Source: Psammoneis japonica
Lineage: Eukaryota
NCBI GenBank assembly: GCA_008632985.1
Contig: QPGO01000006.1
Span: 803,138-867,137 of the forward strand
Length of the DNA: 64,000 nucleotides
Direction: 5' to 3'
The notes under the pieces are model-generated. The model searched no databases. It saw only the letters and a program-made list of their open reading frames with translations, and had not been told where the DNA came from. This document shows positions 1 through 64,000 of this stretch, one piece after another (positions within the stretch are counted from its first letter, which is position 1; every line of letters begins with the position of its first letter). The position numbers were made by a program, and so were the translations under genes.

Positions 1-1004
1 TGGCGAAGGCCCATTGAAACTTTTCAAACGAATACGAATCACTACCTTTCTGAAACACATTGGGATGCTGTTCCATCAAGCGCTCCATGACTTGCTTGTA
101 CATTTCTCGAACATCCCGTTTAATCCCACGTGCAATCCGTGCCACTCCCTCGGTGGCGTCTTGTCTCAGCGGGTGGAATCCCATAAGAAGGGCATTTCAT
201 TTGTTGGACTGGATTTGAGTATTTGCAAATAATGATGCAACGGAGAGATCGTCCGAGTTGCAAGTGGTACAGTATGGCTACCGTCAGGAGCGGCAGCTCG
301 GCATTGTCCTCCCAACCGTACTGCTTTCGTGCTTGGGGTCCCAACAGCTGACTCAGGACGGGATCATGATCAATCGTTGTGGATACAGTAATCATGGCGT
401 GAAAGGGAATGGAAATGACAACGTCCTGTAGAGAAAGGAGGAGAAACGTGAGTATTGGATTAGAAACCATAGGGCGCATAGATTGGAGAGAAACCTGTAT
501 GGGATTGACAGAAAGTAGCAATTCTTACACACGTATAAGCTCACATGGTACTGTACTTACACCAATCGCCACATCTTTTGTCGCTGCCAATCCTCGTACT
601 TTTATTCTCGGTACATCTTCCACAGACGGTGAGTAAAACGCATCGTCGTCACTCTCCATTCCAAAACTTTCTTCTCCCTCTTCTGGTTCAACATACTCGA
701 GACTGACTCGAAAAAAGTCGTAATAATCAAACACTCGTACTTCTAATGACGTTTCAATACCCATGACTGTATGACACCAATCAAAAAATTCCATTTCCAG
801 AGATGCGGGATTGGGAGACGCGAATTGATCACGTCGTGGTTTGACATGGTCCTTGCGAATTGTGCTTGGGACTTTTTCCGAAGAAGCAATTGATGGTGCA
901 GCGTTGTTATTATTCTCGTCCTTTTCATGTTGGGTTCGTCGAACAGACGAGTCACTGGGACTTATATAAAGTAGTAATAGTGCAAGTTGCTTCAGTCGAA
1001 TCAT
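1..1004 (-). CDS. SET-domain (Rubisco LSMT-like) lysine methyltransferase with N-terminal signal peptide; runs off the window start
   Basis: Exon 1 (1004-561) ends RGLAATKDVAIG. A GTAAGT...CTACAG intron spans 560-426. Exon 2 begins DVVISIPFHAMIT, which joins into the SET N-terminal motif. Later SPLHHYLQIL..MPFLW..FEKFQWAFA follows after an apparent 1-nt frameshift near 245. Confidence 0.75.
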
Positions 1005-1259
1005 GATGTGCAGTTCTGATTCTCAAACAAGCCGTCGCAATGGTCATTGTCACGGATTGCTTTTTTTTTTCTGTCCCACCATGTCCGTCTGCCAATCGCG
1101 AATAATCATCGTGCATCGCGCGAACGACACTCACGGAAAGACAGACAGGCAGACGGTTTTCATCCCCCATCGATCGATCTGTCAACGACATTTTGAAGTG
1201 ATCCACCATCTACGTAGGAATGACCCTCTCCACTGACACCCCCCCACACTAAGGAGAAT

Positions 1260-3850
1260 CAAAAGCCTGGTAAAAACAGGATTGAAGATCTGCTAGTGCA
1301 AAAGAGAAGTGGTGAGAGTCATGACTGCCAGACAGACAGACAGCAAAACAGAGACAATGCATCGTCCGTTTCTGCGCCCGACACCATGTCCCACTCATTA
1401 AACCAATCCATTGAATCGCCAACAATTGACAGACCAGGAGATTGCTCGGAGCATGAGCAGGACAGCAAACTGGGAGGTCTGCTGGGATGATGCCAGAGTG
1501 CACTGTCAGGAGGGCCGTCCAGACCTGGTCTCCAATCCAAGAGGAAATCAGGTGGGCGACCGGAGCAGCGCCAATTTGGCAGCAGTGAGTCACCAGGGAT
1601 TGGCCAAGGCAACAACTGACAACAACTCCAAGCAGTGCAACCCCCCCACAATGGGAGGCTTGCAACATTGGCAGGGTTGGGGCAAGGAGAATCCGAGACA
1701 ATTGACTTCCCAGAAAAGACAATGGACCCATTTGCCTCGTTCGCGGTGCACAGAGAAGCTGTCTGCATGCAGCACACAGATGGAAGCTTGTGCCACACAA
1801 TGTGTTGATGAGCATCAAGGGAGTGTGTTTTGATTGAACCAATCGCCTTGTTCACAACACACACCATTGCTGCTCGGTAACAGCAACACCAGCTTTCTTG
1901 TGCTCAACCAGCTTGCCAAGTTTGCCCAAAGCAATCTTAAAAATAGCCAGTGGGTCAGTCTTGACATTCTCAGAAAAAGAACAAGGGTCAACTGGTGGAG
2001 TGGTTGCCGATGGAGTGGCAGCATGGGCAGGGGTGTCAACTCAGCATGAGAAATTCTGGGCCCACACACGTCAGTGGCTGGGTGAGGTGGTGACAGCCTT
2101 CTGGGGAGCATTGGAGGCATTGGAGGCTGGGATGCGGGTGAGTTCCAGGTCAATGGTGGTGGTGGCAGTAGCGCAGCATGTGGGCTGGGGAGAAAAGCTT
2201 TGTTGTCACCAAAAAATTGTGGCATCAAGAAATTGGCAACATTCACTTTGGCAGTGCACCCTCTGCTGTGTTTCTTGCATGGGACACACAAAACACTGGG
2301 GCACAGGAGTGTGTTGCCAATGATCACAGAACAACAGCACATTGACAAAAGAAAAGGTCTGAACAGGGAGGCAGGTGTGAACCATCATGACGCATTCAGA
2401 GAAAAGCAACATCTGCACCAGAGCTCACACAGAAAAACATGTGGAAGGTGTGGCTGTGAAACTGAGGCAGAATTGTGCGGGGCAACAAGGTCGTTGAACT
2501 GACAAAGGAGCAAACAATCAAGCTGTGGCTTCAAGTTTGGCCACAGGCTGCTTTGCAGGCAGACCATGCACAAGGGCATGTGGCTGCTTCAGCTCTGCAA
2601 AGTTCTGCACCACAGATGATCCCGCAGGCATGACAAAGATTGAACTGAGCTTTTTGATGCTCTTGGCAAAATGCTTGCTAGACTGAGCAAAGAGGACATT
2701 CAGAAGGCAAGCTTGGAAGATTTGAAAGAAGCCTTTGCCAAGCTTGGAAAAATGAAGTGGCCGCCAGCACAAGAAATTTGGAAGCAGTGCACAGTGTCAT
2801 GGGGAAGCAAGAGAATGGAGCCAAAGAGAAAATTTGGTGTTTCAAAAACACTTTGTTCATGGTTTGTGTTGCCTGTCAAGGCAGGCAAAGAGCAAGGTTG
2901 TGAGTGCAGCAAGCACTTCTTGGAATGGGTGCTGTCAACTTGCTGAAGACAAAATCAACCACACTCTGTGCTGTCCATTTTGAAGTCTCGCTCATTGAAC
3001 CCACCAGCAAAGTGAAAAAGTCATGAAAAAGTTTTCATTTCAACATGGTTGCTTTGGAGCAAGGTGTGCCAAGCAGAAGGCTCCTCCATGTCTCCAGACC
3101 AAGTGATTGCACTCACATGTGCAGTGCTTTGGCAGAAGGTTGTGGGCTGCTGCTGCCTGCTCTGCTGCAGAAGCACTCTGCACAAGAGTGATCTTGGATT
3201 TTTTTGGTCAGAGCCAGCACCTTTGGAGAGCAAAATGAAAATCTGTCACATTGTGCACAGTGCTCAGCCCCTGGTGTGCCCAAACAAACAACCCACAAGC
3301 GCGCGAGTTTTGTCAGCACGAGGAGAACATCCACCAGCCATTGACCTGCCGCCAAAGGCTCCATGCTCCATGATGGTTCCTGCCTTCCAAGCAAGACAGG
3401 CAGCAGCTGTGACCTTGATCTGCAGTTTTGCCATGCAACAGAGCATGTCACCATCAAAGGAAAATGCAGAAACAGTCGCAGCGCTCTCCTGCCGCGGAGC
3501 AACAGGTGCTTGGCAAAAAACAAGCAACAAAAAAATGTTCTCAAGTTGTGCGCATCAATCATGTCAACAAGCGTGCCTCCTGCACTTGCTGTCTTGCATC
3601 CAAAGTTGCCACTTGCTGTGGCAGCAAGCTTCAAAGCAGTGGCGACTTTTGTTTTGCTCTGCTGGACACAATGTCTCCGCCCTTTTTCTTTTTCACTTTT
3701 TTGCAACAGTGTGTGCGATGAAAGACTCGGGCTTTCTTGCACTTGCGATGGTGCATCTCGTCTCCCCCCTGCTCATTTTAAGTTTTCAATTTTTGATGAC
3801 AAGATGATGCTCAGCTTTTATGACATCAATGCAAGTAGCAACGAGAAATG
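1260..3850. other. Hypermutated CpG/TpA-depleted domain D1 (unclassified repeat or TE relic)
   Basis: Hand count for 2041-2400 gives 1 TA and 4 CG in 360 bp, versus 4 TA and 3 CG in 60 bp at 541-600. Overlapping ORFs on all frames are Cys/His/Gln-rich and almost Tyr-free. Confidence 0.85.
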
Positions 3851-3991
3851 CCTTCTTCCGGATTTATGTGAGAAGGGCCATTCAAAAAAAAAAAAAGATG
3901 GCGGGCGGATGATGTAATTTTGACGCGCAATCTCCCATTCTCACAGCGGTGCTGTTGCCCCGGCTGTATCCTGTTGTCGTTGTTCTCCAGC

Positions 3992-5375
3992 ATGAGTTTT
4001 GCAATCATAATTTTGATGTTATCACTGCCATTGTCATCGAGTCGAACGTTCCAACAGACTGTGGTGACCACAAAGGGCTGTCCCTGTTTGACGGTCTGTG
4101 CCGCGAACTTTTCAGATTGCTATTACGACGATCGCTGCTACGCGAATTGCTCCGACGGTATCGATTATGGCATTTGCGATTAGTCGCCCCGAACAAATTA
4201 TGAATCTCAGTCGGCCCAGAAGAAGTTTGACTTCATTTGGAACAAGATTCTGGACACTAGTGATGCCGCAGCTCCACAACTTGCACGAGAGGAAAAGGTT
4301 GTGATTTCTACCGTCACATCGTTGAGGTCGGTGTTTAATAACTATCATGATGAGGTCGCCCCCGATCGGAACAAGATAATTCATACAAGGGGTGCAAGCG
4401 CGAGAGTTCGATTTCACTTGAACCCTGGCCTTCCTTTTACTGGTTTCTTTCGTGGTTTTACTGACAAAGGCGGATTCTACGATCTTTGTATGATTCGTAT
4501 GTCAGCGGCCGCGCCCTTACCCGAAACCAATCCCAACCCGGTATGGCAATCAAGTGCTTCATCGATGATCAACCCTCTCTGAACATGGTGACAATGCCCA
4601 ACGTGGAGGGATTGGACAGCTACGACTTCTTTCGGTTCAACTTTTCCACGCAATATCCACTAACTTATTTGGATGCCCTAGAGGAAAATACCGCCGAAAG
4701 ATTTGCTTTTAAATTGTTCTATCTCAAGCTTGTACAGACCAGTGACTGTTTCCACATGACAGGTTTGACAGAATGGTCACAGTGGAATCACAGCGAAGAA
4801 GCTGACGGTCCTGTGGTGACACCGTACGGTGTCACATTTGTCCCGACCTTGCCCAATATCTTTCCTGCTGGCCACCCTTTTCGGGAGAAAAGATGCTTGA
4901 TATTCTGGAACAGAATGTCCCTAACGGCACAACAATCTTCGAAGTCTACAGTCGGCTGAATCCTGGTGACGACTTCAACATTCATGTGGGATCTGTCGAA
5001 GTCACTTCACCCTTTACACGATCCACCTACGGCGATCAACGACTCCAATTTCGTCATCAGTACATGGAAAGCGACTTTGCAATCCATCCTGAGTGGCGGG
5101 ATATGATTGCCGACTACCGCCAGGAGTGTGGTGTGTTGGATGGAAAGCCGCCTTTAGGAGCTTACGCGAGCAAACCCTTTGATGAGATCCCTGGGTGTCC
5201 ATTCAATCCCACACTATTGTACGGAGGAGCTAGTGAAAATAACACCGAAGATCCAACGCTGGCTCCCACAAGTCTATTCGCCATTCGGCAAGAAAACCAC
5301 CAGCAGTTGCTGCCGCTTCTGCTGTTGTTAGGAGTGAGCCTTTCGGCGTTGCAGGCCCCATTTGGGCTGCTCTAG
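3992..5375 (+). CDS. Secreted catalase-fold (catalase-like haem-binding superfamily) protein with Cys-rich N-terminus; several frameshifts
   Basis: Signal peptide MSFAIIILMLSLPLSSS. Motifs KIIHTRGASARVRF, FTGFF, MIRMS, PGMAIKCFID..SLN, YDFF and YGDQRLQFRHQ are spread over ORFs 3920-4183, 4301-4582, 4486-4959 and 4893-5375. The C-terminus is hydrophobic. Confidence 0.55.
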
Positions 5376-6299
5376 ACTGTGTTGACGAGGGCACCATCAC
5401 ACTGCGGACAAATGAACGTGTTTGGCCATGTTTCTCTCTGTTAAGATGATTGTTGGCTTTTGTGTTCATGTGAATGTGTTTGCATATGTCGCGGAAGAAC
5501 GAGACTGTAAATCTGAGCAATTGACTATCCGACACTCTACAGAGATAGAAAACCCTGTTGTTAAACTGAGATTAATTAAGTTGAACACTCGATTTTCATC
5601 ACTTTAAGTGGCAAGCTACGGTACGCGCAGAATAAACGGTTGTCAGGAATAAACAGGCGTCAGATGAAGCATGGACAGACGTAAAATGTATGGGAACTTT
5701 TCGTAGATTCTACGAGACAAACGGCGATAGACAGACAATGACAGAAGAAGTCGATTTCCGTCTCCGTGCTTTTGTACGGCATTCGATGCTGACAATGGCG
5801 TGCCGCCGGTGACGCTATTGACAAATTTTTGTGCGACGAAACGCATTAGATATGTCTTATGGCGAGTAATAAGTATAGATGTGTGCCCATATTGACTCTG
5901 GATGCAGTTTGTGGTTGATTTCAGAGCATCGTTGTCAATGGCTTTTTTTGCAATTTTCTACGTGAATTACGCGTAGCAACAATACGGGATATTGATGACA
6001 ATGGCATCATCTCGAATGATCGATTAGAGCTATTAGATAGACACCAGTGAGCCAAATATTGTATCAGTTACACTTATCATGTTTATATTGTCACTACAGT
6101 ATGCCTGAAATTAGTGTGGATATTGTTTTCATCCCCACATGGTCGCCATTGTCGCTTGTCGTGTTGTGTCGCGTTTTTGTGCGTCTCTGTCGCATTTTTC
6201 GATCCAACCTCATCTCTTTTTTAAAATTGTACGAAATTTCTACATAATTATTTTACAGGTAAAACGCTAGGAAACTGGCGTCTGACGCCTGTTTATTCT

Positions 6300-7460
6300 T
6301 TCTGTAGCAAGCAGTTTCCTTGTCCTGCGCATCGTCACACCGGGTGGAGCATGCTCCAATCTACAGCTTGGTGAGGAGCACCCAAGTGATTGTCTCCAGC
6401 AAGGTGTCCCTGTTAATTTTGGCATGAAAAATGCAAAAAGCAATTGTGCATGGGAAGGAGAGCAGTGGAAGGAACAAAGTGTTGAGTTGTTGCCTGTCAC
6501 TCTTGTCACCACATGTGGCACGGTGTTTGCAAGGTGACACCCAACTTCTTTTTCCTTGTTGTGGGAAGCTTGCTTGTCTTTTTCACTCTTTTTTTTTCTC
6601 AAATCAAAGTGACAGCCTTTGAAATCACCAACCTGAGTTCTGTTGCCATGCCTTGTTGAACATCTGTGGTTGGGAAGACCACCCATGATGTGGCCCACCA
6701 GCTGAGGGAGTGCCGAGCAGGCATGCCTTGCAACAAAAAAGTGGTCACATCACTTGTGGCAGAGGCCGCTCAATGCATCTTTTAAAGGAGCCCAATCTGT
6801 TCCAAAATGCCAACCCACATGTTGCATCCATGGCAACTCATTCAATGTGTCAACACTTGAAGAGCCCACAGTCACATCCAAAGAAGTGCCGCCACATGAT
6901 GGCAAAACACACAAGATGAACAACCGCTGGACATGCTCCATGTGTGTGGCAAGAATTGCAGCCAGATGCTCTGCCAAAACAAGTTGTTGTGTCAATGCCA
7001 TGCTGCTTTTACAAGTGTCTTGGTTTTTTGTGTCTTCTGCTCTTGAGAGCTCTTCTCCCACTTTGTGCTTCACATGTGTGTTGTTTGTTTTTGCTCCAGG
7101 CCGCTTCTTCTTGCCCAAAAAAATTGAAAATGTTGGGAAACACAGGCTTCAATCTAGAAACAAAGGAGTGAGTTGTGGGGGCAAGCACATTCTTGAAGCA
7201 TGCAATTTTGTCAATGCAGGAATGAGCACAGCCCAGTGACCCTGTGTCTGACTGTGGCACCCCCCACTCAGCTCACGAGAGAGTCTCTCTTCCTCTTCTG
7301 GATCAGCTCTCAAGATGCCCCCAACAGAAAGACGGCACTGGTCTGTCCCTGCACCAATTCTGAACCAATTCAATTCAAGGGACACAGCAAGAAGACACTC
7401 TAGAGTAGACATGCCCCACCAAATCTCCCTCCAACCGAAAAACAACCCCAATGTCACAAT
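6300..7460. other. Hypermutated CpG/TpA-depleted domain D2
   Basis: Abrupt switch from TA/CG-rich flanks (6040-6270, 7470-7560) to TG/CA-rich sequence. Only spurious-looking ORFs are present. Confidence 0.8.
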
Positions 7461-7695
7461 GAAACCCCCCATCGAAATCTCGAACCCGGCGGCAGGCGGC
7501 GCGCGCAGGAATAAAACTGAACAATGTCATCGTTCAAAATCCTCAATCCGCGCGCAACGACAATGATGCGCATAGCCAACACCAAAAATTACCGCCAGCA
7601 ACGCAATCAACCACAACACCAGAAAGCAAATTACGACTCGATTCTATCCACCAAACAGTCACAAGAAACAACAACATGTCAAGACAATAAAAATT

Positions 7696-10521
7696 ATGCT
7701 GACGACTCCCAACGAATGGTTTGCCTCGTATTTGGCGTCCACCTTGTCCCATGTGTTTCTCAACGTTAATGACCCCAAAAAGTCGATTCAAGCAAGTTTG
7801 CGTTCGAATTTCTTGGAATTGTCAAACGTTGAAATCAAGCCCATTTGTCGTAACTTGCTTCCACACGCCAATGGAACAAGTCGGACGATGATTTTATCGG
7901 GATCCATGGAAAAGTTACGTTTGTCATGGAAACTTGGCCGCTCTAGCTTGATTATTCAAAACGTGTCTCTGGCCTTGCAGGGATTTAGGTTGAAACTGAC
8001 TCTGCTTCACGGAGAAAATACCACAGAAAGACGAAAAGAGCAAGACGGACAACAGGAGACTCTAGAAACAGTAGAAAAGCCGTCTTGGAAGGAATTTCTG
8101 GATCAAAAAGTGAATGAAATTCTGCGAAACTTGTGCATAAGCATTGCAGACTTTGAGTTTGTTTTGGATTTACCAAAGGACGACAATGTCGGTCTACTGA
8201 AATTTGTCATTGGTGCCAGTTCCCTAAGATTAATGCCTTGTTTGGAACAAGAGCAGAAATCTGAAAAGGATGTGGTGTATATCGAGGACTCGCAACAACC
8301 ACAAGACGAGAGTAGCAAAGCATCGTCAATTCGTGGTGAGTCACAAGCGAAACTAGAGGACCAACCGCGCCAAGAGCTTCACTTGGAGTCTCTGTACTGT
8401 GACATTGCAGATAACGCAACAGAGCAGAGTGCGTCTACTGCAGGAAAGTCAACAGAAAGTTCCAACGTCAATGACGACGTCGTCTATCATTTGATTCGGC
8501 CCTTTCATTACAAGGCATACCTTACACACGCCTCTCCAAGAGGTGTATTTGGTGGGTTGGGACGAGGTTTGGAGTTTACTGGAGAACCGATCACCGACAG
8601 TGAAGTGGTGTTTTGTGTTTCACAAACACAGGTGCAGGCATTAAGGCTCTTGATTCGTTCCTTTTTTCCACCGGCGCCACCAAGAGCCGGCGGCGTATTG
8701 AAGCGCCTTTCGAGAATCTCGGAAAGCAGCAAGAGTCTACTCATGGGAACCACACCAGAGTTTGAAAGAGTGGCTGCAAGCAACTTGAGAACCGACACAA
8801 TATCCAAGAAACAACGGTCACTTACTTTCAAGGTGTCGCTGTTTCTTGTTGCTGGATTACTCATGTTTTCTGGCTTTTGGCGTTTTGGATTGTTGTGGAT
8901 ATTCGCCGTCATCTTGTCGTCTGCGGTGGCTATCTTTGTTGTAGCGCTCGCAGCTCTCTGGTGGTTTCAACGACAATACAACAAGAACACTCTGCAATCC
9001 CTGAGAGGTTCCTTTCGACGCTTTATCAACCCGCAAGTGTATTCTGTGTTTTCCATCCCTCTTTCGCCCGTGACAATGGAACTTCCCAATGACTACCGAC
9101 TGACTATTCCCAGAGCCATGGTTACATACAGTCTAGAGGGACATGTTGTTGATTTGGAAATGCCCAGTCTGGACATGACGTGTACAAGTAAAGGCGACAA
9201 CGATTCATCAAAAAGTAAGCAACGTCCCTATGTATCCATGTCGGGCATAATTGGAAGAATACGACCCGGCACCGTCTTTCATGTCAGCCTTGTCGACAAT
9301 CTATGCTTTCCCGATATAGTGGAATCGGTTGAACCACTTTGTGATGTGACGATCCGATTCGTGGAGGGATCCCTTTGTGTTGGAACGAGATCGACTGTGC
9401 AGCTCAGGTTGTTGAACAACGCCAAAGACGAGGAAAGTGACGACCAACATGACGGCGACGGCGAGACCATCGAGACTCGTGCGAAGAAGAAAAGCGCCCT
9501 TCCCTTTCCAATGACCGTCACTGTAGAAAGTCTTGAATTATCACGCCAAGGCGATAAAATCATCGTTTATGCATTCCGGGATCTCCTCGTGGAGTCTCGG
9601 CCCGAAACTCATGGAGTGTTTTGGGAGGTTAGCGCCACGGATGTACGAAACAATATGTTGCAACTCTCCCACGTTCATTTATCCGGACTTGACGATGCAT
9701 ACCGCAATAACGTGATTCACCGCTTCAGCTTTTCAGCCAATCACGCCCTTCTCCAATCTGGTTATTCCAGTATAGACTGGAGCAAGTTGAACAGATGGAT
9801 TGAGGGCAAATCTAGCAAGGTCATTCACCTTCCACATGCTCGTATATCTTCGATACACCTTCGCATGATGATGTGGAACGACAAAACCAACTCGGTCGCC
9901 GCGGCAGTAACAAAACTTGATGTGGAACCGTTTATTGGCGACTCCAAGACGACGTTTAGCGATGTGACCCGTTACTATTCCAAGACTGTCATGCAAAATT
10001 CCCCTACCCTCATTTCAAACTCTGAAATCTTTGGAAGAACATTTGCGGATACGGTCCTTACAGCTGTTGGACCAGCAGTTCTCGCGGCAACCCCGATCGG
10101 CCCAGTTGCAGGGTTGGCGGCAGTCGTTGCCTACGATGCAACCAAAGCAACCATCAACAAAGGTAAAGAGAGGCGAAATGCTCGACCGGATGAACGTGGT
10201 AGATTGACCGACTTCTCGGAAGGGCTCGTTGCGACTGGAGTCGAAGCTGCTGCGGCGGGTAAACATCAAACGGTGACCATGGAAGGAATGAAAGCCTATG
10301 CCAACGCCAAAGCCAATGAAACGCGAGAATATGCAGAAGAGAACAGAGCCAGGCTGGGTGCTGCAACCATTGGTGGCACGGTTACTGTTGGCGTGTCTTT
10401 TCTTGCTTCGCCTGCTATTGGCGTTCCAGCTGGGATTGCAGCAGCAGCAGTTACGCACAGGGCTATTGAGATGGATGAAAGAAGGCGCGAGCGGGCGCCG
10501 GCGGAGAAGAAAGAAGACTGA
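7696..10521 (+). CDS. 941-aa protein with Chorein-N/VPS13-like N-terminus, central transmembrane hairpin and ATG2-C-like amphipathic C-terminus
   Basis: Long uninterrupted ORF with normal composition. The N-terminus FASYLASTLSHVFLNV..IQASLRSNFLELSNVEIKP..LSGSMEKLRLSW resembles Chorein_N. Two hydrophobic helices lie near aa 377-423, and the C-terminus is G/A-rich. The domain calls are tentative. Confidence 0.6.
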   Translation: MLTTPNEWFASYLASTLSHVFLNVNDPKKSIQASLRSNFLELSNVEIKPICRNLLPHANGTSRTMILSGSMEKLRLSWKLGRSSLIIQNVSLALQGFRLKLTLLHGENTTERRKEQDGQQETLETVEKPSWKEFLDQKVNEILRNLCISIADFEFVLDLPKDDNVGLLKFVIGASSLRLMPCLEQEQKSEKDVVYIEDSQQPQDESSKASSIRGESQAKLEDQPRQELHLESLYCDIADNATEQSASTAGKSTESSNVNDDVVYHLIRPFHYKAYLTHASPRGVFGGLGRGLEFTGEPITDSEVVFCVSQTQVQALRLLIRSFFPPAPPRAGGVLKRLSRISESSKSLLMGTTPEFERVAASNLRTDTISKKQRSLTFKVSLFLVAGLLMFSGFWRFGLLWIFAVILSSAVAIFVVALAALWWFQRQYNKNTLQSLRGSFRRFINPQVYSVFSIPLSPVTMELPNDYRLTIPRAMVTYSLEGHVVDLEMPSLDMTCTSKGDNDSSKSKQRPYVSMSGIIGRIRPGTVFHVSLVDNLCFPDIVESVEPLCDVTIRFVEGSLCVGTRSTVQLRLLNNAKDEESDDQHDGDGETIETRAKKKSALPFPMTVTVESLELSRQGDKIIVYAFRDLLVESRPETHGVFWEVSATDVRNNMLQLSHVHLSGLDDAYRNNVIHRFSFSANHALLQSGYSSIDWSKLNRWIEGKSSKVIHLPHARISSIHLRMMMWNDKTNSVAAAVTKLDVEPFIGDSKTTFSDVTRYYSKTVMQNSPTLISNSEIFGRTFADTVLTAVGPAVLAATPIGPVAGLAAVVAYDATKATINKGKERRNARPDERGRLTDFSEGLVATGVEAAAAGKHQTVTMEGMKAYANAKANETREYAEENRARLGAATIGGTVTVGVSFLASPAIGVPAGIAAAAVTHRAIEMDERRRERAPAEKKED

Positions 10522-11170
10522 ATGCCTGAAGCTTATCTTCGGAATTATACAACGCAACTTAGCAAATAATGATGCTCTCTAGAACGTCACACAAATTTGT
10601 GATGAGCTCTGCAGTAATACATTTACTTCAGTAAGAGCTCAGGTCTCAGCGTTTTGGCACATATCCTTGTTTTGCTTTTAGGCTCTTCTCAGAGTAGCTA
10701 ACAGCTTCTTATGCACACATCTCATTCACTGCATGATTGTCGAGGACGAGAACAGGTGGGACCTTGTCATCATGTGTGTCTAGCGGATAACGTTATTCCA
10801 TCGGTCCAATGTAAGCTCAACATGTTCGAGTGTACACAGTCAGTTTCCGAAGTTTCCTTCTTTTCGCCTCATCTCACATGATGTCGAGATGCGGTGTTCC
10901 ACAACCCTCATTTCACTGCAAAGTGGACCACAGCACCACTCACATCGCCGATTGTTTGGTTTTTTCCTGAGAGGTTCAACTTGAAATTGCAGAGTCCAAT
11001 GCCAAGAGTGGCAAAACCAAGCCCATGTTGGATTGCACGCAAACTGATGGTGCAATCCATCACCCCCTGGAGGATTGAACCATGGGCAGGAAATGTTGTT
11101 TGTGCTTCCTGCGCAAAACACACTGTCTTGATGCTTCTTTTAAGGCTTTTGGTTCAAACCATGCAGCCCA
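9698..11170 (+). repeat. Direct segmental duplication, copy 1 (3' part of the 941-aa gene plus downstream flank)
   Basis: cataccgcaataacgtg.ttcaccgcttcag at 9698 matches 15171. Similarity continues through the stop codon and on to gcttttggttcaaacc (~11145-11160 vs ~16591-16606). Confidence 0.95.
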
Positions 11171-12640
11171 ATTTGAGTTTTGAACTGTGATGCTTTTGGT
11201 TCAGCAAAAAGGACAATGAAAACTCACAGTGCCGTTGCAACACACATTGCCAGGTTTCTTGCCATTCATCAGCCTTGTCGCACAATGAACATGTCATTGC
11301 ATGCTCTTGCGCACAATTTTTAGAAAATCTGCACACAAAGATGTTTCAGCTGGTGTCCTTCTTCTCTGCTTTTTTTTTGTGGACCATGCAAGTGCAGGAG
11401 GTTGGCTGAGCTGTGCAAGTGCAGGAGGTTGGCTGCCAGCAAGAGGGCACCAGCAAGCAAACTGTGTGTGCTGCTGGCACCTTGTCTCAGCCTGCTGCTC
11501 TCTTCTGACTCATCTGCCAACCAAGACAGCAAAACTTGGCAAACAGGTTTGGCAGAGTCAACTGGCAACAACCCTTGTTTGTTTGTGCAACTTGTGTTTG
11601 CTGGAAATCATCCAGCAAGCAATTTGAGGTCACTTTTGGTGCAAAGCAGGCCAACAGAAGCAAAAAAAGGCAACTTCAGCATCGGAGTGCAAGCTCCGAA
11701 AGTTGCTTTGATCAACAACATCAAAAAATTGCCAAACACAAAAGCTTGCAGAGAAAGGGTGCACTTGTCTGTGCTTGAGTTTGTGTGTGCTGTGTGCAAG
11801 AGCTTGTCCAACTGTGCTTTGAGAATGTTCCAGCTGCGGTGAAAATTCTTGAAGTGTCTCTGACTGAAAATGAGTGTGACAATGTTGAGTGTTCAGAAGA
11901 GCATTTTTTGACATTGTTGCCAACAAATGCCTCCCTGAGCAGGGGGGGATCTCATGTCAGTTGGCCCAGGTGTGCAGTGTTTTCTTCACTTTTTGATTTG
12001 TGTGCATCTGTGCTGCAAACGAGTTGGTGACATTTGCTGCACAGCCAGTGTCCCCTGGAAGCTGTGTCTTGTCAGTGCACACACATTGAAGATGTCACTC
12101 ATGTGAGACCAACCATCTGTGCAAATGGGTCAAAAACAATGCCCACACCCAAACGCCCAAGTGTGGAGGCCCCTGGCCACAAGGGGCACGCTTGCCAAAG
12201 GGGAAGAAGGGAGAGACACTCTCGCAGTCATGCCAACAGCAGCCTTTGTGACGTGAGAGAGTCATGCACACAGAAGGCTGACCTTCAGCATGCAAAAAAC
12301 ACTCAATGAGTGCTTGCATGAAGTCTGGCATGGAGCGGGCTTTTGCACAAAAGTGCTGCAGCGCCGCTGTGCCGCTGCCAAGCACACGCACAAAAAGGAG
12401 CCTTTTTTTTCATCAGCTGTGTTTGTGAGGAGAAGCATGTGACCCACCAGCTGGTCTCATGTCTCTGGGAGTCAGAAATGCTCCATGACAGGGTGAAGAA
12501 CATTGACCTTCTCTGTGCAATCATTTAAAACGAGAATTGTGACTCAAGCCGAGCATCACCATGACACCCAAAGAATCGGCTGACACCACCCATCAGCGGT
12601 CAGACCACTGCTGCTGCCAAGCCAAACCCAACTGCTGGCA
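10880..12640. other. Hypermutated CpG/TpA-depleted domain D3
   Basis: TA and CG are nearly absent. The left part is a mutated homologue of the unmutated sequence at 16330-16620. Confidence 0.85.
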
Positions 12641-12713
12641 GACGGCCAGACCGCCGGAATTCGCTCGTTTATTTTCTTTTTTTGATTTTTGATTTTGATC
12701 GTTTCTATGCTTC

Positions 12714-14987
12714 ATGCTTCACTGTTCGCGGTGCCTGTATCCAAATGATCCAACTATGGCTAATTCTCGTCCTCCTCCTTTGTCGTCATCAGTGGACGTG
12801 CAATCGGGTCTCCGGTGGCTTCACACCGAGTGTCGTACGGGACAGGTGGACTTTGTCAAGTTGGCGCTCAAGGCTGGAAACGATCCATTGGCTACATGTT
12901 CCCCCGTCAACGCGTCTGCCCTTGCGACTGCAATCGAGTATGACCATCTCGAGGTCACGAGAACGATCTTGGAGCACTTGTTACTAATAGAAGGACAAGA
13001 GTCTACTGGGGAACAAGGACGACGGAGACAACAGAGGACGGGAGACGATAGAGAGTCGTTGAAGACTGCATTTCATGCTTGTTGCTACAACGACCGGGCG
13101 GCTCACGCGAAACTACTTCTTGAAGAATACAGTGTGATCGCTGTGGAGGATACTGATTATGGTCTAGAGCTATCGGCTACGAATGGGTGTAAACAGATGG
13201 TGACTTATCTGCTGGAATTATTCGATGAAAAGCCGTTAGTTGTCCAAACACCTTTTCCGTGGAAGACTGCTACGATTTGTTCGGCTCGGCAAGGACATGC
13301 AGAAGTAGTCTTGCTACTAGTGCAGACCTTACAGATGCGACAAACCGAATGGGACCGGTATGGAATAGGGGATCGCTTCATCCTGTGTGCTGCATCTGGA
13401 CAAAGGCAGCAGTCACAACACTATCTCTCTGCGTTAATGGGTGAGTATTCCGCGGAGAAGGCAGATGAAGTAGTCTCAACCATCAGCAACGGGTTTGCGT
13501 TGAGTGTTTGCTGCGGTCACTCAGATCTGGCAAGATATGTCCTCGATACATGCAAACCATGTGCAATCGACGTCTCGGTGGAGGATAACCTGGCGGCACG
13601 GGCTGCCTCTGTTCTTAATTTGTCTTCCGTTCTGGATGCTATTTTGTCATACCCAACTTACGATCCTGCACCCAAAATGAAATTCGAATCCGCTCCCAAG
13701 TGTAGCAAATTGGTGGATTTGGATCGCTTAGCGGCATCACTGAAGGTTTGGTCAGAGTGTGGGCGTCCATTTCCCAGGTGTCAGGAGCTCTCACAAGATT
13801 TGTTTGTGGACCCGTTTCAATGCTCCGTCTGGTTCATCTGCCATCGCTGGAACTCGGAGATGCATCCCGATCCTGATGGTCAACAAATCAACGCTGTCGT
13901 CGCTTTTCTTTGTTCCCATCGTCGGAAGTATTGTAGTTGCTTCCGCCTCCGCTCCTCTTGCACCATCCACCGGGACTCTGACGTGTCAAAGGAACGCATT
14001 GGAATCTTTTACGACTACATGTCATTGCCTCAAAAGCCTCGCACGCCCGAAGAAAAACGTGTCTTTGCCGATGGCTTGAACGAACTGGACGAAATTGCTA
14101 TGCAAGCTCACTTTCTTGCTATTAGTCCGCTACAGAATGTGGACGAGTTCCTTCATCGCGGATGGTGCTTTGTTGAAGTCTGTCTTGGTCTGGACTTTGG
14201 CAGTGACTTTAAGTTTGTGTGCTTCGCGGGGGAATCGTTTCCAGGCTCGAGAACTCACAGTAGCGAATTCGCTCTCAGAGCTGTTCAATCCAGCAGACAT
14301 GTCAAACATCCCCATATGGCGCACAGCAATCATATTGAAGAACTGTTTCAAAGGAACAACTTCAAGTGCACAAATGACTCAGACCTAAGTACGCTGTCAA
14401 GGCTTCTCCGCGCCCACATTCAGTCAGCGCAAGGACGAAACAGCAAGAGAGTTCAGCATCGGCTTATTGAGAAGCAAATAAATGATCTCCAACAAGCTTT
14501 TGAAAGACATTTGCAGCAGGTGTCGGGATACTCTTTTGAGCAGAAGGTCAAGTTGGCGAGGATCAAGTGCGTGGCTCTCAGCTTTGCGATTTTGCGGCAA
14601 AACCCTAATGATCATGACGTGAGATCCAAACTCGAGAGCACAACCCTTCGTTGGCCCGGCATTTCTGGAGAATTCCTACATGCTTACGATGATCAACTCG
14701 ACTTGCTTGGCCAAGAATGGCGCTGTGTGTATGAGACGGCGTATCCAACGCTAGAGATGTTGTCTTGTCAAGAGAGTGCAAACGCATTTGATGCCGCCAA
14801 GGATAGGCTGGTGATTGCTATCAAGAACTCTTCACCAGATCAACAAATACAATTCATACGACATCTTGTTGCAGAGCTCTTCCCAGAGGGTGCCTTCCAG
14901 TTGATGATTCTTTGTCCACATCTACGGAGAGCATGTAGCGAGCCGTTGCTGCTACAACCCACATCTCTTCAATGCACGACAATGTAA
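12714..14987 (+). CDS. Ankyrin-repeat protein with a HET-like (heterokaryon-incompatibility / TIR-related) domain
   Basis: N-terminal ankyrin-like units: LHTECRTGQVDFVKLAL, ALATAIEYDHLEVTRTILE, SATNGCKQMVTYLLE, SARQGHAEVVLLLV. These are followed by WFICHRW...HPDPDG...IFYDYMSLPQ...FLHRGWCFVE, which matches the HET-family SH.W / D...Q / R.W...E pattern. The ORF is intronless (757 aa). Confidence 0.7.
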   Translation: MLHCSRCLYPNDPTMANSRPPPLSSSVDVQSGLRWLHTECRTGQVDFVKLALKAGNDPLATCSPVNASALATAIEYDHLEVTRTILEHLLLIEGQESTGEQGRRRQQRTGDDRESLKTAFHACCYNDRAAHAKLLLEEYSVIAVEDTDYGLELSATNGCKQMVTYLLELFDEKPLVVQTPFPWKTATICSARQGHAEVVLLLVQTLQMRQTEWDRYGIGDRFILCAASGQRQQSQHYLSALMGEYSAEKADEVVSTISNGFALSVCCGHSDLARYVLDTCKPCAIDVSVEDNLAARAASVLNLSSVLDAILSYPTYDPAPKMKFESAPKCSKLVDLDRLAASLKVWSECGRPFPRCQELSQDLFVDPFQCSVWFICHRWNSEMHPDPDGQQINAVVAFLCSHRRKYCSCFRLRSSCTIHRDSDVSKERIGIFYDYMSLPQKPRTPEEKRVFADGLNELDEIAMQAHFLAISPLQNVDEFLHRGWCFVEVCLGLDFGSDFKFVCFAGESFPGSRTHSSEFALRAVQSSRHVKHPHMAHSNHIEELFQRNNFKCTNDSDLSTLSRLLRAHIQSAQGRNSKRVQHRLIEKQINDLQQAFERHLQQVSGYSFEQKVKLARIKCVALSFAILRQNPNDHDVRSKLESTTLRWPGISGEFLHAYDDQLDLLGQEWRCVYETAYPTLEMLSCQESANAFDAAKDRLVIAIKNSSPDQQIQFIRHLVAELFPEGAFQLMILCPHLRRACSEPLLLQPTSLQCTTM

Positions 14988-15170
14988 TGCATGCGCAGGA
15001 TCAAGGTTCGAAACGCAAAACCTACCGAACGTGGTTTGTTTATTCACTTGCACTCAAAAAACTTCGTAGTTTGATGGATGTCTCTGATGTAGCTCTGCCG
15101 TAATTTCTTAGTACGGGATTGAATCAGGAACGCTTTTCAATCCGCGGAGAGCGGTTCTAAACAGTCCTTT

Positions 15171-16620
15171 CATACCGCAATAACGTGGTTCACCGCTTCA
15201 GTCACGCCCTTCTCCAACTTGGTTATTCCGGTATGAATATGGACTGGAGCAAGTTGAACAGATGGATCGAGGGCAAATCTAGCAAGGTCATTCACCTTCC
15301 ACATGCTCGGATATCTTCGATACACCTTCGTATGATGATGTGGAACGACAAAACCAACTCAGTCGCCGCGGCAGTAACAAAACTTGATGTGGAACCGTTT
15401 ATTGGCGTCTCCAACACGACGTTTAGCTATGTGACCCGTTACTATTCCAAGACTGTCATGCATAATTCTCCTACCCTCATTTCAAACTCTGAAATTTTTG
15501 GAAGAACATTTGCGGATACGGTCCTTACAGCTGTTGGACCAGCAGTTCTCGCGGCAACCCCGATCGGCCCAGTTGCAGGGTTGGCGGCAGTCGTTGCCTA
15601 TGATGCAACCAAAGCAACCATCAACAAAGGTAAAGATAGGCGAAATGCTCGACCGGATGAACGAGGTAGGTTGACCGACTTCTCGGAAGGGCTCGTTGCG
15701 ACTGGAGTCGAAGCTGCTGCAGTGGGTCAACATCAAACGGTGACCGTGGAAGGAATGAAAGCCTATGCCAACGCCAAAGCCAACGAGACGCGAGAATATG
15801 CAGAAGAGAACAGAGCCCGGCTGGGTGCTGCAACCATTGGTGGCACGGTTACTGTTGGCGTGTCTTTTCTTGCTTCGCCTGCTATTGGCGTTCCAGCTGG
15901 GATTGCAGCAGCAGCAGTTACGCACAGGGCTATTGAGATGGATGAAAGAAGGCGCGAGAAGACGCTGGCAGAGAAGAAAGAAGAGTGAATGCCTGAAGCT
16001 CATCTTCGGAATTATACGACGCAACTTAGCAAATAATGATGCTCTCTAGAACGTCACACAAATTTGTGATGAGCTCTGCAGTAATACATCTAAGAGGTCA
16101 GGCCTCAGCGTTTTTTGGCACATTTCCTTGTTTTGCTTTTAGGCTCTTTTCAGAATAGCTAATAGCTTCTTATGCACACATCTCATGCACTGCATGATTG
16201 TCGAGGACGAGAACAGGTGGGACCATGCCCTTGTCGTCATCTATCTAGCGGAAAATGTTATCCCATCTGCCCAATGTAAGCTCAACTCGTTCGACTGTAC
16301 ACTGCCACTTTCCGAAGGTTCCTTCTTTTCGAAAAGTCTCAAATGATATCGAGATGCGGTGTTCCATACCCTTATTTTGATGCAAATTAGACTTTAGCGC
16401 CGCTCACTTCACAGTTCGCGATTTTTCGACAGGTTGAATCTGAAATGTCAGAGTGTAATGCCGAGCTGCAAAACTGAATCCATGTTGGATCTCACGCGCA
16501 AACTGATAGATGCGATAAGTCACCTCATGGACTCATGGAGGATTGAACCTTCTGAGAATGCCGGCACGCGAAACATGCAGTCGTGACAATGCTTTTGGTT
16601 CAAACCGTGCCATGCAATTT
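15171..16620 (+). pseudogene. Partial duplicate (copy 2) of the 941-aa gene C-terminus plus flank; 5'-truncated
   Basis: ORF 15185-15988 is nearly identical to the last ~260 aa of 7696-10521. There is a 12-nt deletion near the junction, and no upstream exons are seen. Confidence 0.85.
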
Positions 16621-16681
16621 GCTCACCAAACAGCAATGTTTTGGGATTCGCGGCAGAACGGCAGATACGGACATAATTACG

Positions 16682-18235
16682 TTACCAATCCAAGAGCGCA
16701 GGCTTTTCCGTTGTGGTAGGGGAGAGAATTAAAACCGCGCGCTTCCCATTCGTAACATAATAGTCACCGCCTAGATTCTTTCTAGGATTTTCAGCCGAGG
16801 ATTCACCAACGCCCTTCACGTATGCAAACCGATTAACGCGACCACACCTAATCAGATCAGTAACAACGTAATCCCTTGCTTCGTCAACATAGGGATCTAT
16901 CTTGTGCGTTGTGCCGGGAAATATAGGAGCAAGATGAACTCCAATATCCCGGCTAACTTGGCCAACCCATACGGGCTTGCCTTCAAACTGCATCGTGCTC
17001 ATCCAGAGCCGTAGGTGAAGACGCTGATTGATGGACCCTCTTGCTCTCTGCAGCGCAAAATCTTGACTTCGTCCATACAAAAATAACGGGCTCACCGGGC
17101 TGTATCTGTATTGCGATCCGAGAACAAACGACTTCCTGTCTTGATGGAGCTCTGTAAGGAAGTTGTTTCTGTTCATCCCAACGTGTGGCAAAAGCGGCCA
17201 GCAGCGTGTTGAAATCTCCAACTACAACCAAATTCACTGGATCTCCCTCTTTGGTTCCGCCGCGATTCGATACCGCACGAGGTTCCAGTTCTAAACGAGT
17301 CTTTAGCACCTCTTCACTGCAATCAACGATCTCATCCTCCGGTATCGTTGGTTCCCTGCCGTCATGGTCAATCCTAGCCATCCGCGGCACTGGAACCGAA
17401 AACACAAACTTCTTCTCATCGAGTGCCGGCTTTGGCTTGATCAGACCAATGGTGACCGTTTTAGTGCCAACATCGAGAGGGGTAAATACAAATCCGCGCT
17501 CGACGGAGCCAGCCTCTACCAAACCCTGAGGAAAGGATTGGGAACAGAAAAATTCATCCATTTTTTGTTTGCGCCACGTGCAGTGACTAATTTCAATGGT
17601 AGGAGGATGGCGAGCGGTAGAAATAGGAGCTGCGATAAAAAGCCCTGAGCGAGGATCGTCTTGAGGCTCTCAAAGTGACACACCATGGCAGCCTCGAGGG
17701 GAGGGTAGTAGTTGGAATCGAGACTTATCCGATCCAAAAACAGCGCACAATCGCCCTTTGAATTGTCCACCTCGATCCAGCAGGGCTGGAGTCCGCGTCG
17801 GGCCATGGACACGCCAAAGAAACGGCGAGATTCCTTCGCTCCAAGGACGGCAACCTTTACCTTGACCCCATCGTCTTTTTTTTCCTCAACTCGAGTTAAA
17901 AAGGATTGAGCGTTTGGATCGGGCTTGTATTGTGTGAGGAATATCTGTTTCATACGTTCCAAAACGCCCCTGTTGGCAATAACATCCTGACCCTCCGTGC
18001 CGTCCTCGGCATCCAATGTGGTTGCGCCTCCCCGAATCAAGAGCGGTTTGTTGTTTTCGGCAATAACTATTGGACCATTCGATTTCGAAGAGGGCATGTT
18101 GTTATTCCTGCGCCACGGTGCCAATTCAGGGCGAGCACGAGACATCATGGGTGGGATGCTATTTGTATGAAAGGCTCGGCAGGGTGACGAAGATGCTGTC
18201 AATAGAATCGATATTAGGCCATGTCGCGAGAACAT
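16682..18235 (-). CDS. LssY C-terminal-domain protein (bacterial-type) with an N-terminal signal/plastid-type presequence; two frameshifts
   Basis: Motifs GDPVNLVVVG, YRYSPVSPLFLYGRSQDFALQRAR..RLHLRLW, WVGQVSRDIGV and TTHKIDPYVDEARD occur across ORFs 17516-18280, 16983-17561 and 16682-17221. The N-terminus reads MFSRHGLISILLTASSSPCRA-F. Confidence 0.7.
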
Positions 18236-19200
18236 GGTGAGAATCTTGCTGGCAGCAAGTAAAGGGCGCTTGCAGAGCACAGCGCAAGGCAGAGGGAATT
18301 CCTACCACGGGCAGGCAGCAGAGAGTACAGATAGAACTTTTGAAGACGCTCGCATCATTTATCTCAAGACGACTGTTCTGATTTCATTCACAGGCATGTC
18401 TCGAGGGCGTCAGCAAGCAAGTGGCTTGCTCTGCTCACTCTGCTTCCAAGGAATTCTTCGTCTCTACGGTATCTGCCGAGTGAGTCAGTGGAACTTTGTC
18501 AACTGCATCGGCGGAGGAGTCGATCGGCAACATTCTGTTTGTTGGCACGATTTCTTTTTCAGGCAGTTGACAATTTCAAATTATTTTTGGCGCGAAAAAG
18601 AGAGTAACGGAAAAATAATGGTTCTTATGTGTTCAAGTATGGGAACTAATGTCAATTGATAAGCTTAAAGAATGGATAGTAACAACTAAATTAACGGATA
18701 GAAAACCTCTAAGATGAAGATACTATTATGTCATTATGGGTTTGACAAAGGAATGTTATACCTTCCTACAGTGTGAAAATCATAAATAACTAAGATCAAC
18801 ATAGCATATTCACGGGATCAAATATTTTTGAAATTTTGCTCTTCCAACATGCCCGCGCGGACGATGACCAACCCGACATATTTGGCGAATATTTGTGTTA
18901 AAACTTATGTATACAACCTTTTGAATATATTTATGAACAACGGATGCTAAATTAAATAGAACCTCATAATTTAATGGTTTAGATATAGTTTTATTAAAAA
19001 CCTTAAGAGATTTACATAAATATTTTTTTGTATCACGTCGACAGAGCGCTTTTTTGAAATTTTGGCAGTTATCGATCGTGTAGAACTCACGTGAAATTTG
19101 GTCTTCACCCTTGCTTTACGTCACACGCCAAGCAGGCCTCACTTTTCCAACGATTCACTTTTCTGACGATCCAACAGAGGCTTACTATTGTTGGTTCACC

Positions 19201-19488
19201 ATGACGAGGGTGGTTGCTGTTCTCACGCTCTTTGCCTGTGCCTTTCTGGCCATGGTTACTCCGGCTCAAGCCAGTTACCAATTGTTGCTTCGCCACAGGA
19301 GAGCCACTGCTGGCCAAGAGGACAAGAGCAACAACAAGATGAACGGCGACGAGGTGGTCCAAGATGTTGTTGGGAGGCACATGATCGACGAGGAAGAAGC
19401 CAGCACTAACCAGAGGATGGTGGAGATTTCCAGGAAGCTTGACGAAGAGGAAGGTCGAACATATCAGAGGATGATGATGTCATACTGA
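19201..19488 (+). CDS. Small secreted protein (95 aa)
   Basis: Clear signal peptide MTRVVAVLTLFACAFLAMVTPAQA, coding-like composition, an RKL motif and a Met-rich C-terminus. Confidence 0.55.
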   Translation: MTRVVAVLTLFACAFLAMVTPAQASYQLLLRHRRATAGQEDKSNNKMNGDEVVQDVVGRHMIDEEEASTNQRMVEISRKLDEEEGRTYQRMMMSY

Positions 19489-20239
19489 TGGTGTATGTTG
19501 TAATGTGAGGTCTGAGAGTCACTCTATCGAGGCGGGGTGTGGTTTCATACGTCACGAGAACGAGAGGTGCCTTGATTGTGCGTTGGGTGGCTGCTGACTA
19601 GTGGAAAACGATGAAAAGGACTAATGTAGTAGGTGTGCTGTGACTAAGCCAATACTCTTTCTCTCTAGCTAGGAGCGTGTCTCTTCTACGGTTGTCTTGT
19701 TTTCACTTACTCCACCTAATGTCGCAAATGATGTTTTCACGATCACAGTATTGTATGATAACCCCGCTACTTTTTGGCAGCTGTTGAGACTGTCATTCAT
19801 TCTTCATCGCCTCTCGACGCTTATGTGACATCTCATTGGGCCTCACTTCAAGTCTTGATGTGAAGGGGCAGCCGCAACGCCACTCTCGCCTCTCGCGAAA
19901 CAATCGATTCTGATATGGTCATACCATCAACACGAAGTGTCACGTACTGACGCGAGCGAGAAACGCAATGCCACTATCCTGTTTAACAACACCGACACTG
20001 TACTGCAGTGCAAGAGATAGTTCAGGAAGGTAGTCTTACTTGTTGTGCTCTACCGCTACTAGTGCTGAGACTATGACTCTGGAGAGGTCTGCCGGGCGCG
20101 GCATACAGTAGCCCAGAAAGACCACAGATGATGATTGTGGACTTGTCTAAAACCGCACTAACGTCTCGTGTCTTCCTACAATCTAAATCTTATATTTTGT
20201 TTGTTGCTCCCTAAGACAATTAGAAATCAGTAAGACACC

Positions 20240-22825
20240 TTAGTCTTCCACTTCTTCAGCCGCCTGTGCTATGGATGCCATATCTGCCGAAGAGACACTG
20301 AATAACGCTGTCGCCCTTCGAACCATTTCAGTTTCCGAAACAACCCTTTCGGGAAGCATGGGGCATTTTTCGATATCGACGCGATCAAACCTCCACATGC
20401 CCAAACACGCGGACGGTTCATCCTCGATGGACCCGTCAGGCTTTTGGATTAAAACTGCCAAATCAACCACTGTAGAAGTAAGGTTTCTCTTTACAATAGC
20501 AGCCATGCTGCGCATCGCCTTGCAAGACATGCAATCCAGCTCCACCTCAACCATGGGATGCATCACGGAGCAATTGCTAATGTCCTCCTCTCCTTTTGCG
20601 GTTACGGAGCGATGCCTTTTGTTCCATCGAACTGGCAAGATCGGACTGGCGATTGTGTATTCACCTTTTGCTGGAGCCAACATTTTCACAATCCGCGATG
20701 CGTCTACCACGGCAGGCAAGAATTTCAAACGTTGGTTGCGATATTCATCAGAGCCATTCAAAAACCGCTTTAGAGCCTTGACATCGTCCGGGTCGTCATC
20801 GTTTTCCACAATGTTTTCAAAGTCGTCAATGTACTCCGGCAAATCAAAGTAGATGAGGACATTTGCCCACTAATTAAGGAAGAGAGCACAGAAGAAAGAT
20901 GTAGAGTACGTTGGTGAAGCGCGTTCGTCAGTCCACACTACAACTTGTCTTTCGACCTTACCTGGAGCATGATATTAACGACCCACGACTTTCTATTTCT
21001 CAGCCCATTTCTGTTTTACGTATCAGAAGAGACGAGAGTTGTGAGAAAGTCATCATGCGCATGGAGACAGCTAAGAAGACTTGATAAAGACCATACATGT
21101 ACAAAACTTACTCGAGAAGGAAAGGATGAGTACCAATATCATCTTGGGCGCCCTCTTCTCCGGTCAAGTAAACATCCATGCCGCGCAGCTTCAAGAGCGG
21201 CTTGACAACACAATCCGCCAAGGTGTCTGCAGTGCATAAACTCAAATCAAAGTTACCCAAGCTATCCTTGACCTCATCTCCTACTTCTTGCTTTTGTTCC
21301 ATTTGTTCCTTTTCTTCTTCCGTCAGAATCGCTTCAATGTCTTTGCGCCGCAGCGTCGGGTCCCTATACATGGATCGCAACAAGGAAGGTGACCTGGAGG
21401 CACTCATATTGCGCTCCCAGTGCTGCTTCTTTCGTCGCGAGTGCTTCAGGTTGGTCCACAGTTGCTTGGTTTTGGAGTGCTCTGGGAAATGAAGATTCCA
21501 ATGAAGCTTTCTCGTGGCTGTTTTCGCAATGGAATGTCTTTCGCGTGGTCGTAAATCACTGCTGGATCGTTCCTTAACTAACAATGGTGCGGCTCCCGGA
21601 GATGATGGTTTGGTGGGTTCCACCGTAATTAAATCGGGTACAGCTTGCTCGGACGACTCGTGGTGAACGCGCTCTAGTTCTCGACCAACCATAAAGGCAG
21701 CCACCATCCACGCAATAGACACTACCATTGGAATTTGATTGGAAACAACCCGTTCCCAATAGACAATGGATGGAATTGCCGCCACCAGAAGGCTTGTCCC
21801 GATAATTATGGTAGAATCGCGCAGCAGAAAAGACGCCACCTTGCCAACACGAATCGCCTCATCATTGGAATCAGTACTAGAGACTCGACTCATTTGACTC
21901 TCTCTGGTGGAAGCTATTTCTTCTTCCAGAGGTGCATTGTCTGAGGCCTCGAAAATTTCAGACTCGTTCTTATCCGTGTCAAATTGAACGCGTGGCTTTT
22001 CCAACTCCTCACTTTCGGACACCTCGTCCGTCAGCGACTTTTTCTTTGTCATCTTCTCTTTTAACTTTTTCATCCCGGCGAATTTCGCGGATAATTCCGA
22101 ATCATCTGACTTTTCAGGTGAAACCCGCAATTCGTCACTTGCGGTCGCATTTTCGTCCGCAAAGGAAGTCTTTTTTGTCACCTTTGCTTTTAAATGTTTG
22201 ATACCCGAGAACTTCTTTGGCAATTCCGACTCTGACTTTTCAGAGTGCGGCTTTTCCAACTCGTCGCTCACCGACGACTCGTCTGTAAAAGACTTTTTCA
22301 TTGTCATTTTTTCTTTTAACTGTTTAATACCCGAGAACTTTTTCTTTGATAATTCCGACTCTGGTTTTTCGTCGCTTTCGGTCGCCTCGTCTCCAAAGGA
22401 ACTCTTCTTTTTCATCTTTGCCTTTAATGTTTTGACGCCCGAGAATTTCTTTGAGAATTCCTGTCATACAATCAACCGCAGCGTGAGTATAAGTTAAGCA
22501 TGTTATTTCCGAAATCGCATCCCATAACCCACAAGTCGAAAGTCGAAGAGTGTTTCTGAAACAGAATCCCACACAACACTTCTGAAAACTGTGAAAAATG
22601 CCACACAAAACAAACCGAAATTGACGCTTCTTGCTTCTGACAGAGAATTCGATTGCAAAAGCTCACCTCGGATACTCTGGAATGCTTCTTTTCGCCATCG
22701 ATCTTGGATGTTGATGGTGCTTCGTTCTCTGTTGTGAACTTTTCTTTTCTCTTGGAGGAGCCTGCCACCAACTTGTTCATCTTTTCCTTTGTGGAATCCG
22801 CTGCATGCTTTACCTTGGACATCAT
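20240..22825 (-). CDS. EDR2-C/DUF1336 domain membrane protein with Lys/Glu/Ser-rich N-terminal repeats; 4 exons
   Basis: Introns at 22666-22461 (GTGAGC..CAG), from 21111 (GTAAGT) and from ~20960 (GTAAGG). The C-terminal exon reads LKRFLNGSDEYRNQRLKFLPAVV...VEVELDC...VVDLAVLIQK..EPSACLGMWRF. Two TM helices lie in exon 2. Confidence 0.7.
21990..22450 (-). repeat. Four imperfect intragenic repeats (consensus KKFSGIKxLKxKMTKKxSFxDE..SDE)
   Basis: Visible in the translation of ORF 21108-22415 and as repeated cccgagaacttt/cccggcgaattt DNA. Confidence 0.8.
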
Positions 22826-23329
22826 TTTATCAGATCCAACTTTCGAAGTACTTGTTGCATCATTACTGTCCTTGACCTACATGCAGTCCCGTCATGGCAA
22901 TAAATTCACGAGACGCACAGTTAGTTCAACTAATACCATAGAAAAACCCGAGTCGTATCAGCGTAAGGAAACTTACATTACTGGCCTTGTCAACTTCTGA
23001 CTCCAAAGAGGGAGAGCCATTTTCAGTATCCATATTAGCGTTGTCCTTTGCTGCCTGACGCTTACGTTATTCGCCGCCGTTGCCTCTTCGTTTTTGTGCA
23101 TCGCATTGCGGCATCACGAACTATGACACTGTAAAGTGTTGGGTCTGCGGTCCGACAAAAATTTACAATCAAATTCTTAGGAGATGAATACTTTTGATTT
23201 GTGGCTGTTTTATTTCATGAACATTTATTTTGTGTATAAAAATATTATTATTTTTAATATGAATATATAAGGTACTGTCGGTTTTCGTTTCCTTCAACTT
23301 CAACGCCGCGTGAGCACAACGATGTTGTG

Positions 23330-26300
23330 ACTCTCACGCCATTTGAAGAGCAAACGGCACTTCCAAAAAGTCTTTGTCATTGTGAAGACAGAGGATGGCA
23401 CCTTGCTTGAAGCTCATTCTCTCAAAAGAGGGGACCATCAGAAGAGGGAGGATGGCAAGTGTGATGACTTGTGTCGCACTGCCAAAGCCCCACCAGACCC
23501 AGGTTTGTGTTTGCGAGGTTGCATCGCTGTTGAGAAAGGGGCATCTGTCCACAACCTTGGTGGGCTTTTGAGACACAATTGACCACATTCTCAGCCCACA
23601 CCACTCTTGCACAGCAGCAGCTCTTGTTCTTTCTGGCAGGATGAACTTCTCGCAATTTCATTGAGCCTTCCATTGCACCACACCCCCACAACCGGCTTGT
23701 GCTCTCCTTGCACAATTTGACATTTTGCTCTGACCCCAACGTTCAGAGTGCCCCAAATCTCTTCTTTTTTTTGTGAAACTGTTCAAGAAGCTGTGCAAAC
23801 TCTACCACCACAGGAATGTTGCACAATCTTCTATGTGGCTTTCCTTGCACTCTGTTGTTTTTGACCCAAGCTGTGCCAATGCCATGGTGGGTGCTGTTTT
23901 TGCAGGAAAACTGTGCACAAAAATGACCTGCTTTCAACAGCCAAGCTGAGAGACAAACACAGCAGTGCTTGCAAAAGTCACTCAAACAAAAACAAAGTGC
24001 AGAAATGAGTGTGTTTTTGAGGATGGAGAGAACTCGTTTGATTGAGATGACTTTTGGGGCTCAAAGTCGACTCTCAAGGGGGGTCATTCCCCCACTTTTT
24101 CTGTGGCTCATGGCATTTTGCCCAAACAGGTTGTGTGGTTTCAGATCAGAAAGAATGACACAACCCCTGAAAGCACTTCTCACACAGGGCACGGTGCCCC
24201 ACACATTGCACATTGCAGCCATTGTGCTTTTGTGAGCAGCAGATGGAAATGCAGCACTTTTGGCAAAATGCCCCAAACAATGTGAAAACAAACATGTTTC
24301 AGTTGGACCGAAGTGCAGTTGTTCGGAGATCAGGGAGTGGTGCAGCCATGTTGCTTGGCATGTTGGCATTCAAGTCTGCAAGTGCGCATTTGACAAAATG
24401 CATCCAGGAGCAACAAGTGCAAAATGTGCCAATCAGGATGGTGAAAACAAATGAAAATGTTGCACTTCCAACAAGTGAGTGTCTCAATTTCAATCTGGAA
24501 GGGGGTCGACCAATGTTTGCATGCACGTGCGTGCACTGTGAGATGGTGGGGTTTAACGACCTGTGACTCAAGGCCTTTTCTGTGGGTCTCTGATGGAGCA
24601 TGCTGCAATCCAAGAAAAAATGGCTGATGAGGAAAGAAAAAGAGCTGATTTTCATTGTGGCCTGGGTGTCAACAGCAGGCACCATGGAGAAAGATTGCTT
24701 TGACTGTGTTTGAATTTTCTGCATGTGTGCAGTGGTGCCAGATGTTTCTGGAGAGCTTTTTCTAAAAAAAAAGCTGGTGTGCTGGAAGCAGCTCAAATTT
24801 TCAATTGTTGGCTGGGGTGTGGCAACACAAGAAATCATCTGCATGATCCAAAGATCCACAATCTCAGCACATGCTTGCAGTTGAGGTAAAACTTTGTGGC
24901 TTGGCTGCTGCCATGTCACATCTTTGTCAAAGGCAAACCAGAAAAGCCATTGAGAACATGCCAAGAAGACATCAATGGGATGTGATCCAATGGCTGCAGT
25001 GGCACCTCCTGTTGGATTGCTTGTTGGAAAAAAATTGAGTGCTCAGCTGGACTTGTTGTCACTGAGACATGAGCCAAAGTTGGAGCCTCTGACCTCTTTC
25101 TTTCCAAAAGAGGAAAAGCCACAATCATGTCAGCTTTTCAGTCCATCAAATCCAAATGCATGGTTCTGTTCCATCAACTCTGCAAAAGTGCTCAATGATC
25201 TCCAGCTGGAAGAATTTTCTTGCTTCTGGCATGGGCTGTGCCATGATGACAAAAACCGTGTCACTCTCATCTTGTTTGTGATTTGACAAATGGATGTGGT
25301 GCCAAATGTGCACAGCTTTGTGAGAAAACAACGGAGTTGGTCAACAAAGCTTGGCACAGAAACCAAAAGAACACATTGCTGCTTCCATGTTTGCCAGAAC
25401 ACCAAAAGCACCTTGAATGCCACAAAGAGTGCAAAGCAGTTGCTCTTGCAGACCACATGAGCACTTGCTTTGTCTCAGCTTTGGCAGGATGGGGTGGAGT
25501 GATTGTGCAGACTTTTGACAGCTGTTCAAGTGGTTGTGTGAACCTTTGACTGCAGTTCAAAAGTGCACAAAACCCACATGAGTTTCAGGCTGGGGGGAGT
25601 GACTTGTTTGGAGCATTCTTGGGGTGTGCCTTGGGTGTGGTGCATTTGTGTGGGTTGTCTGTGATTGTTGGTTGCTGCAGGTGTTCATTGACATTTTTGA
25701 AATCTGAGTGGAGGTGTGTTGAGCAAACAACAATGGCCATCCATTGGATTTGTGCTCAAATGAAAGCAGTGCAATGAAGAAAATGTATCTGGACATTGAC
25801 AAAATGGGGGACAGTGTGCACGCACAGAAAACATGAAAAAAGTCAGCCATTCTAAACTCAAAAGCTTTGCCTCAATGACCCACTGGCTTCATTGCATGTG
25901 GCATTGTGTCATCTGGTCCCATTTGGCCTGCAGCCATTGTCGCTGCACAAGGAACATGCACCAGAGCACCACTTTGCACATCCATGGCAGGCCCAAAAGG
26001 TTGCCAGTTGCAGCTGTGTGTTCTTGAGAGAGATGCAACATTGTTTGATGGCTTGTGCACCACTCGCCTGTGTTGGAGTTTCATGGCTTGCCAACTGGCA
26101 CACGTTTGGTTTCATGAACCCCAAACTCACTGTGTGGCTTGCAAACACACTCCCAATGCCATTGACTGCTGTCACCATGCCAGCTGGGTGCAGAAGCTAA
26201 AAAGTGAGCACAAGACCTGCAACTCAACCCATGCTGCAAGCACAAAGAATTCACCAAATCATGCACAATTGTCAGCACATCTTGCACTGCAACATCATCT

Positions 26301-29300
26301 GTCTGTCCTGCAAAAACTGCCTCCTCTGGCCCCAATGTTCCAACACATTCCTTTGCACAAGCAGTCAATTGATTGGTCTCATGTGCATCAAGCATGGGAG
26401 GATGACACTTGGAAACCATGCCACCCAACACCACTTTGGCCACTCCATTGCTTTCCATGGCCCAAATCATCTGCGACTCTGACCATTGTCCACGCAATCC
26501 TTTTTCACATGCCCAACCTTGTCACATTTCCAGCACTCAATCTGCTTCTGCTTGTTCTGTGCACAACTTGCACTGTCAGATTTCTTGTTGGCCCCACAGG
26601 TGTCTAACACCTGCAATGCCTCCTTGGACGAATTGGGGCAATTGGTGTGCCCCACAGTGCAAACTGCTCACGCAGGTCTTTCAAGACATGCCAACATTCC
26701 TTGGTGCCTTCCAGTCATGGGCATTGCTGCCAACAACTTGTTTCTTTCTTTGTTCCAGGTGTCATCAGCATCCCCTTGCTGAGCCAATCTTCTTTCTTGG
26801 GGCTGCTTCTTCCAGGATGATCCTGCCACAGGAAATTTCCACCCACCTTGACAATGCTCATGAGCTGATCACACAATGATCTTGAAGTGCCTCCTTCATC
26901 TTGACAAATGAGTGCCAACTGCTTCCAAGCTTTGACCACCTGGGCATGTGGGTTTATCTTCTTGTTTGCATTGAACCAGATTGGCTTTTCCATTTTTCAA
27001 TGGTGCTGCCATGTTGCAGTCCTTCATGACTCTCATGAACTCCATCACTCCTTCAATCTTGTGATGAACAGCCTTTGCATGTTGTCCCACAATTGTTGCA
27101 TTAAATGCCTTCACCTTCTGTGTCTTGCAGAGATTGCATTCTGTTTCACACAGTGACCACATTTCTTGCCCCCAATTGCCTTCTCCTTCTCTGATGCAGT
27201 GTCTCCCAATGGATGCCTCAGAGACACCAGTGCACCTGCATGTCTGCCCTGAACATTCTTCTGACACACTCACTGCTGACATTCCTCATGGTTTCCATGC
27301 AACCATCTGCCTGTCATTCCCAATTGGCAATGGTGTCACACACTCACTCCTTTTGATCTTTTGTGATTCCGAACTCAGCTGTGTCCTTGCTCACATTTTT
27401 TGGGACCCATGTTGGAGCACGATGGCTTGCCAACAGTTGTGTGCTTGGCCTCACCAACTCTGACACAACCTCACCACACCCTCTTTCAGCAGACCCTTGA
27501 CAGCTTCTTCAACAGCAAGGCCAGTCACGACTGAATGTCATTCTGGTTGCAGAACACGACTGCAACCCAGAGACTCATTGATTTGCTTGGTTGATTGCAC
27601 AAAACGCTGTTTGAAAATCACAATGAACTTTTGCCACAATTTTTAGAATGACAACAATGACAACGTCTGTTTGCCTCATTGCCACTTGCATTGCAAACAA
27701 CCCACAAGAGCTTCATTCTCCCTGTCACATGATGGGACTGTTTCTCAACTGGGCCCTCCAGAGATCATTTGTTCACCCTTGTCCAGCCGGCTTGTTTGCC
27801 ACAATCCACCAACACAAGACACACCTTTGAACTCCTGTTGATTTCCCAGCCTTCGCCCTCAGATGCCTGATGACTTCCCCAGCCTTTGAATGACATCACT
27901 TCTTTGAGTGTCACATTTTTTGTCAGACCGTGATGCCACTTTGGAGCGAGTCTGGACACCTCAAAGAAGCACAAAATGCCGCCCAGTTGTTGCCAAACAT
28001 GATGTGGAAGAGAAAGGGCTTTTTGCCAAGCATGGTCCTTTTTGGTTGCCCTTGCACTGTGAAATTCCAAAACCCTTGCACTGCATGAAATTCCAAAACA
28101 CAAAAAAGTGGAGATGCTCATGCTTTGCCTTGGCAAGCTTGGATCTGCTTGCAAAGGGTTTGGGTTGCTCTGATTGAGTTTTTCTCGTTTGTCGCCACTT
28201 GGCCATGGCTTCTTGCACACTGCAATTGCATTTTTTGATGCGATTCAAATCAAGGGTGGTCCATCAAGTCCAAGTCATTTCATCAGAGTCACATGCATTT
28301 TAACATCACAACTCACCTCCGTCACAGAAATTCAAATCCATTTCTCCTTGCAAAGTGCTCATCTCATCTCTGCTCCATTTGTGGCCACAATTCCCACAGA
28401 GAGAACAGTTACAACACCAAGCTGTTTGTAACCTTGAGCAACTGCTCTCATCTTTGCAAAGCCACACTGCTGCCTGCTGCATCCTGCACAAGTTGTCTTC
28501 TCAAGAACATCTCCCATTGACTTGTTTTTGATTTTGCTGCACACATTTTGGCACTGCAGCCATGGGTCCCAACCCTGTGCTGCAGCCACATGTAATCACA
28601 AAACCCTGTTGTCAACAAAATGAACTCACACCAACCAACTGATGTTGCACCAATGTGGGCCTGCCTCCTCCCAGCAACTTTTGGGGCAAGCACACAGGGT
28701 TGGTTCATTCACAGAGTCATCACCAAAATTTGTCCCTCACACCATTTTTCCATGTGACAAAGTTGTTTTGTGAAAATCCAGCTTCATTTTCAAACACCCC
28801 CCATCAAATGCCATGAACAATGTGTGTCCACTGCACTCTCTTGCAAGACATTGGTTTAAAAAGTGCAAGACCAACAGCACCAACATCTTGTGCACTTTGT
28901 GGCTGTGGATGGGGTCAAAGTTCAGCTGGTTTTTCCAGAAAATTTTGAGTTGAGGAGTGGTTCATGCAAGATTTGCCAAGACAGATGATGGTGACATCAA
29001 CACAAGAAGACCTGCTCCAGCCATGGCAACATGATGTTCCATTGTCAGATCCATGGCTGGCCTCCTGACAGCTGTGGTGTTTGACCCAATGGGCCAAGCA
29101 GTCTGCAAAAACCCATTGCAAGAAGCAACACACTCTTCCATTTCTGGATCTGAGACTTGTGTCTTTGTAGCCAATCTGGTGTCCAGTCTGAGGATCAGTT
29201 CTGCATGGGTGTCCTGTCAGAACCATCAAATGGTCATTTGGCTTCAACCAATTTGAGGTTTTTGCCTCAATTGAGGTCCTTGGTGGACCAGACACCAGAG

Positions 29301-32300
29301 AGCAGATGCAAGCAAGGGAGGGGCTCAATTCACTCAATTTGTCACTCCACAGAGTGGCAGTGTCAGAACAACAATTTTGTGAACATTGGTTTGACTGCAT
29401 TTTTTCTTGAAGTTCACATCAACTTCCTTTTGCATTTTCACACCAATCCACTGGACTTTCTCCCATTCAAAAATGCTTGGCTGAACACATTGCAGCTCCT
29501 TTGTAAAAGTCTTGTGAAGAAGACTGAACACATGTGGTTGGCGCTGTTGCTCAAATTGATGACATGACAAGGAAGACATTGAATTCATTGATGTGCTCAT
29601 GTTGCTGACAGGAAATGCTGGCTGTGGTGGTGTGGAACACACTGAGTGTGCAACAACAAGAAGCAAAAGTGGCAAGACTTCTTGGATGCATTGAAGGTGC
29701 AATTTGGACTTCATCTTTGTTTGTCTTTTGCAGCCAGCAATGGCTTTGAGTCAGCAGGTGCCAAAAATCTGGTGCATGATTGGTGGGTGCAGTTGGCACG
29801 TGACATGACATCACCACAAATGACCAAATTGGTGTGTCTCAAAAATCTTGACAGAGAGTGGGTCTCTGATTGGACAACTTCAACTGTGTGTTTTGATGAG
29901 GATCCAACAGAGCTGCCCTTGCAACAGTGAAAAAATGCCCCTGACAGATTGCAATTTCTTGCACCTGTCACACATTGAGCCAAAAATGGGAGTCCATCAC
30001 TGAATCAACATGCACCGCTTCACCACTTCCACATCCCAACATTTAGAAGAAAAACAGTTTTGCATGGTCACAGTTGGGATGTGGGGTTTGGGGCAGGGGC
30101 CAGGGAGCGAGACTTTTGGCAAACTTCAGTTTGGGATGATCAAAGGCTGTGGTGTGACTGAGCGAGATTCCCCATTAAAAAAGTCAATCTGTGACAGGAC
30201 CAAGTTAATCTGTGAGGAGTTGGCACCCTGCAACAGTCCAAGAAACAACAAATGTTTAGAGACAGTCATCATCTTTTCCACTGCATCAATGTTGTCACCA
30301 ACTGCAGCAGGATTTTGTCAATTTCTCCATGTTGCCACTGCAGCAGTGTTCCATGTTCTCATCTGGAGCATGCCTGCCATGCCAGTTTGGAGTTGCTCAA
30401 GTGTTGGGCCTCACAGCAGCTGCACAAAGGCATTGTCTTTCAAGTCTCAACTGGCCATGATGAGCCTGCTTCCTCCTCCTCCTGCAATGACATCAACCAC
30501 CATGGGGCATCCTCTGCCCCTGCCCCCTCCTCTGCCAGAACAAGCTAACTGCTCTGTTGCACAGCAGAATCCACCCTGGGTGTGGTTGCTGCATGGGAAG
30601 TTCTCTGCTTGTGATGATGACTGTTAACTGACCCTTTGTCAACACCCCACTCTTTTGCCAATCAGAATCAGAACAAAAAGATCCTTCTTCACATCATCTC
30701 AAGCACAACCTGCATGATGCCAGTGACCTGTGCTTGATGATTTGATGGGAATTTGGAGCTGTTTTGCAGGGCAAAACCAATGGACTCAACAAAGACCATT
30801 GCAGTCTGGCAGTTCACACACCAGCTCACAAGCATTGAACAGAGCAGAGTTTTTTTGTCATGAAGCTTGTGGCGCTGAGATCATGAACCTCTTTGCTTGC
30901 CTCTGCAGTTTTGACATTGAGGAGGTCATTGCCAAAAGAGTGTGTTCAATGAGCCAATTGTGCTGCAGACAATGCAGTGCACTGTGATTGTGAGCATGTG
31001 ACACCAACCTCACTTGCCTCATCATTAAATCTTGCATCTCCCACCAGCTTCATGATGAGAAGATTGAGGCCCAATTTGGCCACATGCCACTGTTCCAGCA
31101 CCGCTGTCCAGGCCAGTCATTTTTGCAATGGCACTCAGAGACATTCAGGGCATCTGCCATCATCCGTGACACATTGGCCAAGCCCACAAAAGCTTTGCTG
31201 GTTTGTCAATTGACTCCTGTGCTGGCAAGAGCATTCCTGAGTTTGTTGCCAAAGTGCTTTGTCTTTTGCCAAGATCCTCCTCTCCAGACTGGGTGCACAC
31301 TCCTGGTCATGCTCAGATCTGACCTTTTTTGAAGAAAGTCATGAAGGAGACATCTGGCAAGACATTTGACCACATGGTTTTTGCCAAGCTCTAGACAAGG
31401 TTGCCACCATGCAGCGCAAGTGTGTCAATTGAATGATCTGCTCTGCTTGTCCAGGGTGTGGAGATGGTGGCACACTGTTTTTGCTTCTTGACAATGTGCA
31501 ACATGTTCTTGCAATGTGGAGCACAGCACACACTCTGTGCTGAGAACAACTGGCAGATGTTCCAGCAGTGTCTTGTGTCATGTGGTCACCTGCAGGGGTG
31601 TGTGTGTGTGTGTGATCCCAAAAGTGCATGTGATTGTGGAAGCCCATGCAGTTTGCACTCATTCCACTGAGCAGATGCATTGACATGACTGTGCACACCA
31701 ATTGTGAGTGAACCACATCATGAGGAGATCATGCATTTGTCTCCCCCCCTCCAAAGTTGCACCTGGCAAGCAAAGGCTCTGCACATGATGCCATGTGCTG
31801 TTGCACAGTGTTTGCTGAGAACCAAGGTGAACTTTGAGTGAAGTGCTTTGTTTTTGAATCATGAGAACATTCAAGCACATTGAAGTGTGTGAAGCAAAAC
31901 ACACAATTCACACAACCAAGCATTTCATGGCAAAATGTGCCAACTCAGACACAGCTCTCACAGTTTGCAACAACAGCAATCTTTGCAAATGAAGCAAAAA
32001 GCGCATGTTTGATCTGGGCTGTTTTGACAGAAGTGTCAACCTGTTGTGTCATTGAAGCTTTGAGAGAGAAGCTCCTTGAGAGAGAGCACGCCAATGCATG
32101 AACAGCCAAGGAGCAAGTCTCAGCTTTGTTGTTTTGGAAGCAAGGGGGGGATCTTTGATTTTCTTGATTGAGCACAGAGCCCTCACTCCTGACTCTGAAC
32201 GCACACCTCAGAAGCTTTTTCTGTTGCTTGATGATCTCCTTGACAGAAAAAAAAGAGAAAAAGAGAGTTCAAATGTCACATTGTGACAAGGTGCAGATGC

Positions 32301-32940
32301 TGAGAGACCACAAACTGGGCATTCTCACACTTGTTTGGCAGACATTTCAAGTCACAAGCCAGTTGCCAGTTGCATGAGACATGAAATGTTGATTTGGGAA
32401 CTTCCACTGGACTTTGTGGATGGCAGCAAGGTCTCTGCAAAAAGCACCTTTCTGTGTTCTGGTGTGCAAGACCATGTCATGATCACTTGGCAAAGATGTG
32501 GGGCCATGCACGCAGCTGGGCCCATTGCACATTCTTTAATTTTGATGACAATGCTGGGACAAACAAAGATGATTGCTTCGGGATTTCTTGTCAGATTTCA
32601 TGGTTGAGGAGGAAGAAAAAGAGAGCTCCATGATTCACTCAGTCACTCCAACAGACCTTTTGGATGTGAGCTCAGCCTGCACATCTTGGCAGTGCTTGGC
32701 AATTGGCACCTGCAACATGGCCAGCAATGATGGTGGTGAAATGCTTTGCCTTTTGATGCACGTTGGGACCATGCCTCAGGCAGGTGCACCCAGCTTTTCA
32801 GCCCAAGGTGACAGGGAAAAAAGAAAATGATGGGCATGACAACAGTGAGCAAAAGGTGTGCCAGTTTGTGGAATGAGAGAGGAATTTCATTTCTGTTTTT
32901 ACAACTGAGAAGGAGATGAGGCTGACGGTCAACCTGGCCA
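23330..32940. other. Hypermutated CpG/TpA-depleted domain D4 (nested TE relics)
   Basis: About 9.6 kb with TA and CG both rare. Edges are sharp at ~23330 and ~32950. Confidence 0.9.
25830..27653 (-). mobile_element. Degenerate Ty1/Copia (CoDi-like) LTR retrotransposon: candidate short 5' LTR, gag with zinc knuckle, possible pol remnant
   Basis: CCHC knuckle CWKCDKVGHVKKDC (~26490-26535). Gag-like segments QADGCMETMRNVSSECV and KVKAFNATIVGQHAKAVHHKIE. A weak PDDTM.HAMK motif near 25900. A 118-bp TG...CA segment at 27536-27653. No second LTR was found. Confidence 0.55.
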
Positions 32941-34575
32941 CTGTTCGGATGTGTCACCTCTGGCGAAAATTGTGACGAAGCCCGGTCAGTGCTCCCCCGG
33001 CTGCGACTAAAGCGGAGTGTTTATGTCATGCTCGCTGAGCAGACGTCTATGCCTTTTCAGCACAGGGTCAATGCAACATATCGTGCAATGATGGAATCTG
33101 GCGTTCAAGACGGACTAACGGTCCGTTGAAATGATTATTTGTTAGCCACGATATCGAAGTGCAGTGAAGGAATTTGGTGAGCGTGTTAGAGCTATGCTGT
33201 CGCATCGATTCTCTAAAGCAAATTTCTATCTTTATCGGCTACTGTCATGTATAAATCTTCTCATGAAACCACCCTTGAACACCAAAACGCTCTCGATTGG
33301 TTTGTAGCACTTCATGTGGCAGCGACACGGAATCAAACAAAACGAGCGTTCCCGCTCGAGGTACAATGTCTCGGATTCGTTCTCCACCATCCTCACCCTG
33401 CGGACCAACACTCTTGTTGTTGTTGAAAGAGATTAGCGATTTGGGAGCATCAATCAAGTGGAAACGATCCCGGTCTCGTGGATCGTCCACCATGAGTTTA
33501 CGAGCCATGGCGTCACCACCGGCCAAGTAGAGTGCAATGTTGGCAAAGGGCTTTTGGGACAAGTCGCGCTTCTTGCCATTTCGATCCATGGTGTACAACA
33601 TGCAAGTTTCATTCTCGGGTCCTTCGCGGGAGGGATCCAAAAAGACGGGTTGTTCTCCTTGGTCGTTGGTGGTAGCTCGGAGCCAACCGACTTGAAGATC
33701 ATTGCGTCGAGCACCGACTCGAGATGACGCTGGAAAAGCACGTTCGTGAAGTCTCAATTGACCACCGTCTTGTTCGGACCAATCGTCATTGAGGTAAATG
33801 AGCCACGTAATGGATCGTCGAGAGGCATTTGGTTTGAGTGGGAGTTTGGATCCATTGGGTCGTTTCAGTTCCAAATGATGCTCATCCGTGTGTCTAGCCA
33901 ACAGAGCGCCCTCGCCGTACCGTAAATATTCCATTTCATGTGTTTGCGCCACATCGTTGGCAAGAGTCGGTCGATCGGTCAAGCCTTTGGCCAAGACAGC
34001 CTTGACCTGAGCCATTTTGAGTTTGAGAGTCTGACGCAGTTCGTAATTGCCGACTTGTGGGTCGACAAAGGGCCCGTCTCCACCGGCGGATGAAAAACTC
34101 GGCATGATCCAACGATCATTGGCAGCTTTATCCGCCTTGTTGGGGTTTCTCGATAGAATAAAATTGGTAAAACTACCCGATTCAAAGCAGTTCTTAACGT
34201 CGTCACACACGGCCCGAGTTTCATCCGGCGTCAGCCAGTTGGGTATAATCACGGCACGACCCTCCTCGATTTGTTCCAGAGTTCCGGGTGGAAGAATGTC
34301 ACCATTAACATTTGTTTCAACAGCGACTACTGCAGTTTCCACTGCTCGACGCCATGCGGCTTCGGCACCCAACCCGGCAAGCGAAGCAACCATGGCTTGA
34401 CGACGAGACAGAAAAGACGACAGTCCTTTTTTCTTTTCAACAAAAGTTTCCTCATCGCTGCACTCTTTTGCAAAGCATCTCGTGTTTAGCAGTCTGTCAC
34501 TAGTATAAGCATCAGTTGTTGTTGGTTGAAATCCATTCCAAGCATCGACAGTGCACAACAACACAACAAGACATA
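32570..34575 (-). repeat. Inverted segmental duplication, copy 1 (2OG oxygenase gene plus 3' flank)
   Basis: The reverse complement aligns by eye with 57040-59015 along its length, apart from small deletions. Confidence 0.95.
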
Positions 34576-34618
34576 TAAGCGCTGGAATCGTCACCATGGT
34601 TGGCATGCGGCGCCTCAT
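33245..34618 (-). CDS. 2OG-Fe(II) oxygenase (prolyl-hydroxylase-like), probably plastid/thylakoid-lumen targeted
   Basis: Intact 457-aa ORF with YLRY.EGALLARHTDE (HxD), RSITWLIYLNDDW..DGGQLR and PRAGTLVLFDS..LPHEV..T.RERF..GWF. Signal peptide ..TVDA-W and a twin-arginine-like SRRQAM. Confidence 0.85.
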   Translation of the reverse strand: MRRRMPTMVTIPALICLVVLLCTVDAWNGFQPTTTDAYTSDRLLNTRCFAKECSDEETFVEKKKGLSSFLSRRQAMVASLAGLGAEAAWRRAVETAVVAVETNVNGDILPPGTLEQIEEGRAVIIPNWLTPDETRAVCDDVKNCFESGSFTNFILSRNPNKADKAANDRWIMPSFSSAGGDGPFVDPQVGNYELRQTLKLKMAQVKAVLAKGLTDRPTLANDVAQTHEMEYLRYGEGALLARHTDEHHLELKRPNGSKLPLKPNASRRSITWLIYLNDDWSEQDGGQLRLHERAFPASSRVGARRNDLQVGWLRATTNDQGEQPVFLDPSREGPENETCMLYTMDRNGKKRDLSQKPFANIALYLAGGDAMARKLMVDDPRDRDRFHLIDAPKSLISFNNNKSVGPQGEDGGERIRDIVPRAGTLVLFDSVSLPHEVLQTNRERFGVQGWFHEKIYT

Positions 34619-34830
34619 TTTTGTGCGTTTGCTCGCGAACGTCGCATTGAAATCAGAAGTGGTCGCGTGTGCTGCGAGACGCGCGCTTTTCTCGCGCGCT
34701 CGCCTCGCGCTCGCTTATGGATCCGAAGATCGAAAGACCGACCATGCTAGAGCATGGGCGAAGACATTCTGGAATTCGCACATCGTTCGTCGCCTTCATG
34801 TTTTCACCACATTGTTCTGCAGCAACGGCA

Positions 34831-35754
34831 ATGAAGCTACCTTTTGGAATGACTGCAGCAGCGGCGATTGGAGTACAGGGAAGAAGCAGTGGTAGTTGTG
34901 CAAGCGCTTCCTATGAGGCACGAATCTACACACTCGCATCTAGCATTCAACCCAAAATCTTGCTACCGTTGCGTGGCTCAGGCAACTATGGAGAATCGGG
35001 AACTTCCGCCTTTTATACAATTGATCAATTGCCACCGGCTCTATCAAAAATGGCATCATCATCTATGTCAAAACTGGAACGACACGATATAGATTTAGGA
35101 CCGGATCGTTTGGCCTTTACCATTGACAATGTTCTTTCTCACGACGAAGCCGATGCGTTGGCTGCGTGTGCAGAAGCGGTTTTGAAAGAAAACGGCCACT
35201 CTCGACTTGCTCCAGGCATTCAGACACCACCTGGAATGAGAATCAACGAGGCTGCTCATTGGTATCCCTCTCATCGAATTGCTCCAATGTTTTTAGGACC
35301 ACTTTTAGAACGCTTTCAACACTTGGTCCCACCGACATTGGGAGGTCTGAAATTGTTTCCAAAATTGTCAGAAAAGGTGGCACAATTCAAGTACACAACG
35401 GGAGATCGATTCAATCGTCATGTCGATGGCTTGTTTCCCGGACAGGGAGCCAGTCCGGATGGAAATGGTATCGATGAATGGGAGGGGGTCGTCTCGGGCA
35501 TGTCTGTTTTATTCCATCTCAATGACGAACCAAACGATGGACTGCAAGGCGGTGAAACACGCCTTTGGTCGGCGGATGGCTCTCGTCATGTGGATATCAA
35601 GCCTCAAAAGGGACGAGCTCTCTTTTTTCGACGGGGTAGCCGGGATGCCGTGTTGCATGCCGGTCTACCCGTGACGGGAGAGATTCCAAAGTACATGGCA
35701 CTCATCAATTTGGCGTATGGAGAACAAACAGGTACATCGTCCATGAGGAGATGA
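34831..35754 (+). CDS. 2OG-Fe(II) oxygenase (P4H-like, 2OG-FeII_Oxy_3 type); start codon uncertain
   Basis: Motifs FTIDNVLSHDEA, FKYTTGDRFNRHVDG, SVLFHLND....GGETRL, PQKGRALFF and LHAGLPV..KY. Confidence 0.85.
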   Translation: MKLPFGMTAAAAIGVQGRSSGSCASASYEARIYTLASSIQPKILLPLRGSGNYGESGTSAFYTIDQLPPALSKMASSSMSKLERHDIDLGPDRLAFTIDNVLSHDEADALAACAEAVLKENGHSRLAPGIQTPPGMRINEAAHWYPSHRIAPMFLGPLLERFQHLVPPTLGGLKLFPKLSEKVAQFKYTTGDRFNRHVDGLFPGQGASPDGNGIDEWEGVVSGMSVLFHLNDEPNDGLQGGETRLWSADGSRHVDIKPQKGRALFFRRGSRDAVLHAGLPVTGEIPKYMALINLAYGEQTGTSSMRR

Positions 35755-35905
35755 TGTCTCCGATGCAAAGCATAAAGTCACAACACCCCAGAATGATAAG
35801 GCTTCTAATATTTAAGTGCGGTACCGCGCGGGATTGATTCGGCATTGGACTGAAGCATTAAGGATAGCTTCAGGATAGAGTATCGCAGCAACGCAAACCA
35901 CTGCA

Positions 35906-36381
35906 TTAAGAATAGTAAATTACTTCCCCATTAACTCCTGTCCGAATAATGGGTTCCACTCCGACGAGATCATGAATCTGTCGTACAAGGGCGTTTTTGA
36001 AATCTTCTCTGCCCTCGAGACGCTCCTGCTCACTGCTGTAGTATGGATCTTTTGTGGTGGCGTTAGATGGAATGAGGCGTCCTCGACCCTTTCTAAAAGC
36101 GAATAGGACTGAACGTACAAGGTCAGTGCTGCTAATTGAGACGGATGTCGTGCCATCGGAGTACATGAAGCTAGGGCCCTACCAATGGACGCATTCGCGA
36201 TTGCAAACTCGAGCGCCTGCATCTTCAACTGCCTTTTGGATGCATTGGATAGTTCTTCTTTCAACAGAACAATCTCGTCCTTCATCGCCTGCACACTTTT
36301 TTCAATGTCCGATAAGGAAGCTTGGATCACGGTCGTTGCATCAATGACGATGCATTGCACGCTGTTATTCGGGTCGTCCAT
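35906..36381 (-). CDS. Small hypothetical coiled-coil protein, frameshifted
   Basis: ORFs 35920-36381 and 35906-36166 appear to join by a frameshift into one coding-like sequence. No family was recognised. Confidence 0.35.
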
Positions 36382-37063
36382 GGTGGTAGTGGCAGTGAAA
36401 ATGAAGCAATCTACCCCTGCAATGCCAGCCAGAGAGTAGGCCTCCTAGTAGCTAGAGAAGCTACTTAGCTACTTAGAGTAGCTCTCTACTCTAGAGAGCT
36501 AGCTCTAGTACTCGAGCTATTGGTCAATGAAATTTTTGTGTGCCAATGATTGTGCTCCACGTGTATGATGGAAACGGCTAGGATTTTAGGGGACAGGTTA
36601 CCGGTACGGAACCGATGCCGACAAATTCTCCATCCTTGACAGAAAAACCAAAAAAGAGTGTCAGCATCCTCACCAAATGGGCAGGACGCATCCAGAGTCG
36701 GGTGCACTGACTCAAAAAATAGCTAGGTAGATCGAGATGTACGAGGTACCCTGTCAAAGAGCATCCGTACTGTAGTTTTATCTTCATGTTTTTTCTTTCG
36801 TCGCTTTCGTTCAAACGCACAGTGTCGCACGCAATGTATTGCAGACCCTCTAGAGTCAGATCTTGATATGTGAGTAAGCTTGGGGTGTGCAATTTTGATA
36901 CTCTACTTTCCACTCAAACATACTCTAGTATCTAGAAAAGCCAATGACTTGCTCAAGAGTAGTAAATTACTACTCCACGAGCGTCTGTTATGATAACGAC
37001 TTCCACTCCCGAGGCATTGCACAACATTATTTGCTTTTCTTGAATTCATTAATTTAGTCGAAA

Positions 37064-37164
37064 GTAGCATCCTTGACCTCGCTTAAAACCGAGGACACCG
37101 AGACTCCGAGTAGTACTTGCATTTGGTGTAAGGTAGCATCCTTCACCTCGCTCAAAACCAAGGA
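37064..37164 (+). repeat. Two 32-bp direct repeats, 69 bp apart
   Basis: gtagcatccttgacctcgcttaaaaccgagga (37064-37095) vs gtagcatccttcacctcgctcaaaaccaagga (37133-37164). Confidence 0.8.
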
Positions 37165-38313
37165 GAGGCTCGATGCACACATTCAGTGCTTTCAATCTTG
37201 TCCTCAAAAATCGTATCCTCAAAGTACTAGAATTTTCCTTTTGTGCATTACCGAAAGCAAAGTCGCTACGATACATCTTTGTCTCTTTCAAACGTTTTCT
37301 CAATGGCCTTTGCCGTCTTCACAAGCTCCTCGAGACAGCATCCATGTGGTGAGTTGCGCTTCATCGGTCATGACGCGGTCCATGGCAAAGAACAAAAACG
37401 ATGGACTCCTGGGATGCCAATGAGACAAGATTGTGGGCAAGGAACGAAAGTGGCCCGACAAACACGGAGAGAATCCTTGTCGAGTGGTGTCAACTCACTT
37501 CAACTTTTAGCATGGATAATGAATGGAGAGGATAACAGCTTGACTTGCCAGAACGTTCTTCTGCTCAACCCAATGATGAGCAGCATCGCAAACATGACTC
37601 AACGCGCATCCATCGGCACAGTTCAGATTGAAAGTTTGAGAGTGTCCTGGGCGGTGACTCCGCCCAACGGTTACGTTACAAAGCAAAATCGGTCTATCCG
37701 TGCATTAAAAAAGAATGCACAACCTACAACGTATGGAGTTTCCCTCACACGATACGAGCGAACTGCAAATTTTTAGTCGGACGGAGTTTTTCGTGAGGAC
37801 CGTTGAGTTGCAATTTTCAGAAAATGTGGGCGGAAACCGGAGATGACTGTTGGTTCATTAAAATATATTCAGAGATTAATTTTTATATTTAGCACACAAG
37901 ACTCAAAAGGAGTATATTCAAATTAAATATCTAATACAATTATAAACGGTCACATATCAATTGGAATATTAAATCAACGAATAAAATGAATTAATTCTTT
38001 AACGGATGAGATTTTTCCGCTGTCACGACTCGCGGTACTGGGTACGCGAATCTCTACACGATTCGCGCGTACTAGCCCTACACGACTTGCACACAAAAAA
38101 GACAAAAGACACCATCGCAACACGGCGTGACACCATTCTCCGTTTTGACGTTATTGGTTGCGTTGCACCTCTATTGTTGGAGTAGCATTGCGTGCGTCTC
38201 TCTCCGACGGTCCTATCCTAATTCGAAAAAAGAGAAAGCGGAGCATCAAGGAGTGTCAGTAAAATCAAAAGGAGGAGTCAAAACAAAAAACGAACACAAG
38301 AACAAAGATTTCC

Positions 38314-38670
38314 ATGATGACGGGTGCGGAAGAAGAGGCGCTGATTGCTGGAATCCCCGGCTCTTGGATGGTGGATCGGTTCCTCAAGGTTGCCAACACA
38401 TGCGACAAGGTGTTTAACTGTGCCTACGTCAAAAAGCAGCTGGAAGAAGAAACGAGACAAGAACAACACTGTTCGGACAGTGATGACGACTCGGCCGTGG
38501 AACGCGTCTCGAGACGACTCGAAAAGGGTCCCTTTGTGGAATTGTATAGGAGATTTCTGTTTGAAGACAATTCTGTAGAGCCATCGGAAGAAGGAGAATG
38601 GATACAAGCGCATCAGCAGCAGCAACCGAATCATGAACAAAGAGCAGCGAGACTGCCAGCGGATTGCTGA
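38314..38670 (+). CDS. Hypothetical protein
   Basis: 118-aa ORF with coding-like composition. No recognisable domain. Confidence 0.3.
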   Translation: MMTGAEEEALIAGIPGSWMVDRFLKVANTCDKVFNCAYVKKQLEEETRQEQHCSDSDDDSAVERVSRRLEKGPFVELYRRFLFEDNSVEPSEEGEWIQAHQQQQPNHEQRAARLPADC

Positions 38671-39068
38671 GTGTACGGAGTTCTCGTTTTTCAAATTTTT
38701 AGAATTCGCTTCCGAAAGAGGCAAAACCAGTGGACCGACCTTCTGGTAGATAAACTGATTTATACATAAACCGTTCATACAAACTATCTCATTCTGTTTC
38801 GTTGAAAGCTGTAAGCTATCTCGTAGCTGTTTTTGCCTACAGATAGCCATCGTTTTGTTTCGTGTGGTCAAATGCGTTTCGAATCGAATCAGTCGAATGC
38901 GGAAAAAAGGCGCGATCAACAACGGCGCCATGACCCAGCATCGCGGTTTTTGAAATTGCTACTTCTACCGTCATTGCAAACAGACAAGGCTAATGTACAG
39001 AAACAACTACCAGTTTCATTCCAAGAAAACACAAGTAACACATTTATATACCATGCAAGACACTTCTT

Positions 39069-40806
39069 TTAAAACGGCGCTTCACTCGCTGCCACTCCCA
39101 TTCCAGCCGCCACAAACTCATCTGCACTACTACTCCCACCTGCACCAACATTGCTATTGTCTCCCGCATCCTCTTCATCATCCACAGTCACCCAATCAAT
39201 TTCCATGGCTTCTTCTTCTCTTGCTTCTTCTTCCATGGCAAGTCGATTGTAATCAATAAAGGCAAATCGATCCCAATCGGATTCAAATTCATCCTCTCGT
39301 TTTTGTCGTTCCACAAAGGGATCACGCTGTTCAAACATGAGATACTTGTTGAGATTAAAGAGTGCATCAAATAACGCTCCGCTCACTTGTGCACATTCGG
39401 CTTGTAAAAAATCTTCCGCCACGAGATAATCCGCATGTGCCGGTTTGATCATGTCCATCATTTGACAAAGCATATCTTCAAAGGGAACAATTTCGTGTCC
39501 CATGCATTGCATCCGATGCAACTGAACGGCATAAAAGGAACGCATTTCCATATTTGTTCAATTTACCATCGCCGTCGACATCGACACAAGAAAACCAATA
39601 CCGCACACTCACTTCATTGGATTTGTCTTCTTCGGACAGCATGAAAAAGATAAAATCTTCATAACTCAAATACTCTTTTTGGGAGTGTTCAAACGGCCGC
39701 GGCGCTGCATCAAAGATGCGATCGACAATCATGTGTGAAAGAGAATGATCCCCATATTTGAGTAAATCTTCTCGTGTAATACGATAATCCCGATCATGAT
39801 CCAACTCCCAAAAACGACAATACAGCACATAAAAATGTTCGTATGAAAAATACCGCGTCACCTTGTTAATGTCTTGGGATTCATCCGCTTGATGAAAGGC
39901 ATCCAACAAATCGGAACGACGGACTTGACGACACGTGATGCGACCGGAATGACACCGATTGACCGAATAGAAAATGCGGGTAATGACCGTGACGGCATAC
40001 TTTTCTTGAAATTCCGCGTGATTGACGAGAAATTCAAGGCCCTGAACGAATAATAGTAAGAGTTTGGGTTAGAAGCCTGATTAATGACATAATCAAAAAG
40101 ACTATATATCAAAAACAACACAACATACAGTATCACACTATACTCACAGGATGATCATTCAAGAGTTCCTTGATATAGGGCAAAAAGTCATCACGTCCAA
40201 TATAGTCGAGATGGGGCTGTTTGAGCACCGGAAAAACCGTTCGTATTCATCGTAGGATTCCATTTCCGTCTTCCAAAACCATTCAAACATTTCCAATGTA
40301 ATGACTTCTTTTGGAGAAGTATGCGTGGCATTCCACAGATCCAATATACGCCTGTAAAGGGGTGCATTGAAGAACGACGGAAAATTGCAAACTTGTTTGG
40401 TAATGCGGACAAAATTCTCCACCGTCAAGTATTTTGTGTTTTCATCCAGGTCATGACCCAGTTGATGGAATAGTTGTGTCACGACATCACAAATGGGCAA
40501 TGGTTCCTTTTCATCGTCGGGGACTGCTGCCGTGTCAGTGCTGTTATTGATTGGTTCTATGCGAAGAGTCGAGGACGATTCCCATGCTTGTCGTGGAGTT
40601 CGTTTGCCTAGTGGTGGAATGACGCCACGAGGGGATTCGGTTGATTTGGGCGAACTGGGTTCTTCCAGTAATTGCTTGTTGTTTTCCGGTTGAGGCGGCG
40701 CGTCGGCACTACGAAAGGTCTCCATGAGTTGCATCACATCTTCGTATACCGTATCACTCCCCAACCATGTAACGAGCAACTCATCCATTTTAATAGCAGC
40801 GGCCAT
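39069..40806 (-). CDS. Protein phosphatase 2A regulatory subunit B'' (PR72/PPP2R3 family, EF-hand)
   Basis: HP|GLEFL spans an intron at 40147-40042. Motifs YFSYEHFYVLYCRFWELDHDRD, LSEEDKSNEVSVRYWFSCVDVDGDG, FEDMLCQMMDMIKP, FNLNKYLMFEQRDPF and DWDRFA. Frameshifts near 40225 and 39555. Confidence 0.9.
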
Positions 40807-41265
40807 GATGGAATATACTGTATATGTTGATGTAAGGCTGTCAACAGATTAGCAGCAGCAACAACAACAACAACTCTGTTGCGGCTGTTAGTTGTGGAGG
40901 CGCATGACGGTGTGTGTCGGTTGGTTTTCAGCGGAGTGAACCTCACGTGAAAACAGTATGAGAAGTCACGCGTGCGAAATTGTTCTGTTTTAGGGATACT
41001 AAAAAGAAAGGATTCAAAAAGGGCAGTATGAAATTTATTAATACGCAAATCATGTTATACGTTGGATTTTTATACAAACCTACGTATATAAATGTCAACA
41101 TTGTTGCATAAATCAAATCAGTGCATTCGAAACAGGCGCTCGAGCTTTTTCTGAATTCGAAAACGAATGAAATAGGCGGAGTAGATACAGTAATAAGCAC
41201 AGCCAATGGCGTTTCTGCTTCCGCCTTTACATACACATGCTTTCTAGCTGGTAGAGAGCACAATC

Positions 41266-42266
41266 ATGACTTCCATCTTTTCGTCACACCACATTTGGTT
41301 GTCTCTGACCCAATCCTGTCGTTTTCGTAATCATCAAGACGACAACTTTGCAATTCTGTATGCTCTTGTCGTTTCGCTGTGGTTTGTCCTGTCGCTTCAT
41401 CTTTTGGTGCCGCGACGCATTTTACAATTGCCACGAAATGATGCAATCCAAATTCAATACAAGACGTGGCCATTTTAGTGGCATGTACTAGTATACTATT
41501 GAGCTTTCCAGTGGTATTTTGTAAAATGACGAAAACGACACAATAATTCTTTCTCGGCGTTGCAACTCATGGGATGGAACTTTGATGATTGGAGAGCCAT
41601 TTTGGGTGTCTTGATGCACACGTGGATACTCTATTTGGGTCCAACCGTTGCCTTTTTTGTAAAGCTCTACATCACCAAAAACGACGACGAGACAAGTCCA
41701 CGATTCGACAATTACTCCAAACACAAGTACAATTTCATTTGATTCCAACCAATGATTCGGAACGATGGCAAATGATTCGTAATTTTATAGTGGCACCCTT
41801 TACGGAAGAATTGGTATTTCGTGGTGTCTTGATTCCAACTTTGGTGACACGAAACAACAACAACAATGCTGTCGTCATTTGGACAGTGCCACTCTTTTTT
41901 GGAGCGGCCCATATTCATCATGCCCTGTTGCGATTTAAGCAAAAAGAACCATTGCCCCAAATTGTCATTACGACAATGTTTCAATTTACCTATACCTACT
42001 TGTTTGGCATGTACGCTACATTTGTCGTACTCTCAACGGGCAGTTTGCCAGCCGCCATTATTTCCCATACATTTTGCAATTTCATGGGTGTACCGCAATC
42101 CATCACCATAATGTTCAATACCAAACTCAAGTTGAGATATCGATGCCTTGTGGGAGCAGCCTACTTGATGGGGATTTATGGATTTGTTTGTGGCTTTTAT
42201 ACACCAATGGGATGGTTGGATCTAACGAAACGTCAATCGCCACTAATGACTGTGTTGAAAGAATGA
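41266..42266 (+). CDS. RCE1: CAAX prenyl protease 2 (RCE1-like); 5' part frameshifted
   Basis: RNFIVAPFTEELVFRG, PLFFGAAHIHH, FQFTYTYLFG and HTFCNFMGVP are RCE1 catalytic motifs. Upstream LPRNDAIQIQ matches the RCE1 N-terminal R.D..I motif. Confidence 0.85.
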
Positions 42267-42403
42267 GAGAGTCGTCATACGGTGACACACGTAACTTCCA
42301 GTCTCCGCTGGCGACTGGCGTAAAAAAAGTAAAATCATGACTAACTAGACAACTTGAAATAATAATATAATCCTAAAATATTACCACCACTACCATATCA
42401 TTT

Positions 42404-44440
42404 CTAATCAATCTTGATGGACGCAAAAATCGTCTTGTTGAAGTAGAGCGAACTCACGACACCGACAAATCCCGTCAACAACAAGAGGGCCAAACTCACC
42501 AAGGCCATGTATCCAAAGTACAGCATATACGTCGCAAAGCTATTGGCTTCGAGCTGTTTGAAGTACACAATGGAATACAAGAATACGTACAAGGCTGTCG
42601 ATCCCGCCGTTGCAAAGGAACGCCACCACCAATGGTAATTCTCGCCACAGAGTTGAAAGTACGTGAATAGGACGGTGATTTCCGCACACGTGACAATCAA
42701 AATAATGAAAACCAACAGGAGAAATCCAAAGACATAATAGTATTGGTCCGTCCATACGCTCGCGAGAATAAAGTAGAGCTCGACAAAGCACGCACCAAAG
42801 GGCAAAATGCCTCCAATGGCAAGCGAAAAGGGCAAACCCATAAACCAGGGTTGATCAGGAATTTGGCGGGGAATGCTCGACGTGTTGACGGGAAACTCAA
42901 TCGCGTCTTGCTTGTATCCAAAGTAGGCTCCAAAAAAGACAAGTGGAGTCGAAATTCCAAACCAAAGTACCAACAAGACCAGCATGGTCGTAAAGGGCAC
43001 AGCGTCCGTACTGCCGTGGGCAAAGGCGACAATGTCCATCAAAAAGAAGAACGCGAAAAAGAGTCCGGGAAATCCCAACGCCGTCAAGGTCGTGGCGCGT
43101 TGCCACGACTTGCCCTTGAAGGTCTTGTAGAGCCGCGCCGTGGTGTATCCCGCCACACTGCCCATGAGCACGTACAAGAGCAACTCAGCCATGAGGAGTG
43201 CGCCGCGATTGGCCGGACTCAAAAAGCCCATGGCGGAAAACAAAATGGTCAGCACCGACATGCACAGCAACTGTGCGCCCGTTCCGCAGCAGACCGCCAA
43301 GAGGAGAGGAGACGTGCTCGGAGGACGAAAGACATCGGCGTGGACCAATTTCCATCCAAACTCTTCCATTTCTTCCGCCTTTTCTTCGTCCGTCGCCAAC
43401 TTGTTGTAGCGAGCAAAGTCGCGTCGTAGATTGCGTACCAAAATGGCACAAATCATGGCCGACAAGACAAAGACAATCACGAGGGAATTGGCAATGGACA
43501 ACCAATGCACCTTGGCCGGAATGGCATTGTCCATGGAGAGGTAGATATCCCATCGGGAGGCCCAGTGCAACTCCTTGTTTTCCGTCCACGTGACATCGTA
43601 GGTAAACAAGACACGTCCGGCAGCTTCTTGAGGACCATGATTGCTAATCATGTCATAGGCGGTATGCTCGGTTGCACCCTCCTTGCACGAGTCAATGGGA
43701 TTGACAATGGAGACGGGGTCAAAACTAGTATCGTCCTTGGGATCACTAAAGGCGTGCTTGATGGAAAAGGGCTCGACGGTAAAACGTACAATACGAAACT
43801 TGTCTTGTTCCGTTTCCACCTTGTGATACATAATTTCGATATTCACGTGGTTGTTAATATATGCCTTTTTCGATTCGGGATCAATCCGTCCCACAGGAAA
43901 GCCCTGCCAGTATCGTGTCGTAATGGTCTTGTCATCTTCCACTTCGAGGCCGACGACAGATTATCGACAATCCAATTGTTGTGATAATTCCTTCGAATCG
44001 CCCGTACCACCTTGTTGGGTTGTTGACCCTTTTCTTCCGATTTGCCCAGATTCGAAACGCACACTTGTTCGCAGTACATTTCCGTCTTCATTTTGAGGCG
44101 ATACGGAGAACTCTCGATCCGATCGCCGGCAAGGAATTCACCCAAATTCTCATTGTCCATTTTGGGTCCCTCTGGTGGACGACAAAAGGGGAGGCGGTAA
44201 TAATCCACCGGCAACAACGTTTGCGTCGAAGTCATTTTGTTCACCTTGAGTTTGACACTGTAGAATTCCACGTAAAGTTAGTACTAGAGGCAACACAGCA
44301 ACAGCAGCAACAACAAACTACTATACTTACACGTCACCCTCGGCAAAGGATTGTGGATTCACGCCAGGAAGATAAAAGGCTACAGCATGTTGTGCGTATA
44401 GGACTACCGCTGCAGCGGCAGCGCCAACAAGACGCACCAT
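42404..44440 (-). CDS. Transmembrane 9 superfamily protein (nonaspanin, TM9SF2/4-like)
   Basis: Starts MVRLVG...AFYLPGVNP, with an intron at 44330-44258. Motifs VKLKVNKMTS..DYYRLPFC..ENLGEFLAGDRIESSPY, WASRWDIYL, GWKLVHADVFRPP and ENYHWWWRSF, ending SIKID. One frameshift near 43945. Confidence 0.95.
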
Positions 44441-44608
44441 GGTTTTTTATTGTTGTTGTTGTGTTTTATGTGTCGGTGCCGCGGTTGCAATGATGGGAAA
44501 CACCACGAGCCAATGTTTTCACCAATATTTTTGTGTACAATGTGGTAGTAATTCTACGTACAGGTCGGTTATGCGTTTATGGCTACGGCGGTTTTAGTAC
44601 CGAATGAC

Positions 44609-45886
44609 CCGGCCCAACGGATGGATCGCTGGGGTATTCGAATATATTCAAACATTTTAAAATAATATCCTGATTCAATTCCATAAAACAGTCATTTTCA
44701 AACGACACTATGCGTCATGGATGAATGTGCTTCAAAAATTTGAAAAATCCGCGTCCTTCCCCCTCAACCTGCAAAAAGAAAAATGCAAAAGCAACCACCT
44801 GCCACCACCACATATAAAATGCAAGCAGATGGAAATGAGCAAGATCTCTTGCCAGCGGTGCAGTTTTTGGTTTTCTGGGCCAAAACAGAAAGAGCAACCT
44901 TTCAGAGGGCACATTGTGGTGGAAGAAGCGCAAGCAAAAGCAAGCTGCAAGAACAAAGCCCTGCTCAACAAGTCAAAAGAAAACAATGCAACAATGCTGC
45001 AGTCTGTGCTTTGAAAACTAAAAAAGAAACTTCAGGCACCAATGCTGCCAGAGACCAAAGAGAGCTGCAGTGGTGGAGAAGGCCAGAGCCGAGCAGAGAA
45101 AGAGGAGCAGTGTCACACAACAAGCAAAACAAAACAATGCTGTGGCCGCAAGCAGGAGGAGGTGTTCTTGGCCACCAACATGAAGCCTGGCTGCTGGCAG
45201 CAAGAAATCCAAAAGAACCAGCTTTGTTTCCATGGTCAACAAGTCCAACAACAAAAACAAAACAACAAAGGCGACAAATGTGAAAGCACGCACCATCTGC
45301 TGCTGCCTGCGCCAGCGATGCTGGCGGCAATGCGGCAAAGGAAAGAAGCTTGACAAAGTGAGACAGGGGGGTGCTGGGCACAATGTTGTTGTTGCTGGCA
45401 AGTTGCCCCAATGTTCAGCACAAAACCTGTGCCCTCTGGTGTGAGATGCTGCAAAGCCGGGGGCTCAGCTTGCTTTCTTGCCGAAAAGAAAAGCTCTTGC
45501 CCCTCACCACATGTCACCAAAGAAGGGCAAGAATCCCAAGACCCAAGATGTCCCCAGACAAAGATTCTTTGGAAATGCACTTGACTGCAAGTTTTGTGGC
45601 TTGGTGGGAGAGACAAGCAAATTTTCTGCAGCTGCGTGGGGCGCCAGCACTGAGCCAGATGTCAGGAGGCAACAGAGAGCAGAGACGAGAGACAACACTT
45701 CATGTGCACAGCAAGAGACAAGCTTGAGGTGCACCCCTCAAACCCAAGCTGGGACCACAGAATGCATGATGGGCTGCCTGTGGTTGATGTTGTTGCACAA
45801 TGACCTTGACCCCACCCAGCTGCAGGAGGATAGACAAGCAAGAATTCAGGACCCAAATCGAACTCCGGCCCAACGGATGGATCGCT
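44609..45886 (+). mobile_element. ~1.25-kb insertion-like island (domain D5, CpG/TpA-depleted) bounded by a perfect 22-bp direct repeat
   Basis: CCGGCCCAACGGATGGATCGCT occurs at 44609-44630 and 45865-45886. The interior 44720-45830 is TA/CG-depleted. Confidence 0.6.
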
Positions 45887-46028
45887 ACGAGCATTGAAAT
45901 ATGTACAAAATTGTAGATCCATAATTGTGACGAGTATTTGAAGAATCCGTGTCGTTTCTTGTTTCCCGCGCAAAGAAAAAAATGCAGAATAACAACAACC
46001 ACCATGTGAGCAAATAAGAGGGAACGAA

Positions 46029-46964
46029 ATGAAACAAGAACGTCTCGTCTTGCTAGTGGCACAGTTTGTGGCTCTCTTGACCATTTACACCTTTGCCAAA
46101 AAGCCGCTGCTGTCATTGTCTGTTGCTGGAGACGAAGAATTTGTAGTGGCTGCTCCCCAAACGCGAAACGCTGCCGTAGTGACGAGCCGCCAAGAGGACC
46201 AAACAAACGCGGTAGTATACAACAAGAATGAATCTTCTTGCTTTCATCCCGATCCATACTTTCGTTCTCTATTCAAGAAAAACAAGAATAACATTCAATT
46301 ACCCATTGTCAATGTCGGCTTTCCCAAGGCCGGCACCACGTCGATGGCGGAATTTTTCATGTGTGGCGGGCTGGACGTGAATCATTTGCATTGTCACGAT
46401 GAATTCGAACGAATCCGTCTACATCGTGATCGTTATTCACGAGTCTGCGGAGCATGCATACAAAGTGTTTTAGAAAGGGGTGATACGAATCCACTGCAAA
46501 ATTGTGGCAACCGGGACGCCTATTTGCAACTCGATTCCTCCTTTCCGCCGCACGCGTGCTATTGGCCACAAATACAAGCACTCGACGAAATTCACAAGGA
46601 ATTTCCAAATGCCACGTTTTTACTAAACTTTCGTTCCTCCATTGCCACATGGCATGCCAGTGCCTCCAACTTTCACGCCATTGGCCATCGCATGGGAAGG
46701 TGTATTCGACAAGAAGGGTGGTATAATGACAGTAATCAACAACACTACAAGGTTGGTTCGCGAGAACAACTCGAGAGCTTTTTTTGTAGTCATGTCCAGC
46801 GCATTCGAGAGTTTGTTATGCAGCATCCATCACATAAATTGGTAGAAGTAAACGTGGAGGATATCAAGGCGGGTCCATTCTTGTCGAGCGTGTTTGGAAT
46901 TGACGAATCGTGTTGGGGGCATTCCAATGCCAATGCCAAACGACGACAAGAAGAAGCGGTTTGA
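46029..46964 (+). CDS. Type II membrane sulfotransferase-like P-loop protein
   Basis: N-terminal TM anchor, IVNVGFPKAGTTS (PAPS-binding-like loop), CYWPQIQALDEIH..FPNATFLLNFR and H..RIREFV..HPSHKLVEV. Confidence 0.7.
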   Translation: MKQERLVLLVAQFVALLTIYTFAKKPLLSLSVAGDEEFVVAAPQTRNAAVVTSRQEDQTNAVVYNKNESSCFHPDPYFRSLFKKNKNNIQLPIVNVGFPKAGTTSMAEFFMCGGLDVNHLHCHDEFERIRLHRDRYSRVCGACIQSVLERGDTNPLQNCGNRDAYLQLDSSFPPHACYWPQIQALDEIHKEFPNATFLLNFRSSIATWHASASNFHAIGHRMGRCIRQEGWYNDSNQQHYKVGSREQLESFFCSHVQRIREFVMQHPSHKLVEVNVEDIKAGPFLSSVFGIDESCWGHSNANAKRRQEEAV

Positions 46965-49900
46965 GAGTGCGCCGGACATTTTGGAAAACGAGGACGCAAT
47001 TGGGTTTTCGTACTATAAAAGAGGGCTGTGGCCATGATGGTTTAATGTCAAATCGAAAAAAATTTTGATCTTGCTTCTTTTCGTCTCCACACACTGAATG
47101 TGGACAAACTCTGTTCTCGTTTGCCAGCAAAACATGCCATCATGTTGGAGCTCGTGCATCTCCTTGTGCACGTTATGGAAGTGATGTAATGTATAGCCCA
47201 GCTGTTTCTGTGAAGTTCCACTCTATCCCCTTTCAGAGAACTGCTCTTTTGACACGCAACATGATGTGATTCGCTTTGAACCACGCAGAAAATGCATTCA
47301 AACTGAGACTGATGAAAAGATATTTTGGTCAACCTGCTCATCTGCGATGTCCCTTGGCTCTTGCTCAGCTGTCCACAACAGCCTCAAGCCATCACAAGCA
47401 ACTGCCTCTCACAACAACCAACAGCATTGAACCACCAGCAAGATGCTGCTCACAACTGCAACAGCGCCCATCACTTTGGCACATGTGCACCGGAAAGAGC
47501 TTGGGAGCAGATCGATGCAAAAACAGCCCCTCTGCAACATGCTGCAGTGGCTTCCATCAAAACAAGAACAAAAAGGGTGACACACTTTTGCGCTTGGGTG
47601 CAGACCAAACAGCAGCTTGTGCTGCGAACATGTTGGTGCACAATGTCTCAGCTTTTTCTCTGTTCTGCACTTGTGTTTTGAAAAACCAGCACTTGCTTTG
47701 AACAAGAAGCTGAGACAATCTTGTGCTTTTCTCATTTTGAACAGTTTTCTTTTTGCCGCTCTTTTCACTTTTCTTTGTTCTGAGTCATGCACTCTCCAGT
47801 GCTTTCAACAAAGGTTGTCAATGCTTGCAGAGAATGTTTTTGCACATGAGGCTGTTTCATGCTGCACACTTGAATGTGGGATGTGTGCTCTCTTCTTGTT
47901 CTTTTGGTTTTCTCTTTCAACCCTGGCCACAACTTCTGTTTTCAATGGCAGAAAATGCTTTGGCTCCTGTTGTCAAGCTCACAGCCAGTCTTGTCCTTTT
48001 GGCACCAACAACTGCAACATGGTGCTGCTCTTTGCCTCCTCCAAAAGCTCTCTTTTGACATGAAATGGTGATGAGAGGCTCTTTTGTTGTTCTTCATGGC
48101 AGCAAAAACAGAGAAGCTTCTGTGTCTGAAGAGCTTTTGGGCAATTTCTCACCAAGCAATGGGTGAGAGTTCATCCTGGCACCTTGTGAGATTCAACAAG
48201 CTTGCCACAACACCAGCAAAGTTGCAGAGAGATCACAGCATCATTGTTCAGGGCATGTCACCCTCCTTCAGCTCTGAGGTTGTGTGCAGCACATCACATC
48301 TCTGGGTGCACCAACCCAGGTGATGCAAGTGCCCACAACAATCATGCAGCAGTTTTCTGATGGTGGTTCAAAATGGCCAGGGCAAAAGACTTGCTATTTC
48401 CTGTGCCAGAAGCTGCCTCCAAGATGCAGTGACAAAACATGGCAGATGGTCTGACAACTGGAATTTGTTTGCTCAGGTGTGCACAGTGCACCACCACCAA
48501 AGCAAAAGAGGTGCAGCAAAGTTGAAAATGACAAGTGCAGCAGCAACCATCACTGGCAACAAAACAAGCTGTGGGAAGACGAGCATGGGAGCAGCTGGAG
48601 GTCAAATCAGTGCCTTTGCAAGATGCTGCAGTGGCTCAAATTAAGAGGAAAATGAAGTGACATGGATCATGGTTTGTTTGTGCCCTGTTTGTCAAAACAG
48701 TTCACACTGGGAAAACATGGCAGCACAGAAAACTTTCAACTCTTCCAAGCACTTGTTTTGAAGCCAGACATTTGAAGCCAGTCTTGTTTTAAGAAAATGC
48801 TTTTGAATTTTCAAACATTTGTTTGTTTGCCTCCACTCTTCTCACTCACTGTTTTCCTTGTTCTGGGCCCTGTGCTCTGGTGCACTGAACAAGTCATTTC
48901 AACTTGCAGCAAAGTTGCAGGCATGGTCACTTTGCTGGGGGGGGGGGGGAGAGAGAGCCTCCCCTCTTTACTTTTAGACTTCTCATTCACTCACCATTCT
49001 ATCTCCTTTCTTCCAAATGCAGCAATGGGTGCTGCTTGGGCCATTGCTGAGCTCACACTTTGTCCCACACCCTTGATGCTGACAACAACAACAATGTCAC
49101 ACTCCACTTTTTCTCCCAAATTTTTTTGACGTGTGGCAGCAGCATGTTTTTGTTGTTTTGGGCTCATGAGACAGCATCAAATGGAGGGGCTGCATCCAAA
49201 GAGCTTGGGTGATTTCCCATTGAACAAAGGGAGAAATTGACCAAAGCACTTGTTGGCAAGAAGGTTGCTGGGTTCATTGGTGCCAGTGAAACCATGGAGA
49301 TGGCCACATGAAATGTGCACCATCCCTCAGCTCTGCACTCATGGACAGCAAATCTGGGGAACATTGCCCAGATGGCACAAGTGCCACAAAGATGGCACAG
49401 TCTCAAAGTCTCAAAAAGATTGGGGTGCAAGACTTGCCATTTCCAGCAGAGACAACCACGGCAGCATTGAGGCTGCAACTCTCTATGCCCCATGCATGGC
49501 AGACCTTCCTTCAGATTCAAATGGGGACAGCAGCACTGTGTCTGCATCCAACCAAGTGCCCAGGTGCATCACTCAAGAGAGAAGAAGCTGGCTTCAACTG
49601 TCAAGGAAATCTGCAGAGAGCTGTTTGAAAAAAAAAAACAGGGGGGAAGCATTTGTTTCAACTGAGTTTTCTCTTTTGTGCAAAATGCAAAATGACTGAT
49701 GTCTTGGAAATCACAAACAACATGGTGTGGCACATTGCTAAAAATGCAGGAAGCTTTCTTTCAGGAGAGGGTTTCTCTTGCACACAACAAAGTCAATCAA
49801 ATTGCTGCACTGTGGAGCAGGATTGTGGTTTGTTGTGTTTGCAACCAACACATTGCACCAAAGCTCCCAGCTGCACAGAAAAAAAAAGCTGCACAGAATG

Positions 49901-50499
49901 GTCAAACAACCATTTGGCTGTTGCATTGGTGGTGGTGGTGGTGGGGGGGCATCCTGCATTGAGAACAGAAGATTCAGATGAAGAAGGGGGGTCAAAATTG
50001 CCATGTGATCTCAATGCAGCAAACATTGGTCCAGCAAAGATGACTCTGTTCCCCCCAGAAAAAGTCTTGCTGGGCATGAAGCAGGGCTGCAAAGAGGAGT
50101 GCCAGCAAGAAAGAGGAACACTCCTTCACTCAATCTTTTCATGGGTGTGTTTTGGCAGCTCCCTGCTTTTAGCTGCATTTTTCTTCCACTCCATCTTGCT
50201 CAGCTCTTTGTGCCATGGCAACAAACATTTGTTGTTTGTCTCTCACCTTGCCAAGCAGCTCATTAACCAAGCAAGATGATCTTTCCTTTGCAAGTTTGAA
50301 TGAAGCCATCAACAAAAGTTGCTGTGCATGGCTGACCCCCACTCCCAGCACACTGGGTGCGGCAGGAGCATGCAACAACCAGCCTGAATTTGCATCACCC
50401 TGAGGTGATGCTGCGCCAAAGTAACTTGCAATGGTGCGAGTGCCCCTCACTTCCAGATGCCGGGCTTCGTGGATGCTGGACTTGAACATTGGCCCAACC

Positions 50500-53400
50500 A
50501 CAGCCAACCAATTGTGCAATCCATGGGTCAAATGGGTGAGATGCTCCTCCACTGAATCAAGCAACTCAGATCAATTGCAAGCCAAACAGTTGTCTGCCTT
50601 GGAACAGACAGCTTGCACTTCTGCCTCAGTGTCTTGGCACTGTGAGGATTTTCTTTTCTCTGAATCGTGCCCATGCACGGTGTCATTGTGACTGTCCCAA
50701 AGTTCCCAACATTGAGACCACACAAAACTGCCAATCGTGGTGGCCCAATCTAAGTGCCTTTCCTCATCCAACAAGGAGTGACAAAAACCAGTGGACAACA
50801 AGCACAATGTTTGAGCTTCATTCCACCATGTCACAACGTGGAGAAATGCCCATTGAAAATCTGTCTCCAACCAATTTTGTCTTGAGATTGAAACACCGCC
50901 ACAGCACTCTGATGGACGTTTGCAGAACAAAGCAACTTGTCATGAAACCATCTTTCAAGAGCATGCAGCAACAGATCCCGGAGTGACAGAGATGTGTGCA
51001 TGTAATCACACTTCTTCCGCAAGCCCCATAGAAAGGTGCACCGCCAAGACTCATTGTGTTTGCACCACAAAACATGGTCTCTGTCTTCAAGCCAATGTTG
51101 GCAGTGTGTGCAGCAGTTGGGACACATTGGGTTGCAGTGGTGGACAATCTTGTTGATTGGCAACAGATCTTGTGCAAGTTTCACTTTGCTCATCTTACGC
51201 TGGATGTTTCTGGACATCAGTTTGGAAATGAACTTGCCAGTTGATTGAAGAGCACACCACGTCAGTCCATCTGCACTTTTCCTTGACATGTTCCATCAAG
51301 GACAAACTGGATGCTTCACAGCAAAGTGCTGATTTGAATTTAGAAGTCACAGATGCATCTTGTGCAATCATCATTGCAGAACAGTGGGGCATGCAAGGCA
51401 CAAGCAGAGTCTCACCATTGTGTTGGCCTTGAAACGCGCTCGCCAGCCGGTCAGCACTGACGTTCAATTGTGCAGGGAGAGGCAAGGACTCGTGTGGGCT
51501 GTTGCTGTCCACCTTCAACCCACTGCATGTTCACAAAGATGTCGGCTTGTTCCACATCAGAAGGACCTGGAAAAGTTTGCAGCATCAAAAAGATTTTGTG
51601 CACCACGTCCCAGTCAGGAGCCAATGTGTTGGCAATGTGATGCCGACAATGACAGTTGTTGAGCCAATCAAATTCTTCCGGATCCATGGGAGGTGGTGGC
51701 AGGGAATGAAATTCTTCACATTTTGGACCAAGGATGAGTTGTTGCAGCAGGCATCCACTCCATGGGTCAAACTGCCCCTGCAGAATTCCATCACTCAAAC
51801 AAGGAAGCGCAAAATGGACAAAAAGCCATGTGCCTCAGTGCAGCAGGATGATGGTTGAAAACCAAAAACTGGTCTGGCACAATCAACTGAGGCAATGCCA
51901 TGAACCACTGATGTCCAACCAAAGGTGCCTTCAAAGTGCAACACCAAACCATTGCTGCCCACAGCTGCACAAAATTGCACCAAGGAACTTGCGATTTCAA
52001 AGACAGAAGCGCAGAGAGTGAGATTGTAAAACAATGTAGATTCCCATTTGGGCAAAGACTGCAGCCAAGCTTTGAAATCACTGCAGACAGGGTTGTTTGG
52101 AGGGACAGACACCTGTGACATTGATGAGCGGATGCTGCATTGTCCATCCGGAGTTGTGTCAACCAAAATGGGGGATGCCAAAGGAGAGAGATCAGGGACC
52201 ATCTCCAATTGTTGCAACGACTCAGCGCATCCATTTGTGATGAGAAAATCTTCAAACTCAGCAGCGGATTGGATGTGCAAGTGTTCTTCCAAGGGTTCAT
52301 GATGCGCCAAATGTGGCACTCTCATTTCAGGCTCAGGGGCTGCCCACTGACCAGAAGGATGTCGCAACTCAGTGGTGAAGTCGTTGCACAATGGGGAGCA
52401 CGCCCTCCGCCACTGTTTCCAAGCTCTTGGAGATGGTCCAGCCTGCTTGATGGGATTCAAGGAGGAAGTGCCACTCAACAGGGATTGTTGACCTTGAAGC
52501 ATGAAGTGATCCAACTTTTTGCCATCAGGGAGAGCAACATCAGAAATGGCAAGCACACAGAGGTGCAAACGGCAACAATTCACCCACCACATTCTTTGTC
52601 AGAGAAAATCCCCGAATCTGGCACAACGTCCACAACACACTGATCATTGTCTTGTTGAGTTGGAAGAACACTGGTGCAGTCAAGCTTGAAGGATGAATTG
52701 GCCCTCGCAAGAAAGGATCACATTGACATGAACCACTTTGACTTGCAGTGAGGGAGTTTGGAATGTACACACAACAGGAAACTGATGCCCGTGCCTGTCT
52801 GAAATTGCATCCATGCAACTGCAACCCTGGACAAATCATGAGGTTGTCTGGTGCTGCACCAGTGGCAAAGAAACTGCAAACACTGAGCAATCCCTTGTTC
52901 AATGTCAAGCAACTGGAAGCCACCACCACCAAGGGTGCACGGTCTACACAGTGCATCTTGTTTGGCATTGCAGTTGTGTCCACACTTGGCAAATGTTGCA
53001 CACATTGCCTTTCGTTGAATCTCCAACAACTCTTTTGGTGAAAAGCATGTGTTCAGAAGCATGTGTGTCATCAAAGATGGGCAGCATGCAAAGTGATGGG
53101 TCTACGCTTTGTGTCCACCTGAGGGGCATGACCGCAGGAAGACAGACACATCATCACTCTTCTTTTTGAGGGCCTTGCATTGAGTCTTCTGAGTTCCAGC
53201 AGGCAACTTGCAATGGCTCAGTGTCTTGTGAGACAAGCATGCGGAGAGCTGAGTGCTAGAGTGCTTGGTGGATCAATCTGTGGAGTGTGTTTCAATGTCA
53301 ATTTTGTCATTGTACACTCGTAAATGTGGTTCACCATCGGCCGTGAAAAGCCACTTGACAGCATGGAAGGAGCACTTGGGAAGTTCCAATTCATGTCCAG

Positions 53401-56200
53401 CTGCATCAAGGAGGTCACACCACAGCTGATTATCTTCTTGCATTCAAAGGACCAGTTCAAGTGCTTCAGGTTGAGGGTCTACACAGAAGTTGTTTACTTG
53501 GTTGGACGTGTCATTGATGTGCCCTCTGGTGAACACATGCAAGGAAATGGAGTGGTCAGGAGATTCAAAGCATGCACCATGAGCCTCACTGTCAAATGAC
53601 CAAAACAAGCTGTTGCAAATCTGACTCCAACAAAAGGGCAAATTCCCACTGCCTTGTCCTGTGCCGTAGATGGGATGCACATCAGAGTGAGAATGTAAAG
53701 AGACATTGAGCACCATGCAGTGCAGCATCCGCCATCTGAGTAACGACCTTGGGCATTCCGTCACTGCAACTCTCTGTTGTTGTCAAGGCCGGGATGCTCC
53801 TGTTGCAACATGAGGCACAATCGCCATCACTGTGAATGGCGGTCATCTGAGACACTCTGCTGATCTCCAACATCAGCTCTTTGAGATAAACTGGAGCACA
53901 GGCATTCAAAAAGGGGCGTGTGCCATAAATCCAAGGATTGTGCAAGTGGCAATGCTCTGTGTTCTGTGCCAGGGCTCTCCATTTCACACTTGAAATAAGT
54001 TGAAAGTCTGCTTTGTAAACATGAATGACTCAAAGACAATGAATCTTGTTGTTGCCTGGCTCCTTGAAGATCACAACATTGACAATGTCTTTCCACCTGT
54101 CATGAGAGCATCCCCACTTTAGGGCACAATTGAGCAAGTTCAATCAAGTGCGGATCAAGGTTTGTTGCACTTTGTTCAGATGCAAGCACTCAGGAGTCAG
54201 GTTGCCTTCTGGTGCTTTGGAGTCAGAATGTGAGTGAGTTGCATGTGATGCCTTCCAGTGACCCAAGTCAAGGCCCAAGCAAATGGAAGTTGTCATTGTT
54301 TCTTTCCACAACTTGAGTTTGCCTTCAAGATCAAATTCAGTCAACAGTTTGGACACTGAGACTGGAGATTGCCTTTGCAGGCATTGGACAAAAAGAGAGG
54401 TGGCTTTGTCAAGAGATGTCATGTCACACTTGCCATCTAGAATGATGTCAGCCATCACGGTGTCACCTTCACATCCCAAGTCCACGGACAGTGGAGGGAC
54501 TGTGGGGTGTGTGCCATGAGCTTGTCCAAAATGCTTCTGATTGTAAGAGCAAAGAGCTGTGGCTGCATCTTCTGGAGCATCAATTGTCATCCAGTCCTTG
54601 CATTCTTTTGGGTTTGTCACTGGGTTGCATGGTGCTTGGACACTGCCAATGCCTGTGTCTTGTTGTGCTTTGCATGCATTGACCTTCTGGAACAGTTTGG
54701 CAGTTTCCTCCGCCTTTCAAACATTCCTGACAATGGTGGCTGCTTTGCGTGTGGCTGCCATTCCTTCAAGGTCCAATTTGGTGATCTTCTTGGACAATTT
54801 GCATTTGCAATGTTCCACACATCATTCCTTTGCTGCTTTCTTGCACTTGGCCTGTGCCTGTTGTAAAGCTGCCTGACATTCTTCAAAGGTTTCAATGGAG
54901 TGGAAAAGGATCCAGTGAGCTTCAAGTGAATCTGTTGCATCTGGGCCACACAGTCAAGACGGGTCCACATCATGGACAAAATGCAAGCAAAGACATTATG
55001 AACACAGTGGCAAAGGTCCACCAACTCTGCCAACCAATCCAGTTCACGATGAGAGCGGCACTTTTTTTCAGCAGCCAAGGAAAACTGCAAGAGATCCCCA
55101 TCCAACCATTTGGCCAATTTGTGATCACTGGACTCCATGAGTTGGTTGGACCATGCCAAAAGGAGCGGCTGTCAAGCATCGGACCAACAGCAGTTGGGTG
55201 TGAGGTGACCTGAGGTTTGGACAAAGCTTGAATGTCTTGGAAGGCGGCTTTAGGGAGGTCAACTGTTGGGTTTCCAAATGAGGCCATTGTGTCAAAATTG
55301 ACAAAATGTGCTCAATGATCTGATGCAACTCTGCAGCCAAACACTTTGTAACCACCAAACCAAGCCACCAACAAGGCCCCAGGAGAGGCAAGGACACAAT
55401 CCAACCATTTAGATCCTTGGGCACATGTGGTGAAATGGGATTTGCCCACAATGTCAAAGAGCACATCAGACAAGTTAAACCATTGAGCCAAGGTGGACAA
55501 GGAATCCGTGCCCACTGAGAAATCCATGTTAAAGTCTCCAAATGACACCACCTCATGATGTGGCTCTGCCAAGAAATCTTGAAGAACACACAACAGGTTG
55601 GTGCAAAATGCTTTGCATGGGTCCAACACTTTGCATCCCTGTTGTTGCAAGAGATGAAGTTGTTGCATGCAGGCCGTGGTTTTTCCCGGTTGGCATTGGT
55701 TTTTGGCACAAACTCCATGGCTGGAAATGAACATCACCTGCCATCCATTGCGTCCATCAAACAATTGCATGGACCATTGCCCCAAAGGATCAGATTCCTG
55801 AGATTGATGCCACACCAAAATCGAGTTACATGAAAAAATGGCAGCACCACCTGGTTTGCATTGAGTTGAAAAAGGGGCAGAGTTGCTGGAAAACGTTCCT
55901 CTGCCATGCAAGAGAGACCCAGATGCAGCAGAATGGCACACAGATAAAATGCTGATCTGAGTGGCATCCAACCACACTTCAGAAATGCCAACAACATCTG
56001 CTTGGATTTTGGTGGCGATCTTACATGCTGCCTTGACATCTCCACCCCACTTGTTGAACTTACACCCATTGGCATTGAAGGCGTAGAGGCAAGTGTGTGG
56101 CTGCCTGCCTCCAGACCAGTGCTGCCATTTGTGAGTTGAGAAGCTGTTGCTCTGAGTTTTTCGTCCCATTCCATTCTGCTTGTGAGCCACTTGAGCAGTG
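50500..56200 (-). mobile_element. Degenerate non-LTR retrotransposon (LINE, Ambal-like architecture: APE endonuclease - RT - RNase H - Zn finger)
   Basis: APE (55312-56190): FNANG, DVVGISE, DPLGQW, GDFN, GSKWLDCV, SDH. RT: PIYGTGQGSG and HINDT (degenerate YIDD), ~53480-53700. RNase H: VGSNGLV..GTFGW..SSCCTEAHGFLSILRFL and AQLNVSADRLA. C-terminal C..C....EDRDHVLWC. Many stops and frameshifts. Confidence 0.85.
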
Positions 56201-57039
56201 CAACCACCTTTCCACTTTTGTTTTCAACCAACATTTTGGAGCAGCTTGCCTTGTGTTGGGACATCTTGTGCTCAAGCTGTGCATCACTGCACTGTGATCA
56301 CATTGTGCTTTTGAAGAAGCACAACTTAGAAATGTCTGCAATGTGCAGGTGCAAGAAGCAACTCTGCCAACACAGTCTGGAAACAAGCTGTTGTTGCTTT
56401 CCTTTGACTCACTGACTCAAACAGCTCCATGGGAAAAGTTTTGTGAATGGTCTGTGAGCCAGGCACAGCTGTCACCTCCAGCACTTTTCCAGTGGTGGAA
56501 ATGAACAAACAGCTGTCATCTGTGGCCTGTCTTTTGCAACCCAGTGGGTTTGTAGAGTCTAAGCTGGGCCTGGTTGCCATGTTTGCTGCTGGCAGCTCTG
56601 ATGCCATTGTTGCATTTCAAGCTGATGGCCCTTTGGTTGTGGTCAGTGAGCCAGGCCCTGCGAGCATCATTCCAATGAACGCCAAGTCCACCATGTCTTT
56701 CATGGCACATGCAGATGAGCCTTTCACAGCCACCAGTGCTGGTTCTCTTGCAATGCCCACCAACTTGGCAGCACTTGATGACCTCACATCTTGCATGCTC
56801 CAGATCCCAAAGATTTAAGTCCTTGGCCACTCCACTGCTCCATGCAACAGTGGCATCATTCGCAAGATGGAGGGTTGCACCTCTGCTGGCTGCAGCCCCC
56901 ACAACATTGTCATCTGATGTGCTGATGAATGCCACCATTGCTTTGTTGGTGGTCAAGTCTCCTCATCTTTGGATTTTTGACTTGGTCACTGCCAGATTTG
57001 GATCTGTGTGATGCTGCCCTTTGATGATTTGAGCGGTTG

Positions 57040-58345
57040 TTTGTCTTGTTGTGTTGTTGTCCACTGTCAATGCTTGGAATGGATTTCAACCAACAACTGC
57101 TGCTTGTGCCAGTGACAAAGTGTTAAAAATGGGATGATGTGCAAAGGATTGCAGTGATGAGGAAACTGCTGTTCAAACAAACAAAGGACTGATGCCTTTT
57201 CTGTCTCATTGTCAGGCCATGGCAGCTTCACTTGCCGGGTTGAGTGCCAAAGCAGCTTGGTGTTGAGCAGTGGAAACCACAGCAATGGCTGTTGAACAAA
57301 ATGCAAATGATGGCATTCTTCCACCCGGAACTCTGGGACAAATGGAAGAGGGCTGTGCCATGATTGTGCCCAAGACTGTGTGCATCAACATTGAGAACTG
57401 CTTTGAATTGGGAAGTTTTGCCAACTTCATTCTGTCAAGAAATCCCAACAACAAGGTGGACAAAGCTGCAAAAATGATTGTTGGATCATGCCAAGTTTTC
57501 CATCCACCGGTGGAGACGGGCCTTCAATCAACCCACAAGTTGGCAATTGTGAATTGCGTCAAACTCTCAAACTCAAAATGGCTCAGGCCAAGGCTGTTTT
57601 GGCCAAGGGCTTGACCGATTGACCAACTCTTGCCAACGATGTGGCTCAAACACACAAAATGGAGCATTTGCGGTGTGGAGAGGGCACTCTGTTGGCAAGA
57701 CACATGGATGAGCATCATTTGGAACTGAAATGACCCAATGGATCCAAACTCCTGCTCAAACCCAGTGCCTCTCAACAATCCATTGTGTGGCTCATTTGCC
57801 TTGACAATGACTGGTCCACACAAGACAGTCAATTGAGACTTCATGAACATGCTTTTCCAACATCATCTTGAGTCAGTGCCCAACGCAATGATCTTCAAGT
57901 CGGTTGGCTCCAAGCTGCCCCCAATGACCAAGGAGAACAACCCCTCTTTTTGGATCCTTCTTGCAAGGGACCCAAGAATGAAACTTGCATGTTGCACATC
58001 ATGGACTGAGATGGCAAGAAGCGTGACTTGTCCCAAAAGCCCTTTGCCAACATTGCACTCTCCTTGGCCGGTGGTGATGCCATGGCTTGCAAACTCATGG
58101 TGGACCATCCATGAGACCGGGATTGTTTCCACTTGATTGATGCTCCCAAATTGCCAATCTCTTTCAACAACAAGAGCATTGGTCTGCAGGGTGAGCATGG
58201 TGGAGAACAAATCCAAGATGTTGTGCCATGAGTGGAAATGCTCATTTTGTTTGATTCTGTGTCACTGCCACATGAAGTGCTGCAAACCAATCAAGAGCGT
58301 TTTGATGTTCAAGGGTGGTTTCATGAGAAGATTTGTGCATTGCAG
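57040..58345 (+). pseudogene. Hypermutated pseudogene copy of the 2OG oxygenase at 33245-34618 (duplicated flank continues to ~59015)
   Basis: Fragments GILPPGTLGQMEEGCAMI, FANFILSRNPN and LFDSVSLPHEVLQTNQERFDVQGWFHEKI match the intact gene, with TGA stops and deletions. Confidence 0.95.
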
Positions 58346-59949
58346 CAGTCAATGAAGGCAGAAATTTGCTCTAGAGAATCAATGCAGCAGCACAGCTCTA
58401 GCATGCTCACCAAAGTCCTTGACTGCACTCCAACATCCTGGCTGACAAACGATCATTTCAAGAGACCATTGGTCTGTCCAGAATGCCAGATCCCATCATT
58501 GCATGACATGTGTTGCAACAACCCTGTGCTGAAAAGGCACAGACGTCTTCCCAGCAAGCATGACACAAACACTCCGCTCATGTTGCAGCCAGGGGGGGGG
58601 GCACCAACTGGGCCTCATCACATTTTTTGCCTGCAGCAACACATCCAACCAGTGGAGAGTTGATGTCAGCCTCATCTCCCAGTTTTTTTTTTAATGGAAA
58701 TGAAGTTCCTCTCTCATTCCACAAACTGGCACACATTTTGCTCACTTTTGCCATGCCCATCATTTCATTTTTGCCCTTTCACCTTGGACTGAAAAGCTGG
58801 GTGTGCTTGCCTGATGTGTGGTCCCAATGCGCATCAAAAAGGTGGGGCATTTCACAACCACCATTGGCCATGTTGCAGGTGCCAATCACTGAACACTTCC
58901 AAGACATGCAGGCCAAGATCACATCCAAAAGTTCTGTTGGAGTGAGCAAGTGAATCATGAGGCTCTTCTTTTTCCTCCTCAACCATGAAATGTGATGAAT
59001 CCCACAAGTCATCTTGGCCATGTTGTGTTCTGCCATGAAATGGCAAGGCCAGGAAAATGCAACTTGCCAGGCACAGAACAGGGAAATGGTGGCAAGAAAG
59101 GAGAGAGAGTGCATCCAAACCAACTCATCGACAAAAGCAAATGTCCAAATAGATCAAGGTTGCACCTCATCTTTACGACATCGAAACTGGGGATGCAATC
59201 GCCAATCAATGCACCGCTTCTTGCATGGTCCAAGCCAACAGATTTGCAGGACTCTGGCAGTGAGTTGCAAATGGACCAGAACTTGTCCACACAGGGAGAG
59301 TGAATGCTTTTAGATGCCACCTGTCAATTGTGTTCACTGTGCATGCATCCTGTCTTGGCTGTTCATTGCGGCTCTTGGGCATCATCACTGATGGTTCCTC
59401 TGGAAAGAGATGCAAAGGGTGCTTTGGTCATCTGGAGACTGTTGTGACTGTTGAAGTGGCAATCCAAAAGCAGCCCAAGTGTGCTGTTGGCCAAGTGCAG
59501 GGAAGGAACACAAAAATTCTCAGTTGTTTCATTGCCTTTCTTTGTGTTGATGTTGGATGTCTGACAGGTCATTGTGGTCTGGAGCAAACCAAGGGACATC
59601 ACAAACTTGCTTGATGCATTGTTTGGAAATGGCAACAAACACAGAAATTACAACAGGGTCATCCACAGGGCAGACATGGTTGATCAGCGCACCATTGTGG
59701 GAATTCTTTTTTGTCATGCATTGACTGGAAGTGCAGCCACAGCCTGTGCACATGCCAAGTGACTGTCGAGCTGTGCCAGAGGAGGAAGAACCAGTGGCAG
59801 GACTTTCACCAGCTTTCTTGGACAGGGCCTTGAAATGCATTAGATCAAGGATGGGGTGGGTGGCACGTCACCAATGTGTTCTTTGAGGAGCACATGCATC
59901 TTTTTTCAGTTGGAAATGACAGATGTAAAAAAAACACATTGCTTTTGAG

Positions 59950-60430
59950 GGTGATGTGGCACAACCATTGCATGTTGCCCCGGAAGCAACTTTGATTCCA
60001 ACAGGCCCACTTGCCACCAGAACTGCTCCTTGCATTTGGAGATTGCCAAACAACAACGTTGCAGCAGGTGGCTTCTGCAGGAATCACTTTGCCATCATTG
60101 ACACATGTTCTGGTCATGAGTTTTGCAGGTTCAATGCTGGAGGGCAGCAGAGAGCACTGGACTGCTTTCTTTCTGCTGACAGAAACACAACGTTGAATGG
60201 TGTTGCGGTTTGCACCCCCTTGAAGGATGGCACAAATGAAGTCCTCCTTCTAAATCACTCTTCCCCAAAAGATCTTCTTGATCAACCATTGTCACCGAAC
60301 TGTGACTTTGGAGTTGGTTTGCATGGTGAAACCATTTGTGAAGTGTTGTGGTTCTTCTTGTCAAACAATGCATTTTTCATCTTGTCTGGAAGTGAAGATT
60401 GCTCTGCAAGGCTGTCTTTGTGTCAATCAA
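59950..60430 (+). pseudogene. Relic of a WD40 gene resembling WDR6/Trm734
   Basis: GGF..NHFAIIDT..GHEF.RFNAGGQQR...GLHGETICEV......ILSGSEDCSARL resembles the WDR6 GG..R, LHG.EI and GSED motifs once Cys/His are read back as Tyr. Confidence 0.45.
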
Positions 60431-60949
60431 GTGGTGCAAGACCCATCGTTGTGCGTCAGACATTGAAAACAAGTTTGTTTGATGCCTTGCAACTGCCGAT
60501 GAGTGAATTTTTGAAAGTGTGCAGCCGTCAAAATGAAGCCAAGCTATTTTTATCATGGGAAGAATGGAGCTCTGCTGGAGGCAGTTCAACACCAGATCAC
60601 GTGGAACCCCACTTGCTTCAGTGTCAGCATTCACCCAGTCATGCACAAGAGCAGGACATGCAGTGTTGCGCACCCTGTTTTTCTGACAACATGTGGCATC
60701 AATGATTGTGTCAGACATTAAAGGGAGCTGTTGCAATGGGCTTTGCCAATTTTCTTTGCTGATTGCAACCTCTTGTTCCCTTGGCCTTCTCTCACAGCTT
60801 TGTTGTCACTGACATCTTTGTCTTGTTTGACCTTGCAGGGCATGAGCAAAATGTCCGAGAGACATTGTTTGGACATTGCATGTCTGTGCAGTGATCTTAA
60901 ACAACCAGGCACAACTGGCTGGGCATGAACAACTGAAATGACCAAACTC

Positions 60950-63460
60950 AGTCATTTTTGGGACTGCATCACTTGGAGTCAAAGGCAGAGTCCTCGGAGA
61001 GGATGGCAGCGCAATTGCATTTCACTCTTTGTGATGAGTGAACCGTTGAAGGAACCGTGCATTGACCATGAGGCAAAGTTTGAGCATTCTGATTTGGAAA
61101 GTGCAAAATTGACTCAATTGCATGATGATGGCAGCACTCACATTAAAAAGTGTCCACATTTTGATGGAACTCATGGCATTGAAGCATTGTCATTTGTTGA
61201 ACATCGTTTTTGTAAAATTGCTGCTAAATTGGAGCATGCTGCTGGAGAGGAGTTGTTTGACAATTTTGAAGAAGCATTGGCTGACACAGTGGAAGACAAA
61301 TGGCGATTTTGACTGACAGCATTGTTGATGCTGACAAAATTGTTGCACGATTTGATTGAGAGATGAGCCATTTTCACTTGTCTCATTGTGACAATGAAGC
61401 ACGTGATGCAATGATTGAACCCTTTCCAACCTTGAAAAAAACATTTAAATCTGAAGTGCAGGCACATGCGGATTGCATGGAGACCTTGATTCAACATGCT
61501 GACAAGCCACCTGGAAACAATCCTCAAGTCAATGATGCCCAGAAGAAGAACATGATTTTTGACAGCTTCCCTTGTCTGTGGCACAAGATGTGTGCTCGAG
61601 TGTGATGTGCAACAGCCACTGACAGTCTTGCCAAGATCATCAGCTGCATGAACGATGAACAATCTTTTGCAGACAAAAGTGGCAACAAGAAACAAGAGAA
61701 GAAATGCAAAATAATTCCACCTTGTCTCAAGCTTCAAGGTGCAGCCGTGGCAACAGCACTTGAGTGGAACCCAAGGCCAAGTGTCCGGCACACCCCAGCC
61801 ATGATCACAAGTGGAAAGATTGCATTTTGAATCCAGAGAGCCAAAGCTGTCAACCAAGGACGGACCATGGAGGTTGTGGCAGAGGTCAAGGTGGAGGCCG
61901 TGGGAACTGTCAAGGATGAGGATCACAAGGCAGAGGAGGTCAAGGTGACTTCCAATGTCAGGGACATGGCAACTGCAGCAAATGCAGCAACCATGGAGAT
62001 TGTGGTTGTGGAAATTGTGGTGGTTCCCAGAATTCTCATGGAGGTGCATCCCGCCATTGTTTGAATCAAAATGGCACCCAAGCCAACAATGATGCGCAAG
62101 GCCATGGAAATCTGGCTGGATCAGCTCCTCCTGGTGGCTGGCAAATGGAGTTGCACCATTTTGATCAAGGAGGGCCTCATGAGATGCAAGGTGGAAATGG
62201 GTGCAATCAAGGCAGTCGTTTTCCACAAAGCCAACAAAGTTGGTGCAACTGATGTGGGACGGAAGTGCCCAAGTCAGAGTGTGTCACTCAATCTTTTCAT
62301 GTTTTGTGTGATTGTGAAAATTGTTTGTGTTTTAATGTGGATGAAAGTGTTGGAAACCTGATGGAGTCCTGTGCTGTGAATGACAAGAATTGGGCGGCAC
62401 TTTGGAGTGTGCCATGCCAACCCCAAAAACTGCAACTCCCAAACCAATGAATGTGGTGCCTGCAACGTTGATGGCTTTGCGCACAATTCAGAATCAAGAG
62501 AGTGAGCAACAAGTGTTGTGAGCACTTTTAGATTCTGGAGGCACTGCTGACACCCTTGTGCATTCTCAAGTTTCACCCAAGGGAGCCAATCCAATGGCAA
62601 ATGACAAGGGATGAATGAGTTTCGAGACTGCAGCTGGATGGCATGAATCATCCCGGCATGTTGTCATGAAGGATCTGGTGCTTCCTGATTTTGATAAATC
62701 CAAACAAGTGGATGGTGTTGTTGCGCAAGTTTTGATTCTTCCTGCAAGTGCAACATGACATTGGGTCAAGATTTTCTTGCCAAAGCTGGGACAGTGCTTG
62801 ATTTCTGATTTGACATTACAAAGTGGTCAGATGCATCAATCCCAATGAAGCAGTCTAATCATTGGAACAAGGTGCAGAGCTGGTTGGAGACACTTGATGA
62901 CCACGAGGAAAGTGATGAGTCTGAAGGAGATTTGCAGGTTGAAAGTTGCATGTTGGATGCCAAGCATGAAAAGGTTTCAACAGGAAAAGCAGCTCAAGCT
63001 CAAACGCATTTGACCATGGAACAATGTAGCCAATTGCAGGCCGTGCTTGAAAAGCATGAAACTCTTTTTGATGGCACACTCGGCAAGTGTCCGCATGAGA
63101 CAGTCCATTTGGAAGTTGATCCCAATGCTGTTCCCTTTCATTCTAAAGCCCGTGAAGTGTCAAAGAATGATGAGGAAGTTTTTAAAAGGGAGTTGAAGCC
63201 TCTCTGAGACATTGGAGTTTAAGAACAAGTGGATCCAATGGAGTGGGCAGCTGGAACGTTTGTCACTCCCAAGAAGGATGGACGAGTGCAACGGGTGTCC
63301 AATTTTTGAGGACTTAACAAGGTCCTTCGACACAAGGTCTGCCCCTTGCCTGTTGTTCAAGATGTGATTCATTGATGCTCAGGGTGCAAATTTCTAACCA
63401 AGCTGGACCCCACAATGTTTCACTGCCATGTTGAACTTGACGAGGAATCCAAGGACCAAG
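60950..63460 (+). mobile_element. Degenerate Ty3/Gypsy LTR retrotransposon (gag - protease - truncated RT)
   Basis: Gag-like CPHFDGTHGIEAL..EELFDNFEEAL. Protease ALLDSGG (62522-62542) and NMTLGQDFL..G.VLDF. RT N-terminus LEKHETLFDGTLGK, WAAGTFVTPKKDGRV..VSNF*GLNK..CPLP..QD, KFLTKLD...ELDEESKD. It breaks off before YxDD. Confidence 0.85.
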
Positions 63461-64000
63461 GAAGAAATGAGAGCCACCCAGCAGCAAGAGAGCTGCTTCC
63501 AGCTCAGTTTGGTTTTCCCCATTTGGGGATTCCCCAAAATGGCCAGGGCAAGAGGGGGGTTACATTCCCCTTCTGGGGAATTCCCGGGAAATGAGGGCAA
63601 TTTTGAGGGAAAGAATGTCTGAAAGAGGTCAGGGGAGGGGAACAAAAAACGAGTGGAATCCGGCAATTCTGAATTGATTTGGCTCAGGCGCAAGTGCTTT
63701 TTTTATCTTCTGCGGTCGATCGAACTTACACAGCAGCTCTAGAGTGGCGGAGCAGAGAACTTCATTCACACGGCACTCCAGGCTGTTGCCATTGCACTGT
63801 AGATTAATCTACTTCGCTGCTGCCACTGCTGTTGATGCCACTGCTGTTTTCCATCTCCTCCACATTGACAGAGGCTGGCTTCAAGGTTCTTTGTTGGATC
63901 ATCTCAACCAAGCATTCATTGATCATCCATGGCTCCAAGGCTGCATCATCAATGCCATCATAATTCGGAGGCATTCCAAGGACACACCACCCACCACTTC

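Follow-up and report, generated by a model that had tools for sequence, protein, structure and literature searches.

Apparent location-dependent loss of CG and TA in one copy of a duplicated host spacer of the diatom Psammoneis japonica

The duplicate, its neighbours and the composition domains

The window analysed here (the whole stretch of 64,000 nucleotides) is a mosaic of ordinary DNA and of domains in which both CG and TA are depleted and CA/TG is enriched. It encodes an EMP70 protein whose closest named relatives belong to diatoms (75-80% identity). Observed/expected ratios inside and outside the domains were 0.16 and 1.02 for CG, 0.06 and 0.56 for TA, and 1.82 and 1.17 for CA/TG. Loss of CG to TG/CA is thereby restricted to islands, and the GC content of the domains is not reduced. 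A two-state composition model, for which the window served as the training set, identified 72 domains in a 694-kb stretch of the contig, 26% of which they occupy. The model works without the letters of copy 2 (defined below), and the edge sharpness that it returns is biased towards sharp. One in-domain repeat of 1.45 kb (26070-27520) had at least 61 matches genome-wide, the long ones being 69-74% identical. Throughout, genome-wide matches were counted in the 91-Mb assembly, and a signature loss is a site at which one copy of a duplicate has CG or TA and the other copy has CA/TG at the same place. The features of the locus are as follows.

7696..10521, forward strand: gene A, an open reading frame of 941 codons whose 3' part is duplicated
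9698..11175, forward strand: copy 1, the 3' part of gene A and its tail, defined by self-alignment
10894..12641, no strand assigned: domain D3 of the two-state composition model, CG/TA-depleted, CA/TG-rich and single-copy
12714..14987, forward strand: ankyrin-repeat gene (PF12796, E=3.7e-11) in the linker between the copies, CG and TA normal
15171..16621, forward strand: copy 2, 5'-truncated, open frame kept, CG and TA kept over its full length
16682..18280, reverse strand: gene B (LssY_C domain, PF14067, E=6.4e-35), convergent with copy 2

Gene A had no Pfam family at E<=0.001 and has a single distant paralogue (32%) on another contig, which was rejected as an outgroup for the duplicate because of this distance. 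Gene B has 70 homologues (best 65%) and is single copy in the genome; most of the named matches of its family are hypothetical or bacterial proteins, and two closer relatives reach 57-65%. In the assembly it is split over three frames, public contigs have extra bases near the breaks, and the breaks are probably assembly errors. At 16800-17500, two haplotypes, each at about half depth, were present in runs X1 and X2, and 10734-15298 was covered by one contig.

The direct duplicate described in the original prediction is real (9698-11175 with 15171-16621 in self-alignment), and no older homology was found upstream of it. Its coding parts are near-identical and keep CG and TA, as had been stated: 32 substitutions were counted in 812 aligned bases, with 53 CG in copy 1 and 49 in copy 2, 27 and 28 TA, and 4 and 7 signature losses, respectively. 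The tail of copy 2 (16358-16621) holds 14 CG and 7 TA in 264 bases. All five motif pairs that had been quoted as examples of divergence are present, four of them as plain substitutions, but the pair ctgataga/ctgatgg coincides with an indel of 1 base, which makes it ambiguous. No third copy that could polarise the changes was found with two tail queries, each of which gave two genome matches, so that some of the 'losses' may be gains in copy 2. Mis-assembly, which had been offered as a reason to doubt the duplicate, is unlikely, since public-run contigs span 7500-9831, 10734-15298 and 16195-16762 and cross the outer junctions and both tails; these contigs come from one study, possibly from the source sample, and in them the near-identical part is collapsed in its middle. 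Public contigs on copy 2 show copy-1 letters at five places, through either assembly collapse or fresh conversion. Short direct repeats, possibly rearrangement scars, occur at the junction of D3 with the duplicate (two copies of a 14-base motif with a spacing of 46 bases, at 11144-11205) and inside D3 (two copies of a 22-base motif with a spacing of 27 bases, at 11387-11435).

The left edge of D3 lies 372 bases after the stop codon of gene A and its right edge 73 bases before the start of the ankyrin gene, and the domain extends over ~280 bases of ordinary host spacer at the end of copy 1. Since copy 2 ends ~60 bases from the stop of the convergent gene B, the counterpart of this spacer in copy 2 is probably the 3' untranslated region of gene B. 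Contig-wide, the distances from domain edges to open frames (introns were not modelled) ranged from 35 to 6010 bases, with medians of 614 and 402; being so widely scattered, they argue only weakly for a boundary set by transcription.

Two steps along the duplicate

According to the original prediction, copy 1 diverges directionally from copy 2 within 10740-11170, starting at ~10860 and fading before the 3' end of the gene. The direction was borne out, with 15 CG/TA losses in copy 1 and 3 in copy 2 (binomial p=0.0075), and the differences are thus neither symmetric nor free of CG/TA bias; however, only 18 of the 83 substitutions are of the signature type, and 39 are transversions. Two change points could be identified. 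Transversions increase sevenfold at ~10775 (interval 10752-10821; 15/1056 vs 39/370), a step reached by none of 1000 permutations, and are flat beyond 10760. The signature changes at ~10892 (interval 10865-10924; permutation p=0.047 within the old stratum). These points delimit three zones.

9698..10774, forward strand: zone A, transversions 15/about 1055 (1.4%), signature losses 7/94 in copy 1 and 8/95 in copy 2
10775..10892, forward strand: zone B, transversions 13/118 (11%), losses 3/13 and 1/11, old stratum outside the domain
10893..11175, forward strand: zone C, transversions 26/252 (10%), losses 11/13 and 2/4, old stratum, host spacer inside the domain

The counts were nearly stable across four alignment settings (11/13 or 10/12 for zone C). 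As a neutral baseline we used similar-age duplicates far from domains, in which 459 of 1399 sites (0.33) were lost (21 pairs, both directions counted, pairs not independent). Zone B had no excess over this value (3/13, p=0.56), whereas zone C was far above it (11/13, p=0.0002), copy 1 having lost CG at 7 of 9 and TA at 4 of 4 sites. The TA evidence in zone C is thin, as it comprises 4 sites, of which 1 lies in the preferred context (see below), compared with 103/159 on the contig (p=0.13, not significant). The composition model, independently of copy 2, sets the left edge of D3 at 10894. The claimed signature excess therefore exists, but its onset lies at ~10893, as a step rather than a fade. 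Over the 26 informative sites, log-likelihoods were -12.9 for a step, -14.3, -14.9 and -15.8 for ramps of 100, 150 and 300 bp, and -17.9 for a flat rate, which, with so few sites, is moderate evidence for a step and not proof.

The alternative in which silencing and mutation have their source in an inserted repeat, spread outward and weaken gradually towards the 3' end of gene A appears unlikely, although several observations speak for it. Plotted against distance to D3, as had been suggested as a check, loss rises towards the domain beyond 10760 (Spearman 0.36, p=0.06), and isolated losses in the preferred context are present at 10702 and 10777. Against these stand the neutral state of zone B and the fit of ramps of 150-400 bp, which was 2-3 log units worse than that of the step, so that the claim of fading is not upheld. 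A pooled analysis of loss against edge distance, with seeming TA loss up to 300 bases outside, was discarded because it is pseudo-replicated and dominated by young in-domain insertions.

The inserted repeat required by this alternative also finds no support in D3, whose core (11176-12500) contains 16 CG and 1 TA in 1325 bases. D3 has one genome match, compared with at least 61 (65-89% identity) for an in-domain repeat used as positive control. No Pfam family was above the cut-off in any of the six frames, no clear terminal inverted repeat was detected, one of the six frames had no match when searched against a protein collection and the genome, and neither the six frames nor purine/pyrimidine words had a match in 694 kb of contig. 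Nevertheless, D3 could be an old, low-copy element that has decayed past detection.

Compared with run X1, D3 has 13 differences, all within 11193-12387, whereas the flanking genes have 4 in ~5 kb (~11-fold); these may be a mix of strain, allele and assembly differences. Nine of 11 transitions fall within the cycle of CG, TA, CA and TG (p=0.03). Within 10734-11192 no difference to X1 could be observed, at low power. The differences in the D3 core include three TA and two CG letters that occur in X1 only, which suggests ongoing turnover among CG, TA, CA and TG.

Location, duplication and the mutation spectrum

The window contains a second, inverted duplicate (32591-34593 with 57022-58995), which serves as a control pair and shows the spectrum more cleanly than anything else in the window.

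33246..34593, reverse strand: outside copy, a 2OG-Fe(II) oxygenase gene (PF13640) that keeps 86 CG and 32 TA, with 0 losses
57022..58995, forward strand: inverted copy inside a domain, with 64/86 CG and 26/32 TA changed to CA/TG and transversions at 39/1312

Over 33246-34593, all 90 losses lie in the in-domain copy and none in the outside copy, which supports the earlier proposal of position-dependent targeting, as opposed to canonical RIP pairing. In the count that also gave the per-strand spectrum (see below), 75/101 CG and 36/46 TA of the in-domain copy were changed to CA/TG. The outside oxygenase copy has a domain edge of its own ~300 bases past its stop codon. In the inside/outside columns of 132 duplicate alignments from the 694 kb, 556 losses were found in the inside copy and 31 in the outside copy, a comparison that is partly circular because pairs overlap and the two classes are set by composition. 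Many old gene duplicates outside domains have normal CG and TA in both copies. It seems, then, that location, rather than duplication, decides which DNA is mutated; the locus itself is a modest example, with ~13 decisive sites. A 390-base family with terminal inverted repeats was considered as a further position control and rejected, because its four intact copies beside or inside TA-poor DNA (G000:C8:374218, 488205, 499964 and 599314, with 27-30 TA kept) are simply young.

The original prediction had also set the process apart from homology pairing as in RIP. This is correct for canonical RIP, but it overlooked the DIM-2-dependent RIP of Neurospora, whose pattern is that of repeats left intact around a mutated linker; there, mutation of the single-copy linker between close direct repeats runs into the repeat ends (10.1101/344036). 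We consider a displaced, homology-triggered process of this kind, with transcribed parts of the linker protected, to be improbable. D3 is indeed single-copy and lies between close direct repeats, with the linker-side end of copy 1 affected; among 13 pairs, all three linkers longer than 4 kb contain a domain, and TA is somewhat scarcer in linkers than in the outer flanks (0.45 vs 0.57, p=0.04). However, 10 of the 13 linkers are without a domain, domains occur in as many outer flanks (3) as linkers (3), and only 4 of 53 domains lie in such linkers. At this locus, the far end of the linker (14988-15170) is intact, with 12 CG and 8 TA, as are the 300 bases at the start of copy 2, with 18 CG and 16 TA. 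Moreover, RIP makes C-to-T changes only, as stated in two sources (10.1101/344036; 10.64898/2026.01.13.699255), and no A-to-G changes.

Per strand, C>T at CG occurred at 76/203 sites and T>C at TA at 38/92, compared with rates of 0.03-0.07 in other contexts. Loss of TA was context-dependent (RTA 30/45 vs YTA 8/47), the preferred target being the A of 5'-TAY; this preference was milder on the contig (103/159 events, 29 pairs). Relative timing could be examined in two cases. A 7.2-kb element pair (G000:C8:447297-454540 and 738966-746206) has 1% transversions, 436 CG kept, 37 TA kept and 80 CA/TG flips; the pair is young, with 230-base terminal direct repeats. A copy of the 390-base repeat split by 4.4 kb (G000:C8:629816-630004 with 634366-634555) has lost most of its TA and few CG. 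Together, these two cases indicate that TA is erased faster than CG is lost.

In somatic hypermutation, polymerase eta introduces A-to-G errors at WA motifs close to deaminated cytosines. The presence of A-to-G changes at TA beside C-to-T changes resembles its signature, but this candidate is disfavoured, as A-to-G at AA is not raised (TT 16/244=0.066 vs TC 15/226=0.066; TA 0.41) and TA is lost without prior loss of CG.

The near-identical coding parts had been presented as duplicates spared outside a domain, with recent gene conversion named as a possible objection. It is true that both copies keep CG and TA; however, conversion is likely. At four-fold sites, zone A has 2 transversions in 135, compared with 13/118 in zone B (p=0.002). 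In the 250 bases of non-coding DNA that come first, the count is 4/243. Both classes thus stand at 1.5-1.6%, and selection is no ready explanation of the near-identity. Zone A, with pS of 0.076 and pN of 0.023, is probably a younger stratum homogenised by later gene conversion. These parts are accordingly a weak control, and the spared DNA that does carry information consists of the tail of copy 2 over its full length and of zone B in either copy. It should be noted for similar scans that near-identical duplicates can look spared merely because conversion has reset them; since conversion can mimic sparing, transversions are needed as a clock before a gradient is claimed.

That no conversion took place, and that after one duplication general mutation or lost constraint was ~sevenfold higher from 10775 outward as collateral around D3, has little to recommend it beyond three points. 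A single event is simpler, the pN/pS of 0.30 shows some coding constraint, and D3 has 4 differences to X1 outside the cycle in ~1.4 kb, compared with 4 in ~5 kb of the genes. On the other hand, the four-fold sites and the first non-coding bases are equally low. Copies deep in domains, in coding DNA, have lost about three quarters of their CG/TA at only 1.4-1.8% transversions, so the 11% of zone B, with 10 of 13 CG/TA intact, cannot come from domain exposure. In another pair on the contig, ~290 bases are eaten up to an abrupt edge, and transversions are not raised (10/288 inside and 20/568 in the next six bins). The lack of X1 differences in 10734-11192 also speaks against raised general mutation, at low power. 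Chance, an assembly artefact or alignment noise caused by the age and many indels of this stretch may be dismissed as very improbable, for although sites are few, 12 gap openings lie beyond 10860 and the boundary was chosen after seeing the data, the zone C excess is robust to alignment settings, a public-run contig matches 10734-11192 without a difference, and the signature is overwhelming in the control pair.

Proposed mechanism and comparison with known systems

Taken as a whole, the observations are best explained by a putative silent-chromatin domain with CpG decay and a faster TpA mutator, a sharp edge and later gene conversion, a reading to which we assign a probability of about 0.6. 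An old event would have duplicated the 3' part of gene A together with its spacer; D3 and the ankyrin gene would have ended up between the copies, given that the tail of copy 2 still adjoins gene B, and the spacer of copy 1 would have lost gene B as its neighbour. D3 would be a silent-chromatin domain with two processes. In one, CG would become TG/CA, most simply by deamination of DNMT5-type 5-methylcytosine; in the other, faster one, TA would become TG/CA, with the A of 5'-TAY favoured, most simply by deamination of A to inosine in DNA. The domain would cover the last 280 bases of copy 1 and end within ~100-150 bases near 10895, at an edge most likely set by the transcribed 3' end of gene A or by a positioned nucleosome. 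In copy 2, the same spacer lies between two convergent genes and would have been spared. Finally, gene conversion would have reset 9698-10774 to near-identity.

With regard to candidate enzymes, 27 matches to the cytosine-methyltransferase domain (PF00145) are present in the genome, and CG methylation on TE islands of the diatom Phaeodactylum needs DNMT5a (PMC9998398). Adenine deamination is the leading guess for the cause of TA loss. Five deaminase-domain matches were found in the genome, and none of the 4 scanned stood out. One of them (L082:319-1791, reverse strand), which shares its frame with an IPNS-like 2OG-Fe(II) dioxygenase, was rejected because its closest solved relatives are guanine deaminases; Atlas matches to this candidate were obtained only at 0.78, and no mention of a deaminase-dioxygenase fusion was found in the available part of PMC3239186. 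Judged by sequence, the frame probably belongs to nucleobase metabolism, and that it forms one protein is only putative.

More tentatively, we suggest a chromatin-guided DNA adenine mutator, changing A to G in TAY, that would need neither repetition nor foreign origin. It might act by default on all DNA outside active transcription units, including single-copy host spacer, outrun CpG decay and stop within about one nucleosome of a transcript end. If chromatin state, rather than homology or foreign origin, is what is read, a eukaryote would possess a mutator that makes targeted A-to-G changes in DNA and whose borders are sharp and can be mapped. Silent DNA would be rewritten to CA/TG without loss of GC, as a homology-independent counterpart of RIP common to a diatom and a distant alga. 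Such a process would extend a one-species preprint to diatoms and explain how old elements become unrecognisable here, and the locus would offer ready test sites, as an identical spacer is mutated in one place and spared 5.5 kb away.

Several known systems share parts of this pattern. Like ascomycete RIP, which in fungi can leak into single-copy DNA beside its targets (PMC9453070), the present process makes regional, dinucleotide-specific transitions, forms genome compartments and reaches into single-copy DNA. Unlike canonical RIP, which is premeiotic, depends on RID/DNMT4 and mutates both copies, it affected one partner only, with losses of 90 and 0 in the two copies of the control pair and of 11/13 and 2/4 in those of zone C. 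Half of its signature is A:T to G:C, T>C at TA being as frequent as C>T at CG, GC is not lowered in the domains and most linkers are spared. DNMT5-methylated TE islands of diatoms provide another parallel, in that CG is changed to TG/CA in islands, the genome is otherwise undepleted and methyltransferase domains are present (PMC9998398); such CpG decay does not explain the loss of TA, which in young elements precedes that of CG.

The closest likeness is found in Bigelowiella natans, for which TpA-specific hypermutation of integrated viral DNA to TpG/CpA has been described in a discrete single-copy region (Mettrop et al., bioRxiv preprint 10.64898/2026.01.13.699255). The same preprint reports a ~1000-fold raised rate in mutation-accumulation lines and TpA-poor, CpA+TpG-rich clusters with TE-type domains, and proposes adenosine deamination by an enzyme as yet unproven. 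The two systems share the change of TpA to TpG/CpA (36/46 TA in the control pair and 4/4 in zone C) and the restriction to discrete regions that include single-copy DNA, here 72 domains in 694 kb with D3 having one match. Compared with the main text of the preprint, in which TpA alone is affected, CpG is also erased in the same domains here (75/101 CG in the control copy). The host is a diatom, 26% of the 694-kb stretch is affected, and our data consist of sequence and give no rate. The target in B. natans is viral; the targets here include host DNA, namely the spacer of zone C and the control pseudogene, a dead copy of a host gene. A preference for a 3' pyrimidine (TAY) is a further difference from the main text of the preprint. 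No report of TpA erasure in diatoms was found in the literature searched, which left most subscription papers outside. What is new relative to the B. natans kind is the diatom host, the joint loss of CG, the host spacer and pseudogene as targets, and perhaps the TAY preference.

Follow-up and report, generated by a model that had tools for sequence, protein, structure and literature searches.

Sharply bounded domains in a Psammoneis japonica contig have lost both CpG and TpA, probably by context-specific transitions in place

About half of a 64-kb stretch of the Psammoneis japonica genome (contig QPGO01000006.1 of assembly GCA_008632985.1, positions 803,138 to 867,137; hereafter the window) is occupied by six sharply bounded domains, approximately 31 kb in all, that are depleted of both CG and TA dinucleotides. 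We conclude with high confidence that these domains consist of DNA altered after its arrival by two context-specific transition processes, which acted in place, on both strands, and on targets set by position. The fuller statement, in which the CpG arm would be the deamination of 5-methylcytosine (5mC) and the TpA arm the work of an adenine deaminase, seems to us evenly balanced between true and false. The TpA arm has been reported once before, in an unrelated alga (2026 preprint).

Results

The six domains with joint CG and TA loss named in the original prediction were recovered by sliding 500-bp windows and density segmentation (1695-3482, 6295-7487, 10849-12373, 23305-32998, 44710-45888, and 47195-~63700). 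The borders listed in Table 1 come from separate change-point fits for CG and for TA. At 10 of the 11 borders the two change-points lie 26-140 bp apart; for the main domain (domain 4), they fall at 23356 (CG) and 23274 (TA) on the left and at 32926 and 32900 on the right. Only at the right border of domain 1 do they lie further apart (CG 3300 versus TA 3779). Genes located 30-330 bp beyond the borders are unaffected, duplicates included.

Table 1. Depleted domains and other features of the window (positions are those of the window).
Feature	Coordinates	Strand	Remarks
Depleted domain 1	1214..3779		CG-depleted core 1214-3300; TA depletion 1295-3779
Depleted domain 2	6306..7436		ends ~140 bp short of the 981-aa ORF starting at 7576
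Depleted domain 3	10834..12670		occupies the spacer between two long ORFs
Depleted domain 4 (flagged)	23274..32926		change-point fits, segmentation
Depleted domain 5	44753..45859		change-point fits, segmentation
Depleted domain 6	47285..64000		reaches the window end; composite of LINE relic, pseudogene, and unassigned sequence
Duplication copy 1	9698..11175	+	96% identical to copy 2 up to ~10500; 71% once in domain 3
Duplication copy 2	15171..16621	+	wholly in normal sequence
Dispersed high-copy repeat	25807..27942		summed contig depth up to ~1600 vs ~56
Duplication segment depleted in both copies	32566..32940		9 TG<->CA double differences in 335 aligned dinucleotides
Intact 2OG-Fe(II) oxygenase gene, prolyl-4-hydroxylase-like (copy A)	33248..34714	-	unmutated comparator
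Hypermutated dead copy (copy B) of the oxygenase gene and its 3' flank	57022..59015	+	82% identical to 32566-34593
Near full-length non-LTR (LINE-like) retrotransposon relic	50403..56163	-	matches residues 36-1929 of the 1934-aa protein P0122; frameshifts, stops
LINE AP-endonuclease open frame	55315..56223	-	Exo_endo_phos, E 1.8e-9

One composition is common to all six domains. Observed/expected (o/e) values drop from 1.03 in normal sequence to 0.16 in depleted sequence for CG and from 0.56 to 0.06 for TA, with a rise from 1.21 to 1.80 for CA and from 1.16 to 1.83 for TG. Pooled, the depleted sequence (30,808 bp) contains 126 TA, 285 CG, and 6976 CA+TG versus 1218, 1681, and 4447 in the normal sequence (30,155 bp); by arithmetic on these counts, the CG+TA deficit of ~2550 is offset by a CA+TG surplus of ~2433. 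TG and CA totals are equal in each domain. The single TA between 2041 and 2400, singled out in the original prediction, agrees with our 100-bp profile. Tabulated over 300-bp windows, CG and TA counts are bimodal, with zero windows of low CG and high TA and 16 windows that have intermediate CG yet 2 TA or fewer.

GC content is practically equal (47.4% in depleted versus 46.5% in normal sequence), which makes the domains invisible to GC plots, and both RIP indices score the opposite way: TpA/ApT is 0.072 versus 0.586 and (CpA+TpG)/(ApC+GpT) is 1.98 versus 1.235 in depleted and normal sequence, respectively. Over equal lengths, TAA and TAG stops number 96 in the depleted and 531 in the normal sequence, a scarcity that inflates false ORFs inside the domains.

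The direction of change was read from the intact oxygenase gene and its dead copy in domain 6. Only 3 of the 46 TA dinucleotides of copy A are kept in copy B (43 lost, 21 of them converted to CA and 15 to TG) and only 17 of the 102 CG (85 lost, 41 converted to CA and 35 to TG), both samples (46 and 102 sites) being small. With strands folded, T>C changes hit 38 of 92 TpA sites versus 41 of 697 other T sites (Fisher p=2.6e-18), the latter made up of 15/227 at TpC, 17/240 at TpT (equivalent to A>G at ApA), and 9/230 in the remaining context. C>T changes hit 77 of 204 CpG sites versus 31 of 552 elsewhere (10/233, 10/158, and 11/161; Fisher p=9e-26). Together with the o/e values of TA, these figures support the core of the original prediction, namely that a TpA-specific A:T>G:C process accompanies CpG decay in the same domains. 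The four observations that the prediction named as refuting were all looked for, and none was made.

Part of this duplication, corresponding to the last 375 bp of domain 4 and the only part of that domain for which a comparator exists, is depleted in both copies. Double differences of the TG<->CA type are found there at 9 of 335 dinucleotides versus 9 of 1553 where one copy is depleted (p=0.0017). The twice-depleted copies reached discordant TG and CA outcomes, which indicates that the mutations arose in place, after the duplication, and independently in each copy. The domain border falls within one continuous duplicated segment, and the non-transcribed 3' flank of the oxygenase copy is mutated as well. 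Copy B and the LINE relic carry frameshifts, stops, and ~3% transversions, and we therefore regard both as old dead copies.

The LINE relic bears the same marks at the protein level. At 59 Tyr positions of its nearest homologue, the relic has His 14 times, Cys 14 times, and Tyr 6 times; as a control, Tyr positions of the other homologues compared with the nearest homologue (n=490) gave Tyr 174 times and His 29 times. At 125 Arg positions of the nearest homologue, the relic shows Arg 23, Gln 14, Cys 12, stop 8, and His 7 times. Of the conserved columns of the AP-endonuclease domain, 4 of 6 with Tyr have Cys or His in the relic, and 6 of 7 with Arg have Cys, Trp, or Gln. Judging from these replacements, the LINE ancestor contained TA and CG. 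The identical numbers of Tyr>His and Tyr>Cys, along with the equal TG and CA totals, indicate that both strands were affected. That all recognisable TE relics are confined to the domains, as the original prediction has it, holds only weakly: the LINE does lie inside, but it is a single recognisable element. Among 165 domain ORFs, the Pfam scan returned one family above its curated cut-off, so that TE annotation by protein similarity fails inside the domains.

A second duplication separates position from homology. The leftmost 300 bp of domain 3 belong to one of its copies, and the partner sequence (16345-16621) is normal. In the normal part (1.2 kb, 96% identity), 54 of 60 CG and 40 of 46 TA are kept, whereas inside domain 3 only 4 of 14 CG and none of 6 TA are, both small samples taken amid many transversions and gaps. 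DNA inside the domains is thus mutated whatever its type while duplicates near the borders are spared outside, which argues that the target is set by position and not by homology and, in turn, that the process is not RIP. The name "reverse RIP" given to it in the original prediction is accordingly misleading: there is no homology trigger, and neither the intact gene copy nor the 1.2-kb stretch of the duplicate with 96% identity was mutated.

The TpA arm obeys a flank rule that is new: RTA becomes RCA or, equivalently, TAY becomes TGY, and YTAR is largely spared. In the pair of oxygenase copies, RTAR went to CA at 12 of 14 sites and YTAY to TG at 8 of 11, whereas RTAY (n=10) split into 5 CA and 4 TG; all three surviving TA are among the 11 YTAR sites. 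Across the domains, survival (depleted/normal per kb) is 0.005-0.026 for ATAC, ATAT, and GTAC and 0.16-0.41 for CTAG, CTAA, and TTAA. The CpG arm is fastest at W-C-G (W over S, p=3e-4), a preference not confined to T, with changes at 37 of 75 TCG, 23 of 52 ACG, 9 of 35 GCG, and 8 of 42 CCG.

Domain 4 itself contains 28 TA and 57 CG in 9561 bp (23340-32900), and no recognisable protein relic was found among its scanned ORFs. High-copy sequence is located inside it at 24205-24738 and 25807-27942, with contig depth up to ~1600 versus ~56. Eight long 31-mer contigs of a public sequencing run (X1), with depth 56-72, span 21001-37000 with 2 differences in total, and both borders of the domain are bridged by single contigs; the run is possibly the assembly's own sample and hence not fully independent. 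Related repeat copies in the same run show TG/CA swaps at 26167-8, 26173-4, and 26763-4. Two oxygenase genes adjoin the domain, both of them prolyl-hydroxylase-like.

At position 24887, the window has T (of GTAA) and run X1 has C, the sole hint regarding present activity.

Discussion

Inside the domains everything was mutated, from the LINE and the dispersed repeats to the duplicated host gene together with part of its 3' flank; we propose that the position-dependent target would be a chromatin or methylation domain. In the CpG arm, 5mC in methylated, silenced DNA would be deaminated to give TpG or CpA. The TpA arm would be enzymatic, its most likely route being that a deaminase-fold enzyme, of the TadA/ADAT type or another, gains entry to the silenced domain or is recruited there and, at T-A-Y on either strand, converts A to hypoxanthine. 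Jointly, the two arms would wreck coding capacity irreversibly (Tyr to His or Cys; Arg to Cys, Trp, Gln, His, or stop) at constant GC content. The process would be of the same kind as the viral TpA hypermutation of Bigelowiella natans, seen here at saturation and joined to CpG decay. One point counts against the deaminase step: in most substrates of eukaryotic ADAT2/3, A34 is followed by a purine, a mismatch with the 3' pyrimidine preference of the domains.

The attack might instead be on thymine, which we consider unlikely. A TET/JBP-type or other enzyme would make 5hmU, 5fU, or a further modified base at R-T-A, whose mispairing with G would give T>C in an equally domain-restricted, in-place process. 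As TAY on one strand is RTA on the other, all our sequence results fit attack on A or on T equally well, and 5-formyluracil is mutagenic towards T>C. Nevertheless, TpC is not raised (15/227), the oxygenase genes adjoining the domain are not of the TET/JBP type, and our literature search found neither 5hmU nor base J reported from diatoms. The dinoflagellate precedent cuts both ways: 5hmU replaces T preferentially in TA and TC contexts according to early work on Crypthecodinium cohnii and is enriched on repeats in Breviolum minutum, but in the latter it is described as lacking a sequence preference (PMC11071213).

We find it quite unlikely that the TpA arm arises secondarily from DNA synthesis or repair in silenced chromatin, either through error-prone, Pol-eta-like WA>WG patch repair after T:G mismatches or through a mismatch glycosylase with C:G as its invariable outcome at T:G, on the pattern of very-short-patch repair, which is known to deplete CTAG in E. 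coli. TA loss is always accompanied by CG loss, with no window of low CG and normal TA, as a dependence on 5mC deamination would have it. On the other hand, TA loss is at least as great as CG loss (3/46 versus 17/102 kept, and the 16 windows with intermediate CG), more than one would readily expect of a side effect of CpG repair. ApA belongs to the Pol-eta signature, but the corresponding TpT changes are not raised (17/240 versus 15/227 at TpC and 9/230 in the remaining context), which disfavours this candidate of the original prediction. As for a glycosylase, we know of none whose context matches the R-T-A-Y rule.

That no dedicated enzyme is involved, and that 5mC and the A of poorly stacked TpA deaminate spontaneously where base-excision repair is excluded from compact silent chromatin, appears very unlikely. 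The borders, sharp and hugging the genes, do look as if chromatin state set the rate, and TpA is the least stably stacked step. Yet we estimate the TpA rate to be at least ~45 times the background transition rate and above the CpG rate (-ln(3/46)=2.7 and -ln(17/102)=1.8 per dinucleotide versus a 4-7% background), while adenine deaminates spontaneously at a far lower rate than 5mC; nor, to our knowledge, does the heterochromatin of other eukaryotes lose TA. The B. natans process, moreover, turns on and off between lines (10.64898/2026.01.13.699255).

ADAR-like A-to-I hyperediting of retroelement RNA, fixed by reverse transcription before integration, would suit a domain that contains a LINE, and is highly improbable. 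The LINE is equally affected on both strands (Tyr>His 14, Tyr>Cys 14), a border lies inside a continuous duplicated segment whose two copies mutated independently after duplication, and the mutations extend to a 3' flank that is not transcribed and to one half of a genomic duplicate. ADAR prefers a 3' G, whereas a purine 3' of A is disfavoured here (the survivors are YTAR, with CTAG, CTAA, and TTAA surviving at 0.16-0.41), and ADARs are, as far as we know, metazoan. The preference of ADARs for U 5' of the edited A (10.64898/2026.01.13.699255) does fit, but we rejected this type of hyperediting in view of the two-strand changes and the independent outcomes after duplication.

A basecalling artefact is similarly improbable. 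Modified bases (5mC at CG; 6mA or 5hmU at TA) could have been misread as transitions by a long-read basecaller and carried into the assembly; such misreads are typically C>T and A>G, and there is no record of the sequencing platforms used for the assembly and for run X1. However, 31-mer contigs that agree with the window as closely as those of run X1 would not be obtained from noisy long reads, and copy B and the LINE, with their frameshifts, stops, and ~3% transversions, are old dead copies. Finally, we give next to no credence to a native composition, i.e. DNA of foreign or viral origin that was free of CG and TA from the outset: although domain 4 lacks recognisable genes and has a comparator for its last 375 bp only, the six domains are alike in composition and every ancestor that could be reconstructed, TE and gene alike, had TA and CG (host gene copy, LINE, second duplication, discordant TG/CA outcomes), so that domains 3 and 6, along with the right end of domain 4, contradict this explanation.

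Returning to the two-arm process, we tentatively suggest, at less than even confidence, that diatoms may own a dedicated, chromatin-guided mutator that attacks A (or T) at R-T-A-Y on both strands of double-stranded DNA and, together with the methylation-driven decay of CpG, provides genome immunity by editing. It might be homologous to the Bigelowiella process and ancient in SAR, and among natural deaminases (or T-modifying enzymes) its enzyme would be the first to make A:T>G:C changes across chromosomal domains.

A single-dinucleotide A:T>G:C process in marked domains opposes the usual GC>AT mutation bias, and its saturated footprint in a diatom suggests that it is widespread in SAR algae rather than a one-strain curiosity. 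Any candidate enzyme must explain both the R-T-A-Y rule and the link to CpG decay. As genetically tractable diatom species exist, the enzyme could be sought, and a natural A>G activity on chromosomal DNA would be of interest for base-editing research.

Comparison with known systems

Ordinary CpG decay through 5mC deamination likewise turns CG into TG and CA in silent, repeat-rich DNA and accounts for one of the two arms; CpG-context methylation has been mentioned for a diatom retrotransposon (PMC2806351). RIP in Neurospora and other ascomycetes is also a hypermutation by transitions, with a dinucleotide footprint and the permanent inactivation of repeats as its outcome. It differs in converting CpA to TpA, which raises TpA, so that both RIP indices are reversed here (0.07 and 1.98), and in being triggered by duplication with both copies mutated over the duplicated length, whereas here duplicates outside the domains are spared and a border lies within a duplicated segment. 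RIP is premeiotic and depends on RID/DNMT. DNMT4, related to the RIP/MIP enzymes, is present in some diatoms (PMC9998398). The RIP-like TpCpG mutation of Pucciniomycotina/Microbotryum (Horns et al. 2012, in PMC5381629) is likewise a C>T change at CpG, there with a 5' T preference and in TE copies; in our domains ACG is almost as susceptible as TCG, and the account given there does not describe a TpA arm.

Among adenine deaminases, TadA, ADAT2/3, and the adenine base editors derived from them deaminate A after U or T. In nature these enzymes work on tRNA loops or on single strands, and we know of none that deaminates adenine across double-stranded chromatin domains. Bacterial TadA recognises U33-A34-C35-G36, i.e. 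T-A-C (PMC10586758), and this U-A-C-G context fits T-A-Y. Dinoflagellate 5hmU offers a T modification in TA and TC (C. cohnii) that is enriched on repeats (B. minutum) (PMC11071213); it differs in that TpC is unaffected here and that 5hmU is not known to be mutagenic there.

Our literature search found no description of TpA hypermutation in diatoms or of its coupling to CpG loss. For the TpA arm, the original statement that the process was undescribed has been superseded by a preprint on B. natans (Mettrop et al., bioRxiv 10.64898/2026.01.13.699255). According to that preprint, 230 of 231 mutations in two integrated viral regions of mutation-accumulation lines are A>G or T>C, arising de novo at a rate ~1000-fold over background and switching on or off between lines. 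Its authors place all GC-biased mutations on TpA and propose an ADAT2-like DNA deaminase, citing amphioxus and trypanosome ADAT2 as DNA-acting.

The two cases differ in several respects. The host there is a rhizarian (chlorarachniophyte) and here a stramenopile (diatom); TA o/e is 0.06 in our domains versus a Rho of 0.45 in the NCLDV region of B. natans; and the targets here include a LINE, high-copy repeats, and a host pseudogene with its flank, most of domain 4 being unassigned. CpG loss is always present here (76 of 102 CG converted to CA or TG), whereas the B. natans spectrum is almost without C>T; the term "CpG" has 0 occurrences in the preprint text available, which does not describe the R-T-A-Y flank rule either. 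The likenesses concern the TpA arm itself. In the integrated NCLDV and virophage DNA of B. natans, as in our domains, A:T>G:C changes fall on TpA only and give TpG or CpA depending on the strand, they are restricted to discrete regions (there, of selfish or foreign DNA), and they leave as a long-term footprint clusters poor in TpA and rich in CpA and TpG, which in B. natans are enriched in RT and endonuclease domains.

Composition and borders of the depleted domains

The six sharply bounded, CG- and TA-depleted domains of the original prediction were all recovered at matching positions by sliding windows, density segmentation, and change-points fitted separately for CG and TA. In pooled dinucleotide counts, 30.8 kb of domain sequence contains 126 TA, 285 CG, and 6976 CA+TG, versus 1218, 1681, and 4447, respectively, in 30.2 kb outside. 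The observed/expected ratio is 0.16 in the domains versus 1.03 outside for CG, 0.06 versus 0.56 for TA, and ~ 1.8 versus ~ 1.2 for CA/TG. Arithmetic on the pooled counts gives a CG+TA deficit of ~ 2550 in the domains, nearly balanced by a CA+TG surplus of ~ 2433; GC content is 47.4% in the domains and 46.5% outside.

The CG and TA change-points lie 26-140 bp from each other at 10 of the 11 borders, and the distance from a border to the end of a long open frame is 30-330 bp. Domains 5 and 6 are separated by a 1.4-kb island of normal sequence that holds the sulfotransferase frame (45993-46961). When the 64-kb window is divided into 300-bp windows, the joint distribution of CG and TA is bimodal: no window combines low CG with normal TA, and 16 windows combine intermediate CG with two TA or fewer. 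Only domain 1 has a discordant border, at its right edge: there CG returns ~ 480 bp before TA. At both edges of this domain (3300-3780 and 1000-1200) CG is near normal and TA absent (e.g. 5 CG and 0 TA in 3300-3400); here the TA arm (TA to TG/CA) may extend beyond the CpG arm (CG to TG/CA), or the two arms may be separable. The extreme opposite to the domains is an AT-rich spacer of normal sequence at 18501-19000 (GC 33%, 46 TA in 500 bp).

At equal lengths, TAA and TAG occur 62 and 34 times in the domains versus 296 and 235 times outside, and TGA 783 versus 505 times. Owing to the near-loss of TAA and TAG, both strands are rich in stop-to-stop frames of 100-370 codons, and gene finders may report false genes in such domains.

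Coordinates of the depleted domains and of the features located in the window
Feature	Position	Strand or orientation	Remarks
Domain 1	~1214-3779		CG and TA lost
Domain 2	6306-7436		CG and TA lost
Domain 3	10834-12670		CG and TA lost
Domain 4 (main domain)	23274-32926		CG and TA lost
Domain 5	44753-45859		CG and TA lost
Domain 6	47285-64000		CG and TA lost
981-codon ORF	7576-10518		without Pfam family
Recent 1.45-kb direct duplication	9698-11175 and 15171-16621		3' part of 981-codon ORF plus flank
275-codon ORF	15161-15985		formed by second duplicate copy
451-codon ORF	21111-22463	-	without Pfam family
Oxygenase gene duplication	32566-34593 and 57022-59015	inverted	82% identity in self-comparison
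Copy A, intact 489-codon 2OG-Fe(II) oxygenase gene	33248-34714	-	normal sequence
Second 2OG-Fe(II) oxygenase gene	34651-35751	+	divergently placed to copy A gene; adjoins main domain
Diverged tandem duplication in domain 6	47410-48401 and 48489-49444		59% identity, ~1 kb
AP-endonuclease open frame	55315-56223	-	sole Pfam family above curated cut-off in domains

The genes of the window are of ordinary eukaryotic kinds; their products are an EMP70/TM9SF protein, an Rce1-like protease, an ankyrin protein, a sulfotransferase, and a pair of 2OG-Fe(II) oxygenases. Identity of the TM9SF protein to 120 listed proteins is 72-82%, and the organisms named among those are all diatoms (Triceratium, Grammatophora, Odontella, Trieres, Helicotheca, Ditylum), for which reason the source is taken to be a diatom. 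No Rfam families or tRNAs were found in the 64-kb window, and no tandem, direct, or inverted repeats within the main domain. A word-indexed protein search gave no relatives of a 242-aa frame in a high-copy repeat.

Agreement with sequencing reads

A public sequencing run matching the main domain (X1) contains 94% of the words sampled from 23101-33100. Eight long X1 contigs cover 21001-37000 at a word depth of 56-72 with 2 differences altogether, and each border of the main domain is bridged by one contig (21001-24306 and 32705-33558) with no difference in either. Since these 31-mer contigs are exact at such depth, noisy long reads would not be their source. The X1 contigs reproduce the window sequence, and we reject an assembly artefact, with the proviso that X1, whose platform is not on record, is possibly the assembly's own sample and the agreement is not fully independent.

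The two single-copy differences from X1 in 16 kb are G>T at 31795 and a site at 24887 in a single-copy part of the main domain, where the window has T (gg-T-aaa, GTAA, an R-T-A context) and the lone X1 contig has C at depth 67.7/67.7. The latter may be a polymorphism from the same process and is the only hint of ongoing activity.

A second run (X2) is RNA-like, with contigs on the flanking genes and next to none on the main domain; we give this near-absence no weight as evidence of silence. One X2 contig covers 21112-22459, 22666-22874, and 22975-23096 and skips the stretches between, as would be expected from a spliced transcript with two introns. The 451-codon ORF in this region carries internal repeats of ~ 125 bp (21994-22461, 66-70% identity). 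In the main domain, 66 bp (30006-30071) match a 601-base X2 contig with 4 differences and 2 gaps; its depth of 629.5 indicates that a very abundant sequence elsewhere has this piece in common.

Direction of change in a dead gene copy

The intact oxygenase gene (copy A) has a dead duplicate in domain 6 (copy B), in which gaps break the reading frame. In this small sample (102 CG and 46 TA of copy A, aligned over 33000-34593), copy B keeps 17 of the CG, with 41 changed to CA and 35 to TG, and 3 of the TA, with 21 changed to CA and 15 to TG. Conversely, copy A has TA at all three TA positions of copy B and CG at 17 of the 18 CG positions. With strands folded, T>C from copy A to copy B affects 38/92 TpA sites, versus 15/227, 9/230, and 17/240 before C, G, and T (Fisher p = 2.6e-18), which bears out the proposed TpA-specific excess of A:T>G:C changes. 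Folded C>T affects 77/204 CpG sites versus 10/233, 10/158, and 11/161 elsewhere (p = 9e-26). One change is enough to remove a dinucleotide from the target class, so these fractions are at saturation; the estimated TpA rate implied by the alignment would be at least ~ 45-fold that of background transitions and not below the CpG rate.

The neighbors of the changed dinucleotide matter in both arms. Between copies A and B, RTAR went to CA in 12/14 cases and YTAY to TG in 8/11 (R, purine; Y, pyrimidine), the 10 RTAY sites gave 5 CA and 4 TG, and the three TA that survive all belong to the YTAR class of 11 sites. Folded T>C was found at 30/45 sites with a 5' purine versus 8/47 with a 5' pyrimidine (p = 1.9e-6). 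When all domains are compared with normal sequence, the relative survival of TA is 0.005-0.026 in ATAC, ATAT, and GTAC versus 0.16-0.41 for CTAG, CTAA, and TTAA. Together, neighbor dependence and domain-wide survival define the target of the TA arm as the duplex trinucleotide 5'-TAY/5'-RTA. The CpG change is favored by a 5' A or T (TCG 37/75, ACG 23/52, GCG 9/35, CCG 8/42; p = 3e-4), with the best survival at SCGS (8/16 sites).

A LINE relic that once carried TA and CG

We scanned 165 domain frames with Pfam, 23 with a minimum length of 137 aa and a further 142 with a minimum of 85 aa; the sub-threshold matches DUF7324, DUF7231, Vps5, and WHIM1 were weak and were dismissed. A word-indexed protein search at 'longer' lengths gave no relatives of the AP-endonuclease frame, and an exhaustive profile search gave 557 (best E = 7e-32), some of ~ 1900 residues. 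Using as tblastn queries the 23 relatives of at least 600 residues among 150 listed of the 557, we obtained 76 matches, all of them minus-strand and within 50403-56163. Together they span residues 36-1929 of one 1934-residue homologue (P0122), which makes this stretch a near full-length LINE relic; its reverse-transcriptase part was missed by Pfam and detected solely by tblastn with the homologues.

Opposite 59 aligned Tyr of P0122 the relic has 14 His, 14 Cys, 8 Phe, and 6 Tyr; as a control, opposite Tyr in comparisons of eight other homologues with P0122 there are 174 Tyr and 29 His among 490. Opposite 125 Arg of P0122 the relic has 23 Arg, 14 Gln, 12 Cys, 11 Lys, 8 stops, and 7 His, and, pooled over alignments to nine homologues, 36 of 82 in-frame stops stand opposite Arg. 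At conserved columns of the endonuclease domain, taken from an alignment of 27 among the 150 listed relatives, the relic has Cys/His at 4/6 Tyr and Cys/Trp/Gln at 6/7 Arg. From these replacements, the LINE ancestor carried both TA and CG and was not already TA-free. Since Tyr>His (T>C in the sense strand) and Tyr>Cys (A>G) are equal in number, both strands were changed, ruling out editing of a sense transcript.

A metagenome locus (L001) retrieved with a single-protein query was a chance match of normal composition. Two LINE-type endonuclease proteins from an ENA metagenome, outside the window (P0210, P0272), have 0.2% Tyr and show Q-H-H-W-C-C at six conserved Tyr columns, with Arg kept at 6/7 conserved Arg columns; this pattern may be the footprint of TA-only hypermutation in another organism.

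Change in place, by position

In both copies of the oxygenase gene duplication, the left 375 bp (32566-32940) fall within a depleted domain. Double differences of TG versus CA were found at 9/335 dinucleotides where both copies are depleted (for the main domain, its last 375 bp only) versus 9/1553 where one is (p = 0.0017), which indicates sites that were still CG or TA at duplication and were then resolved independently in each copy. The right border of the main domain thus cuts one continuous duplicated segment, of which the flank is mutated and the gene is not. In the high-copy family at 25807-27942, repeat copies in the reads show TG/CA swaps as well, at 26167-8, 26173-4, and 26763-4.

Identity between the copies of the 1.45-kb direct duplication is 96% in the first 0.8 kb and 90% in the 0.4 kb that follow, and 54/60 CG and 40/46 TA are kept in this part. 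The 265 aligned bases of its first copy that lie inside domain 3 have 71% identity and keep 4/14 CG and 0/6 TA; many transversions and gaps make this stretch weak support by itself.

Possible mechanisms

As read from the aligned copies, the process is shown to consist of transitions at the DNA level, symmetric between the strands and restricted by position, with W-C-G and T-A-Y/R-T-A as targets. The CpG arm would be 5mC deamination in silent DNA, whose methylation we presume; the available text of PMC2806351 mentions a diatom retrotransposon methylated in CpG context. For the TA arm, enzymatic adenine deamination at T-A-Y appears most likely, with about an even chance within the in-place model, an enzyme being favored by the rate and the motif. 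The accessible part of PMC10586758 describes U-A-C-G as the sequence recognized by TadA. Neither oxygenase gene was retained as a TET/JBP-like candidate; both are prolyl-4-hydroxylase-like (PF13640; weak PDB matches to P4H and HIF prolyl hydroxylase).

A rather improbable alternative to adenine deamination would be a thymine modification at R-T-A, which is the same duplex site as T-A-Y; 5hmU has been reported from TA/TC contexts of one dinoflagellate and from the repeats of a second, according to the portion of PMC11071213 at hand. Pol-eta-type patch repair, a further candidate of the original prediction, is disfavored because ApA shows no excess and is not a target (17/240, folded, copy A versus B). 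Strand symmetry and a border within a duplicate likewise speak against RNA editing, and the size of the rate at TpA speaks against purely spontaneous chemistry.

Comparison with known systems

In the domains, the RIP indices are opposite to those of RIP (TpA/ApT 0.07; (CpA+TpG)/(ApC+GpT) 1.98) and duplicates outside the domains are spared, so the process is not RIP. The original prediction knew of no description of the process. For TA loss in diatom repeats our full-text literature search found none, and diatom TE papers contained nothing relevant to it; for the TpA arm the same search found one description of TpA hypermutation, a preprint on Bigelowiella natans (10.64898/2026.01.13.699255). 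A 'TpA' match in the text seen of PMC4504042 was the irrelevant word 'Tpase'.

According to the accessible text of the preprint, of the 302 nuclear mutations recorded in mutation-accumulation lines of B. natans, 231 fell in integrated giant-virus and virophage regions, and 230 of these 231 were A>G or T>C, the GC-biased mutations being all on TpA according to the authors. The rate was ~ 6e-7 per site per generation, in some lines only, and the genome has 124 TpA-poor, CpA+TpG-rich clusters. The authors favor an ADAT2-like enzyme. The words 'diatom', 'CpG', and 'trinucleotide' are absent from that part of the text.

As far as the accessible text goes, the B. natans and diatom cases have in common the TpA signature and the confinement to discrete regions; those of the diatom hold a LINE relic and high-copy repeats together with a host pseudogene. 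Unlike B. natans, the diatom is of another host lineage, its depletion is saturated, CpG decay always runs alongside, a host pseudogene is among the targets, and the R-T-A-Y rule applies. Given the shared signature and these five differences, the diatom process is a variant of the TpA hypermutation already reported in B. natans and is not categorically new.

Follow-up and report, generated by a model that had tools for sequence, protein, structure and literature searches.

Loss of TpA and CpG in a dead gene duplicate and its surrounding block in the diatom Psammoneis japonica

We analysed a 64,000-nucleotide stretch of the Psammoneis japonica genome (the window), in which an intact gene is accompanied by an inverted, mutated copy of itself. 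The copy is probably a dead gene duplicate that lies in a silent, transposon-relic-rich block of the nuclear genome, where both CpG and TpA have been mutated according to position, and not according to repeat homology or foreign origin. The direction of the changes, their sequence context and strand symmetry, their confinement to blocks and the independent hits on both copies are observed; the silent state of such blocks, their methylation and the chemistry are inferred.

An intact gene and its inverted duplicate

Gene copy A is an intact 457-aa ORF (33245..34618, minus strand). It is predicted to be a 2OG-Fe(II) oxygenase of the prolyl-4-hydroxylase type, since its Pfam match exceeds the curated cut-off (PF13640, E = 1.3e-17, 65 bits versus a cut-off of 27; PF13661, 43.9 bits). 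It has 144 homologues, the named ones mostly from diatoms and the best 69–76% identical, and in an alignment of 20 sequences its His-x-Asp stretch and distal His fall in invariant columns. With a TA O/E of 0.37 and a CG O/E of 1.08 it resembles the other genes in the window.

The repeat unit of copy A (32571..34593, minus strand) comprises the gene from codon 9 on and 674 bp of 3' flank. Copy B (57022..59010, plus strand) is its inverted duplicate at ~84% identity. A MAFFT alignment of 34593–32571 (reverse strand) with 57022–59010 contains 1658 matches, 319 mismatches and 58 gap columns (83.9% identity), BLAST gives 82.2% identity over 2021 columns, and a repeat search resolves the pair into 9 collinear inverted segments of 81–90% identity each. 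The original prediction, which paired 57040–59015 with 32570–34575, was accurate to ~20 bases, and the eight substitution examples quoted with it are all present in the alignment. Copy B has 9 in-frame TGA stops, a TA O/E of 0.03 and a CG O/E of 0.17. It shows 115 non-synonymous and 51 synonymous differences from the codons of gene copy A, and carries indels in addition to the mismatches, which divide into 241 transitions and 78 transversions. It is reproduced by contigs of accurate reads at ~62–69x word depth. They come from the one run that contains this stretch among three listed for a single sample, which may be the source sample; exact 31-mer contigs at ~62x cover 54050–58054 with 3 differences and 58032–59245 with none.

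The substitutions between the copies depend strongly on sequence context. From copy A to copy B, A>G is found at 38/94 A in TpA versus 67/906 other A (odds ratio 8.5, Fisher p = 3e-16), and C>T at 82/215 C in CpG versus 50/732 other C (odds ratio 8.4, p = 1.6e-26). TA is thus mutated far above A/T elsewhere, as the original prediction had expected of a count by context. After the other three bases A>G runs at 7–8%, and outside CpG C>T runs at 6–7%, so that per base both favoured changes are about five to six times as frequent as transitions elsewhere (7%). Altered in copy B are 44 of the 47 TA and 90 of the 107 CG of copy A, with 3 and 17 kept, respectively, and the total number of TA falls from 47 to 4; the opposite pattern, CG or TA in copy B facing TG or CA in the gene copy, occurs in a single case. 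The excess at TpA and CpG over background transitions, computed from these survivals and rates and hence based on divergence, is ~12–17 fold. An excess of this size does not demand a dedicated enzyme.

CG- and TA-type transitions make up 120/319 mismatches (38%), or 162/319 (51%) and 162/241 transitions once the 21 TG<->CA double sites are added; to say that most differences are of these types, as had been claimed, was an overstatement. A>G or T>C accounts for 105/241 transitions. Both strands are affected alike (CG>TG 45 versus CG>CA 36, with 17 unchanged; TA>TG 22 versus TA>CA 14), and the changes do not form tracts (63 runs in a runs test, 58.2 expected). Survival is graded by context, from 0.01 at ATAC/GTAT up to 0.48 at TTAA for TA, and from 0.10 at TCGA up to 0.42 at CCGG for CG.

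Across 60 orthologues, gene copy A has the commoner state at 16/18 TA-type and 49/52 CG-type codons. The scoring was confined to non-synonymous differences, for which selection acting on copy A tilts the result towards calling the constrained copy ancestral. The remaining two TA-type codons are one tie and one exception with the opposite direction (V97). The orthologues therefore agree with the earlier assumption that the intact ORF marks the ancestral state, and because gene copy A holds that state, the loss of TA is mutational. It is not a native trait of transposable elements either, because a LINE-type relic in the same block carries the same derived changes. This relic of an apurinic-like endonuclease domain (55315..56223, minus strand; PF03372, E = 1.8e-9) gave no matches in a word-based homologue search, but an exhaustive search found 557 relatives at E <= 1e-3, some of them 1900–2100 aa long. 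Of 6 conserved Tyr columns, two still show Tyr in the relic, three show Cys and one shows His; of 8 conserved Arg columns, one still shows Arg, two show Cys, two Trp, two Gln and one Ser. The changes thus run from Tyr to Cys or His and from Arg to Cys, Trp or Gln, with none in the reverse direction, and a Tyr/Arg-poor, Cys/Trp-rich composition is absent among the 150 relic matches listed, so that these predicted proteins give no hint of the signature elsewhere.

Depleted blocks and their edges

Six sharply bounded blocks, in which loss of TA and loss of CG coincide, cover 33.7 kb or 53% of the window. The block with copy B (47101..64000), which reaches the window end, contains 98 TA, 187 CG, 1877 TG and 1870 CA. 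The block abutting copy A (23301..33001), whose edges are sharp to ~100 bp, contains 29 TA, 68 CG, 1134 TG and 1110 CA. The other four are islands: 1201..3901, 6251..7501, 44651..45901, which lies between an EMP70 gene and a sulfotransferase gene, and a small one at 10801..12701, which covers the terminal part of a second duplicated unit. Compared to genic DNA, the blocks have ratios of 0.13 for TA, 1.52 for TG/CA and 0.86 for TC, and their GC content is 0.475 versus 0.466 outside. Among the 128 intervals of 500 bp that make up the window, low TA and low CG occur together in 61, neither occurs in 63, and just one of the two occurs in 4 (r = 0.88). Block edges are sharp to ~100 bp and lie 100–350 bp away from ORFs. 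Genic TA O/E is already low (0.37–0.58), and synonymous sites, 3'UTR and gene-cluster spacers have a CG O/E near 1 and a TA O/E of 0.4–0.8.

Within the blocks the stop codons that remain are largely TGA (854, versus 80 TAA and 42 TAG). Of the 125 block ORFs of at least 100 aa, 57 were scanned against Pfam, and a single one of these gave a credible match, above the curated cut-off. Three weak matches were disregarded, and the ORF at 61174–62283 appears to be a spurious reading. The blocks contain the LINE relic as well as a copy of a host gene. Repeats abound in the mutated DNA, with word depth of up to 1536x at 60.7–64 kb, and depletion also extends to stretches of single-copy depth.

The edge of the block next to copy A maps to 32900–33000, inside the duplicated unit. 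Copy A is untouched over ~1640 bp, including synonymous and 3'UTR sites, and mutated only in its last 380 bp (32571..32950, minus strand), which lie within the neighbouring block and contain 0 TA and 3 CG. In this distal part TG in one copy faces CA in the other at 10/66 YR sites, compared with 8/~350 over the remaining repeat; therefore, both copies were mutated independently after the duplication. Because the block edge falls within the duplicated unit of copy A, targeting appears to follow position and not repeat homology. The claim that only the embedded copy was hit thus stands for the ~1640 intact bp and fails for the distal 380 bp, and the contrast that had been drawn with RIP persists: TA is lost and not gained, GC is unchanged and the edge ignores the limits of homology.

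The second duplicated unit (9698–11071, paired with 15171–16531) is 95–100% identical in its genic part and ~70% identical from 10870 on, where the copy in the island has 0 TA versus 6 in its partner. This pair backs the reading by position but is noisy, as the island part has 27 transversions among its 62 mismatches and aligns with many gaps.

Finally, the window and the contigs of the run differ at 14 sites of full depth. Nine of the 14 are exchanges between CG or TA and TG or CA, five hit a base within CG or TA, although such bases make up 3.5% of the total (p = 8e-5), and none of the 14 listed is a disagreement of TG versus CA. These differences support a mutation process that is still active, or was so recently.

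Possible mechanisms and known hypermutation systems

We propose that in the blocks the self-complementary dinucleotides CpG and TpA would be converted to TG/CA site by site and on either strand. C>T would remove CpG, most simply through deamination of 5-methylcytosine, and A:T>G:C would remove TpA, with a signature as in the silent viral inserts of Bigelowiella natans. The aim of the process would be a chromatin block that ends 100–350 bp short of ORFs, for which neither repeat homology nor foreign origin would matter. Methylation in diatoms is mainly at CpG (PMC5124317; PMC9998398), and loss of DNMT5a leads to over-expression of young transposons (PMC9998398). The loss of CpG in the blocks would fit ordinary 5mC decay of the vertebrate type, which shares C>T on both strands (CG>TG 45, CG>CA 36), the excess of TG/CA and the confinement to silenced repeats. 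Such decay accounts for the CG half only, however; it predicts a fall in GC and no loss of TA.

For the TA half the closest likeness is provided by mutation-accumulation lines of B. natans. In the preprint on these lines (Mettrop et al., bioRxiv 10.64898/2026.01.13.699255), two silent viral regions gained 231 new mutations, of which 230 were A>G or T>C and without exception at TpA; the process ran ~1000-fold faster than elsewhere in the genome and was switched on in 11 of 15 lines, and the authors read it as regulated. For TpA hypermutation of this type, adenine deamination has been proposed. Both systems change A:T to G:C at TpA, the product being TpG or CpA according to which strand is hit, and both are confined to discrete regions poor in TpA and rich in CpA and TpG; in B. 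natans these long-term traces often carry reverse transcriptase and endonuclease domains, which are enriched there. The differences are that loss is near saturation here (TA O/E 0.03 versus 0.45), that a rate measured there (~1000-fold) compares with one inferred from divergence here (~12–17 fold), and that loss of TpA is coupled base for base in space with loss of CpG, a term that occurs 0 times in the accessible text. Moreover, P. japonica is a stramenopile and B. natans a rhizarian, and a host-derived gene copy was hit here. Whereas AT>GC is near-exclusive in B. natans, CpG C>T is equally frequent here (82/215) and may be a separate, superimposed process. The losses of CpG and TpA might have unrelated causes with a common target, given that B. 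natans has no C>T component.

Several other explanations have to be weighed against this proposal. RIP-like, homology-triggered premeiotic mutagenesis by an RID/DNMT4-type enzyme that acts on duplicated DNA would fit a duplication of >2 kb and repeat-rich mutated DNA (word depth to 1536x at 60.7–64 kb), and diatoms have a relative of fungal RID in DNMT4, which a survey of 60 diatom species detected in 31 (PMC9998398). The RIP of ascomycetes also inactivates repeats and transposons by irreversible, dinucleotide-specific transitions. As described in PMC2621366, it makes C:G>T:A changes only, mostly at CpA, raises TpA, renders the DNA AT-rich and affects both copies. Here, in contrast, A:T>G:C makes up half of the signature (105/241 transitions), TpA vanishes (47 to 4), GC stays the same, ~1640 bp of the duplicated unit in copy A are spared while its last 380 bp are mutated, the edge ignores the limits of homology, strand-coordinated tracts are absent and stretches of single-copy depth are depleted as well, which makes a RIP-like process very unlikely. 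We give next to no credence to an artefact in which modified bases of the blocks were misread. The clustering of the window-versus-contig differences at CG/TA<->TG/CA sites speaks for it, but exact 31-mer contigs at ~62x recover copy B (from a run that may be of the source sample), strand-dependent misreading predicts the TG-versus-CA disagreements that are lacking among the 14 full-depth differences, and copy B has, besides 78 transversions, a number of indels as well as 9 stop codons. A genome-wide neutral bias that strips TA and CG, with selection alone preserving them in genes, agrees with the low genic TA O/E of 0.37–0.58, but its probability is likewise negligible in view of the O/E values kept at synonymous sites, in 3'UTR and in gene-cluster spacers, of edges that are step-like within 100 bp and of the 95–100% identity in the genic part of the second pair. 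GC-biased gene conversion and selection against TA were rejected as too unspecific, as other A/T change at 7% and 44/47 TA were lost in non-functional DNA.

Without any dedicated mutator, hot spots such as 5mCpG deamination and R-TA-Y mispairs might accumulate in blocks that are excluded from mismatch/base-excision or transcription-coupled repair. CpG decay in vertebrates is of an order of magnitude comparable to the ~12–17 fold excess, and the events are independent and strand-symmetric, their dependence on context is graded, and the block edges follow transcription units. A/T in other contexts shows no comparable excess (7% transitions), however, transversions are low, and the TpA process of B. 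natans, 1000-fold over background and on in 11/15 lines, is regarded by its authors as regulated; we consider repair exclusion unlikely. Alternatively, the TpA step could start not from adenine deamination but from a thymine that a TET/JBP-type dioxygenase has turned into 5-hydroxymethyl- or 5-formyl-uracil, which would then pair wrongly with G. 5-formyluracil is mutagenic, and strand symmetry fits T>C as well as A>G. The 5hmU of dinoflagellates, a related SAR lineage, is a second DNA mark that favours TA and TC, coincides with 5mC on transposons and other repeats and aids silencing (PMC11572971). It differs from the present case in being a modification and not a mutation, which is also found at TpC and for which no depletion of TpA is reported. 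TC is not lost in the blocks (block/genic ratio 0.86), a base-resolution map of 5hmU in Breviolum is without sequence motif (PMC11071213), and no report of 5hmU in diatoms was found in the literature searched, so that a route via thymine seems improbable. Deaminases that edit nucleic acids offer another likeness. APOBEC (C>U) and ADAR (A>I, with a preference for a 5' U) also produce transition hypermutation with a neighbour preference, and the B. natans preprint discusses such editing as well. Their substrates are RNA or single strands, and the resulting tracts are clustered and biased to one strand. The changes in the blocks differ from such editing in that they have no strand bias, form no tracts and arose in place within the chromosome. 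Editing of a retrocopy at the RNA stage was discarded for the lack of strand bias and of a poly-A tail, and for mutation in situ.

Reach and significance

Position-set mutation of both dinucleotides in silent blocks remains our preferred reading. Tentatively, it could be extended to diatoms and perhaps the whole SAR group as a chromatin-guided DNA-editing defence that irreversibly erases two palindromic dinucleotides from DNA in silent chromatin. Its agent might be a single deaminase with both A and C as substrates, or else a hitherto unseen TpA-directed DNA mark beside CpG methylation. In a literature search that covered sources outside subscription journals, we found no published description of joint CG+TA>TG/CA blocks in diatoms, and no report of TpA>TpG/CpA hypermutation in diatoms was found in the literature searched. 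A metagenome scan with the oxygenase alignment returned 25 loci, one of them long (20 kb), and a depleted block in 0/5 loci of at least 3 kb; these loci are short, gene-rich contigs and uninformative on how general the blocks are.

If such a defence exists, it would keep GC constant and leave DNA without TAA/TAG stops, TATA-like motifs and TA insertion sites. The blocks defeat transposon annotation, as the 1/57 ORFs with a credible Pfam match illustrates, and yield long spurious ORFs because only TGA stops are left. A natural adenine-directed mutator on duplex chromatin would interest base-editing research. The gene/pseudogene pair is a natural experiment, with the same starting sequence in two chromatin settings and a known ancestral state, and it indicates that the loss of TpA from silent diatom DNA is mutational and set by position. 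A process that was first measured in a single chlorarachniophyte, in 2026, would thereby reach the diatoms, which are ecologically dominant, and be tied spatially to the loss of CpG; this points to an old, shared targeting mechanism.

An intact oxygenase gene and its inverted duplicate

In a repeat search of the window, 32.6-34.6 kb matches 57.0-59.0 kb in inverted orientation through nine collinear segments that are 81-90% identical. When 32400-34800 is reverse-complemented and aligned to 56850-59200 by MAFFT, the limits of homology fall at 34593-32571 (copy A) and 57022-59010 (copy B), in agreement with BLAST. The inverted duplication proposed in the original prediction is therefore upheld by all three methods, and the eight base changes quoted there are all found in the alignment. 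The two copies agree at 1658 positions and mismatch at 319 (83.9% identity), with 58 gap columns. Transitions dominate over transversions (241 vs 78), and in the direction A to B they are balanced between the strands (C>T 68, G>A 68, A>G 53, T>C 52).

Copy A contains an intact ORF of 457 aa (33245-34618, minus strand) with a 2OG-Fe(II) oxygenase domain (PF13640, E = 1.3e-17). It has 144 homologues, of which the named ones are from diatoms (Odontella, Pseudo-nitzschia, Thalassiosira, Chaetoceros), and the best identities are 69-76%. Together with further ORFs of eukaryotic type (EMP70, ankyrin repeats, sulfotransferase), this identifies the window as diatom nuclear DNA. A second PF13640 2OG-Fe(II) oxygenase gene (34669-35754, plus strand) lies head to head with the first, only ~50 bp away. 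Copy B, in contrast to the intact copy A, is a pseudogene: read in the frame of A it has nine in-frame stops, all TGA and seven of them derived from CGA. Its codons differ from those of A non-synonymously in 115 cases and synonymously in 51, and 20 codons are gapped.

Sequence context and direction of the changes

Changes were counted by context, strand-collapsed and in the direction A to B. A>G affects 38 of 94 sites after T, compared to 7-8% of other A (24/310 after A, 22/314 after C, 21/282 after G; odds ratio for TpA 8.5, Fisher p = 3e-16), and C>T affects 82 of 215 sites before G, compared to 6-7% before other bases (odds ratio for CpG 8.4, Fisher p = 1.6e-26). The CG dinucleotides of A became TG (45) or CA (36) in B or were kept (17), and its TA dinucleotides became TG (22), CA (14) or CG (1) or were kept (3); the reverse, CG or TA in B where A has TG or CA, is seen once. 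With flanks included, B has lost 44 of the 47 TA and 90 of the 107 CG sites present in A, and over the repeat the observed/expected ratio (O/E) drops from 0.36 to 0.03 for TA and from 0.93 to 0.17 for CG. The three surviving TA all lie in CTAA/TTAG, and CCGG survives in five of six cases. Survival of 17/98 CG and 3/40 TA corresponds to computed values of ~0.9 and ~1.3 substitutions per base, ~12x and ~17x the background, which per site is 0.071 for transitions and 0.035 for transversions. The claim that most differences are CG or TA to TG/CA was overstated, as such changes make up 120 of the 319 mismatches, or 162 if 21 TG<->CA double sites are added.

For the polarity of the changes, the protein of copy A was aligned to the 60 best of its 144 homologues and every non-synonymous codon difference was scored, in a test biased towards A by the selection acting on that copy. 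The A state is commoner among the orthologues at 16 of 18 TA-type codons (one tie, one, V97, for B) and at 49 of 52 CG-type codons. Where one of the two states occurs in at least 30 of the 60, it is that of A at 9/10 and 35/35 codons, respectively. Examples are Tyr231, 234, 275 and 342: each is shared as Tyr by 51-60 of the 60 orthologues, and B has His or Cys there. At codon 97 of 33245-34618, the pseudogene has Ala (GCA), as do 38/60 orthologues, and the gene has Val (GTA), shared by 4/60, which may reflect a change on the gene lineage.

Composition also supports A as the ancestral state. The TA/CG levels of its gene (0.37/1.08) resemble the values in the remaining six long ORFs (0.42-0.58/0.90-1.13), and those of copy B (0.03/0.17) equal the levels of the block around it. 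Moreover, the same direction is supported by a LINE-type endonuclease relic, unrelated to copy B, in the same block (55315-56223, minus strand; PF03372, 557 relatives). Its six conserved Tyr columns read Y2, C3, H1 and its eight conserved Arg columns R1, C2, W2, Q2, S1, and none of its conserved Cys, His, Gln or Trp columns has turned to Tyr or Arg. Polarity in both sequences thus favors the proposal that the intact gene is ancestral and shows that TA loss is mutational, in the host-gene copy as well as in the transposon relic. The gene and its pseudogene are a valid and informative built-in control.

Depleted blocks and their targeting

The 1-kb profile of the window has two states: a genic one (O/E of TA 0.4-0.8, of CG 0.8-1.3) and a block state (TA 0.03-0.1, CG 0.02-0.28, TG/CA 1.8-2.0). 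Segmentation assigns to the latter 1201-3901, 6251-7501, 10801-12701, 23301-33001, 44651-45901 and 47101-64000, in sum 33.7 kb or 53% of the window. Block/genic ratios are 0.13 for TA, 0.20 for CG, 1.52 for TG and CA and 0.83-1.23 for all other dinucleotides, and GC is nearly equal (0.475 in blocks, 0.466 in genic DNA) because the two losses offset each other. They also coincide: of 128 windows (500 bp each), both TA and CG are low in 61, neither is in 63 and just one is in four (r = 0.88). Block edges are step-like (~100 bp; e.g., 13 TA in 23200-23299 and none over the next 500 bp) and lie 100-350 bp from ORF ends. Survival depends on the flanks, being lowest for R-TA-Y (ATAC/GTAT 0.01, ATAT 0.03, GTAC 0.04) and highest for TTAA (0.48) among TA sites, and lowest for TCGA (0.10) and highest for CCGG (0.42) and GCGC (0.38) among CG sites.

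Since TAA and TAG are nearly absent from the blocks (80 and 42, vs 854 TGA), these contain many long open frames (e.g., 61174-62283, minus strand), 125 of them stop-to-stop ORFs of at least 100 aa, which gene callers are likely to call as proteins. Cys, His, Gln and Trp abound in the translated sequences. A Pfam scan of 57 of the 125 gave no credible match except the endonuclease relic. The largest block also holds a direct repeat pair (47497-47552 and 48581-48636; 56 nt, 80% identity, spacing 1084 bp), and tandem-like internal repeats of 66-70% identity occur at 21994-22461, within an ORF lacking a Pfam match (21108-22415).

The original prediction held that only the copy was hit. This is correct for most of copy A, which is untouched, synonymous sites and proximal 3' flank included; it fails for the terminal 380 bp (32571-32950), inside the block adjoining the gene, which retain 0 TA and 3 CG. 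There, A and B are discordant for TG vs CA at 10 of 66 YR sites (TG, CA, CG or TA), compared to 8 of ~350 in the remaining repeat. As CG or TA makes up ~38% of YR sites in the unmutated part, we computed ~13 discordances if the sites were resolved independently and ~1-2 if they were inherited jointly; the 10 observed show that each copy was hit separately after the duplication. A homology-triggered process would act on the duplicated unit; it is argued against by the depletion edge in A, which lies within that unit, ~290 bp beyond the stop codon, so that only its last 380 bp are hit. The hallmarks of repeat-induced point mutation (RIP) are likewise missing at this pair. A second, younger duplication is in direct orientation: its first copy, 9698-11071, takes in the 3' part of ORF 7696-10521 with flanking DNA, and its second, 15171-16531, takes in ORF 15185-15988, again with flank. 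The two are 95-100% identical in the genic part, and identity drops to ~70% at the very point where the first copy runs into the island of 10.8-12.7 kb. The island part has 0 TA vs 6 in its partner, and 27 of its 62 mismatches are transversions. This pair shows the same pattern as A and B, with more noise.

One public sequencing run, which may be the source sample and so offers no independent check on the window, contains 97% of the sampled words of copy B. Contigs built from exact words of this run (~62-69x) cover 54050-58054 with three differences and 58032-59245 with none. Nine of the 14 listed full-depth differences are CG/TA<->TG/CA, and five of the 14 fall on the 3.5% of block bases in CG or TA (p = 8e-5). 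None is a TG-vs-CA switch, which rules out a base read differently from the two strands. Position 57672 is CG in the window and in copy A and CA in the run, a derived change that either segregates to this day or is confined to one of these two sequences. Paralogous contigs do have TG-vs-CA switches (50529/30, 50630/31, 51627/28), as would be expected if repeat copies mutated independently. Word depth is 110-1536x at 50000-51300, 53300-54700 and 60700-64000, compared to ~62x elsewhere, which marks them as high-copy repeat families; at several sites (60814, 62179, 62286) the window copy has CA although CG accounts for most of the depth.

Mode of change and known systems

The products show no strand bias (CG 45:36, p = 0.37; TA 22:14, p = 0.24), and no strand-coordinated tracts were found along A and B (63 runs vs 58.2 +/- 5.3 expected). 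Such a pattern is consistent with palindromic sites of duplex DNA being hit one by one and independently, and is at odds with processive deamination of single strands or with a retrocopy altered by RNA editing.

In the literature searched, no diatom study was found to describe a combined loss of CG and TA. For the TA half there is a direct precedent in Bigelowiella natans. A preprint on its mutation-accumulation lines (Mettrop et al., bioRxiv 10.64898/2026.01.13.699255) reports 302 new nuclear mutations, of which 231 lie in two silent regions of integrated viral DNA. Among these 231, 230 are A>G or T>C, every one at TpA, at a rate of ~6e-7 (~1000x background), and the process ran in only 11 of 15 lines. 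It also reports 124 genomic clusters of TpA-poor, CpA+TpG-rich windows, enriched in reverse-transcriptase and endonuclease domains, and proposes an ADAT2-like adenine deaminase; it mentions neither diatoms nor CpG. An alternative for the TA step is thymine chemistry of the 5hmU type, in line with dinoflagellate 5hmU, which reportedly favors TA and TC and occurs alongside 5mC on transposons (PMC11572971). The blocks differ from fungal RIP in lacking its hallmarks, although diatom DNMT4, for which the source gives no known function, is akin to fungal RID (PMC9998398). As for the CG half, diatom DNA methylation is described as chiefly CpG (PMC5124317), and young transposons are over-expressed in Phaeodactylum without DNMT5a (PMC9998398). 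Ordinary 5mC decay would thus be the simplest account of this half.

Overall, we consider it probable that CpG and TpA are lost from the presumably silent blocks symmetrically on both strands and by a process targeted to position: location in such a block, not repeat homology, would aim it, CpG would disappear by ordinary 5mC decay, and the TpA part would be the B. natans process in a second lineage.

Follow-up and report, generated by a model that had tools for sequence, protein, structure and literature searches.

Repeat domains of the Psammoneis japonica genome have undergone a mutational process that turns A:T into G:C pairs in chromosomal DNA. The process acts on both strands equally, is nearly confined to TpA steps within sharply bounded domains, and reads the base following the altered adenine: 5'-TAY-3' is changed and YTAR survives, a rule confirmed in three separate data sets. 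A 5' T raises the rate far above A, C or G, a 3' C or T raises it about 3-fold over A or G, and the optimum lies near 5'-ATAYC-3', with TAAA, TAAT and TAGA the coldest contexts. The reading that we favour, with a probability of about one half, is an adenine deaminase that works on DNA within silenced repeat domains. The process itself is real and of a barely known kind; the literature searched, outside which most subscription journals fall, yielded no report of TpA-only hypermutation in diatoms.

Erased domains and surviving tetramers

The window, that is, the whole 64-kb stretch of DNA analysed, lies on contig C8 of a 91-Mb assembly of 597 contigs, whose genes have diatom proteins as their named homologues. 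Two-state segmentation, performed on the TA/CG density itself, assigned about half of the window to six depleted domains with sharp borders (Table 1). TA and CG occur there at 2-6 and 6-15 per kb; outside, the figures are about 40 and 55 per kb. TG/CA is elevated inside the domains and G+C is unaltered.

Table 1. Depleted domains, duplicated gene region and surviving TA steps in the window
Feature	Positions	Strand	Remarks
Small TA/CG-depleted domain	1418..3715		5 TA remain
Small TA/CG-depleted domain	6363..7400		4 TA remain
Small TA/CG-depleted domain	10893..12642		3 TA remain, 3/3 YTAR
TA/CG-depleted domain	23356..32899		TA 2.9/kb; edge cuts the duplicate's source copy at ~32900
Source gene, intact open frame, 489 aa stop to stop	33245..34714	-	Pfam 2OG-FeII_Oxy_3, E=1.5e-17
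Small TA/CG-depleted domain	44753..45858		4 TA remain
TA/CG-depleted domain with dead copy	47285..64000		TA 5.6/kb, CG 10.8/kb; two-state segmentation
Dead inverted copy of host 2OG-Fe(II) oxygenase gene region	57022..58995	-	TA and CG steps mostly now TG/CA; 4 TA remain
Surviving TA	58372..58373		CTAG here; CTAA in the intact copy
Surviving TA	58399..58400		CTAG here; TTAG in the intact copy

YTAR makes up 67 of the 137 TAs surviving inside the domains of the window, compared with 227 of 1263 outside, and RTAY is reduced to 5 sites against 371. The tetramers are not equally depleted (chi-square over 10 tetramer classes, p=6e-21). Relative to outside DNA, a mere stand-in for ancestral composition, RTAY tetramers persist at 0.005-0.025, the mixed classes at 0.06-0.18 and YTAR at 0.15-0.46. 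Over 194 kb of C8 the corresponding counts are 164/337 inside and 805/4628 outside for YTAR, and 11 and 1367 for RTAY; tetramer survival in a Copia family (see below) ranks in the same order as the window ratios (Spearman 0.87). This order follows from the palindromic nature of TA, which offers one target per strand: RTAY, with two fast targets, is lost first and YTAR, with two slow ones, last. An earlier note on this DNA had described the residual TAs as mostly YTAR or GTAA, and GTAC, ATAT and ATAC as very rare. The rarity is borne out and YTAR is indeed enriched, but it amounts to only about half of the window survivors, and GTAA/TTAC (30 of the 137), of which the note had listed GTAA among the typical survivors, is a mixed class. 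The survivors cited there at 58369 and at about 58396, 7153, 54436, 11318 and 27641 are all present: ctctagag begins at 58369 (TA 58372-3), the TA of ctctagc is at 58399-400, those of tctaga are at 7155 and 54438, and those of tttaga at 11321 and 27644.

Rates in a gene duplicate and two repeat families

The direction of change is known for the dead gene copy because the intact source copy serves as its reference. The two regions (57022-58995 and 32591-34593) share 82% identity, and the source retains 47 TA and 111 CG within 32900-34593. Alignment of the unmutated source part (32920-34593) with 57022-58674 gave A>G changes at 30/45 TAY, 8/47 TAR and 45/716 other adenines (TAC 16/21, TAT 14/24, TAA 5/26, TAG 3/21; outside TA, AA 18/245, CA 11/236, GA 16/235). 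TAY exceeds TAR at p=1.9e-6 and TA exceeds AA at p=2.5e-12; AA shows no excess over CA/GA in this old pair (p=0.42). Opposite 57900-58600 the intact copy has 23 TAs, of which the dead copy kept 0/5 RTAY, 0/12 mixed and 2/6 YTAR. At the 12 mixed sites the TAY strand alone was changed nine times, the TAR strand alone once and both strands once, and one site carries a transversion. The two TAs left in that interval are thus both YTAR, and the claim made for it in the earlier note, that TAY is hit and YTAR spared, holds for the duplicate as a whole.

Two multicopy families from elsewhere in the genome provided rates. The Copia (RVT_2) set covers about 4 kb; 30 of 47 matches were taken and 27 copies used, two diverged copies and one near-duplicate being excluded, and 173 of 201 candidate TA-rooted sites were kept. 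The Helitron set is an 886-bp segment in 14 copies, the 4 least mutated giving polarity and the other 10 being scored; a Pfam Helitron_like_N match in the neighbouring segment identifies the family. Rates were derived from a competing-risk model, with intervals from bootstraps over sites because copies partly share descent and are not fully independent. Copia rates were 1.18 for TAC, 1.18 for TAT, 0.39 for TAG and 0.36 for TAA, a TAY/TAR ratio of 3.15 (2.6-3.8). Helitron changes (TAC 62/137, TAT 116/271, TAA 56/353, TAG 21/127) yielded 0.84, 0.79, 0.20 and 0.22, respectively, and a ratio of 3.84 (2.4-6.6) over 45 sites. Of the asymmetric Copia sites, 72 favoured the TAY strand and 16 the TAR strand. 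Codon selection was ruled out as the source of the Copia ratio, which lies at 1.8-3.9 across all three codon phases and non-coding sites. Beyond the trinucleotide, A at -2 and C at +2 each raised the rate about 2-fold in both families (A and G at -2 being unseparated in the Helitron), and T at -3 halved the Copia rate; context accounts for 45% of site variance. TACG was not preferred, its rate of 1.12 (0.84-1.49) comparing with 1.68 for TACC and 1.43 for TATC.

Changes outside TA were infrequent. AA>AG occurred at 92 of 10465 opportunities in Copia, against a mean TA hazard of 0.77, so that TA is about 90-fold faster; that AA would lag far behind TA, the check put forward in the earlier note, is seen here as in the gene pair. 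GA contexts in Copia changed at 0.2-1%, and TC steps showed no specific mutation. The non-TA targets form a secondary NAY class: in Copia 95 of 670 NAY sites and 38 of 764 NAR sites were changed, and all 25 non-tandem Helitron events fell at NAY, with none among 1726 NAR opportunities. AAY was altered about 2-fold more often than CAY and GAY combined in Copia (40/182 and 55/488 sites, p=7e-4); the Helitron numbers (8/61 and 9/106) are too small to tell, and the window pair showed no difference. Tandem TAA>TGG changes were enriched about four times. In Copia the second A of TAA was altered in 12 of 309 copies after the first A had been altered, versus 6 of 591 after alteration of the opposite strand (p=0.005); the Helitron counts were 5/56 and 0/96. 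A "TGA context" was ruled out as the origin of the tandems, fixed TGA sites being altered in only 20 of 3440 cases.

Both strands were affected alike. The Copia strand factor was 0.94 (0.81-1.09), with no coding-strand bias in that family, and independent copies take TG or CA at one and the same site. TA-rooted Copia sites comprise 3458 TG/CA states, 16 CG states and 23 that include a transversion. Editing at an RNA stage was ruled out by the strand symmetry and the Helitron target; since a Helitron and a host-gene copy are mutated on both strands, the target is chromosomal DNA inside the domain and no RNA stage is needed. The partner copy outside the domain was spared. ApT methylation (6mA) was rejected as chief cause, TAC being as fast as TAT. 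A hairpin-loop effect was not seen among 80 sites tested (33/80 with stem, p=0.28), nor was same-strand coordination beyond 4 nt, a test weakened by saturation. The sequence reads either way, as an A-centred change in TAY or a T-centred change in RTA.

Individual Copia copies have lost 63-93% of their TA and 2-24% of their CpG. Two other C8 domains, probably young elements (C8:739353-750887 and C8:892532-897517), have TA erased (5-6/kb) and CG retained (48-65/kb). Together these data place TA erasure before CpG decay, and with TA loss so far ahead, 5mC deamination is not needed at each site. The two losses are correlated across Copia copies (rho 0.63), for which shared age would also account. 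CpG decay has flanking preferences of its own, at 24/53 ACG, 39/78 TCG, 9/45 CCG and 9/36 GCG in the window pair (32920-34593 versus 57022-58674), and 6.1% ACG, 4.7% TCG, 4.0% GCG and 2.9% CCG in Copia. At the Copia terminal repeat end (first ~20 TA sites aligned) nearly all TAs are retained in about 7 of 27 copies, the interior being mostly erased.

Candidate enzymes and alternative mechanisms

A transition-only process with a strict 5' T and a 3' rule suits a base-modifying enzyme. A zinc-dependent adenine deaminase, with a TadA/ADAT2-like or Tad1/ADAR-like fold, would be recruited to silenced repeat chromatin and would turn A into inosine where short stretches of DNA open transiently, at times two adjacent As together. 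Replication would then fix G in place of inosine, and many dispersed events would build up over time, long single-strand runs being absent. The TAY preference and the rarity of AA>AG argue for a catalyst that reads sequence, as the earlier note had supposed. Its pointer to TadA fared less evenly: TAY is the optimum of TadA editors, but TAT equals TAC, A appears to be the second-best 5' base and TAA>TGG tandems are enriched. Native TadA prefers the UACG of the anticodon loop; neither a preference for TACG, the tRNA-Arg loop sequence, nor a hairpin effect is found here. According to the accessible text of PMC10879117, TadA-based editors have top activity at TAY; they and bacterial TadA share with the present process this A>G peak and low activity before a purine. 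AAY is absent from the motifs that text lists as promoted, whereas AAY exceeds CAY/GAY in Copia; the engineered enzymes also edit CAT, GAC and GAT well, whereas non-TA sites here are some 50-100 times colder. The ADAR/Tad1 group shares the 5' order, T>>A>C,G in Copia (C and G unseparated) resembling the U>A>C>G given in the accessible part of PMC3113232. There, human ADARs prefer a 3' G and ADAR1 ranks U last, unlike the 3' C/T and far stricter 5' T found here (Copia TAG at 0.39, TAC and TAT at 1.18). ADARs can edit DNA in DNA/RNA hybrids, as stated in an excerpt of PMC5389660. No single known deaminase fits both flanks, ADAR matching the 5' order only and TadA editors the 3' Y only, and the signature matches no known enzyme exactly.

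Five deaminase families searched in the genome included no dedicated enzyme, only widespread-looking genes. Profiles PF00383, PF14437, PF14439 and PF02137 matched only dCMP deaminase, TadA, ADAT2-like, nucleoside/guanine-deaminase-like, RibD and two A_deamin genes; PF18785 had no match. ADAT3 was likewise not recovered, and such searches thus miss divergent members. The deaminases found look like housekeeping genes. The TadA, bacterial-type and pan-diatom with an N-terminal extension, keeps Asp at the position aligned with E. coli D108 and is probably an ordinary RNA-type enzyme. Two repair activities bear on a deamination product. AAG/MPG is a glycosylase that removes inosine from DNA, and its profile (PF02245) found no match in the genome, a point in favour of deamination. 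Endonuclease V can act on inosine; its gene is present, a point counted against deamination, as are the TAA>TGG tandems and the AA excess over CA/GA, which are also polymerase-like, and the correlation between TA and CpG loss. One of the A_deamin genes bears what we take to be an ADAT1-like motif. The second (L035, C79:343058-346890) is divergent and diatom-wide (centric and pennate), with zinc motifs that look intact and without a dsRNA-binding domain; compared via its relative P0198, it matches the first at 26% over 167 aa. The ADAT2-like gene has Asn at the D108 position, as does the candidate in the available text of a preprint on Bigelowiella (bioRxiv 10.64898/2026.01.13.699255). Three further loci were noted: a dead copy, with its TA erased, of a gene resembling nucleoside deaminases (L012, C151:67547-67717), a related deaminase joined to a part that resembles a 2OG oxygenase (L007, C79), and a tandem-domain dCMP deaminase locus found twice with identical scores, possibly on an allelic contig (L003/L004, C41 and C317).

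Alternatively, the mutator might be a polymerase of the Y family, either one like Pol iota or a Pol eta paralogue with a specialised role. Recruited to silenced repeats for patch repair, it would insert G across from a template T where the primer ends in T. G is the base that Pol iota favours opposite T, the genome has a Pol iota-like gene (L098, C22) and two Pol eta-like genes (L099, C18; L101, C19), and both the Copia AAY excess and the TAA tandems of the two families are in keeping with such an enzyme. REV1-like and Pol kappa-like genes are present as well. The Pol eta motif is WA, with a TA:AA gap of roughly 2-fold, against the 90-fold gap here, and AA did not exceed CA/GA in the old window pair. 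Patch synthesis also predicts same-strand runs, whereas coordination is limited to 4 nt (saturation again weakening the test). Somatic hypermutation by Pol eta shares A>G change on both strands, with TA above AA and both raised by a 3' T, in the accessible part of PMC8749460. Because Pol eta hotspots, too, become more mutable with a 3' T, the 3' rule by itself has no power between deaminase and polymerase, and the earlier note's proposal that sequence preference would separate them stands only through the TA:AA ratio and the few transversions. These two, more than the TAY rule, make a mammalian-type Pol eta unlikely: transversions are below 1% (23 against 3458 transitions), whereas the signatures linked to Pol eta contain T>G and T>A as well, in the portion of PMC7608067 available. 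TAC is moreover 3-fold above TAG, whereas the hypermutation data give TAH equal to TAG (PMC8749460, same part); the accessible portions of PMC7884765 and PMC9858799 give no TA:AA ratio. We rate a polymerase origin, through a mutator resembling Pol iota or a diverged Pol eta, as possible but rather unlikely.

The pattern read on the opposite strand, RTA>RCA, would equally result if a dioxygenase turned the T of 5'-RTA-3' in repeats into 5-hydroxymethyluracil or 5-formyluracil and the oxidised T paired with G. 5-Formyluracil does mispair with G. Dinoflagellates tolerate high 5hmU levels, TC steps here lack specific mutation, and no Tet_JBP (PF12851) candidate was found in the genome by a loose search that divergent members could escape. 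Dinoflagellate 5hmU, made by TET/JBP enzymes, is repeat-enriched and replaces T mostly in TA and TC, in the available text of PMC11572971. We regard thymine oxidation as improbable, and explanations other than those named here, taken together, as equally so. Far less credible still is the absence of any context-ruled mutator, with selection, common descent, newly created TA steps or a sequencing or assembly artefact accounting for the survivors. Some Copia states are shared by descent, ancestral composition is known only by proxy, from outside DNA, and the single run with this DNA may be the assembly's own source. This view is largely refuted already by the presence of the rule in separate data sets and all codon phases, by the direction at asymmetric sites, by independent copies taking TG or CA, and by the de novo occurrence of the process in another alga, Bigelowiella natans, described in the preprint's main text (bioRxiv 10.64898/2026.01.13.699255). 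Contigs of that run carry the erased sequence at even depth, with 2 differences over 57000-59245, which argues against a base-calling artefact. Among the 40 of 430 rows of run-versus-assembly differences listed, 12 are single-contig, full-depth differences, all transitions; 4 of them, being TA/TG or TA/CA, hint at recent activity, and 5 are CpG-type.

Relation to known hypermutation systems

The closest parallel comes from B. natans, in which integrated DNA of NCLDV and virophages undergoes de novo A>G/T>C hypermutation at TpA only. As set out in the main text of Mettrop et al. (bioRxiv 10.64898/2026.01.13.699255), it is episodic, raises the de novo rate about 1000-fold and is attributed by preference to A-deamination, with ADAT2 proposed. 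Shared with that main text's account are the near restriction of A>G/T>C to TpA, the effect on both strands (TpG and CpA products) and the confinement to foreign or mobile DNA, Helitron and Copia being identified here and most window domains carrying no annotation. The diatom targets differ, being Copia, Helitron, other repeat domains and a trapped host-gene copy, and mutation here approaches saturation, with CpG decay coming afterwards. Neither a 3' preference nor any wider flanking rule is stated in the preprint's main text ("trinucleotide", "context" and "diatom" are absent from it), although its motif figure or mutation table might. Repeat-induced point mutation (RIP) of ascomycetes likewise hypermutates bounded regions confined to repeats, by transitions at a dinucleotide target on both strands alike. 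Its C>T changes create TpA, whereas TpA is destroyed here, and RIP mutates both duplicates, whereas here the domain copy alone is affected and the source keeps its 47 TA and its open frame. A repeat-directed A:T>G:C mutator is thus the chemical mirror of RIP, so far represented by one preprint from another supergroup.

To our knowledge, natural DNA A>G editors are barely documented, and A>G DNA editors had to be engineered from TadA. It is conceivable, though doubtful, that diatoms and chlorarachniophytes have in common a naturally occurring adenine deaminase that is targeted to chromatin, acts on DNA and defends the genome; it would amount to a natural base editor for adenine. Its signature, with T>>A at -1, Y at +1, A at -2 and C at +2, would differ from those of TadA, ADAT2/3 and ADAR. 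One candidate may be the second of the Tad1/ADAR-like proteins, which occurs across diatoms and lacks RNA-binding domains. New here are the rates from multicopy families, the -2/+2 effects, the NAY class, the tandem edits, the strand and codon-phase controls and the gene inventory. They define a quantitative signature that any candidate must meet (TAY/TAR about 3, TA/AA about 90, transversions below 1%, occasional TAA>TGG tandems) and a direct basis for comparing the process with that of Bigelowiella. The mutator also skews the dating and annotation of diatom repeats, because tyrosine codons are lost first.

Other features of the window include imperfect 108-129-nt repeats at 21994-22461, in a 451-aa open frame with no Pfam match, and a LINE-like remnant of an endonuclease/exonuclease/phosphatase domain within the large domain (55312-56223, minus strand). 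A direct duplicate (9698-11071 and 15171-16531, 89% identity) is largely unmutated, the end of its first copy extending into the domain that starts at 10893.
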